Positions 1 through 64,000 of a stretch of 64,000 nucleotides of DNA are shown piece after piece (position 1 is the stretch's first letter; every line of letters starts with the position of its first letter). The notes below the pieces were generated by a model, which had not been told where the DNA came from, ran no database searches, and worked only from the letters and a program-made list of their open reading frames with translations. Both the position numbers and the translations under genes were made by a program. The stretch is from Paraspadella gotoi (Eukaryota > Animalia > Chaetognatha), in the NCBI GenBank assembly GCA_051294375.1, contig CM119269.1:20693665-20757664 (forward strand). Reading direction: 5' to 3'.

Positions 1-8
1 ACCTCGTT

Positions 9-266
9 TCAATGTCTAGTCTCATTTCTTCCCAGGGAATTAAGGATCGGTTTCCATGCATCGGTTTTGACATAAGACCCCATATCTTCATTGAGGCCTC
101 TGCCCGGGCCACAATCGAGGCGCCTGATCCACAAGGCCTTTTCCACCTTTAGGTGGTGGCTGAGGCTGGATGGGTCTTTGATGCGTGGACGTGAGAGGAT
201 ATCCGGTGTCCAGTCGAATTGGGCTGAGCAGTGCTGACGATGCTGGGCCAGACCCGAATGGCCCCA
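9..266 (-). mobile_element. Penelope-like element fragment, C-terminal GIY-YIG endonuclease region
   Basis: Minus-strand translation HSGLAQHRQHCSAQFDWTPDILSRPRIKDPSSLSHHLKVEKALWIRRLDCGPGRGLNEDMGSYVKTDAWKPILNSL...* matches the typical PLE C-terminus (S.L..H, W, LK.E.L.I, LN.D.G, W.P.L); 5'-truncated, in an SLCO intron. Confidence 0.8.
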
Positions 267-289
267 CTTTTTTTATTTAAACTCATTAA

Positions 290-505
290 CACTCGCACGA
301 TTCCATAGAAACTTCATATTCAGCTCAATCATACACTTCCCTACCCACACACAAAATTTCTTTCCAATCCATCCATCCAATCACGAGTAATTGAATATTT
401 TTGCTAAGGTGGGACGGACAAACGGACGGACAGACATATTGACGGACATCTTTTTTTTTTGTTTGCATAATTTATCATAATTCGAGGTTCTGATATGATA
501 ATAAT
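290..505. repeat. DINE-1/Helentron-associated-like repeat fragment with (GACR)n microsatellite
   Basis: cacaaaatttc...ccatccaatcacgagtaat followed by gacggacaaacggacggacagaca, a layout typical of such non-autonomous elements. Confidence 0.4.
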
Positions 506-844
506 TATTTACCGACAAGATTTTGGGGTGGGTTCGACGGACCGACAAAGTGAATCATAGAGTCGGAATCTGCTGATGAGGAAAATGTAAAGAAAATTGA
601 AGAGAACGAACGGAATCACCGCAGTGGAGGATGAGGAGGAGGAGGAGGAGGAGAAGGAAGAAGAGGGATCGCGGAGGAATTTCAATTTTTACAAAGAGAT
701 TTATCGTCGCACTGTGATCTTTTATCTGGCGAAACTTTCTAGTTCTTCCTTCCTCCCTTTATCTTTTCTCTCCCCTTCCTCCCTCCCTCCTTTTTTTTTC
801 TTTTCTCTCTCCTTCCTCCCTCCCTCCTTTTTTTTTTCTTTTAC

Positions 845-2819
845 CCCCGAAAAAGCTGACGGGAAAAGTGGCGAGGAGAGAACCGACGTCGTAAAAGGAG
901 GGGATGAGTCCCGAGGTGGAGGAGAGAAGGAGGAATCTCTTCTCCAGCGTCGAGATGACGACGTTGATGAGGCCGTTGACGATGAAGCCTTGGAGGATCC
1001 CGGCGCAGCAGAGCAGCACGAGGACGCAGACGGGGGTTCTGACGTGCGGCGGGGAGGAATGGATGTTTGATTTTAGGTTTTGATTTTAATCGAGTTTTAT
1101 GACAATTTATGACAAATATTTTTTATAGCGGTTAAATTTAATTATTTATTTGATTTTGGTAGTATTAAATTTGGATTCTAAATATTTCTAAAGGTTTCCA
1201 GTCCGTTCAATAGGATTTTAGATAAAAGCGAGAAAAAAGTGAGTTCGTCTCTACCTGAAAACCTGGCAGCAGCCCGAGTAAAGAGGTCCCCAGCGACATT
1301 GTTCCTCCTCGGGGATTTCAGTTTCCGCCAGCTGAAAGGGAAAGAGGAGAGAGTGAGATCGAGGTGGAGAAGAATAAAAAGGTAAACGTCTCATCGAAGA
1401 GAGTCCTTTTCATATAAATAAATACTATTTGTTTACCCCAATCTAGAATCTTTTACCGACTCATTACATTTAATTTCTCATGTCCGTTGCACGGTAGGGC
1501 AGAGAAGATATGAAAGATATGAAACCTTTAAAATCTTAAAGTATACCCATGAGACTCTTAATGTGGTAGGTCAGCAAAATCCCAACAAAGCAAGTTTTTT
1601 GAAAATTTGTTATGAAAATATTTAAGTAGTTCTATTGAATATGCTTACAATTTGAATGTCTTTATGTCGATCATTATCTACAAAGCATAAGCTTTAATTT
1701 GAGACCTCTTCCAACTTTCTACGATTTTTCGTTATTGAATTATAAGTAATAATTATAATTAAAAAAATAATAGTCAATTAGTAATTTCAAACGGATTATT
1801 TCTTAAAAATAAAGATACAAATATGTTCTCAAAATCCAATCAACCAATCAATTAAAGATATTTTTATTATAAAATTTAAGATTTTCTAGGTTTTAGAGAT
1901 GGCACCTTTTTTTTCTTTCATATCTCCTATGCCCTACCGTGCATTGCTCATAAGCTCATTAACCCGTATCATTTTGCATGAACAGTTGAACAAGCCCACT
2001 CGGCCTGGCAACAGCATCAACAATAACACCACCAACGGCCTCCCTTTTGTCCGTGTCTGAATTACGAGCGAGTGAAAACGCGGAATCTAAATGGGTTCGG
2101 TCAAAACCGTTGCGTCTTGATTGAAACTTAACCGCGAGACGCCAAGTCACGAAAGCCCAAATTTGGAACATCTAAAAAGAAATCATGGGGCCAAAAGTCA
2201 GTTACGGCAAAACGCTAAATCTTGGCCAAGCTGCAAATCGGCGATAAGTATCGCCCAGTCGCATCCGGGGGAAGATTGAAAAAAGGTACCAAAGATAAAA
2301 GGTGGGCGCGGCGGCCGGAAATGCCGACTCGCGAGAAAAGAAAATATTGGGGAGGAACAAGTATTTGATTTTAAAAAGAAATTGGCTTAGTGGAAGTTGA
2401 ATTGAATAATTGAAGAGGAGAGAAGAGATTGAGAAGTGAGAGAAATAGAAAAATGCAAAAGGTAAAAAACTTAAGGAAAATCCTAAGAGAAAACCTGAAA
2501 AAAATATGACGTAAATAAAAAAAAGTACTGCCAGGAGTGATTGACGACATGAAAAAAATATTGGAGCAGAAAATCCGACAAAAAAATGGCATTGTGGTGA
2601 AAAGCATATTTTTGCGTGTCTGGGGATCGAGGAAGGAAAAAGGAAGAGAATTAGAATTTAGCTTCTGCTTTTTTTTGGCACCTGAAACGCATTTGGCTTC
2701 GCGGTTCCATTGGAATGAGTTTTCTCCAAAGTAATGGGATCCACGGCGTCTTTTTTACTTCCTCCTTCTCCTCCCCCGCCTCCGGGCTTTTGGCGAGACC
2801 CGTCTTCTTTAAAGACCAT
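845..2819 (-). CDS. Organic anion transporting polypeptide (OATP/SLCO4-like), 5' coding exons 2819-2682, 1331-1255, 1038-845; gene continues beyond window start
   Basis: GT-AG exons join in phase to MVFKEDG...NAFQ|LAETEIPEEEQCRWGPLYSGCCQVFR|TPVCVLVLLCCAGILQGFIVNGLINVVISTLEKRFLLLSSTSGLIPSFYDVGSLLATFPVSFFG, the hallmark OATP TM1-TM2 sequence. Confidence 0.92.
1490..1941. mobile_element. Non-autonomous DNA transposon (MITE) with CAC..GTG termini
   Basis: ~29-bp TIRs CACGGTAGGGCAGAGAAGATATGAAAGA / TCTTTCATATCTCCTATGCCCTACCGTG; 5-bp flanks CGTTG and CATTG (4/5 identical). Confidence 0.8.
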
Positions 2820-3859
2820 GGCGCAAGGGTAAGGGTGCTTTTGGGTGAGGGCGGGCTGACCAGCGAAGGTAGGGTGGTCAGCTTGTGGATTGCAATGGAG
2901 TTTTAGGTTTTCTTTTTTTTTTTCTCTCTCGGTCCAAGCGAATCTAAAGGCGAAAAAGACGAAGACGGGCGACGATTTGTCACTGGGCGGCGAAAAAAAA
3001 AGGTTTAAGTCGTCGTCGTCGTCGTCGTCGTCGTCATCGTCAGAGTCGTTTTGCCTGCCGAGGTCGTCGTCGTCGTCTTTGGCCCTGAAAAAAAAAGTAA
3101 ACGATTTGTCAACCAATGATTAATACCTTGACATTAATAATGCTTTCTTTCATTACGTTATAATGCGTTTCAAATGTGAACAATAGTAATAGCCACGGAT
3201 CGCACCAAAAGATCGAAAATAATCTGACATTTCGATCCTTCTCATACATTTACATACATTTCCATTTGGTTGACTTATAAAATAAGAATTGACTTTCCGC
3301 TTGCCTTAGGATTTAGAGTGATCGGATTTTATTTCTCTCGAAAACGATTTGCAAACAAACATTTACGTTTTGATCTTTTGTTAGCTTTTTATTTATTTTT
3401 TTTTTTGTTCTTTCTTCCGGGTGACTTTTTCCGCTTTTTATTTATCGTTAATTGACGTTTTGCTTAACGATTTAAACACCACGTTCACTTTGGTCATCTT
3501 TTTGTCGAATTTCGAATACAAGATGAAGATATTCGCTTCTTTTCTTAATTCTGGGGAATTCGTTTACGACTAGTTTGACGACCTTTATCGATGACGCGAA
3601 GTCGGACAAAACTTGTTTTTTGACGGCGAAGTTGACGGTGATTCGTCGTCATATCTCCCTGTATTGTGTAGATAAAAGGAGGTGCGAAACGGAAGTAAAG
3701 TAGAACAAGTTGCTGGAAAACAAAATTAAATTGAAAAGCTGAATTTAAAAATAGGACGCGACTAAATTCCCAATTGGAAATATCATTGGAAATATCATTG
3801 AATTCGTAGACCGATGGAAATATCTCGGTTTTAATCTTAGTATGAAAAGCATTTGTCTT

Positions 3860-4372
3860 TGACCCATTATTCTGAGTTATCCTTTTTCTACCGCTTCTAG
3901 CAATTGTCTCCTTAATTCCTTATATAAACCCTCAGAAGAAGTTTTATTGCGTTTGTACTACACCAATTGTGTCACAATACTTACGTACGGAAGTGAAGTG
4001 AAAGAGTATCTTGCAAAGAATATGACCAAAGTAAATGTAGCAATAAATGATGGCATTAGAAAAATTTTTGGTTGGAATAGATGGGAGAGTGTACGATCAT
4101 TTAAGGTCCTCATTTGGATATAATGATATCTAATAAATTTTTGCTTGTAGATCAAAACTTTGAATCCAAGCTTTTTTCCTCTAGAAACAATATTCTAAAA
4201 ATCTTGCAGCTTATTGTTGATTTTTTTTTTTTTCTCTTTTTTCGTTCTGTTAATTTAAATATTTATATTTTTGTTGAATTGTAAACTGTACAATTTATGC
4301 GTTTATCTGTAATGCTGTATGCCCTTTTGAATGTACTGTTTTCAACTAATTGTGTAAACGAATAAAACACAT
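3860..4372 (+). mobile_element. Non-LTR retrotransposon (LINE) 3' fragment
   Basis: Reads NCLLNSLYKPSEEVLLRLYYTNCVTILTYGSEVKEY...VNVAINDGIRKIFGWNRWESVR, resembling a post-RT LINE ORF2 C-terminus, then a T-rich tail with AATAAA at 4361. Confidence 0.7.
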
Positions 4373-5229
4373 TAATTGCGAGCGATCGGCCTCGGTTAAC
4401 CGAACGAGCTATCGACAAGAAATAGCAAAATAAATCATACAATTACAATTGACTATGGAAATCATATTTATATTTTTCAATGTTTATTAGCTTGGCCTTG
4501 GATTTTAAAAAGAATTATGTAGCAACCGAAAAAAAAAATAATAAAATGGTAAATTTGAAAACGAGTAGAGAAGGCGGAGAATTTGTAGATCCATTTATGG
4601 ATAAGATTTATTGCAGTCGATAAAATTTCGCGGGATATATTAAACGAGTCCGTCGATTCGAGGTGGTTGACGCCTATGAAGTAATTGTCATAAAAAAATA
4701 TCGTAATAAGCTTTTTAGTTTTGTGTATTCGTTTGCATAAATATATTTAGAGTTAAGAATGTCATATTTATAAATTATAATTCATAAGTTATAAATGAAA
4801 AAAAATTTAAATAATAAAATCCAAAGCATTCACACCAAATATCAGAAACAATCACTTTGCTTTTCAATGCAAAAAAGGCTGCAATCGACGCAAGTACTGA
4901 AGCAAATTATTACCCAAATCGCCAAAAGAGGTTGCGGCAGGCAAGCACACGCCTTAAAGTCGGTGCTGCAAGCGCCACCGAGCTCCGTCATCCGCCGCTA
5001 ACGCAAGCAGAGAATTTCAAAAAAATTAAATACAAAAGGGAAAAAGAAAGAGAAATCTAAGGGAAATTGAAGAGTTAAAACTTACCTGCGATGATTCGGA
5101 AAGGTAACGTGAGGAGGCTGCGTCAAGCGTTCGCTGCCGCGGCAGGGAAGAAGTTTAAGCGGCGGATTTGGAAACACCGAGAATTACGCCTGATATTCGT
5201 TTCGAGTTTTGTTTCGGGAGATACAAAAC

Positions 5230-5250
5230 AACAAAACATGGATGTGTCTA

Positions 5251-5302
<52 letters not shown>

Positions 5303-5484
5303 TTTTCTCTTTCTCTCTCTCATCTCTCCTCTCCTCTCTCTCTCTCTCTATCTCTCTCTCCTCTCTCTCTTCTCTCTCTATGTCAGGCAATCCAGCAGGA
5401 GAAATCTGAAGCTCTTTCCTGAGCCTCACCTGACTTTCCTTGCGATACCCGAGTTTTGTTCCTCGCTCGAAACAACCGGTTCTG

Positions 5485-5541
<57 letters not shown>

Positions 5542-5577
5542 GAGGAGAGGAGAGAGAGAGAGGAGAGAGAGAGAGAG
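5230..5577. repeat. Opposed (CT)n and (GA)n microsatellite tracts
   Basis: (CT)n at ~5230-5380 and (GA)n at ~5485-5577, directly visible. Confidence 0.95.
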
Positions 5578-6334
5578 GTTTGCGTGTAGATCGGATTAGA
5601 AATATTTAAAACAAATAAAATGAATTTACATAATTACAAAGAATTTAGTTTAACTATTTTTTTTTTTTTTTTTGGTGCAAAAAAACCGCAATTTATCATT
5701 CCTTGTCAAGCCAGATTTTTTTTTTTATTCGAAATTTTTATGCAACAGTCAAACCTATGTATAAGTCTACTGTCTAAGCTTCTATTTCATAATTTTTTTT
5801 CCTCGGATAATTTCCTCCTAAATCAAGGTCCCAGTACAAGAGCCTGTTTATCAGAGAATATTTTTGGATGTTCTATCAGAATTCTCTTTTATCGTAAATT
5901 ACGATGGTAAGGACTCGAGTGTCTTTTGTTCTATGATAAATCGCCGAAACTTTCTTTGGAGTTCGAGTCGGCCTCTATTCCTTAAGCTGGAAATAAACAA
6001 AAAAAAAAAAACAAAAGATAATATTCTTGAGTGAGGAAAAAGAAATTTAACGAATTTAAAAACTGAATGTGGATTTTGATTGGAACCATACGTATAATTG
6101 CTGCTTTCGCCATGAATTCCTTATGCCATTCTCCTACTTTGTGGCATTTCGCTAATGAGTTTATTGTCGCAACCAAAGTTTGTCAGCATTTCTCGTATGT
6201 ATCTTTTTTTTGTCGTTAACTTCGAAACATTCTTCCATAATCCATATGAACTTGATTTGCGTCAATGCAAACTACAATTTTTGAGTCAAAGAGGATTAAC
6301 TTAAGGATTAGGGAAATTTATTTTTTAAAAAAGG

Positions 6335-6666
6335 CCCTTTTAGTACCGCGACTAAGCGCTCTGATAATGCTTATATAAATTATTAATTGATTTTCGCCAA
6401 TTAAATTACTGATTCAACGTAATTTACCATCAAAAACATAATGAAACCTAAATTTTATCTGAAAAAACTGATTAGACTTTTGACAAGAAAAGAAATAATA
6501 ATATCAATAAATTCAATATATACATTATATACATATTCCAATTAGAGGAGCGCATAATCGAATTTTTAACAACGTAAAAAAGAGAATAGGATTAAAAGCC
6601 CAGGGTTTCCTTTTTCTTTGCGGAGATGGGAGGGAGAAATTCCTGATGACATTTGCATACTGCCGA

Positions 6667-6715
<49 letters not shown>

Positions 6716-8509
6716 ATTCGTACTCACCGACGTCTAACGACGCTCGCGACAATTTGCATAAATGGAAAAAAGACAAAAGAGGATTTCTTTCGGATATAAA
6801 TAAATAAATAAAATAAGGAAAGTAAGAAATAATGAGACAATTGGAATAGATTAACTCGTTAGTCGTTCTGACTTCATTTGCGTGCGATTTGACGGAGTAA
6901 TAAAAATAGTAACAAAAAAAACAACATTTTGATGCGAATAAAGATTCGATTTTGCACCGAAGCAGATGACGTTTAGAACTTAGACTCTGGACCACGAAAT
7001 TCTGGATCATTTTTGATCAAAGCAATTCGATCCGAAGTTAGAGGAAAGGTGAACCAGAGACAGAAAATACGACTTTCTGGGCCAAACAGCCTGAAGTGAA
7101 GCCCGAAGACCACGACTCCCATGGCGGGACAGTGGCGCCGATTATTGGCGCTGTGCTTTTGTCTTTCTGTGGTAAAATTTTTTTGTTTTTACATCCGTTA
7201 TAATAAATATTAATAATAAAATCAAATATTAATAATAAATAATAATAAATAATAATAATAATAAATAATTAATAAATTTCTCGTATTTGTTTATTAAAAT
7301 GCTTCCTTCTCTTAATTTTTTGGTATTTCATTCCTCAGATTGACGCGACGATTGGATGTTCAAGTAGAAAGACATCAACTCACTTGAACATCCAATCGTC
7401 GCGCTCAATCTGAGGAATGAAATTTACCAAAAATTAAGAAGAGGAAAGCATTTTTTAATAAAACAAATACTGAGAAATTTATTAATTATTCGTATTCTAT
7501 TATTTATTATTATTATTATTATTATTATTTATTATTATTTATTATTATTTTTTATTTATTATTATTATTATTAATTATATATTATTTATTATGTATTATT
7601 AATATTTGATTTTATTATTAATATTTATTATAACGGATGATAAAAACAAAAAAATTTTACCACAGAAAGAACAAAAGCCAGCGCCAATAAATCGCGCCAC
7701 TGTCCGCCATGGGAGTCGTGGTCTTCGGGCTTCACTTCAGGCTGTTGGCCTAGAAAAGTCGTTTTTCTGTCTTGGTTCACCTTTCTCTAACTCGGAATCG
7801 AATTTGCTTCATTCAAAAATTGATCCAGAATTTTCGTTGGTCCAGAGCTGTAAGTTCTAAACGTATTCTGCTTCGGCGCGCCAAAATCAGAACTTTATCG
7901 CGGTCAAAATGGTTTTTTTGGTTGCTATTTTTCATTATCACGTCAAATCGCACGCAAATGAAGTCCAGAACGACTAACGAGTTAATCTATTCAATTGATC
8001 ATTATTCTTACTTTCCTTATTTTATTTATTATATTTATATCCGAAAGAAATTCTCTTTTGTCTTTTTTCCTCCATTTATGCAAATTTGATCGCGCGCGTC
8101 GTTTAGACGTCGGTGCGTACGAATCGTTTCTCTCTCTCCCTCTCTCTCTCTCTCCTCTTCTCTCTCTCTCTCTCTCCCTTCGGCAGTATGCAAATGTCAT
8201 CAGAGAATTTCTCACCTCCATCTCCGCAGAAAACGGAAACCCTGGGCTAATTCCTATTCTCTTTTTACGTTGTTTGAAATTTCGATTATGCGCTCCTCTA
8301 ATTGGAATATGTATATAATGTATATATTGGAATTTATGATATTATTATTTCTTTTCTTGTCAAAAGTCTAATCCAGTTTTTTCAGATAAAAAATTTAGGT
8401 TTCATTAAGTTTTGATGGTAAATTACGTATGATCAGTAATTTAATTGGGAAAAACAATTAATAATTTATATTAAGCATTATCAGAGCGCTTATCGCGGTA
8501 CTAAAAGGG
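6335..8509. repeat. ~1.1-kb-arm inverted repeat, probable assembly artefact
   Basis: 7381-8509 is the reverse complement of 6335-7365 with many single-base indels. Confidence 0.9.
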
Positions 8510-11500
8510 TAATCGTAATTTAATGGCGAAAAACCAATTAATAATTTATATAAGCATTATCAGAGCGCTAGTCGCCGGTACTAAAAGAATATTAAAGTAA
8601 TTATTTACATAATTCTCGTTTCTTAGCTTTACAAATAACCTTTCGTCGAATGTGTAAACAAATGCTTTTTGGTTTTCGTCGGCTTGTTAATTCTTCAGTC
8701 GTGATTTTGGCCGATTAAGTAAACATTTTTGTATTCTCCCCGTTTATTCGTTTGTTCACGTTATTTAATATTAATCATAATGAATACTCATCCTCTTTCT
8801 AATATCATTAGGCTAAATAGCATGTCGTCAGTTATTACAGGAGCTTAGTAATAAAGGACGACATGGTGGCATCGGCCCTTGTTCGTCCCCACGTTCTCTT
8901 GTTGCTACTGCCTACGCTTAAGTGGGATGTCGGTGCGAGTTTTTCATGAGCTAATATGTCATATTGATAACGATAATTAGATTAGGTTATTAAGTTATCT
9001 AAGTGGCGGGTGTGTTTAATTGTCCACTCTCCTTCACATCCGCGTGCGTGGATGTAAAGTAGCTATTGCGGTCCTGTCACCTGCAAGCGTGGAGTGGGAG
9101 CTTATGGCTTTACTGGGCTTTGTTGGTATGCCGTCTGCGGAAGTAGACGAAAAACCCCGGCTCAGCAGTGAGCTCTTAACTGCGTCTGCACAGTAGACGA
9201 AAAAACTCACTGCTCAGCGTTGAGACCTCATAACTTGCCGTCCTTGGCGACGTAAAAACCGGAAAACCCCGTTAAAGAGAGGATTACCATTGAAAATATA
9301 TGGAATTCGCCACATAGCGTTCGAACTTTTTTTGTTTGCGCACTTTTTACCCGCATGTGGTCGTTTTTTAATAATAAATCGTTTTCGCTTCCTTGCATTT
9401 GCTATGACAAATGTTGATTGACGGAGGCCCATTAAGCTGGGACCATATTGCCTCTGCAAGTACGGAGGCCCATTAAGCTGGGACCATTTGCCTCTGCAAA
9501 ATGTCGAGGCCCATTAAGCTGGGATAGGTTGTAAAGTTACCTCTTTGAGGAATTAAGATATAAATAGATTGACGAGTGTTTCAATTCCTATATTAGAGAT
9601 GCGTCGACCGCGTCTCTGTTTCTAGGGTTCTTCATACCGTTAATGCATAGATCCGTTTGTGTGAGTTACACGAACGACTATTGGGTGTTTCTAGTTGAAT
9701 TTAGGTTAGTGTAGTTTATAATTTAAGGTGTCCAAAATGGTGAGGCAGGGCGAGAAAAAAATGGGATAAATATGCCCAACAAAATGTTGATTCTATATTG
9801 TATAAATTTTATAATTTTGATTAAAAATTAATATTAAAATGGCCTATCACGAGAGAATAAAAAATAATAATAAGAAATTTCCTCAATCTTGAAACTCAAT
9901 CATATTGCCTCGCTCCCGACGAATGATGATTTCCTCAATCTTTTTAATTCTCTCTCTCGTAACGTTGCCTCTTACATCTCGACGGCGAAATTGGCGAATT
10001 TTTGACCTCTAATTCACGAAGATTTTTCTCACTGCCGGACAGCCTCACATCAGAGCTTCTTTTAAACACGACGAATTGCAGCACGGCGGGAAATCAGAAA
10101 CTAACGCCTTTTCACGCTTAGTTTATTTCTTTGCCGGAAGCTTCCATCGTGAAATTTTTCTCGTTTAAACGTGGAGAGAACGTTTAATTTGACACGATCA
10201 ATGGAGGAATTTTCATTTCTTTGAAAGTCATTTAACAAAAGCGGTTTCATAATAAAACAAATTCGACTGTGTTAGATTACGTGATCATTGTCTCTACGGT
10301 TTGTAAAAATATAAAAATATTCTTGACGGCCAGTTTCGATTCCTGCGACCTTCAACGTCGAAACGATTTTCCCGTGAATCTCTGATCTTTAGTTTAAAAT
10401 TAAACTTCTCCCGGGCGTACGGGAGTCTAAACGAAAGCTGAACAAATCTTTTCTTGTTGAAATTCGATTTCACGATTGTTTGAACTAACTTTCGCGCTTA
10501 ACGCGGCTCTATAAAATCGCATCGTTCCAGTCTATCTACGACGTCATTCATTGTTTTAAATTCCAATGTATGCATCGACCTGCGAAGATCGAAAAGATAA
10601 ACAAACTCGGACATTTCCTTGCATCGACGATAGCCTTTAAGTTTTGCTTCTACAATTACCGTTAAATTTAACGTGATGTTCGTGATTCTGTGGAAAGAGC
10701 TCACGCTTTTCTGTTTATGATACAAAATGTCAAACCGCTGCCAAGATTTTGGACTCTTTTTCATGTAACATTAAGGTGGAAATGGAAATCTTTTGAAGAC
10801 GACGACGACAATGATCGTTTTAATTCTTCATTATTTTGGAACAAGAAAATAGAAATTTTTGCCATTTATCACAATAAAAAGGAAAAGAGCCTTAAAAATA
10901 AACCAAAATAAACTTTTCGTCTTTCATCTCTTAATCTCGAATCTCAATTCTCGAATCTCAAATCTCGGGCTTTCAACTTATCAACTATCGGACGCTAAAG
11001 AAACAGTTTTCAAGATTAAACCGAATTTTCCCTTCTCTACTCTCAATTATAAAACTTCTTCAACTATCAACTATCAAATACCGACGCCAAAGAATCATTT
11101 TACAAAATTCGCATAACAAGGAACCTGTGTCTTCTCCCACACCTGCCTCCTCATGGGTGGTCATGGACCATCTTCATCTTCCTCAACTCCTCACGAGGCC
11201 GGGCCTTTTCGCTCTCAACAAGTTTCTCACGGGCTTGCAACGCTTCGTCCTTTCTGCCGTCTGGGAAATAGTCGCGCGACCGAGGCCGGCGACGAAAAGC
11301 GGGCTTCCACGACCACGGAAGCATTTCGGTTCCCCAGGCTCACGAACGGCAACCGGTTGCGCAGCATCTGGCCAGCAGCGGCGAGGATCGACGAATTTGC
11401 TGTGCATGGAACGCCAGCAGCACGGTCAGTGCCTTTTCTCTTCTTCTCTCTCTCTTCACGTGAAATGGGAAAGCAGCATTGGCGACGGCTTGCAGCCGAC

Positions 11501-14163
11501 GAGCGCACGGTCAATGGAGAAGTTACATCTCTCTTTTCTGGATCGGAAAGCAGCAGCAGCAGCTCCAGTCTTGGAGGAGATACGACGACGACTTCTTTCG
11601 CGATCGTAGAAGCGAAACGGTAGCACGGCGGCGCGGGCCGACCGCCGACCCCTTTCCCCTGGACCAGGTGCAGAATGCCAGACTGATTTTTATCGAAACT
11701 TTAAATTTAAGTTTTGAATGACTTTAACTTAATCGTTTGACCTTTCGATTATATAAACTAGATAAGTGATATAAGGATGTCATCAATAGTATGCTGTTTG
11801 TAAAAATGCACCATTAAATGTTTTAAATTTTGACACCCGGTATTGTAATGTGAAACGTATGTAAATTGGTGTACATTTTGGGGATATGATATGGTTTAAG
11901 TGAAATAGAAATACTGGATTTATTTAGAAAGGCATGAGTATTTGAGTTAGACAAATTTTGACAAATTATTTTAAGCTTAGCTTCACCAGTTCGTGAGTTA
12001 GGTTTATAACATGGTTTAAGAACATTAATGTTATCATAATTTATAAATTCAAATCTTAGAGTACCACTTAGTAATGATATGGCTAATTTATAACTAGTTA
12101 ATTTTATAACTAGTTTACTTGATATAAGAAAAAATATTTTTGAGAAAGATTTAAAGTAATGCTGTGTTAAAATATTTTAAGAGATAACAATGAACTGTAC
12201 AATTGTAAGTTAATATTAGTAGTATATTGATTAGTTTCATTGGGACAATTGAATTTTATATTTTATTTCTATGAAAAGAAATAATCATTTTGATCGCCTT
12301 ACATGGGATACAGGGGTGTGAAACTCGTGAAAGTGTTTTATTCAATTTTCTTAAAAATAAGCATGGAGTATATTAGTATATTTGGTGAATGACATGGTTT
12401 GGCAAATTTAAGATAAAATGTGATTTTTTGGAAGATGGTAAAGGTTAAAGATGACTATATTAATACATACAAACAACTCAAAAAACAATTATATCTTAAA
12501 ATTTTGATACAGTTTATATAAAAGTTAACTGAGTTTGCTGTTCATTTAAATTTTTTAACTGTTTATTTGAACTAATTAAAGAAGTGTAACCTTTTGATTA
12601 TTATTGAAGCATCTCAATTTAATTAGTATAATATATTTATAATATATATTAACTAATAAATATAAAAGTTGGAATACTACATTTGATTTAACTTTAGATT
12701 TTATCCTAGTCCAACTACTGTATATTGAAATAGGATTATATTATTGAAATGGTACAACAAATATAACACTAATTATATTATCTGTTCACTTTGCTGGTTG
12801 TTATTAAACACTTGTCGATCCAACCTTTTGTTTCTGAAACTTTAGAGGACTTGATTTAAACTATTCAACAATTCCTTACGGCTCAAAAGGTCGAGAATCT
12901 CGCTCTGATTACTCTGTTGATTGTGGAGAATGAAATAAGAGAGACAGGAAAACAGGATGTGTAAGAGGATAAAATTGGTGGCCTGTAAAGAGAGTTTGGC
13001 AGAGGTCTGGATGGGGATTCTTGAAAAGAACTTAAGGGTTTAGACCTCTAAGGCTGATAAAATTTTGGAATTAAATTTATTTGGAATTATCACAGGATAT
13101 TTTGACTGACTGTTGATACCAGATGAAAGATGAACATACTTCATGCATTCCTTCAACACACAAACAACGTCATTGGGTGACCTTATACCACCCATGGACA
13201 ATTGGTTAGATGCGTTTTAAAATCATTGTTGGGGAAAATTTGCGTAGAATTACAGTTAAAATTCTCTGATGAGAGTGGTCATGCCATTAAGTCAGAATGG
13301 CCAGAGTACCGTCCGCTTCTAATAAGGCAATGAGGTAAGAAAGACCTACCATCGCTTATGACTATTTTACTGAGTGTTAAATGACAACGACGTCTATGCG
13401 CCCCCATTGGAAAGTTGTTCTCCTTGTTGGAAGACAATTTTTGTCACATTACTTGTTGGCCAGTCTTGTACATGTCTGTTATGGACAGCCATTAGTTTCA
13501 TACTGGGTGCTATGAATTTGTACGTGAGCAGCTGCTACAGCTCTATAGCTATATATTCAAGATAGATTCTTGATCATCACTGCCGTTCTTTATCCCGTCT
13601 TTTCTCAATGCTAGCTGACCAACTATGAATAATGCATCATACTCGTATGCGTCTGCGCAACAGCTCAGATCAATCGACTAGGGAAATGTCTNNNNNNNNN
13701 NNNNNNNNNNNNNNNNATTCTTTTTTGTTGTTTGATTTTTATTAATTAACTAAAGCTAAATGATCAAAAGAGTTTTGATGAAAATGAACTTTTGCGATTA
13801 TGATTATTAAATGATGTCTTTCTATTCTTTTTTGTTGTTTGATTTTTATTAATTAACTAAAGCAAAATGATCAAAAGAGTTTTGATGAAAATGAACCTTT
13901 GCAATTATGATTTTTAAATGATACTCTACCGTAGGAATAAATTATTTTGCCGCCGTTAATTTAAGGGACAAATTATTTATTTTCTTCGTTCCTTTCTTTG
14001 TTATCGCCGTTGTCGTCGTTACAGGTCACGGTCACCGGAAACGCGACGTCTCGGAAGAGGAAACGCTCATGGTTTTGGAGGAAATTATGAAAGGAGGCGA
14101 ATGCGAAAACTTATGCGACGTAGAACTGAAGGTTGGTCTTTCTCTTTCTCTTTTTCTTCTCTC

Positions 14164-14206
<43 letters not shown>

Positions 14207-14327
14207 AGGAAGAGAGAGAGAGAGGGAGAAGAGAATTTTGAATTTGAAACTCATTCATGGGGTTTAGGCACAAAATAAAACAATAGGCCATAAAAAGCTA
14301 CTTCATACATTTATGCAGGAGAGAGAG

Positions 14328-14365
<38 letters not shown>

Positions 14366-17300
14366 AGAAGAGTAGAGAAGAAAGAAGAGAAAGAGAAGAC
14401 AACCTCAGTTCTACGTCGCATAGTTTTCGCATTCGCCTCCTTTCATATTTCCTCCAAACCATGAGCGTTTCCTCTTCCGAGACGTCCGCGTTTCCGGTGA
14501 CGTGACCTGTTACGACGACAACGGCGATAACAAAGAAAGGAACTCGAAGAAATAAATAATTTGTCCCTTTAAATTAACGGCGGCAAAATAATTTCATTCC
14601 TTACAGGTAGAGTATCATTTAAAAAGTTCATAATCTGCAAAGGTTCATTTTCATCAAAACTCTTTTTGATCATTTTGCTTTGTTATTAATTAAAATCAAA
14701 CAACTATAATAGGAAAAGACATTCATTTAATAATCATAATCGCAAAGGTCATTTTCATCAAACTTCTTTTGATCATTTAGCTTTATAATAATAAAAATCA
14801 AACAACAAAAAGAATAGAAAGACATCAACTCACTTGAACATCCAATCGTCGCGCTCAATCTGAGGAATGAAATTTACCAAAAATTAAGAAGAGGAAAGCA
14901 TTTTTTAATAAAACAAATACTGAGAAATTTATTAATTATTCGTATTCTATTATTTATTATTATTATTATTATTATTATTTATTATTATTTATTATTATTT
15001 TTTATTTATTATTATTATTATTAATTATATATTATTTATTATGTATTATTAATATTTGATTTTATTATTAATATTTATTATAACGGATGATAAAAACAAA
15101 AAAATTTTACCACAGAAAGAACAAAAGCCAGCGCCAATAAATCGCGCCACTGTCCGCCATGGGAGTCGTGGTCTTCGGGCTTCACTTCAGGCTGTTGGCC
15201 TAGAAAAGTCGTTTTTCTGTCTTGGTTCACCTTTCTCTAACTCGGAATCGAATTTGCTTCATTCAAAAATTGATCCAGAATTTTCGTTGGTCCAGAGCTG
15301 TAAGTTCTAAACGTATTCTGCTTCGGCGCGCCAAAATCAGAACTTTATCGCGGTCAAAATGGTTTTTTTGGTTGCTATTTTTCATTATCACGTCAAATCG
15401 CACGCAAATGAAGTCCAGAACGACTAACGAGTTAATCTATTCAATTGATCATTATTCTTACTTTCCTTATTTTATTTATTATATTTATATCCGAAAGAAA
15501 TTCTCTTTTGTCTTTTTTCCTCCATTTATGCAAATTTGATCGCGCGCGTCGTTTAGACGTCGGTGCGTACGAATCGTTTCTCTCTCTCCCTCTCTCTCTC
15601 TCTCCTCTTCTCTCTCTCTCTCTCTCCCTTCGGCAGTATGCAAATGTCATCAGAGAATTTCTCACCTCCATCTCCGCAGAAAACGGAAACCCTGGGCTAA
15701 TTCCTATTCTCTTTTTACGTTGTTTGAAATTTCGATTATGCGCTCCTCTAATTGGAATATGTATATAATGTATATATTGGAATTTATGATATTATTATTT
15801 CTTTTCTTGTCAAAAGTCTAATCCAGTTTTTTCAGATAAAAAATTTAGGTTTCATTAAGTTTTGATGGTAAATTACGTATGATCAGTAATTTAATTGGGA
15901 AAAACAATTAATAATTTATATTAAGCATTATCAGAGCGCTTATCGCGGTACTAAAAGGGTAATCGTAATTTAATGGCGAAAAACCAATTAATAATTTATA
16001 TAAGCATTATCAGAGCGCTAGTCGCCGGTACTAAAAGAATATTAAAGTAATTATTTACATAATTCTCGTTTCTTAGCTTTACAAATAACCTTTCGTCGAA
16101 TGTGTAAACAAATGCTTTTTGGTTTTCGTCGGCTTGTTAATTCTTCAGTCGTGATTTTGGCCGATTAAGTAAACATTTTTGTATTCTCCCCGTTTATTCG
16201 TTTGTTCACGTTATTTAATATTAATCATAATGAATACTCATCCTCTTTCTAATATCATTAGGCTAAATAGCATGTCGTCAGTTATTACAGGAGCTTAGTA
16301 ATAAAGGACGACATGGTGGCATCGGCCCTTGTTCGTCCCCACGTTCTCTTGTTGCTACTGCCTACGCTTAAGTGGGATGTCGGTGCGAGTTTTTCATGAG
16401 CTAATATGTCATATTGATAACGATAATTAGATTAGGTTATTAAGTTATCTAAGTGGCGGGTGTGTTTAATTGTCCACTCTCCTTCACATCCGCGTGCGTG
16501 GATGTAAAGTAGCTATTGCGGTCCTGTCACCTGCAAGCGTGGAGTGGGAGCTTATGGCTTTACTGGGCTTTGTTGGTATGCCGTCTGCGGAAGTAGACGA
16601 AAAACCCCGGCTCAGCAGTGAGCTCTTAACTGCGTCTGCACAGTAGACGAAAAAACTCACTGCTCAGCGTTGAGACCTCATAACTTGCCGTCCTTGGCGA
16701 CGTAAAAACCGGAAAACCCCGTTAAAGAGAGGATTACCATTGAAAATATATGGAATTCGCCACATAGCGTTCGAACTTTTTTTGTTTGCGCACTTTTTAC
16801 CCGCATGTGGTCGTTTTTTAATAATAAATCGTTTTCGCTTCCTTGCATTTGCTATGACAAATGTTGATTGACGGAGGCCCATTAAGCTGGGACCATATTG
16901 CCTCTGCAAGTACGGAGGCCCATTAAGCTGGGACCATTTGCCTCTGCAAAATGTCGAGGCCCATTAAGCTGGGATAGGTTGTAAAGTTACCTCTTTGAGG
17001 AATTAAGATATAAATAGATTGACGAGTGTTTCAATTCCTATATTAGAGATGCGTCGACCGCGTCTCTGTTTCTAGGGTTCTTCATACCGTTAATGCATAG
17101 ATCCGTTTGTGTGAGTTACACGAACGACTATTGGGTGTTTCTAGTTGAATTTAGGTTAGTGTAGTTTATAATTTAAGGTGTCCAAAATGGTGAGGCAGGG
17201 CGAGAAAAAAATGGGATAAATATGCCCAACAAAATGTTGATTCTATATTGTATAAATTTTATAATTTTGATTAAAAATTAATATTAAAATGGCCTATCAC

Positions 17301-20300
17301 GAGAGAATAAAAAATAATAATAAGAAATTTCCTCAATCTTGAAACTCAATCATATTGCCTCGCTCCCGACGAATGATGATTTCCTCAATCTTTTTAATTC
17401 TCTCTCTCGTAACGTTGCCTCTTACATCTCGACGGCGAAATTGGCGAATTTTTGACCTCTAATTCACGAAGATTTTTCTCACTGCCGGACAGCCTCACAT
17501 CAGAGCTTCTTTTAAACACGACGAATTGCAGCACGGCGGGAAATCAGAAACTAACGCCTTTTCACGCTTAGTTTATTTCTTTGCCGGAAGCTTCCATCGT
17601 GAAATTTTTCTCGTTTAAACGTGGAGAGAACGTTTAATTTGACACGATCAATGGAGGAATTTTCATTTCTTTGAAAGTCATTTAACAAAAGCGGTTTCAT
17701 AATAAAACAAATTCGACTGTGTTAGATTACGTGATCATTGTCTCTACGGTTTGTAAAAATATAAAAATATTCTTGACGGCCAGTTTCGATTCCTGCGACC
17801 TTCAACGTCGAAACGATTTTCCCGTGAATCTCTGATCTTTAGTTTAAAATTAAACTTCTCCCGGGCGTACGGGAGTCTAAACGAAAGCTGAACAAATCTT
17901 TTCTTGTTGAAATTCGATTTCACGATTGTTTGAACTAACTTTCGCGCTTAACGCGGCTCTATAAAATCGCATCGTTCCAGTCTATCTACGACGTCATTCA
18001 TTGTTTTAAATTCCAATGTATGCATCGACCTGCGAAGATCGAAAAGATAAACAAACTCGGACATTTCCTTGCATCGACGATAGCCTTTAAGTTTTGCTTC
18101 TACAATTACCGTTAAATTTAACGTGATGTTCGTGATTCTGTGGAAAGAGCTCACGCTTTTCTGTTTATGATACAAAATGTCAAACCGCTGCCAAGATTTT
18201 GGACTCTTTTTCATGTAACATTAAGGTGGAAATGGAAATCTTTTGAAGACGACGACGACAATGATCGTTTTAATTCTTCATTATTTTGGAACAAGAAAAT
18301 AGAAATTTTTGCCATTTATCACAATAAAAAGGAAAAGAGCCTTAAAAATAAACCAAAATAAACTTTTCGTCTTTCATCTCTTAATCTCGAATCTCAATTC
18401 TCGAATCTCAAATCTCGGGCTTTCAACTTATCAACTATCGGACGCTAAAGAAACAGTTTTCAAGATTAAACCGAATTTTCCCTTCTCTACTCTCAATTAT
18501 AAAACTTCTTCAACTATCAACTATCAAATACCGACGCCAAAGAATCATTTTACAAAATTCGCATAACAAGGAACCTGTGTCTTCTCCCACACCTGCCTCC
18601 TCATGGGTGGTCATGGACCATCTTCATCTTCCTCAACTCCTCACGAGGCCGGGCCTTTTCGCTCTCAACAAGTTTCTCACGGGCTTGCAACGCTTCGTCC
18701 TTTCTGCCGTCTGGGAAATAGTCGCGCGACCGAGGCCGGCGACGAAAAGCGGGCTTCCACGACCACGGAAGCATTTCGGTTCCCCAGGCTCACGAACGGC
18801 AACCGGTTGCGCAGCATCTGGCCAGCAGCGGCGAGGATCGACGAATTTGCTGTGCATGGAACGCCAGCAGCACGGTCAGTGCCTTTTCTCTTCTTCTCTC
18901 TCTCTTCACGTGAAATGGGAAAGCAGCATTGGCGACGGCTTGCAGCCGACGAGCGCACGGTCAATGGAGAAGTTACATCTCTCTTTTCTGGATCGGAAAG
19001 CAGCAGCAGCAGCTCCAGTCTTGGAGGAGATACGACGACGACTTCTTTCGCGATCGTAGAAGCGAAACGGTAGCACGGCGGCGCGGGCCGACCGCCGACC
19101 CCTTTCCCCTGGACCAGGTGCAGAATGCCAGACTGATTTTTATCGAAACTTTAAATTTAAGTTTTGAATGACTTTAACTTAATCGTTTGACCTTTCGATT
19201 ATATAAACTAGATAAGTGATATAAGGATGTCATCAATAGTATGCTGTTTGTAAAAATGCACCATTAAATGTTTTAAATTTTGACACCCGGTATTGTAATG
19301 TGAAACGTATGTAAATTGGTGTACATTTTGGGGATATGATATGGTTTAAGTGAAATAGAAATACTGGATTTATTTAGAAAGGCATGAGTATTTGAGTTAG
19401 ACAAATTTTGACAAATTATTTTAAGCTTAGCTTCACCAGTTCGTGAGTTAGGTTTATAACATGGTTTAAGAACATTAATGTTATCATAATTTATAAATTC
19501 AAATCTTAGAGTACCACTTAGTAATGATATGGCTAATTTATAACTAGTTAATTTTATAACTAGTTTACTTGATATAAGAAAAAATATTTTTGAGAAAGAT
19601 TTAAAGTAATGCTGTGTTAAAATATTTTAAGAGATAACAATGAACTGTACAATTGTAAGTTAATATTAGTAGTATATTGATTAGTTTCATTGGGACAATT
19701 GAATTTTATATTTTATTTCTATGAAAAGAAATAATCATTTTGATCGCCTTACATGGGATACAGGGGTGTGAAACTCGTGAAAGTGTTTTATTCAATTTTC
19801 TTAAAAATAAGCATGGAGTATATTAGTATATTTGGTGAATGACATGGTTTGGCAAATTTAAGATAAAATGTGATTTTTTGGAAGATGGTAAAGGTTAAAG
19901 ATGACTATATTAATACATACAAACAACTCAAAAAACAATTATATCTTAAAATTTTGATACAGTTTATATAAAAGTTAACTGAGTTTGCTGTTCATTTAAA
20001 TTTTTTAACTGTTTATTTGAACTAATTAAAGAAGTGTAACCTTTTGATTATTATTGAAGCATCTCAATTTAATTAGTATAATATATTTATAATATATATT
20101 AACTAATAAATATAAAAGTTGGAATACTACATTTGATTTAACTTTAGATTTTATCCTAGTCCAACTACTGTATATTGAAATAGGATTATATTATTGAAAT
20201 GGTACAACAAATATAACACTAATTATATTATCTGTTCACTTTGCTGGTTGTTATTAAACACTTGTCGATCCAACCTTTTGTTTCTGAAACTTTAGAGGAC

Positions 20301-21301
20301 TTGATTTAAACTATTCAACAATTCCTTACGGCTCAAAAGGTCGAGAATCTCGCTCTGATTACTCTGTTGATTGTGGAGAATGAAATAAGAGAGACAGGAA
20401 AACAGGATGTGTAAGAGGATAAAATTGGTGGCCTGTAAAGAGAGTTTGGCAGAGGTCTGGATGGGGATTCTTGAAAAGAACTTAAGGGTTTAGACCTCTA
20501 AGGCTGATAAAATTTTGGAATTAAATTTATTTGGAATTATCACAGGATATTTTGACTGACTGTTGATACCAGATGAAAGATGAACATACTTCATGCATTC
20601 CTTCAACACACAAACAACGTCATTGGGTGACCTTATACCACCCATGGACAATTGGTTAGATGCGTTTTAAAATCATTGTTGGGGAAAATTTGCGTAGAAT
20701 TACAGTTAAAATTCTCTGATGAGAGTGGTCATGCCATTAAGTCAGAATGGCCAGAGTACCGTCCGCTTCTAATAAGGCAATGAGGTAAGAAAGACCTACC
20801 ATCGCTTATGACTATTTTACTGAGTGTTAAATGACAACGACGTCTATGCGCCCCCATTGGAAAGTTGTTCTCCTTGTTGGAAGACAATTTTTGTCACATT
20901 ACTTGTTGGCCAGTCTTGTACATGTCTGTTATGGACAGCCATTAGTTTCATACTGGGTGCTATGAATTTGTACGTGAGCAGCTGCTACAGCTCTATAGCT
21001 ATATATTCAAGATAGATTCTTGATCATCACTGCCGTTCTTTATCCCGTCTTTTCTCAATGCTAGCTGACCAACTATGAATAATGCATCATACTCGTATGC
21101 GTCTGCGCAACAGCTCAGATCAATCGACTAGGGAAATGTCTNNNNNNNNNNNNNNNNNNNNNNNNNAAAAAAGTGACTTTTAAGCGAGTCGCTCCCTCTT
21201 CTCATAAATGAAAAACGACTTCACACCATAAAATTTTATTCGATTTTCTTTCCTTCCTTCTTCCTTCTTTCCTTCTCTTCCCGCAGAATTTCCAACCGTA
21301 A
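7121..21301 (+). CDS. Small secreted propeptide-like protein (65 aa); exons 7121-7171, 7339-7363, 14025-14131, 21287-21301, split by misassembly
   Basis: Exons join in phase (0,1,0) with GT-AG sites: MAGQWRRLLALCFCLSV|IDATIGCS|SHGHRKRDVSEEETLMVLEEIMKGGECENLCDVELK|NFQP*. Signal-peptide-like N-terminus and RKR site. The last exon lies across a gap and is less certain. Confidence 0.6.
7365..13691. repeat. Copy 1 of an identical 6327-bp duplication
   Basis: Matches 14815-21141 (offset 7450; ORF tracks identical); both copies end in a 25-N gap. Confidence 0.97.
9422..9525 (+). repeat. ~40-bp tandem repeat, ~2.5 copies
   Basis: Unit GAGGCCCATTAAGCTGGGACCAT(A)TTGCCTCTGCAA; also in the duplicate at 16872-16975. 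Confidence 0.9.
13692..13716. other. Assembly gap (25 N)
   Basis: 25 N. Confidence 1.
13717..14816. repeat. Second inverted repeat, probable artefact
   Basis: 14319-14816 is an indel-rich reverse complement of ~13717-14230, which itself includes a ~107-bp tandem duplication at 13717-13925. Confidence 0.9.
14815..21141. repeat. Copy 2 of the identical 6327-bp duplication
   Basis: Matches 7365-13691. Confidence 0.97.
21142..21166. other. Assembly gap (25 N)
   Basis: 25 N. Confidence 1.
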
Positions 21302-24300
21302 TGGCCCCTTTGCTTTCAAGGTCGCCTTCCCGACGGAGTCGACGTCTCGATTGACTCAAATCTGTTCCGGCCTCTGTCTCAAACTGGACCAGGCCACAAC
21401 CTTTCAAAGCTGAAATGACTCGTAGGCGCCGTGCTGAGGATTCTGAGAGGATTTCGCTCCTATTCCCCCTTAAGTAAAGTTAAAGAAATGAAAATCATTT
21501 CAAGTCTCAAATGATTAATTATTAATTGATTAAAATCGATTCATTTTTTTGTTACTGCTTAATCTCTACTTATTACAGGGGTGGGTCCATATATCGAGAC
21601 AAAACTTAACGTCCTGCCATGTCTGAACGATTTGAGATACAATAATAAAATTAGTGGCAAAAGTTTTTTTGGGATATTTATTTTGATATACAATGAATCA
21701 AATTAAATTTTTAGCAACTACAAGGCGTCGTGGATGTTTTCAAAACATTTAGTCGTTTTTATGCACGCGCATTATATTGCATGAGATGAAAGCCATACTT
21801 GTAAATATATTTCAGTGGTCCGAAATTTTACATGATTAATTTAATCATATGACAAAATCGTTAAAAAATTATTTGATAAAAGTAAGTTTTAATAAAAATT
21901 AAACCACAAATTAAACCTTACCTGTTTACTTCAAATTTCTTTAAACCAAAATGGAATGTACACCTTGCCAGAGGCATTATTATACTACAAATAAGTATTT
22001 TAAAAAATATTTTTATATGTTACATCTTAGAAAGAGATTAATTAATAAGTATTCAAACTTTTTTCTTTCAAACCGCGCAGAGAAAACCGAGCAGTTACCT
22101 TTAAAAATTATTAACAGTTTTAGAGTAAGTATTTTTTAAATTTTGTCTCGATATATAGTTCCACCCCTGTACATTTGGCGAAGCTTTCAAGCAATCAAAT
22201 GAAATGTTTTGAGCTCTTTCTGGACTAAATTTTCGCCTTTATTACGAAAGAACAGTTGAATGTAGATCAAAACCATCGAAATTTGATATTAGCTTTCAGA
22301 TGATACCAAAAATGCCTACCAAAAGAGACGGGAAAATGGCGTATTTACCAATTTTGCGCCATTAGTCAACTTTTTTTCGCGCGAGAAATGTCAAACTGAC
22401 TTTTTCTATTTAAACGGACACAAATAACTGCTAGCGCTACCTTTGTTTTTATAGAAGTCATATCAATTATAAAAGACAGAATTCCGATAGAGGGCGTATC
22501 GAATGCTCATTGGAAGCGACATGATCACCCGGAAATACACTTTAAAGAAAGTCACTGAGTCACAAATAGAAATTATAGTTTTTTTTTTTTTTTCTTTCGT
22601 TTTTCCTTCTTCACTCTGTTTCCTCACTTCCCCAATTATTTTCTCATTTCAACTCTCCTTTCATTTCTTCTCTCTTTATCCTTCCCTTCAATTCTATTCT
22701 TCCCCCGATAGAATTCCTCCTTCCTCTTCTTCCTCTCCTTCAATTCTATTCTTCNNNNNNNNNNATTTCTCCTTCCTCTTCATCCTTCTTTCAATTCTAT
22801 TCTTCCCCCAATAGAATTCCTCCTTCCTCTTCTTCCTCTCCTTCAACCTCTCGTTCAACTCCATCTGCGACCAAAAGTAAGAAACGCTATTTGATTTAAC
22901 TAAATTGAGAACCGAATCTTTTTTTCTTTGCGTCATTTCGTCTCATTTATGTCATAAACATAAACATAAAGACGTTACGTCGATTCAGTTTTCTTCGTTA
23001 TGTGTAGAACACGTGAGTCCGTTACGAAACTTTTCCCCTTGCAGTTTGCGTCATCACCGAGTTCACTTGTCGAGGGAGAGCGAGGAGGAGCGTGAGACGG
23101 AAAAAACGAAAAGGATAATCAATAACAAAACAAGCGGGAAATTCAAAGTATTTCTCGTGGAATAAAAATAACAAGTATCGATTTTCAACGTTTGCGACGA
23201 GCAATTTATTTATTCGATCGACATATATTTCTTTACGATTCCAATTTCATTTTCAACTCAGATGATTTTCAAATCTAGTTTCAACGCGTCGCCGCCTCGC
23301 CACGCGTTGCCATTTCCTCGCCGCAATTCGCAATTTCCTCGCCACGTGTTGCCATTTCTTTGCCACGTGTTGCCATTTCCTCGCCGCACGTTGCCATTTC
23401 CCGTCGCCGTCAAAACCTAAACTCGTAGTAGGGATCGAGTCCACGTCCCCTTCTCTCCTGCTTCGCCTTTTGCGCGGCAAAAACTGGACGCCAAAGTCGC
23501 GGATTGTAGCGGAGTTTGGCTGGAAACAAAAGGGCAATGAGCTCTCTCTCTCTCTCTCTCTCATAATCGATGGATTTTTATTCGATTTTATTAAATTTAT
23601 CGAATTTTCGATAAGTGGGAAAATTTTATCAAGAAAAAGAAATTCGAATACAGAGTGAATAGGAAGCATCATTGAAGAGCCAATTTTATATGAGTGAAGT
23701 GGAGAAATACACTATCACGTGCCCCGGGCCGAGAGGCCTTGCCCTGGTTCTTATTAAAAACTAAGGCAAGATGGCTGCCGTCAACAGAAAAAGTACTTCA
23801 TGCCCAAAATCAATACCGAAAAAGCGCGAACATTTAAAGTTTCTTGAAGTAATTACAACCGTCATTGTCGCGATCGACAGAACTTCCCGAACCAGTTCGC
23901 AACGATATCGAAGAGTTAGCGAAGGGCGACGGAGTGGAGGCTGATTAATCTAGAAAATGGAGGATGCCCAATGTTGAAAAACGACGTTTGAATACAGATG
24001 AGATCTGCGAATCTGAATCTCTTAATCCGCCACCTGCAAAATATAGATGAAGCAGGTCCTACTGCAGGACCAGAAGCTGACGGAGCCACAAAGATAATCG
24101 TCTAGATGGAAATATCCCAAAGAGATTAAGAATCAAGAATGAAGGTAATAGAGCTGGTTGAAAAGTTTAAAAAGACCTGATGCGGAATTGATGAATTAAA
24201 GTTACAAAAAAGAGAGATATCTATTTTGATTGGCAAAAAATGTGCAATGCATTTAATATCCTAAATACAGGTGGACACGTGGAAGAATTCAGTCTAAGGC

Positions 24301-27300
24301 AAGATTCCTGTCGAAAGAGTGTACCGCCAACGTCTACTGAGGGAGGCAATCCATCATCTCAATGGAGCAAATCATGAAGCTATGCTGGGAAAAGGCCTTT
24401 TAAATGCCCGCGGAAGCAATTAGACTTCAATGCAGCTAAGTCCGGAGGTGACAGTTGGAAAGTAAAATAAGTCTTACATCCAAGTCGGAGAAAGAGAGAA
24501 TTTAAATGAAGGAAAAGTTTTCATGCATTTTACAAGGTTCATCAAGTGGTAGATTTTAAACTTCAACAAACGTGGACGCAGTGTTTTAGTGCCAACCGCA
24601 TTTGGACATCGAGCAAACTAGAATGAAGGAAGCTGTTAACACATGTGTTAAGATATAGGAAACGGTCACCACCCACTCTTCTGTCAGATGAGAGAGAACA
24701 TCTAAAATGCTGGCAATTGCGGAGGCCAACATCTGCATCGTATAAGGGCTGTTCGGCCTTTAAAGGAGATAAGGAACGCTATCAAAACGCGATAAATCGA
24801 CAAATGAGGAAGGAACGCCTAAGGAACGTCCAAAATAAGAGAAGTTACGCATCAGTCGTCTTCAAGCAGATGCAGAGGATGAAGAGAGAGATAAAGGCTT
24901 TTTCGAAGAGTCGTCTTCCCCATGACCGGTTTTCTGCTAAACTCATGAGAGAAATCTTTTGAAGTTCATGGAATACCGCATCGAAGAAAGAGGCTTCAAA
25001 TATGGAAAACTCCAGCATGGAGGAATCGACAACTAAGGTGGGAAAAGAAACTTAATTGATAAAACTTTTGTATGCTTGAAAAAACGTGTGGGTAAATTGT
25101 GGAGTGATGAGAAAAGAATCAAGGTTTCCAAAATGATATCTTAGGACTAGCGCGAAACTTCGTCAGAGATCTGACCTTGAACCCAATCAACAAGACCAAC
25201 AACCGGACCTGACAGTCTAACAAAGGGATCTCCAAACTAGCGATCGGATCAGGGGCTTTTCAGCTCTGCAGCCTCATACTTGCGGGTATTTTAGTTTACA
25301 ATCTCTTGAGGATAGTGAGATCTCATGGAGTGGGAGGGAAATTCATTCTTACGTTTCTTATAATGACGAACAGTGAAATCACCAAGATCGAATTCGAACG
25401 TACAAGAGAGCAAGAACACGAACAACGAAGATCAATTAACCTCAACGCCTTTAATGCGGAACCCGCTGATCAATCCAATACGGAAATCGGATCGTCTTCG
25501 AGGAGGACAGTTTCCGATCCGAGCGGACTGCAAACGCGACAGGAAACAATCTCCAAAACAATAGATGCAACTGCAAGAATTATTAGGGACGAGCCAGAGG
25601 ATCAACAATAACTGAGAGGGTTACAGGGAGAAACCCAAGATGGATTCGTCTCAAGATCAAGGATCACTTGTCCTTCAGGTGAATACGGAGATGGCGAATC
25701 CAGGAAGACTTCCGAGCTGATAATTTAATTATTCCACTTGAGCAATTACCGTTGGTTCTATAAACGATACAAGATGTACGGTTCTAGATGTAAACATTTA
25801 AAGGATTAAGTTATAATTAGGATCCAATGACTAGAGGGAGCGGGAGGAGTTTGTAACCTTGTAGCCAGAAAAGTGGGAATTCTTTCAAGTGATTTAAACT
25901 GCATGAAAGAATTAGAGTATATATGCTTAGTTTATTGATAGAGGACCTCAAAATTTAAATACTAATGCTATATCCTAAGACCGAATTGGGAATTTAAAGA
26001 AGAAATTTTTAAGAAGGTTTTCAACAAATAAAAAGTAAACGGAAGAGAAATACAGGTTTATATTGGGGATTTAAATTGTCCAAATGAAGGAATGGGGACG
26101 CTCTAGATTTACGAATATGGAAATGAAAGAAACTAGCTGAGACTCTAGCGCCACTTGATTTCGAATAGGAAATACATCTAAGGACACATACTTATGCGGG
26201 ATTTGACGGATCTGAAAATAACCTGGATTTATGTATGGGGACAAGCGGAATCGTTAGGCTTAATCGAAAAGGTGGTCGCTGCGAGAAAACATAGGAAGTG
26301 ATCCTTAGTGATGGAAATTAATCTGGCCTTACACTGGGTAATAAGAGAGATAAAGGAAAGAGAGTAAACTGGATCAATATATTCGGGGAAAATCTGATCT
26401 GTTATGCATGATTGAGGAAAAAAGGTTAAATCGCACTGAGGAGATAGATGAAGAATTGGAATATGGTAACAAACGTGTTTAGAAGCGTAAGAAAAGTCAA
26501 CAGAAAAATTTGGAATTAAAGGTTTAAAGGGAAAATTCGTTAAGTAGACAGAGCAGAGAGCTAATAGACACACATCGAGGAGATTTTTTACAGAAATTTG
26601 AAAAATGCGGGCCGTTAAAGCGAAGAGTTAGAGGTTCGGTTAAGGCAGTTCTAAATAAAAAATGTAAAAAAATAAGGAATCGATAGAGAGAGATTCTCGG
26701 AGTACTTCGGAGTCAAAAGCTTGGAGATGAATGCTACATAAAGACTCAAAAAAGAAATAGATATATTATAAACGAAATGTTAGGGCAAGGAAAACTCCAA
26801 CAGATTATTCGAAACTCTGTGATCAAACTGGAAGAACATGTGCAAACAAACGAAGAAAGGGCGGAGGCATTTTGCAAAGAAAATGATATTTGCGTCATGC
26901 GTTTCCAAGCAATCCTTTCTTTGATGAAGAATTATAGGGAGAAACAGAACAAAAAAGTGAGTGAATAGAGAAATAGCAGGATAATGGAAGGACGACTGAT
27001 ACTTGATTTCCCAGGATTGGGAGATGTTGTATTAAAGTAATTAAAAACTTAAAGAATAAATCAGCTTTCCAGGTGAAGATACTATACACATGCAATGATA
27101 AAGAATTTAAGTGAGAAAGGTACTAAGAAAACTATACATATTATGAATCGGCTTTTAAATAAAATGATTTTCCAAAAAATGGCGAAAACGCAAGTTATAA
27201 ATATGATACCAAAAGGGAAAACCACCAAATTCAGTTAGGGATTCCGACCAATCAGCCTTCTGAGTTTTGTGTGGGGAAACTATACGAGAGATTTATGAGA

Positions 27301-28793
27301 ATGCTTTATTGGACTGTATGAATATTAAGGTTATTAAGAACGATACAAGCGGCGTTTTGTAGAGGAAGATGTACTCAGAACATTTGTGATACGACTAACA
27401 GAGGAATGTCGCTAAGACGCGATTTGCAAACGATAAGATAACAGTAGCGGTAATTCATGATGTTGAAGACGCCATTTAATCGAGTGTGGCACAATGGCCT
27501 GGTCTCAAAATGATTGATCTAGATTCCCCGTAGGTATGATTAAGATTATTGATTTCATACTTGGAGGATGATACGTAACTGTTAAAGTGGGAACAAGTCC
27601 GTCAAGAAGAATAATATGTGAACTGTGGCTGTCCGCAGGGTTGAGTGATCTCGCAGATATCTTTTCAATTTTATTGTGTTGACAGATTACGAATAAAAGT
27701 GCCCTAAGGTCGTTGAAAAGAGTCAATTTTGCGGATGATACTGGCTAATTGGATAACTGAATCATCACTAGACATTGTGTCAATTTGAGATGAAGAGGAC
27801 TATGGATGCGATTCACGCTGGTGCAGCAGATGGAGGTCTTAAAACTGGCACGCAGAAAATGTAACAATTGTGTAATTTTCTCTGGAGACGTAGACCACAT
27901 TATGGTGAATTAGATTGCTTTCCCTTTTTGGTACTAAGATAAGTATTATTTAAAGAGCAATATTTGGGGGTTACTTTTGACGGGAAGCTAATTGGGGAAA
28001 ACATATTGATAATATGCAATTACGTCAGAGATGGCAGGGGTCTGCTGTAAATTAAAAATTTAAATATCGTATTTAAATTGATGTTATATTACAACCTCTA
28101 TTCTACGTTTGTGATGTCGAAGTGCAGAATATTAGTATGCTCTGTTATTGTATAGTGTTCCAAAGCTCTCTTGGAAAAAACTTGAAATTATTGAATATCG
28201 TTTTTTTGAAAAGTATTTTTGTATCCCTAGAGCGAGTGCTAATGAATTAGGCCTTAGCACTTAGTCCGGTCTAGAACCATTACAATTAGAATTAGAGAAA
28301 GGGCAAAAAATACAAATGGGCAAAATTAATGATACATACGCCCCTATTACCAAAGTATATTGGTCGATATGAATTAACTATGCGGTAGTAACAATAGAGT
28401 GACTTGCTCAATCGAGTATTTACTGAGAGAAATTAAAAGTTTGTTTTTAGAAACATTTTTGTAAGATTTAAACACACTATGGTATTATATATATAGAGTT
28501 ACATTTAATCTTCGAATTCAGCAAGGGAAAAAATTGATGTATTATTGGATGATACAGTAAAAGCTAATTCTGCTTTTCTTACTGTGGTACGTATCATTCG
28601 CTGGAACAGTATTGAAAGAATAAAAAACTCTTTAAACTGAAATTTGCCTGTATTGATTTGGAGAAAGTTGAAATCTGTACTATCGTTTTGTACTGTGATT
28701 ATGTAGTTATAGATAGATATATTGAATTACTAGCGAACCCATGGCCTCTCAGGCCCGTCAATGAGATAAAACCTATTAAACCTATAGACCTCT

Positions 28794-28831
<38 letters not shown>

Positions 28832-31327
28832 TTTTCTCTCTCTCTCACTCTCTCTCTCTTCTCTCTCTCACCAAGTCTTTTTCGTCGAATTTCCTGCGAG
28901 GAGGAAAGACGGCGGAGAAGACGACGCAAACCAGAATAAATTATTAAATATTTAGAATTATTTAAGCCTGTTTCCCCTTGATATAAAATACCCCGATTTC
29001 CGTTAAAAAAATGTTTATCACGTAAAACGGAAAAAAAAAGAGCGAGGTCGTGAAAAGACTCACTCACCAGTCCGAGCGCCATATCTATGCAGTCGTACTG
29101 ACTCGTCGCGCCCTCTATCGCTTGCGCCATAAAAATGTTATCGCGAATCTGAGGGGTTAAAGTTGACAGTAGAAGGGCAAAGAAGGGCGATTGGAGGCCC
29201 TCCAATGGAGGGGTAGTTGGGCTATCACTTTTCCAACTCCCCCCTCACCGCACAACGAAATACAAACCCTGTTTCTTAGTCCGTCTCTCTTTTCCTCCTC
29301 CTTCTTCTTGTCTCTCTTCAGCGGAATCGTGTTGATGTGATCCACCTTGGAAGATTCTTGATACGCGGACGAAATTCCGCACAGAACCTTCTTGTTGTCG
29401 AAATCGAACCAAGCGGCTTCGTCGGCGGCGTCCTTGAGGGGGGGGGGAATTAGAAAGAAAACAACGTTTTCGAGAATATCTCTAGAGGGCGTAATAAATT
29501 TATTTTATTTTGTAAAAAAGATAAAAGGATAAAACGATAAAAGAAACAATTTGACGTTCAAACGATAAATGAGCATTGAGCAAGACTAATAGCACTAAAA
29601 ATAAAAAGATAATAATAATAAAAGTGTAGAGGAAAGATTCTTTTAAATTTAATGTCGCTGGAATTTTAACAAAGCTAGGAAGTCGCCGAGACTGATTTCG
29701 ATGTCAAACTCTACTACTTCAACTCAAACTCAACGACCTTGGACGTGGGACGTGTAAATGCGAAGTAAAAAAAGTGTTTTCAAAGATTTTCTGCTTTCGT
29801 TCTGATTAAATTCAACGTATCTCAGAGTTGCAAAGCCGACTGGTTCGGGTATCTTGGACTTAGTTTTAAATGAATTTTAGCTTCGCAGTTTAGTCAGGAA
29901 AATGGAGACAGTGAGAAACTTGGGGGAGATTCGGAGGAGGAAGAGGAGGAGAAGGAGGAAGAGGAGGAGGCTGATGAAGAGCAAGGAGAAAATGAAGAGA
30001 AAAAAAAGAAAGAAAAATGTGGACCCGGAAGTGTCGAAGAGGAAAAGCTTCAAGTTGATCCTAGAAAAAAATTGATTGCCTCTTGAGTTTCGGGAAACGT
30101 GGGTGTAGTGGGGAAAAAATGAGGGCAAGAAGAAAAAGGAAAAGAGAAGAAAATGAAAAAGATGGACGGAAGGAAAAGAACGAGGTCAGAAAGGAAAAAG
30201 AATAGAAAAGAAAATGAAAAAAGATGAGAAGGAAAAGAATGAAGGAAAAAAAAGAAAAAGAATAGAAAAGAAAATGAAAAAGAAAAAAAAGGAAAACGTG
30301 TTCGGGAAAAAGGGGGTTTGCTCGAAGCGATAAAGGGATGAAACGACCAAAATAATATCGCACGAATCAATAAGCGGTTTACATTATGAGAAAATAATGA
30401 CAGAAAATAATCGTTGAAGGTCGCAGATAAGAGAGAGAGACTCATATAAGTCATATCTCGTTTTGTGAAGCGACCATTAAACATGTTTTTGAACCTTATT
30501 TAAATTAACTCAAATACTATAAAATGCTAATTGCCTCTGCCTTTTGAATAACTCAAAAGTATTTTCAAGGAGAGAAAATATTTCGAAAGACGAAAGAAAA
30601 ATTCGTGATAGAAGGAAAAGTTTTTCCTTTTTATTTTTTTTTTCAGCCTTTTTTTTCGCCGCCATTTTTTTCTCATTAGTCTTTTCCTCGCGTTGAGCTC
30701 ACGAAAAATTTATGAGACGAAAATTTTTTTTATTTACACTGCCGTCGATGTACTCCCCCCTCACTCTCTCGTCCGTTACCATCAAAGCGAAGAAGTTATG
30801 TTTATTAAATTTAAACATTTAATGATTTCAGTTCATCTATCACAAAAACGATAGGCTTTTCGCTAAGACTAACATCATCTGCTTCTTCATTATCAACTTA
30901 ACGGTAACGGTAACAAAAGCAGCGACAATAACAGGAACGACGGCGTTGCGGAATTAAAAAGTCGTTATGCGCTGAATCTTTACTAATCTGACGACTCGAA
31001 TTGACCTCAGTCATTTAGACCAACTCAATTCTAACTTCAATTTTAAACCGTTTCCCTCTCTGAAGTCTGAACAGACGCCGCCTGTTCCTCCTCGCCCTCT
31101 CTCCGCTCCTCTTCCGTTCCCCCTCCCTCCCATTCTCCCTCTTTCCCCCCTCTTACCTTCATCGCCTTCAAATTTATCTCTCTCTTCAACGCAATCCTGG
31201 GCGGAGAATCGTCGACCCTCTTCGACACCGTCTCCAACCTCCGTCTCTCCTCCATCTTCATCGCCCTCCATCGATGCCATTCTTCGCTTCCGGGCAAAAG
31301 CGGATTTCCTTCGATTCGAAACACCAT
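21180..31327 (-). CDS. CFAP97/Hemingway(KIAA1430)-domain-like protein; exons 31327-31157, 30060-30025, 29432-29346, 29148-29068, 28893-28872, 23457-23417, 23065-23026, 22864-22848, 21468-21180
   Basis: First four exons join in phase: ...MEERRRLETVSKRVDDSPPRIALKREINLKAMK|DQLEAFPLRHFR|DAADEAAWFDFDNKKVL...|IRDNIFMAQAIEGATSQYD, resembling the VD..PP...NLK...DN..L and I..EN......I......YD pattern of this family. Downstream exons need a 1-nt correction near 29072. Confidence 0.6.
21576..22169. mobile_element. Tc1/mariner-type MITE
   Basis: 29-bp TIRs CAGGGGTGGGTCCATATATCGAGACAAAA / TTTTGTCTCGATATATAGTTCCACCCCTG (3 mismatches) with TA on both sides. Confidence 0.9.
22425..22545 (+). repeat. Dispersed repeat shared with ~40435-40575
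   Basis: AACTGCTAGCGC.ACCTTT..TTTT...ATCACCCGGAAATA is present at both sites. Confidence 0.65.
22676..22846. repeat. ~50-bp pyrimidine-rich minisatellite spanning a 10-N gap (22755-22764)
   Basis: Repeated TTCAATTCTATTCTTCCCC.ATAGAATTCCTCCTTCCTCTTCTTCCTCTCC. Confidence 0.85.
23294..23401. repeat. 21-bp minisatellite, ~5 copies
   Basis: Unit CCTCGCCACG(C/T)GTTGCCATTT. Confidence 0.9.
23710..28642 (+). mobile_element. Near full-length, frameshifted LINE (I/Jockey-group-like) with ORF1 zinc knuckles, APE endonuclease and RT
   Basis: CCHC-type remnants QCF..FGHRA and NCGG.H.ASYKGC (~24580-24760); FILGDLNCP (~26057-26083); IPKGK and FRPISLLS..GKLYER (~27205-27290); RVWHNGL (27481); NFADD (~27725); AATAAA at ~28619. 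Lies antisense in the CFAP97-like intron. Confidence 0.88.
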
Positions 31328-31879
31328 CTTCGCCGCTCTCGTTTTTTTTTGTGTGTGTGTGTTTGTTTTTATTTGTTTGGTTTTTTTCTTATGTTTTTTG
31401 TAGTGTTTTACATAAAGACTTTAGTCATTAATGATTTATGATTCGTTTTAATGTTTCGTTTTCTCTCTCTCCGTTTTCTTTACTTCTTTGCTTGCTTTTT
31501 ACGCTTTGGTCGTCCGTGGTTTTCCTATTTCTGAACTCGGTTCTTTCGCTAACTTATTTTCCTCCTAATTAGTCTAGATTATCCCCAATTCACGTGCTCA
31601 CGCCGCTCATCCTAAAAATATCTAGCCTGAGTCCTATCCTATTTCGCTATAGAACTGTACTGACGAGTAAGACCCTCTAGTTTTAAGGAGAGGGCGAAAT
31701 GTTTATAAAATTGCCAGATTTTTGAGAGTCGTCTTGAGCTTGAGGATTTCGATGTTTGCGGATCAGATAAAAAAAATAATTTAAACTAGTTTTTCTGTAT
31801 ATACAGTGGCGAAGGAACATTGACATGTTCTCTGCCAGGGAATGTAAAATGTAAAATGTCCATAAACTAGAGAGAGTTT

Positions 31880-32010
31880 TGCCGTTGAAGAGTCCTGCTC
31901 TGTATTATCTTGTAACCGGAATGAGGCCCTGCCAAAGTCAGCCTTGGGCAAAATAACTTATTTCTTGATGGAATGGATAATTTCCATAATGGTTGTACGA
32001 ATTTCTTATA
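31880..32010 (+). repeat. Diverged copy of dispersed repeat family R
   Basis: TATTATCTTG...GAGGCC...CCAAAGTCAG...GGATAATTT...GGTTGTAC.AATTTC, shared with copies at 40741 and 44500. Confidence 0.65.
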
Positions 32011-32570
32011 ATATTAATAACACCCAATATCAGCTGATCCAAAAAGGACTCTGGCAAACAAATCCGAAAATTCAAACAAAACCAAAATATGAAGAATCTC
32101 ACAAAAAGATGGAATGGCAAGAAGGAAGAGGACGACGAGGAAAATGACGTCCTTATCTTCATCCAGCAATGAGCATCATCAGGATTTCGACGCACAACTA
32201 ATAACAAGAAAAGGACAATGGCAACACTGATGACGACGTCACAATGACCTCAACAAATGAGACTTCTTCTTAGAAGTCGATTGATATCCATGATGACGAC
32301 GACGACGACGACGAAAAGAATACATCCGAAAAGTAGTCTCCTTAATTATTTCAGGTAAAAAAGTCCTAGTGCTCAGAGGAAAGACGGGTCCAAAGCAACA
32401 AACTAAATCGGCGACTGCTCCAAAATCATAAAAAACAAGTCATTTTTTGGGTTATAACTTAGATAATAACTTAGCAGGACACTGTAAGCTCTCAATGAAG
32501 ACACTCTTAAATGATTTTCACAAAATTCTGACCGAGATACAACGTTGCGCACTATTGCGTTGACTTCGCC

Positions 32571-32625
<55 letters not shown>

Positions 32626-34981
32626 TTCCATTTCTCTCCCTCTCTCCCAAGCAGAATAAATTCTAATCAAATTCCCCGGTTTTTTGCCATCTTTTTTCTT
32701 CGCTCCATCGAAATCGAAATTGGCATTTTCTTTCTCAACTTTCGGTTACCTGAAAATAAATTTTTCTTTGGCTTTTTCCCATAAATAAGAAGAAATATCT
32801 AGAACTATATTTTTATTTTCAGTAAAGAATTTTCAAAACAAAATTATCGTATTTAAGAAATGGCAATGCAGTGCCGAATTATATCATTAATTACCAATTG
32901 CTTATGAAAAGTTCGACAGCTTCCACCTCCATCCATGCCAATTTTTCTCTCGCCCATTATTATTATTAAAATTATTACTACTTTAAATTGATTTTTTCCT
33001 AGTTTTCTCCACTCATGCCAGATAAATTAAATCAATAATTCAAAAAAACCGTCTGACAGTTGATAAACCTCAACATTTCACTCTGGATAGATAAATAACA
33101 AATGACTAAAAACAAACAAAGAAACGAGAGGCTTTAATTCATCTCCGACGTTAGTTTTTTCATTCCTCCTGTTTGACGACTCAGTTCAGTATTCACTAGT
33201 CACGAGTCACTTTTAGCTTTTCAACATATTTTTTCTTCTATCTTCTCCTCCTCCTCCTCCTCCTCCCTTCTCCTCCCTCCTCCTTCCTCCTCCTCCTCCT
33301 CCTCCAGTCATGCCTTTTGCGTTCCCATATCCATTTTTCGCGCGAGCCAGTTCTGCGTTTGAATCTCTCTTTTTCTGTTTTTCTTTCTCTTCTTTTATTT
33401 TTCACCCCTTTTTCTCTAAGCTTTTATATACACATTCTTTCTTTAATTCATTTTCACTGTTTTTCCTTTTTCTTTCTTTTTTCAGTTTCTTTCTCTTTCT
33501 CCCTTTTTGTTTTTGTTTTTTTTAATTTTATTCGTCGTTTTCTTTCTCTACACATTTTTTTCATTTTTAGCCTCCTTTTTTAATTTTTATGCGTTTCCTA
33601 TATTTTTTTTTCTGTATAATCAGTTTAATCACTTGATTACTTTCCGTTTTCCAGAAAGGAAAAACCGAACGCGAACGAATTAAACGAATAACTTTTCAAG
33701 CTGCAGTAACCAAGTTAAAACGTAAACATTTTGAAATCGTTATTTAAAATTGTTTCTCGCCGTTTTATTCCAGAAGTCGTATTTATTTTTATTTTTTTAA
33801 AACGTTTTCACCATAAGGTAAAAAATTTATCTAGATTGCAAAAAAAAAGAAATAAGAAGTAAAGAAAAATCAAATGAATTCACGTATAAAAACAAATTAA
33901 TCAAATTAAAAACCATCAAAGATGAAAGTATTTATTGACCACACAAAAGAAATTTAATTAAATTGACTAAATTTTTATTTTGCTACAAATTTAACCATAA
34001 AAAGCGAACTCTTCCACACCCACTTCGTCGCGCCCTCCCATACTGTCTCACCAATGGAGCGCCGAATGACGTCTCCCATTTCCACCAGCCAGCGCCACCG
34101 TCCACCGGCCCTCCGGCGTCATACAGAGTACCTAATGACGCCGCGTCGATGGAGTCATCGGCGCCAGTCGCGCTCGGACCCCTCGAGGCTGGAAACGGCG
34201 TCGCCGACCTTGCCGGCGTCGGAATCGGCGTCGTGGCATCGAATGGCGTTTCGGAACTACTTTTCGTGTCCGACGCAATTTGTCATTGTCGACGACGACG
34301 AAGGCGACGACGATGACGACGACGCCGGAAGATGGCGGCGCAACGATCGCGTTTATGAGCGCGTACAGAGCGCCAGGTTTCTGTCCGGCGTCAGATCGAT
34401 GACGCCGTTTCCGCCGACCACCACGCCGTCTCTGTCTCCGACGCCGTCGCCTCGCTCTCCTGGAACTTCCTCCTGCCGGGTGAGGGCTCTTTTGAGACTA
34501 GGCTCTTTTCGTGGTTCTTAGCTTTGCCCTTTTTTGGTCGGTCGTTCTGTATTTCATCGTATTGCTTTGCATTGATTATGAAAAAAGGTTCATGCCGAAT
34601 GTAGTACATAGCCTAACATAATATATTACCTAAAAGCACAGGTGAAAATGAGACAAACAATAAAGATCAAAATAATGAATTGGTTGAAATGGTCATCATG
34701 GTGGCGAACTTATCGGTGACTTGTTATGACCCAATATGATTCAGGAAACTAAGCAAGTCTAATTCGAGAGATGTGGCTCTTTGAAGTTTTTTTGTTTTTT
34801 TTGTGTATAACTGTTCTCAAGGATACATCAAAGACTAATGTTAATTTTTCTCATCTTCCCCTTAATCTCGAACCTTAGTCTGACCCTTTCCCGACCTCAC
34901 CCTGGCGCCGCGCCGAACCAACCTCTCTTCTGCCGTCGCCGCTGACCTCGCCGCTACTGCGCTGTCGCTGCTTCTCTACAG

Positions 34982-36893
34982 AAGTCGCGACTCCTTTTCG
35001 ATGCAACGACGAAGACGGCGCTTTTCACTTCCGGGTCGAGCCTCCGTCGCCGGGGAGCGTCAACTCATTCGTCGATGTATCACCGAGGTAAAACGCGATG
35101 AAATGACTTTCATTCTAATTCACTTCAAATTTCGATTACCGGGCCAGGGCGTTATCTCGGTGACCCCTATTCTGCGTTCATACCCCAATGAATTTGGATA
35201 TTTCCCCCTTTTAAAAAATAGTCAATCAAATGGCCACGATATATATTGGTCTAAAGTATTGCTCCCCTCGCCCCCCTCAAACCCCCAACCACTTCATCCT
35301 TCTTTCCCTCAGATGGACAGCGTCGACCCCCAAGTGGTTCCTTGATCCTCCGACGCCGTCGCCCAACACCCTCCGAAAATGCCACGCCTTCTTTGCCGAA
35401 ACGACGCCTCCTCCAAGGCGGAGGAACGAAAACGGCGCCGCCAGTGGAGATCGCCTCGACGTGCCGGAAGGAGCTCCGCGCCGGGAACGCCGTCGCGGGC
35501 GAGACGTTGGGACTCCGACGTCGACGCCGATTAAGCAGGTGTCGTTGTCGGCCGCCGGGTCTCCTGCTTCGAATATGTTGGCGGCGCCGGGAAACCGTCG
35601 CGACGCCAGCGCCAATTTTCCTTCGCCGCCCACTCCGCATCCCTGGTTGCGAAGGCAACGCTCCGAGGCAACTGGGTGCTGCTTCGCCGAGGCGTCGTCT
35701 GCTTCGGCCGCGGTCCCGCCGCCGCCCCTCCCGCCGCTTCCCTCCGCCCAGCGGCGCCAACGAGGCCCGCGCTGCCGCGCCGACTACGAAAGCATCATGC
35801 GTCGAAGCATGAAGACGGCGTCGTTCGAGGACGACGTCTTCGAAGACGAATTACGTCGCCACAGCAGCCCGGAGATGAACGGCGCCGGCGCTACTGGCGC
35901 TGCAGGCGGTATAGACCCCGGTGGCCCCGGCACCGGGGTCGGGGACCTTGGCGCTGTAGCGAGTTCCGGCGGTATCGTCATCTCCAGCGCAGATGTCAAG
36001 CTGCTCGTCCGGATGCATCAGCAGCGTCGTCGGCGCAGCGGAGACTCGGACACGACGAACGAAGAGGAAGATAACGTCGAAGAAGAGGAAGAGGACGAGG
36101 ACGGGAGGAAGAGGAGGAAGACGTTGTTGAGGAGTTTAAAGTCGATCTTCGAACCGAAGGACTTGAATCAATTGGATCCGAGGTTGTGGGGAGTGGGGAG
36201 TTGGGAGTCGAGAGTAGGGGCAGAGTAGATAGGGGAGGACAAGAAGGGCCGATAGAGATGGGGTGGCGAGCAGTAGAGGCAGTCGACAGTCCGGAAAGAA
36301 TAATGAAAATATATCAAACGACACCCTCGAACACAATCTCAAATTCTCAATCATTCTCTAGTCCTATTTTGCTTGCTTATTTGTCTTCCCCTCTCCCCTT
36401 CCTACTTTGTTTTGTTCTCTCCCGCTAATTCTTAATAATCTTTATCCCTCCCTCCCTTGCCCAACTCAGGATCGTCGGCGACGCCATAGACGATTTCCTC
36501 CGGCGAAGATCGCGGGCGATCACTTCAGGAGCTGCGAGTGGCGGAGCAGGAGCAGGAGCGGGAGGAGCGGTAGCAGGAACCGCGAGTGAAGAGGATAACG
36601 AGCCGAGGGATGCAGAGCGGAATCCCGAGGAGGAAGGCGAAGAATCAGAACCTCTGATGAAAATCCGCGATGTGGATGACGCCGACGACGGCGACGGCGA
36701 CGGCGACGACGTCGACGCCAACGGCGAAAACGGCAGCGACGAACCTTTGGCGAAAACGTGGAATCGAAGAGAAGAATCGCAATGGAACCGAAAATCTGGA
36801 TGGAACAAAGTCAGGGGAATCAGATTCTTGTTGCGCCTCGTGTCTCTGATCAGGAAAAGGCGGGGCAAGACTTTGGCTCAGTTTCAGTGTTGA
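34982..36893 (+). CDS. Uncharacterised low-complexity/disordered protein; 3' exons 34982-35087, 35313-36182, 36470-36893; 5' exon(s) probably in 34020-34479
   Basis: GC-rich ORFs bounded by GT-AG sites and joining in phase (2,2): ...VDVSPR|WTASTPKWFLDPPTPSP...DLNQLDPR|IVGDAIDDFLRRRSR...LAQFQC*. Confidence 0.65.
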
Positions 36894-39800
36894 ATTGGTG
36901 GCGAGAGAGAATTGAAGGAATTGAGGATAAAGATGGAAGATGTCGTCGTCGATGTTTCTCGATTTGCCATTCGCTTACTTCCAACGTTGCTAAAAATTCA
37001 AATGGTCCTGGGATATAATGTTGATATTCACAATGTTGTCTTTTAAAGTGTTGCTAACCCTTTTATCGCTAACTGATATCATACTTATTACTTAAGGCTC
37101 ACTGTTGATCTACCTTTTATTGCTCACTGTTGATCTTTCACCCACTGCTCAGAGCTCACTGTTGATTTATCGCCTCTCCCATCCTTTTTTCATTTATTTT
37201 GTCGTTTTTAATGTCACCTTTTGATTATAAAAGTTCAAAACTGCTTTGAGTAAGATTTCTTTCTTCCCATTGTTTCAGTCGCGACGGCAGCTTTAAAATA
37301 GTCCAAGGGCAATTATATTAAAAGCTATAAAATAGTCCAAGGGCAATCATATTAAAATATTTTTATTCATAGCCAGCGATGTAAAAACAAATCTTTGGTA
37401 GCATCTTGGCAGCCATTTAGGTAAAAAAATTGTGTAGCATTTTCTCGACAACAAAAAAAACTTGGTTTCCGGCGAATCACATACTTTTATGGTTCACATG
37501 GGTGGAATTTGTTGGTTTTTATTTTAATTTTGTTTGGCTTGACGATCTGTGTTGTAAAATTAAAATGTTTATTTCTATTCTTTTGTTTGATATGTTTAGC
37601 ATAGGAGAGTAAGAAAGAAAGAATGTGAAAGACTCGCGATAGCCAAAAGCATTGACTGGGTAGAGGGGAGTGGGGAGTGGGGTCAGAAGGGGGACAAGGA
37701 TTGCATAATTGATGGCGGAGATTATTCCTAGAGGCGAATAAAGTTTCTACAGGCAGAGTGAAAACGACACCAACGACGACGACGACGACGACGACGACGA
37801 CAGCCACGCTATGCTTGAAGCCAAAACCTCTTCTACGTTGCACGTTCTTTTACGAAAACATTACCGTTTCGTCGTTTTTTTCTTTTTTTTGGCGACCGCA
37901 GTCCTTTATTTTCCGGCCAATAGTAGTAGTCATGTGCAAAAAAATCGCGTCACTTTATATCAGACTTTAAAAATTACCTTATTTACTTGGATTTTTTTTT
38001 TTTTTAATATAAAGTGAAAAGACAGTAATTATTGTTGTGTTAGTGACAGAACCGTTCAATATAAGCAGTCCTTAAGAGCAATGATTTTTTAAAAAGAGGT
38101 TATCAACTGCAAAGTTGAATGTAAAAAAAATCTGATTAATTTAAGACTAATCTTCTTTTTTTTAATATTTTGCTTTCCTTGTACTAGATTAAAAATTAAA
38201 AATTAAAAAAAAAACAAACTGGATTTAGCTATGCAATAGAACTTAAATTGCATCCCAAAGTGACTGAGCTCTCAGTTGAAAGCAATAAATTGTTACAGTA
38301 ATTGCGCATCAAAATCGCTGTTAGAAATAAAACCCTAAAATATTTGAAAAATCATTACAAATCCATGCCGGTCTGAATTTCTGTATTATCATTAATAGGT
38401 AAGTCTAATTATAACTATTCACCTTCTTATTAATCAGTGGCAGATCACCTTTTCAGATTTTCTCGTCACTGATGCGGATTATCGCGATGTAAAATGTCCT
38501 CTCGCTCAAATCAGTCTGACAAGAACTGGAAATGAACCGCCCATTTTCGTCCTTCTCCTATTCCTTTCCTCTTCTTATTTCCTCCCTTCCTCCCTCTACC
38601 TCCTCGTGCTCTCTCAATTTCAGAGTTGACAGCGCAAATCCCCCAGGTGTCAGCAGAGGCTCGCGACGATGACCGCGACGACGACGCCAACCGCTGCTTT
38701 TTTTGTTTGGCTTAATAAATGCGAAAAAGTGAAGTGTGAGCGGATGTAATACGTAAAATGTAATGTACGTAATGTAATTTAATGTATTATAATTAATTCT
38801 ATACGGGAAACGGTAAGGTTGTGCTATTCCCAAGAAATTTAAAATATAAGTATAAACAAAAAACAAAAAACAAAAACGACAAAAAAACAAAAACATTAAG
38901 TTTTCGGCCTCATAACCTTTTTCGTAGATAACTATATATATATGCGCATTTCCAAATAGCACGAAACGCTGCCTAAGCAAATTACGAAAGATCAAACTCA
39001 TAACAGAATATTAGCAACTGTATTTTTTAACCGCGACAACAACAACGGTTACAACAACGACGACGATTACAGGGTGATCCCCCATGATTCTCGACAGTCC
39101 GATAGCTTTGGTCTCGTCTAATCACCTTATTAATGCCCGACCGTTCGTGTGGATACATATTACATAATCCACTCCTCGACAACATTTCCCCCCCCTTTCT
39201 TTTTCTTCCACACTTCAACTCCTTTTCCTTTCTTTTTTTTTTTTTTGCGCTCGCTCCTTTTCTTTTTGCTTCTCACATTCACTCATACCGCTTTTTTCCT
39301 CCTCAGCTTTACTTTCTTATTCCTTTTTCCTTGCACGTCCCTTCCTTTTACTCGAACGTCATCACATTTCTACTTATTTTCGCTCGAACGCCCGTACGAA
39401 CCTGACTCCTATCACGTTCTTCTAACGTTTTCTTCTCTCGCATTCCTGCTTCTACCTCCCTCTAGTGATTTCCTTCTATTTATCGGCACTCGACTATTCG
39501 ACTACTCGACTATTACTCGAAGGCGAGTGACCTTTCGATCGTTTGCTTCTTGATCTTTTCGCTGTCGTCATCTTGACGGTCTCCTGATCTCTTGATCTTG
39601 ATCAACGATGGGGAAGTCCAACCCGCGAAAACCAACGGGTGGCTGATGTTAAAATGGATCAGATATAAAAGACAAGGGAGATTAAAGGTGAAGAAAAAGA
39701 AGTAAAGAGATGAAAATGAAAAGTTAGATATGTAAAGAAAAAAGAAACAAAGTTTAGTGTAGGCTGGTACTGGGGGTAGTGGGCACTGGGTACTTGGTAG

Positions 39801-40069
39801 TGTGTAGGTAATATGAATGCAATCACAGAAACAAAGTTGATATTTCGATAGAATTCGAAGAAGATAGACAGAAGAATTAGAGATCAAAAATGATTTTCAA
39901 TAACTTGTGACAAGTTATGGAAACGAATAGGCTCCGCAAAAAAAAAAAAAAAGATGCAGTCCAATATTTTTCTCTCCGTCATGTCGCGTCGGTTGTCATG
40001 ACGACAACAACGCCCACGTTCGTTCCTCGTTTATGCAGGTCGTTTTCTCTTTAATTCTTGTTATCAGAC

Positions 40070-40575
40070 TCTTTTTTACCCGGTGGGAAGTTTCTCTAAT
40101 AATCCTTTTCAGTTGAGTCGCGAGTACTCGAGGAGCAACTCAATATGTCACTTTTTGGTCGATCGGTATATCCGTTTGTCTGTCTGTCTGTTTGTTTGTC
40201 TGTCGTCAGTCCTTCAGTCTGTCCCACTTAAAAATATTTAAAACTCGATTAATAATTCATCAGTTTATTTCATATTTGAAAGTGACGTACCATAAGACCA
40301 TTAACGTGCCGAAGTTGTATGTTGTAAAGTCACGTGATCATCTTAAAAAGCGATCCCGTAACCCAAAATTCTATGCGGCTTTAATTTGGTTGCTCTTTTA
40401 TTTTTGCTGAAACGAAAAGAACCTTCAATCGAAGCAACTGCTAGCGCGACCTTTTGTTTTTAGAGGAATTATATAAAATTTATATAATTTATAATTAATA
40501 AAGAATAAAAGATAAGAATTACAACAGTTCGTGTTGAACGCATATTGGTAGTAACGCCATCACCCGGAAATAAAT
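40070..40575 (+). repeat. DINE-1/Helentron-associated-like repeat with (GTYY)n microsatellite
   Basis: TTTTTTACCCG start, then ccgtttgtctgtctgtctgtttgtttgtctgtc; 3' part shared with 22425-22545. Confidence 0.45.
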
Positions 40576-40739
40576 GTTCTTGTTTTTTTTTTTATTCCTA
40601 GAGGCTCTGTCTTTTTGTGTTTTCGCCGTTGACACTAGGGACAATGACAATGACAGTTCGGTTCTTTTTTTTTTTAATTTACAGCCTAATTCTAGGAAAT
40701 ATTGTGTTTAAGTGGAGTAGCTAATTTCGATCTCACATA

Positions 40740-40843
40740 GTGATGGAGGCCTTAAACCACCAAAGCCTGTCCAAAGTCAGGGGCAAGATAGCTTATTTAT
40801 TAAATGAATGGATAATTTTTATATTGGTTGTACCAATTTCATA
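40740..40843 (+). repeat. Repeat family R fragment
   Basis: Near identical to 44680-44783. Confidence 0.9.
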
Positions 40844-41013
40844 GAATCCTACCTATATAACATTTCATTGATTTGTCTTCCCTACCCGATTTCTAAGTTT
40901 TATCGCCACCAGATTTGAACCCTGAACCTTCCAAAGAACTCTCCCGCTATCAACGCGACGTCTCAACTCCGACCCCAAATCAGTCGACGCAATTGAGTTC
41001 GATGACCTCAGCT

Positions 41014-41050
<37 letters not shown>

Positions 41051-41462
41051 CAGAGTCATTTCTGTCTGGTTCTATCCATGGTTTCCCGAGACGAATGGAT
41101 CAGTGACAAGGAAAAAAATGAGTTGGAATTTTTTATTTAAAATCCCCTGTTCTCTATTTCTCTCTACTCTTTGATAATAGGCAATCAATCTATCAATCGT
41201 TCGGTCAAGTATATCAATCGAGCAATCAACTAATAAAAAAAAAAAAGAAACCAAATCAAATAAATCTATCAATTAATCAGTAAACAAATAAATTAATGAT
41301 CAACTATTAATTAAAATCGATGTATTCATTCAATGAATTATCCCATCGGTCCATAAAGCAATCTTTTCTCTCAATTTATTTATCAAATCAATCAAATCAA
41401 ATAATCAAATCATTTATTCAATTGCTCCTCGACTCTAAACCCTGAGGACGTCTAATCTCTCT

Positions 41463-41590
<128 letters not shown>

Positions 41591-42637
41591 CTAACATTTT
41601 TTCATTATTTTATTTTGGTCGTTTTCGTTTCTTCATCCTTTCTCTCTTACGTTGCCAACCAAATCATAAGTATTGATTTTCGGCTTCTCTTCCTTATGGC
41701 TTATCATATTTTCTCTGTTGTTATTTGTCTCTCCTACTTTTCTCTTTTGTTTCCTTTTTAATCTTTAATTACGTTTTAGTCTCGTTCCATTTTCTTCGAT
41801 GAACTTTGCTTTCGCCCCCCCCCCCGAGAATGTCCGTTTTCGCCAATTCTATGTATTTTTTCGTTCTTATGTACGTAAATAATAAATTCTTATACATACA
41901 TTAATTTCTTTCCCAGGGTAATTTTTCTTAGAAATTCAAAGTCAAAGGTCATCTGACTTTTCGGTCCACGACCCAAATTTTCCATTTTTCTTACATTTTC
42001 GTCGAAGCTCTGGCGAAAAAAATTCATTACCGAAAAGAAGATTTCCTTAGTCTGTGATATTTATTTTTCAGATCTTTACTTACTTTATATTTATATTTTA
42101 GAGCCATAAAACTGTTATTTAAATACGTAAACAATGAAATTCGAAGGGATGAAATTCTAAATAAAGATTAAGAAAAAACTAGAAAGCGAAATTATTCTTC
42201 CCTAAAACGAACATAACAACAACAAAATAAATTCTATTTCAGTCACCGAAAGAAAAAAAGAAAGAGTTTCCGGTAAAAGATCGACGTCATTTTGTTACGT
42301 GTCACTAGGAATTCTAGGTATATAGTGTAGTAGTATTTAATATTTAAAGCTTCTTTTACAACGTGATGTCCAAGAAGAAATACCCGAACCTCGAGAAAAG
42401 CCGAGCGGTAATAAAAGTGGCGGGATATGAATCAATAATCATTAACTGATTATGGGAGAGAGAATCAGCGAAGGAATGTGAATTAAGATTAACGAATGAT
42501 TATGAAACCAGTTTAAGAATAGAAATTGAATCAATTCAATCAACAAGTAATATTGGACGGAAAAAAAAAACAAAAAAAAAGAACTTCAAGACTAGCAATG
42601 ACAGTCAAATCCAAAGAATGTGCTAAGGCAGATGTTG

Positions 42638-42706
<69 letters not shown>

Positions 42707-43913
42707 AAAAACAAAGCACATATTGAGAGATTGAGTGAGTGAAAAAAAAATACATTAAAACTGGATGGCGAAGACTCGATGAGTCTACGCGTGAGTCAGG
42801 CGAGAAAAATCGCGTGAAGATGAAATGGGGGAAGAGAAAAAGGGGGATGGAGAGGGAGAAGAAAAGGAGTCATAGAGGGAGCCTCATCTATAAAAAAAAA
42901 ATGATAAGAAGCGTCTCGATCGATAGATTTTTTTTGGCTTTTTTAATTCGATCTCCATTTTAACTTTTTTTCATTTTTCTGCGCAAACCGATTCATCTTT
43001 CTCGGTCTTCGTCGAAGAGGGAAAATATCGTATACAGCAAAAACGGTAATTCTTTACAATCGGAGACGATTATATCGGTAACCGCGCTGAATAAAATTCG
43101 AATATGACAGCTCATCATCCTCCCCGTAAAAAATGGGAACGATTTCGCGCGATTCCTTCGATCAAAGACAAATATCACGACTCAGTGGCGAATAAAATGC
43201 GCCCACAGTGGATCGACGCGATTGAACGGCGCACAGTGAATCGATTAGGGGTCGATCGAATCACGAGGCCGGTGACGGTTTTTCCGATTTTCTACTTTGT
43301 TCTCTGCTTCGTTTGCCTCTTTTCGAAGACGTCTTCTTCCGACGCTGTGAGTCGTCTGAACTATCGTCGCTTTTGGTCATCGTTTCCTTTTTCTTCGACG
43401 ACGACGATGCCGACGACAACAACGACGATGCCAACGACAACAACGACGACGATTTCTCGCTCCATAAAATCGCGACTTCCGACGCTAACGGAATTTTTAG
43501 GCGAATTGAAAAACGAGGAAATAAGATTGAAGGTGAAAAGTTTAGGGTCGTTGGAAGTTGTGAACGACCAAAAAAAGGGAAAGTCGCTAACTCGAAACTA
43601 GTTCTGAATGTTACATGTCATAGACTTTGATTTTATTCAACTTTATTCATTCATTCTGTCATTCGTTCTTTTATCATTCATTTATCGTTCATTCAACCCG
43701 GTTTCACTATAGTAGTAATCTGTGACCAAATATAGTCAGCAATACTTTTGACAATTTTCTTCTTTGATTAAAAATCCAAATAAATGTTTTTGTCGCAGCC
43801 GCAGATGACGTCATCGCGCCAACAACGGCGACGACGACGACGACGACGACGAGGAATTTCTGGCTCCGCCCATTTTTACCACAACGTCAGATGCACGCGA
43901 ATTTCCAGGTGAA

Positions 43914-44053
43914 ACGACGACGATAACGACGACGATAACGACGACGATAACGACGACGATAACGACGACGATAACGACGACGATAACGACGACGATAACG
44001 ACGACGATAACGACGACGATAACGACGACGATAACGACGACGATAACGACGAC
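43914..44053. repeat. 12-bp tandem repeat (ACGACGACGATA)n, ~11 copies
   Basis: Directly visible. Confidence 0.95.
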
Positions 44054-44308
44054 GCGACCGGTGATACCGACAATACTGACGATGTGGAAGGCGACGATGG
44101 AAAATAGTGAATCGTGAATTGTGAATGAAGAGGGAGTGAATTGCGGAGACTCAATCCGTGAATGACGTCGGTCGGAGTTTCTCTTTCGCGACTTTTTCTC
44201 TGTTTCTCTGTTCTCAGTTTCTGGAATTTTTTTTGTTTTTGTTTCTGTTCTGTTTCCTGGTTTCATGTTTCTGTTTTCTGTTTTCTGTTGTTTTCTGTTT
44301 TTGTTTCT

Positions 44309-44348
<40 letters not shown>

Positions 44349-44499
44349 CTGTTTTTTTTCTGTTTCTGTTTCTGTTTCTGTTTCTGTTTCTGTTTCAGTT
44401 TCTGTTCTCAGTTTCTCTGTCGCGACTCGCGTTTGAGTTGACTGCCAACCATGAGGGGACGCTTTTCGGCAATCGATGAATAATATAGTATATAATAAT

Positions 44500-44800
44500 A
44501 TAGTATTCCCCGATCTAATACTTAAGGGAGTGGTCTTTTCATACAATTGAAACATTCTTTGAAATATTATACCACTTCATTGATAGGGAAGCCAGGTTCA
44601 CTGGGAGTGAATAAACAAGTCTGTGAGAGAGGCTTGATTAAAAGCTTGCAGAAACCTGTTATGTTATTATCTTGCAAGTGTGATGGAGGCCTTAAACCAC
44701 CAAAGCCTGTCCAAAGTCAGGGACAAGATAGCTTATTTATTAAATGGATGGATAATTTTTATATTGGTTGTACCAATTTCATAAAAAATACCAGTGCATG
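44500..44800 (+). repeat. Repeat family R, longest copy
   Basis: 3' part matches 40740-40843 and 31880-32010; 5' part matches the reverse complement of 51288-51470. Confidence 0.85.
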
Positions 44801-45064
44801 TACAGTACAGTACAGTACAGTATTGTACACTAGTTTATAAAGGTTTAGGCCATTATTTTAAAGCGATTAGAGTTTAATAAATCTAGTGTTTAAAAGATAT
44901 TTAAAAGGGATTTCGCATCAACGACGCTGATTCCTACTCCAACACTGTGATTTTTTTTTTTTTTTTTTTTTTGAAATAATGAATAATATTGAATGATTCA
45001 TCGCGCGTGGGAAATCACAGTGCATCTTCTCAACGATGAAGAAAAGAAAAAGCGGGAAAGCAGA

Positions 45065-45096
<32 letters not shown>

Positions 45097-45231
45097 CGTC
45101 GTCGTCGTAGTCATCGTCGTCGTCTTCGTCATCGTCGCAGTTTTTAGTCATTTTACTTTTTAGTCATTGTCATTATCTCATCGTCAAGGAATTCGTTGTA
45201 TCCTCGTCGGCTTCCTTGTCATTTCATCGTC

Positions 45232-52041
<6,810 letters not shown>

Positions 52042-53743
52042 AATAACGCTAAAATGAATAAGAAAATAATTTTGAACTTATATTAATATTACAAGATTCA
52101 ACCGGACTCCGTCAATAGATGAAGAACCTTCGATGGCCACAAAATATATTAAATGCGGTTTCTCTGCTTCTGCCAGAGAATGTAGTACCAAGGCAGACAA
52201 TTCTATCACGGCTGAACCAAAACCAACTGCGGCTTGAACCAAAATCTGACTCCTTCGCAGAATTAAGAATAATTTTTTGGCAATAATTTGTCAAAAGATG
52301 ACTAAGAATTAATGAACAAACGGTGTATCATACAGCAGTTCCTAAACTCCGAATCAGGCACAAGGCGGCCACATTGGAACCTTTGTGTTGGAAAGAGAAC
52401 GACTTGCCGAGGACTCCCATGAACAGTTAACAGTGAACAGTTAACCTCTCTGAACAGTTGGTGGATTTTGATCCACTGTTTTGTACGATTTTTTTTTTCT
52501 TTTCATGCTATAAATTTTTGTTTTTTCAATTAAAGAATTGCAAACAAATATTAATTTTTGCTAAAAATATATTAACAGCAGTGAAAAACTGATCGGTCAT
52601 ATTTGAGAGCCACAACATCATCTCCAGTACTATAAAATCTTAAAATATTAGTAGATTCTTTCACAACTAATCTGTAAATTTTTTTCTTCCTAGAACTGCC
52701 ACTTAGTCTAACTTAGACTCTAAGGCATTCTGCGTATTATATCAGGGACAGGGGGATCAAAACTTTTGTTTTCGGTTTAAAAATGGCCCTTGAAAGTGCT
52801 GCTCTTCCCGGCCTTTTTTAAAGCGCGGGAAAAAAGAGCATCACATTTTCCAAAAAGTTTCGTGTCAGAGCAGAGACAGAGCCGAGGCAGAAATCAACTT
52901 GAGAGAGCACAGTCTGGCCTGGCCACTAAACTTTCCCAGGTCGTCCTATCTCCATCCCGAGGGCGAATTTTAGAGATTGAGTCATTTTCATTGGAGGTCG
53001 AATGACGATAGCGTGACGATAGCTACAATAATAATCTTGCTTATGACGAATGTCGTCGCCCAGGCCCAGGGTCAATGATTTCTTTTTTTCTTTTGTCGTT
53101 ACTTTTTCTCTTCGATCAGTTAGAAAATCAATTATTAGAATTAATAACTTGGCTTTTTTCTCGTCTATTTTTTCCCTCTCTCTTCGATGCACTTGTTCGA
53201 AACTTCTGGGATCGAAGAGAAAGATGAATCTCAATTTGGCGGCAGCACCCTCTCCTTCTCTCTCCTCTCTTCTCTCTCCTCTGTCTTCTCACTCTCTCTG
53301 ACTCTGTTACTCTGATCCGCTTCCGGGATAAACAGTTTCAACAGGTTGAGTAAGAGAAAAAAACAGAAAAAAAAAAAACAACAGAAAACCACACACAACC
53401 CCAATCTGCTGACGCTTTTCTTCAGAGATAAAATTTCTCATAAATTACTATGAATCTGTTCATAATCATCCGCTTTTAAATAACATAAACAGTTGTCATT
53501 CATCGACCTTCAATAAAAGAAAACTAACATTTTTTTTTCGAACTTTCGCTGTTTAGAAAATCGTGATAGAACACTCGATCGAGTAAAAAACAAAATAAAA
53601 TAAAAAATCGTGATTATAAAACTAGTGATAAAAAAACCCGAATTGATCCACGATTTTTTTTTGGTGAAAAAAGTCACGGGCGTTATTTTGAAAAAAAAAA
53701 ATTAAAAATAAATAAATTTTATAAATAAATACAAACTCGAGAG

Positions 53744-55954
53744 ATGGCGACGGAGTCTAGGAACGCTTCGCCCGATAAAGGGACGACGAAATCGACGAAA
53801 TCGACCAAAACGACGATTTGCGAGATGGACGCTTACCCGTGTCAGTTCAACCTGCCAGCCTCCGTCAGCCTGCTCCTGCCCTCCACCGAAACACTTGTCT
53901 TGCTCGACGCGTTGGAAAGTTTCAAGAAATTCGTCGGTAAGTCCATGCCTTGTTTTTTTTTTTTACTTAGAATAATAAAGAAGAAGTCAATATCCTGGGA
54001 TTTCGGTTCCGTTTAATCAGAAAGAAACGAATCAGGTTTTTAAATTTAGTAGATAAAAAAGTAGAAAAACAAGAAAAACAAGTTTTTTAAAAAGGCGAAA
54101 AAATACCAAGTTTCCCGAATTTCAGGGAAGAGCATTCGAAACAAAGAGCTGTTCTTGAGTCTGAACGAAGGAAAAGCCTTAGAGATGGTCATCGTTCTTG
54201 TAAATCACGAGGACGAAGCAGGTTCGATCACATGGAAATAATTAACAAATAAAGTGAAAATAGTTGTCGAGAATTTGATCAATTTCCAAATCCAAAGTTT
54301 TTGCAACGATTTCAAAGACGAAAAAAAAACGTATCAAAAACGATATAAAAATAACCGCTGGGGTGTGAGCAAAATAAAACTACGAGCGTGAACAAAAAGT
54401 TGTCGATCGTCGAAGATAATATAAAAAGTGATCTTGACAATCGGATCGTGATACATTAATTAATAATATTAATAATATTGAAAGTAACTTCTACTTTCTC
54501 TCGATCAAAGTTAGTCTCGCTAGTCTGGAACTACTCGCGGCGCTCGTTCCTGAAATGTTCGAATCCGGCGTGTTCGCCATCCGCAAAAAAAAGAACGCTG
54601 TTCCCGCTATTCTCACCGCTGTGGAGCCCCCGCTTGCAGACGCAGGGATTCACGAGGTAGAAGGCCTTAATAACTATTTGAAACAGAACGGCAGGAGAAA
54701 TTGTTAAAATTCGTTTCAGGCTGGAATCTTTTGTTTGATCCGTCTCTGTCGCGGTGACCTGAAAAGTACAATGAAGTTCCACGAACTGGGTGAGAGAGAG
54801 AGAGAGAAAGAAAAAGAAATATTTTAGACGGTAAACAACTCTCTTTATACTCAGATGGGCTCGACGTAATGGTAAAGCTGATGGCGAAGGACAATTTTGA
54901 TGTCGTTGTTCTCGTTATGCGTTGTCTCGTTGCCGTTTGTCAAGAGAGTCTGGACGCCAGGTTAAAATCTCGATTTCAATGCAATCTGATGACGCCGTTA
55001 GAGAATATTGAATTAGCTTGATTTAGCTTGATTTTAGGATTAGGAGTTAGTACTGAAGTTAAAGCGTGAAAAAGAATGACGAAACCTTGGCTTTGTGCGT
55101 TTATTTTCCAACAGATACGATTTGTTTCACATGGAAAAATTCGTGAAGTTAATCATCGCGTTTTGCAATCACGAGATGCCAGAGATTCAGTCGTGAGTTG
55201 TAGACGTTTGTGGAGAGGAGTTTTGAAAATACATAAGTCGATTGTAGACCATGAATTTTAACGGTAAACTTTTTGCCCGATTTTTTGTTAAATGCAAATT
55301 TCATGACAGGATTGTATGTTTTCAGCATAAGAATTATCATCTGGTAGAGAAAATACGTACATTTTGTAGTTTTGATGAAATAGGCATTCCCTCATTCCCT
55401 CCGCTCCACTAGTCTCTCCCTGGACCTGATCGCGCTCGCTGCGCAGCACCGTCAACTTCGCAATCATATTCGCTGTGTAAAGATTCTCATAACAATCGGA
55501 AAGAAGTTACTGAGCGAGGAGGAGGTGCCGCCTAACTCGCAGGCTGTCAAGATCCTGCAGACCTTCGTCGACGCCTGTACGGGCGAGGAGGCAAATATCC
55601 GGTTTGCTCAAGGGCTCGGCTTGCTCCATTGGAGCCTCGACGTCGTTGCCGAACGGGATCCGCAGGCCAAGAGGTTCTGTTTATTTATGATCGGTCGTGT
55701 TGTTTTGCTTCAGTTTGATTTTTCTTTTGGTTTGTTGGCTAAATTTAATTTGAAGACGGTGGTGTCTTGCGGCTTCAAAAACTAAATCAAAATGAAAAAT
55801 CTGTTTTTGCATCGTAATAAAATGAAACTCTACAGAGGTAAAAACCGGTTACGTAAAAGAGTAAAGAAGTTGCTGGACAACATTTCATTTTGGAACGTAA
55901 TTTTCTTTCCTAATTTTTTTCTCATCCAATTCGTAATTCCGTGTTATGTATTTT

Positions 55955-56021
<67 letters not shown>

Positions 56022-59000
56022 CTCTTTCTCTCTCTCTCTCTCTCTTTCTGCGCCCTTTTTTCTCTTTCTTTTTCTTTATTTTGTCTTCCAGATGGGACAA
56101 GACCTTTGAACTTTCCCTTCGCTTATTGGCGAAATTCTCTGTGTTTCGCGAGAATCGATTGAGTCTTCAGGATTTGAGCATCGACGTGGTCGTTATGAAA
56201 TTGGCTCACAAGAAGAGTCGCCATTGCGTCGCAGCCGCGCTAGAGGTTTTAACCAGTACTAGCAGTTTTTCAGAAATTCAGCAAGAATGATTTTACATTT
56301 TGTAGTTTAATTTTTGATTCATTTAGTTAATCTCCAAACTTTGCGAAAATGACGCGAGCAAGATCGCCTTCGGCCAAAGGGGCGCCATGACGATGGCACT
56401 CACCTACCTCATGGCGAAAGCCAAACCGCCGGGCAAAGATGGTTAGGCGAGGGCGAGCGGGAAAATTGGGTGGGTAATAGAACTAATATAAGAGAACACA
56501 GAAAGACAAGGAAACCAATTCCATATCAAATTTTTTTTATTCCTTTCCAATGTTTTCTTTCAAATTTTTTTTCCCTTTTTCTTCCATTTTCCATATTTTT
56601 ATTTTATTTTCATTTCCACTTAAATTTCAATCTCTCATTTGGTGCCATCCTCACCGCCGGCAGCGAGTCGCGCATCCAGCCGGAAAAAGGGCGCTTCCCC
56701 CAAGAAAGGAGGGTCGCCAGGAGGCTTCGCTCTTGGCGACGTGGAGGTCGTTCTTCCTCACGAAACAAACTTTGCTATTGGAACAGGTTGTCGATAAAGA
56801 TTGGAGGTGGGGATGATATGGAAGTAATGTACAGTAGGTGTTACTTTCCTTACGAGCATGTGACGTGACGCATTGACGTACCAACACAATTTTCCTTACG
56901 CAGCTTGCCTAGCTTCGCTGACTTCCGGCTGCAGAACGAACGTCTCTCTCGCCTTCGCCAAGGAAAATCTGTCGTTGCTGACGGAATTCCTTAAGGGATC
57001 GATTTTTAAAATTATTTTATTATTTTTATTATTTTATTATTATTTATTAAAATTTGTAATGCATTTTAAAATTATAGAAAGTGTGAATGATTTTATTAAT
57101 CGGTCCTTAAATGCCAAGGCCTTTGCTCCAACGGCCCAAATAGAAAAAGAGGCGGCCACCCTGAATACTTTCAACGTAGTGCGCAACTTGCACGCCGACC
57201 CTGAGCAGACCTTGCTGCTTATGGCTAAGACTAATCTTGTAAAGCAGGTTAGAGTGCTGTCGAAAGTAATTGCATAGTGTGGAAAGTGCATTGTGCAGGT
57301 CATTTTTCGCTTTCCGTAGTCCGTACTGCCATACGTTGAGATTCAGCTAGAAGGCGGCGTCTGCTTTGAGCCGCTCGTTCGCGCGATTGACGTACTGACT
57401 GTCTACTATGTCAACCGCATCCTGATCGAGGGAGAGTGAGTCGGGGAGGGGGGTGGGAGAAGTAGACGTAGCCGTGAGCCGGTAATGTAGGCGTTGACGT
57501 GCACTCGGGGAAATTTACGGTTTAAAGTCGTCTTTTTTTTTCCAATTTTTTTTCCCAAAAATCACTAAAACTATTCCTTTTCGGTTTTACCCCGTATAAA
57601 GATTTAATGATGAATGTAATTATGTTTTACTTGTCAGAGAGTCAGGCGAAGAAAAAACTACTGATATAGAGGAGAGACAAAAGCTGCAGACTCGACTTCA
57701 TTCGATAATTGCCAAGAGTTTGGAGAGCGAGGATCTTCACGTTTGCGTTGCGGGAGCTCGACTTGCCGAATCCCTCGCCAAGTCGCCCGACCGAGGTGCA
57801 GACTCTCATATACGTATTATATCTGTCTTTCTATTGTAAAATTTGGATAAATATTAGGTTGGGAGCCATCAGTTAAGAAATAAAACTATTGTAGTCGGGC
57901 ATTGCCTAGGTTCACCCCGCCTATAAGCATGATTCTTTCAGTTGTGACCCGGTGGCTCATTGAGTAAAGCCATCAGCTCTTGACCACTAGGTACCGGGTT
58001 CAATCCCAACCCGGTACCTACCCTGCGGGAAGAGTGAGGACGGCCGTAAGCCGCCTTGGGGGTGTGGCAAGCCCTCAAGCCTGGTTCCAAGCCCAGGTCC
58101 CGTTCCATGTCTGCTAGAGGGGGTTATAGCAATTACGGATAGTCATCTTCTGCCCACTTAGCGCCTTTTCCACACTATTATAGAATCTGTAGAATTTTTT
58201 GACCAGGCGTCGCCCTAATTGACGACGGGATTGTCGACATTCTTTGGAACAGATTCCGCTCTTCTCTTAAAGTATTTCCAAAGTCGATGCGAAAGCAGAC
58301 GGAACGTTGCTTGGATCACATTCTTGGTTGTAACCTCTCGTTGAAGTACACAATTTTGGGCAGGTCTTTACTTTCGAAGGGTGGATTAACACTATAGCAT
58401 ATTCGAATCGGCGAAATAACTAGAGATTTCCTCGACAAGACTAACCTCCTTTGACCGAATTGGCGACTATTTTGACGACATTGGAGCCAAACTCGATGCA
58501 GAAGATGCAAGGCGTCTACTTCTGGGGATGGAGACGAAGATTCGCCAGGTGAGCGTTCTCCGGTAGAAGCTTGTCGGATGGGATAAATCAGGCTCTTAAA
58601 TAGGTAAAGAATAGTAAAAACGGACGCGATGGTGGCCGACTGAAGATTGCACCATCTAACTTCGTTTCACCTCTGTTTCTTCTCCCGAGGTAGCCACGGT
58701 ATAGAGAAACGGTAGTCGTTGACAAGGGAACGACGAGGAGGACCATTGTTGAAGAGGTTTTACTCGAGGACGAAGGCGAGGACGAGGGGAAAGGCGAAGA
58801 CGAGGAAGACGGGGACCAAACAGGTTCTATTTATAATCATTTACGCTCGCATTTAGCATTTTTAAATCTCCCATAAAATGCCATTATAGTATGGCAGTTT
58901 CAACTGTCAAAGGAGACTCCCTATGTTGCTCGAGACAAGGCGCTGGACCCTCTGCGGTCGCCCACCTACTATGGTCATTGAATCCGACTACATTATGCTT

Positions 59001-61231
59001 GCCAGGCTGTAACCGGGAGTTGAACTCGAGACCTATTTGACAAACGTAATGCGATTTTAGGACACCGTAACCGTCGACTTTAACCATAAAGAGTATTACC
59101 ATTAGTAGTAAGAACTTAAAGCGCCATCATAATTTTAATTTTTGTGGCAGAAACGCCCGCGATCAATATTTTGGTCCCGACGGAAGAATTTCCTCCCGTC
59201 GCCATTACTTCACCTAGGTGGATAATTCAGTGAATGACTTATTTTTCTTAGACATTGTATTCAGTGTTATTTCTATTTGTTGCGTTTGAGTTAGTTTTTA
59301 ATCAGGTGATAACGAGTTAGTTTTGCGCTGACGAAACAGATCCATTTTTTATAAAAAAAAAAAAGCAAAGTAAAGTAATCTCGCCAAAAAAAACTTGTTA
59401 CTTCGAAATTTTCGATAAATTAATTTTTAATTAAATAAAATTTTTTTCAAATAAAAAATTGATGGCAACAGCCGGGTTGCCTGAGATGCCCATTGGAATG
59501 GGACATCACTTTGTTGGCTTTAAGGGCTTCCGACATTCAGTGACTCCTCCTGTCACTGGAGCGGTTACCCTAGGACGGTCTCGCTTTGCAAACGCAGAGG
59601 GAAGTCGGTAGGACTGTTGACAGAACGCAACGGTATTGGCTGAACGGCGGTGGATGCGAGGCAGTGTGAATATACCGCTGCATAGTGATGATAAATTGAT
59701 GCAATGATAATGAATTAATGATGTGATGATAACAAATTAATGATGCTATGATAACAAATTATTGATGCGATGATATGAATTACTGATGGGATGATAACGA
59801 ATTATTGATGCAATGATTAACAAATTATAGTTGCGATGATATTGCGAATAGGCAGAGGGGGAACACACCATCCCAGGCGTTGTGTTCCTTCCACAGTCCT
59901 TACGAATTCCCTGTGTTGGCAAAGCAATACCATCCTTGGGTAACCCCGCCAGTGACAGGTGGCGTCACTGAGATTCAGTAGCCCCCAAAGTCAACAGTGA
60001 GATGCCCCATCCCAATGGGCATCACAGGCAACCCGGCTGTTGCCATAAGGTATCATTTTATCTTTATTTTTAAATACTTTTCTAAAAGTGGGACTCCACT
60101 TGAACCTAAACCGGAGAAACCCGAGAAGAAATACATCGAAATCGAAAACGATCCTACGCTTTTGACTCTGATTGATCACGTCCTGTCCAAACTCAAGAAT
60201 CTTCCGAGAATCGAGTGGAAAATCAAGTGTCTGGCTATTTTGGTATTTATCAAGCTTATCAATTTATTATTTTATGAATCAATCTAATAAAATATCTCTC
60301 TTTAAATCGTGAACTCGGCAAAACGTTTTTTCAGCATTTCTACGGCAGACAAACTCTTTCATTCTTTCGAAGGTCTTTTATCAGTTTGGGGGACGATTGT
60401 TGCCCGACGAACTCTTTGCTGATGATTTCCGTGAGCACCTTCGCGATCTGGTCGAAGAAACCTTAGATTATCGCGTAACGATCGGTTCGATTTCTAAAGG
60501 AGTCGCATATCACAGAGCGTTATTATTCAAAGGTTACTAACTGGTCAACAATTTATTACTTTGAGGTTTAGTTTCCATTTAATATAATATGTTCCTCCAA
60601 CTTTCGCAGTGTTAGCCGATGAGCTGCTGATCCCGTGCACTCTTATACGAGGGGATTACTTTCGAGCTTGGAACGAAATATGGTTAATGCGCTCGGCTAA
60701 ACGGGTCGTAGCCACTGACAGACTCAGGTTTAAGAACTGTTATTTAATTTTTTTGTACATGATTTTGTTTTATATTACACAGTGTGGTGGTCTGAAGAGA
60801 TAAAGTGGTTTGATTTTTAGGTGGATGTTACACGATGATGTGAATAGTGATCCAAAGACGAAAGAAGAGATACCAGAGCTTGCTGGATTTGAGGAATTTA
60901 CATCAGTCGTGGCAAAGGTTTCCTTTTGTCTATTTCTTGCTTTTTTGATTGAAAATTTCTTTCTCAGTATTCAGTTCTGGTGATATGTGAATAATTTATT
61001 TCTAGTAATGACTGCTCATTATGAGTGTTCAATAACTCATCCGTTAACTTGATTTACTTCGTCTGAATCCGCCAGGGCGCGCCTCCAGACTCTCTCTGTG
61101 TCTCCTTAGCTATGGCGATGGCGATTCAAACTCAATTCCTCAAGATTTTATTGTATGACGATCGTACAGCAAAGGAACTTCTGAGCGCACAGCCGCCTCC
61201 TCCGATCATTGACATCGAGGCGAAACTGGAT
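53744..61231 (+). CDS. ARMC3: Armadillo repeat-containing protein 3-like (ARM repeats plus C-terminal EDR1-like domain), multi-exon; 3' end unresolved
   Basis: N-terminus PASVSLLLPSTETLVLLDALESFKKFV|GKSIRNKELFL...LVNHED resembles ARMC3; ARM-like exons at 54.5-58.4 kb; IGSISKGVAYHRALLFK|VLADELLIPCTLIRGDYFRAWNEI (60481-60680) is the EDR1-type signature. Confidence 0.85.
57890..58174 (+). mobile_element. Solo-LTR-like element (285 bp) with internal tRNA-derived Pol III promoter
   Basis: TGT..ACA termini; perfect 4-bp TSD CTAT (57886-57889, 58175-58178); A box TGGCTCATTGAG (57953) and B box GGTTCAATCC (57997); homologue at 49984. Confidence 0.8.
58885..59098 (-). mobile_element. Decayed tRNA-headed element related to 45648-45904
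   Basis: Flanked by CCAT/CCAT; minus strand has B-box-like GAGTTCAACTCCC and a GAGGGTCC..GC.CC hairpin shared with the 45648 element. Confidence 0.5.
59464..60044. mobile_element. Non-autonomous DNA transposon with ~170-bp TIRs and AT flanks (ISL2EU-like)
   Basis: GGCAACAGCCGGGTTGCCTG.GATGCCCATTGG.ATGGG at both ends inverted; AT on each side; internal ~22-bp TGATGC.ATGATAA repeats (59684-59845). Confidence 0.85.
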
Positions 61232-61769
61232 GTAAGACTCGTTTCAAAAATGTCATTTAAAAAAGTATTGGTTCGCAAAATATAAACATTTAAAAAAATA
61301 TTTAAAGCATAAAGATCGTCGCAATCGCAAAGCAAAAGTCTGGACCCATAAAAAATTAAATTTGATATCGGAAAACTAAGTAACAAACTTCGCCTAATAT
61401 AAAAAAATAAAAAAAGCTTAAAAGTATAAAATCAAAACGAATATTCAATGGCAGATGAACAAACGGATACCAAAAAAAATTAGAGAAGTAAATCAAGAAA
61501 GAAACAATAGAAAAGAAGAGAAGCAAGAGAGCAATTGAAAAAAAAAGTTATTAAAAATAAAATAATTGGTTTTATGAGATAAGGTTATCTTTCAGCTGCA
61601 TCGTCATAGCTAAAATTACTGTAATTAACAACTCTTGGACCTGAAATAGAGCCAAACTTCGTCAATGGGGTGGGTCAGAAGTTTGATTTGGGAACCTTTC
61701 CAAATGAAACTTCATACATTTCTGAGAAAACTTTCAATGGAGCAAAATTTTCTAAAATGGCAAGAAGCA

Positions 61770-62140
61770 TTAGTAATTAATTTTTTAATATTTATTTATA
61801 GATAGGAAATGTCAAAAAATTTTTTTGGAATTTTTTATTTTTAAAAGCAGATTCAAATAGCTTATGAAAAGTTATCTACACAAAGTATAATTCTTTTTTC
61901 AATATTTTGATGATAAGTGGGTTTAAATTGAGAAAAACCTTAAAAAATCATCATCATCATCATCATCCGATGATTTTAGCAGTTTTTACTAATTTTTAGT
62001 AATAAAACATCAAAATTTTAAAAAGTTGTAATTATATTTTTTGCTTTACTTTTTAAGCTCTATCAGAATCAATTAAAAAAACTTAAAGTATACAAAAAAA
62101 ATTTTTGACATTATATAGCAATATAATAATATTAATTAGC
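61770..62140. mobile_element. Degenerate AT-rich foldback MITE
   Basis: AATGTCAAAAAATTTTTTT (~61808) is inverted at ~62094-62112; TAGTAATTAATT vs ATTAATTAG; AGCTTA vs TAAGCT. Confidence 0.5.
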
Positions 62141-62760
62141 GAATTACTCATGGTTCGGAACATTTTTGCAAAAAAATATTTTAACACAATAATTAATACC
62201 AATAATGGATTAGTTTAATGCTGTTCCCATTAAAATTTGAATTTGGTCGGCTACCGCTACCTGAAATGGTCCTTTTGTTAACCAGTCGTCCTCCGCGGTA
62301 GAGCTCGAACGCGCCCCTTCCCGAGTATGCCACTGCATCGATCACAACGACTCTAACCAGGTCGGCCCGCGACAGAAGACTGAATTCCTCATATTCAGCC
62401 ACTTGGTTTACTACTCGATTCTATCAGTGCGGCTGTTGCGACCATTGCCCGGGCTGGGTCCCGCCCCCGACGCATTTCCTGGCAGAAACTCAGGCCGGTC
62501 GGCCGGAAGAAGAGTCCCCGTTTCAAGGTCCTCCGGGGAAGTTTGTTGTCGACCTCTGTTACTATCCTGCGCGAATAATTTCCGATTTGGACGCGGAGAA
62601 GATAAAGTACATGCATATTTGAGCTCTTGTCTTGGCCGCTGTCACTTTTTTTTTGGTTATTTTATGATTAAATTAACTCTGAAGAGACTTTCATTGAATC
62701 GTAGCAATAAGTTTTGATGCCAGTATGTAGAATATTTTTTGAGGCGATTAATTTCATCTC

Positions 62761-63443
62761 GGTATAATTTTACTTTCGCCGACCGGAGTTAGGGGGGGTA
62801 ATTAAATGATAATTTTTTTTAAAGAATTTTTTAAAGAATTAAAATTCCTTTTTTTAAATAATGGTATAATTTTATTTTCGCCGACTGCGCTTAAGGGGTT
62901 TAAGGCCTGGGATCAGTGGCCAAAAGTTATAATTAGGATGAAATAAAGCTTGTATTTGGAAAGTAGAGGTCCAGACGATTATGAAAATATATTTAATTTA
63001 TCTTCTCTTCGAATCCATTGCTGTTTTTTTGAATTTTATAATACTATATAAAATAAAAGAAACCTTTCGGAAGAGTTGCGGCCCAAACGGCTAAGCGGAT
63101 TTTTAGGAAATTTTACACAAATTTACTTGAGGATAAAGGTCCCAATTCTATGAGAGGGATTTTTCAAATTCATTTATCTTCATAAAAAAAGATTAGATTG
63201 TACGAAGCTTTATGCAATTCTTGTTTGAATGATCCCAGGTCTTAAGGATAAAGGTGATTTAAGGGAGGTTAGGGTTAAGAAGGTTTATGGTTAAGGCATA
63301 TTTTTTAAAACTTTTTTTAAAAATAAGTATTTAAAAGATATTAAAACCTTAATCAGCCAAAATACAATTTTACAGCTTTTACATATTTTTAAATAATTTT
63401 TTAAGACGCAAAAACCCCGGTCGGCGAAAGTAAAATTTTATCC
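62761..63443. mobile_element. Non-autonomous element with ~28-bp inverted repeats
   Basis: AATTTTACTTTCGCCGACCGGAGTT (62765) and AACCCCGGTCGGCGAAAGTAAAATT (63413); a partial second left end at 62863. Confidence 0.75.
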
Positions 63444-64000
63444 TAATCTCTCTGTAAAAATTACTTACCCATTGATGTGTTTTTCATTTTAAAATTATTT
63501 AATATTTTAGGAAAATGTGATAAGCTATATAAGTGTTTTTTCCCAGCTTTTTCAGCTCAGTGACTTCATTCTTAGATCTGCCGAAACCGTTTTAATAAAG
63601 ATCCGAAAGTCGTCGGCGAAAGCTATAAATATTTTGGCCAGTTAATCTTTATCGCGGGTTTTCATCGCCGCGAGGATTGGCCGAGGCGCTCTTCGATCGT
63701 TCGGGGGAGAAGATTGATTTTTGCCAGAGATAATTTCTCCACTCGCTACGGGCGAATTGAGACGGAATAGTTTTAAAAAATCTTTGTCGGTGTACGGTTT
63801 AGTAAAAAAATCAATTTTTAATATTAATTTAACTTATCTCAAAGTAGCGTTTTATTATGATTTCTTTATTTAGAACGTGACTTAGCCTAGTATTGTAAGC
63901 CTCCCTTTACTGTTACCTCGGCGAGTTTTTACAATTAGGTTTTCGTAAGGTTTTTTTTAGATCTCATCTCGCCCGGTCGATTTCCCCTGCTCTTATCCGG

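Follow-up and report, generated by a model that had tools for sequence, protein, structure and literature searches.

A type-P5 twister-like fold inside a Helenus-like LTR of Paraspadella gotoi: a candidate animal LTR retrozyme

Introduction

LTR retrozymes have been described from plants, with hammerhead ribozymes, and they supply a model cycle that joins a ribozyme in the LTR to a circular RNA (PMC4918200). According to a 2020 review, metazoan retrozymes lack LTRs, a PBS and a PPT (PMC7761336). The Helenus TRIMs offer a further point of reference: their A box is given as TRGCY...YGG, a tRNA-Trp PBS appears in Fig. S2 of the paper that describes them, and in that paper the word 'ribozyme' occurs only in a reference title (PMC10886601). 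As to the ribozyme class, the G of the catalytic strand is the general base in twisters and P1 is dispensable for activity (PMC5408937), and substitutions are not tolerated at G13, G30, A46 and G48 of the rice twister Osa-1-4 (PMC5113685). Among 1,948 scored natural twisters, imperfections of P1, P2 and P4 were tolerated and pseudoknot defects were not, where the text of the screen refers to type-P1 candidates and the tolerance of P2 is known from tested type-P1 twisters (PMC11662667). In the open-access literature outside Repbase we found no twister in an LTR element, no ribozyme in Helenus and no dimer-dependent genomic twister; similar sequences may be present in the large activity screen (PMC11662667).

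Here we analyzed a 64,000-nt stretch of the chaetognath Paraspadella gotoi (the window; assembly GCA_051294375.1, contig CM119269.1, positions 20,693,665 to 20,757,664), for which a first-pass annotation had proposed a twister-like ribozyme downstream of a Pol III promoter head within an LTR, in parallel with the hammerhead retrozymes. All coordinates below are positions in the window.

Results

Two solo LTRs with tRNA-type promoter boxes

The window holds two solo copies of one LTR family, with the following features.

57886..57889, + strand: left target-site duplication, CTAT
57890..58174, + strand: copy A, a 285-bp solo LTR (TGTAG...CCACA) of a high-copy Helenus-like TRIM, delimited by coverage and loose-end pile-ups
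57953..57964, + strand: A-box-like motif TGGCTCATTGAG, fitting TRGCNNA, from a motif search
57997..58006, + strand: B-box-like motif GGTTCAATCC, from a motif search
58175..58178, + strand: right target-site duplication, CTAT
49984..50223, + strand: copy B, a decayed solo LTR with its A-box region deleted and flanks GGTC/GGTT

In runs X1, X5 and X6 loose ends piled up on both sides of the unit, at 57889/57890 and at 58174; X9 shared the pile-up at 58174. The contigs aligned to the LTR numbered 5112 (X1), 2634 (X5), 2501 (X6) and 503 (X9), and the summed contig depth, which is not a copy number, was 10^5 over the LTR and about 25 in the flanks. Insertion flanks of integrase targets are expected to be mirror-symmetric; the loose-end consensus was weakly so, with an agreement of about 0.4, among the 24 of 1,139 rows listed. 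Copies A and B are 78% identical over 202 aligned columns, and the earlier remark that the copies are decayed applies to the one at 49984, not to the one at 57890. A contig joint in X9 skips 57794-58204 (411 bp) and may represent an element-free allele, although it is not a clean empty site. Exons of EFF-AFF and OATP were also found in the window; they indicate an intron-bearing animal, by the distribution of these genes a nematode or another invertebrate.

Directly 3' of the LTR end lies a candidate PBS that matches the tRNA-Trp PBS of the Helenus paper at 16/18 bases (PMC10886601), seen at one junction in X5 and X6 of a single study, among the 12 of 57 junction rows listed. Neither a two-LTR copy nor a PPT was seen in the window. 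Neither Rfam nor ARAGORN gave a tRNA score for the LTR head. The B box and the ribozyme are 30 bases apart, and no T-run occurs between them in copy A or copy B. A TTTT occurs at 58166-69, near the 3' end of copy A, where Pol III could terminate ahead of the PBS; it is missing from copy B and from the PBS junction. Judged from these sequence features, the host is very probably an LTR element of the TRIM kind, and its boxes are probably used by Pol III.

Copy A carries a type-P5 twister fold

The motifs reported in the first-pass annotation were all present where claimed when the sequence was re-read: CCG-UAA-GCC-GC at 58044-58054, the 8-bp hairpin at 58055-62/58072-79 (seven Watson-Crick pairs and one G.U), CCUGG-UUCCAAGC-CCAGG at 58080-58097 (5/5 Watson-Crick) and GAGGG at 58117-21. 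UAA-ACC-GC, UUUCAAGC and GAGGGA recur, as had been said, in the copy at 49984-50223, together with the hairpin, which there contains one A.C mismatch; only 3/5 of the P4 positions of that copy pair. The stated start of 58043 was 11 bases too far downstream, the first base of the fold being 58032. The parts of the fold are as follows.

58032..58097, + strand: type-P5 twister fold with a predicted cut at U58047/A58048, from an Rfam alignment, explicit pairing and descriptors
58032..58040, + strand: P2 strand (58032, 58034 and 58035, with 58033 bulged), catalytic G-A (58036-37) and T1 strand GGA (58038-40)
58041..58046, + strand: P1, the loopless palindrome CGGCCG, forming 1 bp with a 4-nt loop in the monomer or, when two copies pair, a 6-bp duplex
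58047..58054, + strand: UAA cleavage strand, P2 strand GCC and T2 strand GC
58055..58079, + strand: optional P3 hairpin of 8 bp with a variable 9-nt loop
58080..58097, + strand: P4 (5 bp) and L4 UUCCAAGC, with the partners of T1 (58086-88) and T2 (58091-92)
58117..58121, + strand: downstream GAGGG, not the catalytic strand

The upstream GAGGA (58036-40) serves as the catalytic strand; its last three bases, GGA, pair with UCC of L4. Both the UAA strand (U58047, A58048, A58049) and the catalytic G-A opposite it (G58036, A58037) are present. T1 is complete (G58038-C58088, G58039-C58087, A58040-U58086), its third pair being an A/U in which both sides depart from the G/C of the Rfam model, and so are T2 (G58053-C58092, C58054-G58091), P3 (8/8) and P4 (5/5 Watson-Crick, closed by G58084-C58093 over an 8-nt L4 that contains U58085 and A58090). 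The four mutation-intolerant positions of Osa-1-4 correspond to G58053, G58091, A58037 and G58039, and 4/4 are kept. Imperfections of copy A are restricted to P1 and P2. P2 has 3 bp, U58035.G58050, G58034-C58051 and G58032-C58052, across the bulged 58033 (A, C or T among family contigs), not the canonical four; P1 has a computed self-duplex energy of -10.7 kcal/mol. The core of copy B (50081-50146) carries two P4 mismatches, and its C-to-U change in T1 is of a kind tolerated in the rice twister (PMC5113685).

The first-pass annotation had left the topology between type P1 and permuted type P3, with the downstream GAGGG at 58117 as the T1 strand. Something can be said for that wiring: the downstream GGG does pair with UCC of L4 (G-C, G-C, G.U), and a GAGGG is retained both in copy B and among the family contigs. 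It leaves P2 with 0/4 pairs, however, and P1 with one Watson-Crick pair and one wobble out of five, with G.G at the closing position. Moreover, type P5, built on the upstream GAGGA, is what both the Rfam alignment and our own permutation-free descriptor return, the latter in no other strand order. We therefore reject the downstream wiring, which we consider extremely improbable. Since the upstream GAGGA is the catalytic strand, the G-to-A mutant in the downstream GAGGG that had been suggested would be the wrong control. The rest of the earlier reading is supported, namely a twister fold in an LTR, 3' of Pol III boxes, with a parallel in plant retrozymes.

The covariance-model check, in which the absence of any match was to speak against the ribozyme, had a mixed outcome. 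A local Rfam scan aligned Twister-P5 to 58033-58096, with P3 as a 22-nt insertion outside the model, yet the score was 15.7 bits against a curated gathering threshold of 37.6 (E 0.76 over all families). In the scan of the whole window the site did not reach E <= 1; the twister-sister, P1 and P3 models had no match at E <= 10 over 57850-58250, and no hammerhead was matched in the Rfam scans of the window. At minimum energy the monomer folds into a competing hairpin, in which GAGG, P2 and T2 are sequestered, and the folding energy was no better than that of shuffles (z -1.13). As folding programs are blind to pseudoknots, this hairpin may be an off state or may be evidence against activity. It was rejected as a conserved structure, with no double changes and 3/8 pairs broken across rows. 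From its sequence the feature is, with high confidence, a twister-derived fold, and copy A is probably able to cleave.

A second repeat family, covariation and constraint

The window contains a second twister-bearing repeat, hereafter family 2, which is otherwise unrelated to the LTR.

44678..44721, + strand: family-2 twister, loopless type P5
40739..40781, + strand: second family-2 twister, 5'-truncated at the motif start

In the whole-window Rfam scan, which picked out both sites independently, Twister-P5 scored 25.8 bits at 40739 and 25.6 bits at 44679, again under the threshold of 37.6. Family 2 is a high-copy repeat (10,620 contigs in run X1 versus 5,112 for the LTR family) whose A-rich 3' end is fixed near 40843 and which lacks A and B boxes; no variant at 3% or above was listed in its core across four runs. 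It shares the oddities of the LTR twister, a loopless palindromic P1 (here AGGCCU) and a short bulged P2, and the two families have 26 invariant alignment columns in common. Naiads have been published as elements without hammerheads, which would fit family 2.

Chance occurrence was assessed with descriptors, all of them written after the motif had been seen. A first, loose P5 descriptor matched the window five times, two of the matches being AT-rich noise, against 0.13 per shuffle in 60 shuffles. The permutation-free descriptor matched twice, against 0.19 per shuffled 64-kb window in 365 shuffles. Among 154,064 dinucleotide-shuffled versions of the 285-bp LTR, 21 matched it. When Watson-Crick pairs were required in T1, T2 and P4, together with a closing pair in P1, two places remained in the real window (copy A and one family-2 copy) and none in 846 shuffled windows.

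In an unguided alignment of four copies from the LTR family and family 2, 6/22 pairs were changed on both sides between the families (two in T1, one in T2, one in P1 and two in P4), and 89% of cells paired, versus 18-56% in slid controls. Six double-changed pairs were also reached in 103/500 shuffles. Given this frequency, and given that only two lineages were compared and both had been picked for their likeness to twisters, the covariation is supporting, not conclusive.

Variation within the LTR family was taken from contigs of four runs aligned at 80% identity, which gave 31 variant rows at 5% or above; six positions variant only in copy A and two rows with small minor letters were left out, and 22 polymorphic positions were kept. 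Within the core, 1/52 constrained and 4/14 free positions were polymorphic (Fisher p = 0.006), and the only varying constrained position, 58050, changes U.G to the compatible U-A. The constrained core did not differ significantly from the rest of the LTR (1/52 vs 17/185, p = 0.13), nor did the differences between copies A and B inside and outside the core (10/66 vs 34/136, p = 0.15).

Motif-only matches in metagenomes amounted to 11 loci; none keeps the pairings, and 0/11 pass the permutation-free descriptor. Searches for relatives gave 0 and 1 match in viral contigs and 0 and 0 in genome contigs. Our own model, R1, scored none of 12 outside loci above 10 bits, and in the window it matched only its four training copies.

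Discussion

A retrozyme model for the full element

Copy A appears to be the solo LTR of a likely Helenus-type TRIM, and, by analogy with the plant elements, we give an even chance to the reading of the full element as an animal retrozyme. Under this reading, Pol III would start near 57945 in the 5' LTR, would meet no T-run before the ribozyme, and would transcribe through the 5' LTR, the interior and the 3' LTR. Cleavage at U58047/A58048 by the twister of each LTR would then set free an RNA of unit length that lacks terminal repeats and ends in a 5'-OH and a cyclic phosphate; a host ligase would circularize it. With tRNA-Trp as primer, a reverse transcriptase of the Gypsy type would copy the circle beyond unit length and thereby rebuild two LTRs, and an integrase would insert the product with a 4-bp duplication. 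The circle route itself, which is borrowed from the plant model, is about evenly balanced.

The palindromic P1 may add a further element: it could pair the ribozymes of the two LTRs so that they cut jointly, with the single ribozyme of the circle switched off. We regard this as possible, at somewhat less than an even chance. Twisters can be active without P1 (PMC5408937), so that a monomer whose P1 is a single base pair is just as possible. The combined proposal, an animal LTR retrozyme that has its own Pol III promoter and whose twister cuts only when two LTRs pair through P1, is held tentatively and is rather unlikely. If it were true, the two cuts would be coupled and a circle with one ribozyme would stay stable; natural dimer-dependent twisters would exist; and ribozyme-bearing Helenus elements would have arisen at least twice, with a twister here and a type III hammerhead in gall wasps.

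The gall-wasp case comes from the supplement of the Helenus paper. There, Helenus-2_SyJa and Helenus-2_SyUm have the layout of our LTR, a tRNA-Trp PBS and no T-run, and directly behind the head one can make out, by eye, a complete type III hammerhead whose loops are complementary (PMC10886601). No twister L4 in its context was found there among 13/13 CCAAGC places, in a supplement whose line breaks can hide motifs (PMC10886601).

Alternative explanations

The twister might be active without a circle, taking the place of a Pol III terminator. Only the cut in the 3' LTR would then be needed, and a linear RNA, its terminal repeat about 100 nt long (from near 57945 to U58047), would replicate by ordinary strand transfer. 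Ordinary Helenus LTRs have, by eye, a run of at least four Ts soon after the tRNA-like head in 32/37 cases (PMC10886601), and here, 30 bases 3' of the B box, the ribozyme sits where that run would be. The two hammerhead-bearing wasp LTRs likewise lack it, and the competing hairpin could make cleavage in the 5' LTR partial. Against this, the two LTRs of an element are identical in sequence, so that one-sided cutting needs a reason; 3/5 of the Helenus LTRs without a T-run have no ribozyme visible by eye in the supplement (PMC10886601); and the only class of ribozyme-bearing LTR that has been studied gives circles (PMC4918200). We judge the terminator role improbable, and attach the same small weight to a different proposal, that an otherwise ordinary Helenus TRIM captured the twister from family 2, which may be the end of a Penelope-like Naiad, and carries it as a silent or dispensable passenger. 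The presence of the same unusual architecture in family 2, with 26 invariant columns and more contigs, would be explained by such a capture, and the compensatory changes could predate it; the core is not significantly more conserved than the rest of the LTR (p = 0.13 and p = 0.15), and the minimum-energy fold is the inactive hairpin. However, both partners are changed in six pairs and a P3 of 8 bp is inserted exactly in the allowed slot, which argues against a recent copy; variation in the core avoids paired and catalytic positions (p = 0.006); and in wasp Helenus elements this position of the LTR holds, by eye, another ribozyme class (PMC10886601).

That the region holds no ribozyme, and is instead either another tRNA-like unit, a tRNA-Tyr whose variable arm is long, or a set of hairpins arranged by chance, is very unlikely. 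ARAGORN did call a tRNA-Tyr(GTA) at 58011-58107, P4/L4 resembles a T arm, and the Twister-P5 score lies under the Rfam threshold. The cloverleaf is poor, however (acceptor 5/7, T stem 3/5, no U33), two of its pairs depend on the copy-A-specific bases A58033 and T58098, and ARAGORN made no tRNA call in copy B; on these grounds the call was rejected. The Rfam tRNA model gave nothing at E <= 10, and family 2 retains the twister pairings without resembling a tRNA.

If the fold cleaves, as we think probable, the retrozyme strategy would be tied neither to one ribozyme class nor to plants. Cleavage would also offer a concrete explanation of how the RNA ends of a Pol III-driven LTR element are set, and an abundant twister form missed by the Rfam threshold would gain a role that can be tested.

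Comparison with known systems

Among ribozymes, the closest described relatives are the type-P5 twisters (RF02684), with which copy A shares the strand order, UAA, the catalytic G-A, T1, T2, the closing G-C of P4/L4 and the U and A of L4. It differs from them in its loopless palindromic P1, bulged 3-bp P2, long P3 and sub-threshold score. By its predicted fold copy A is a twister variant of type P5, and we do not file it as a member of Rfam RF02684.

Penelope-like elements carry minimal type I hammerheads that depend on dimer formation, and in these too a short palindromic helix is completed by two copies (PMC6765202, PMC7761336), although they belong to another ribozyme class than the twister found here. 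Unlike in those hammerheads, dimer dependence is only a possibility in our element, since twisters can dispense with P1. The Perere-3 T-variant twisters of Schistosoma mansoni, like ours, are twisters with an altered P1 inside a retroelement; Perere-3 is a non-LTR element with a 5'-terminal type-P1 twister whose P1 depends on the target-site duplication, in contrast to the internal, self-contained P5 twister in an LTR described here (PMC8501958).

As for the host element, Helenus TRIMs (TRIMp3) share with it the TG...CA LTR, the 4-bp target-site duplication seen in animal Helenus, solo LTRs, motifs like the tRNA-type A and B boxes and, to judge from one junction, a tRNA PBS (PMC10886601). Most of the Helenus LTRs examined end soon after the T-run (PMC10886601), whereas here the head lies near the 5' end and is followed by about 170 bp that hold the ribozyme fold. 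The plant LTR retrozymes resemble it in having a ribozyme within an LTR of about 300 bp, a 4-bp target-site duplication, a PBS (here a candidate) and many solo LTRs, as well as in the lack of coding capacity and a presumed Gypsy partner (PMC4918200). They carry a type III hammerhead and a tRNA-Met PBS, whereas the element in P. gotoi has a twister, a tRNA-Trp-like PBS, an animal host and internal A and B boxes (PMC4918200). By this analogy, the element most likely works like a retrozyme, yet it is not a member of the group as defined, as its ribozyme is a twister and not a hammerhead.

A second repeat family with a predicted twister fold

Family 2, a high-copy repeat otherwise unrelated to the solo LTRs, is represented in the window by the following copies:

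44518-44785 (+), family 2 copy
40739-40843 (+), family 2 copy
51289-51471 (-), family 2 copy
31928-32014 (+), family 2 copy
32461-32507 (-), family 2 copy

This non-LTR repeat of ~270 bp is very highly abundant and A-rich at its 3' end, and its predicted loopless type-P5 twister fold lies ~100 bases from that end. The end point of the 51289 copy approximately corresponds to the start point of the 40739 copy, and head-to-tail joints occur in a few contigs. Family 2 is a candidate pseudo-LTR of Naiad, a Penelope-like retroelement, or a candidate twister-type non-LTR retrozyme.

Other features of the window

A direct duplication of 6,327 bp with 100% identity (7365-13691 and 14815-21141) carries inverted pieces at its edges and represents either a very recent event or an assembly artefact. 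Four long inverted repeats, with 67-83% identity, are probably MITE-like or foldback elements:

6335-8509, long inverted repeat
50282-50733, long inverted repeat, starting 59 bases past the decayed solo LTR copy B
59462-60046, long inverted repeat
61748-62172, long inverted repeat

An EFF/AFF-type cell-fusogen gene was represented by two exons within 47222-48009 (+), which matched Pfam PF14884 (E 5.9e-11 and 3.7e-5) and the structure of EFF-1 (E 1e-5). The other coding matches were:

762-1085 (-), OATP transporter gene exon (PF03137, E 3.9e-17)
60313-60537 (+), weak, under-cut-off Pfam match to an EDR1/CTR1/ARMC3 peptidase-like domain (E 4.4e-5)

A hairpin in the solo LTRs, and published Helenus LTRs

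In the solo LTR copy A, a strong hairpin, GGTACCGGG...CCCGGTACC (57989-58019), encloses the B box; this hairpin is weaker in copy B.

Read by eye, Helenus-2_SyJa-LTR and Helenus-2_SyUm-LTR (PMC10886601 supplement) contain a complete type III hammerhead, of which PMC10886601 makes no mention. This hammerhead follows the tRNA-like head, and its loops I and II, likewise read by eye, are complementary over ~12 bases.
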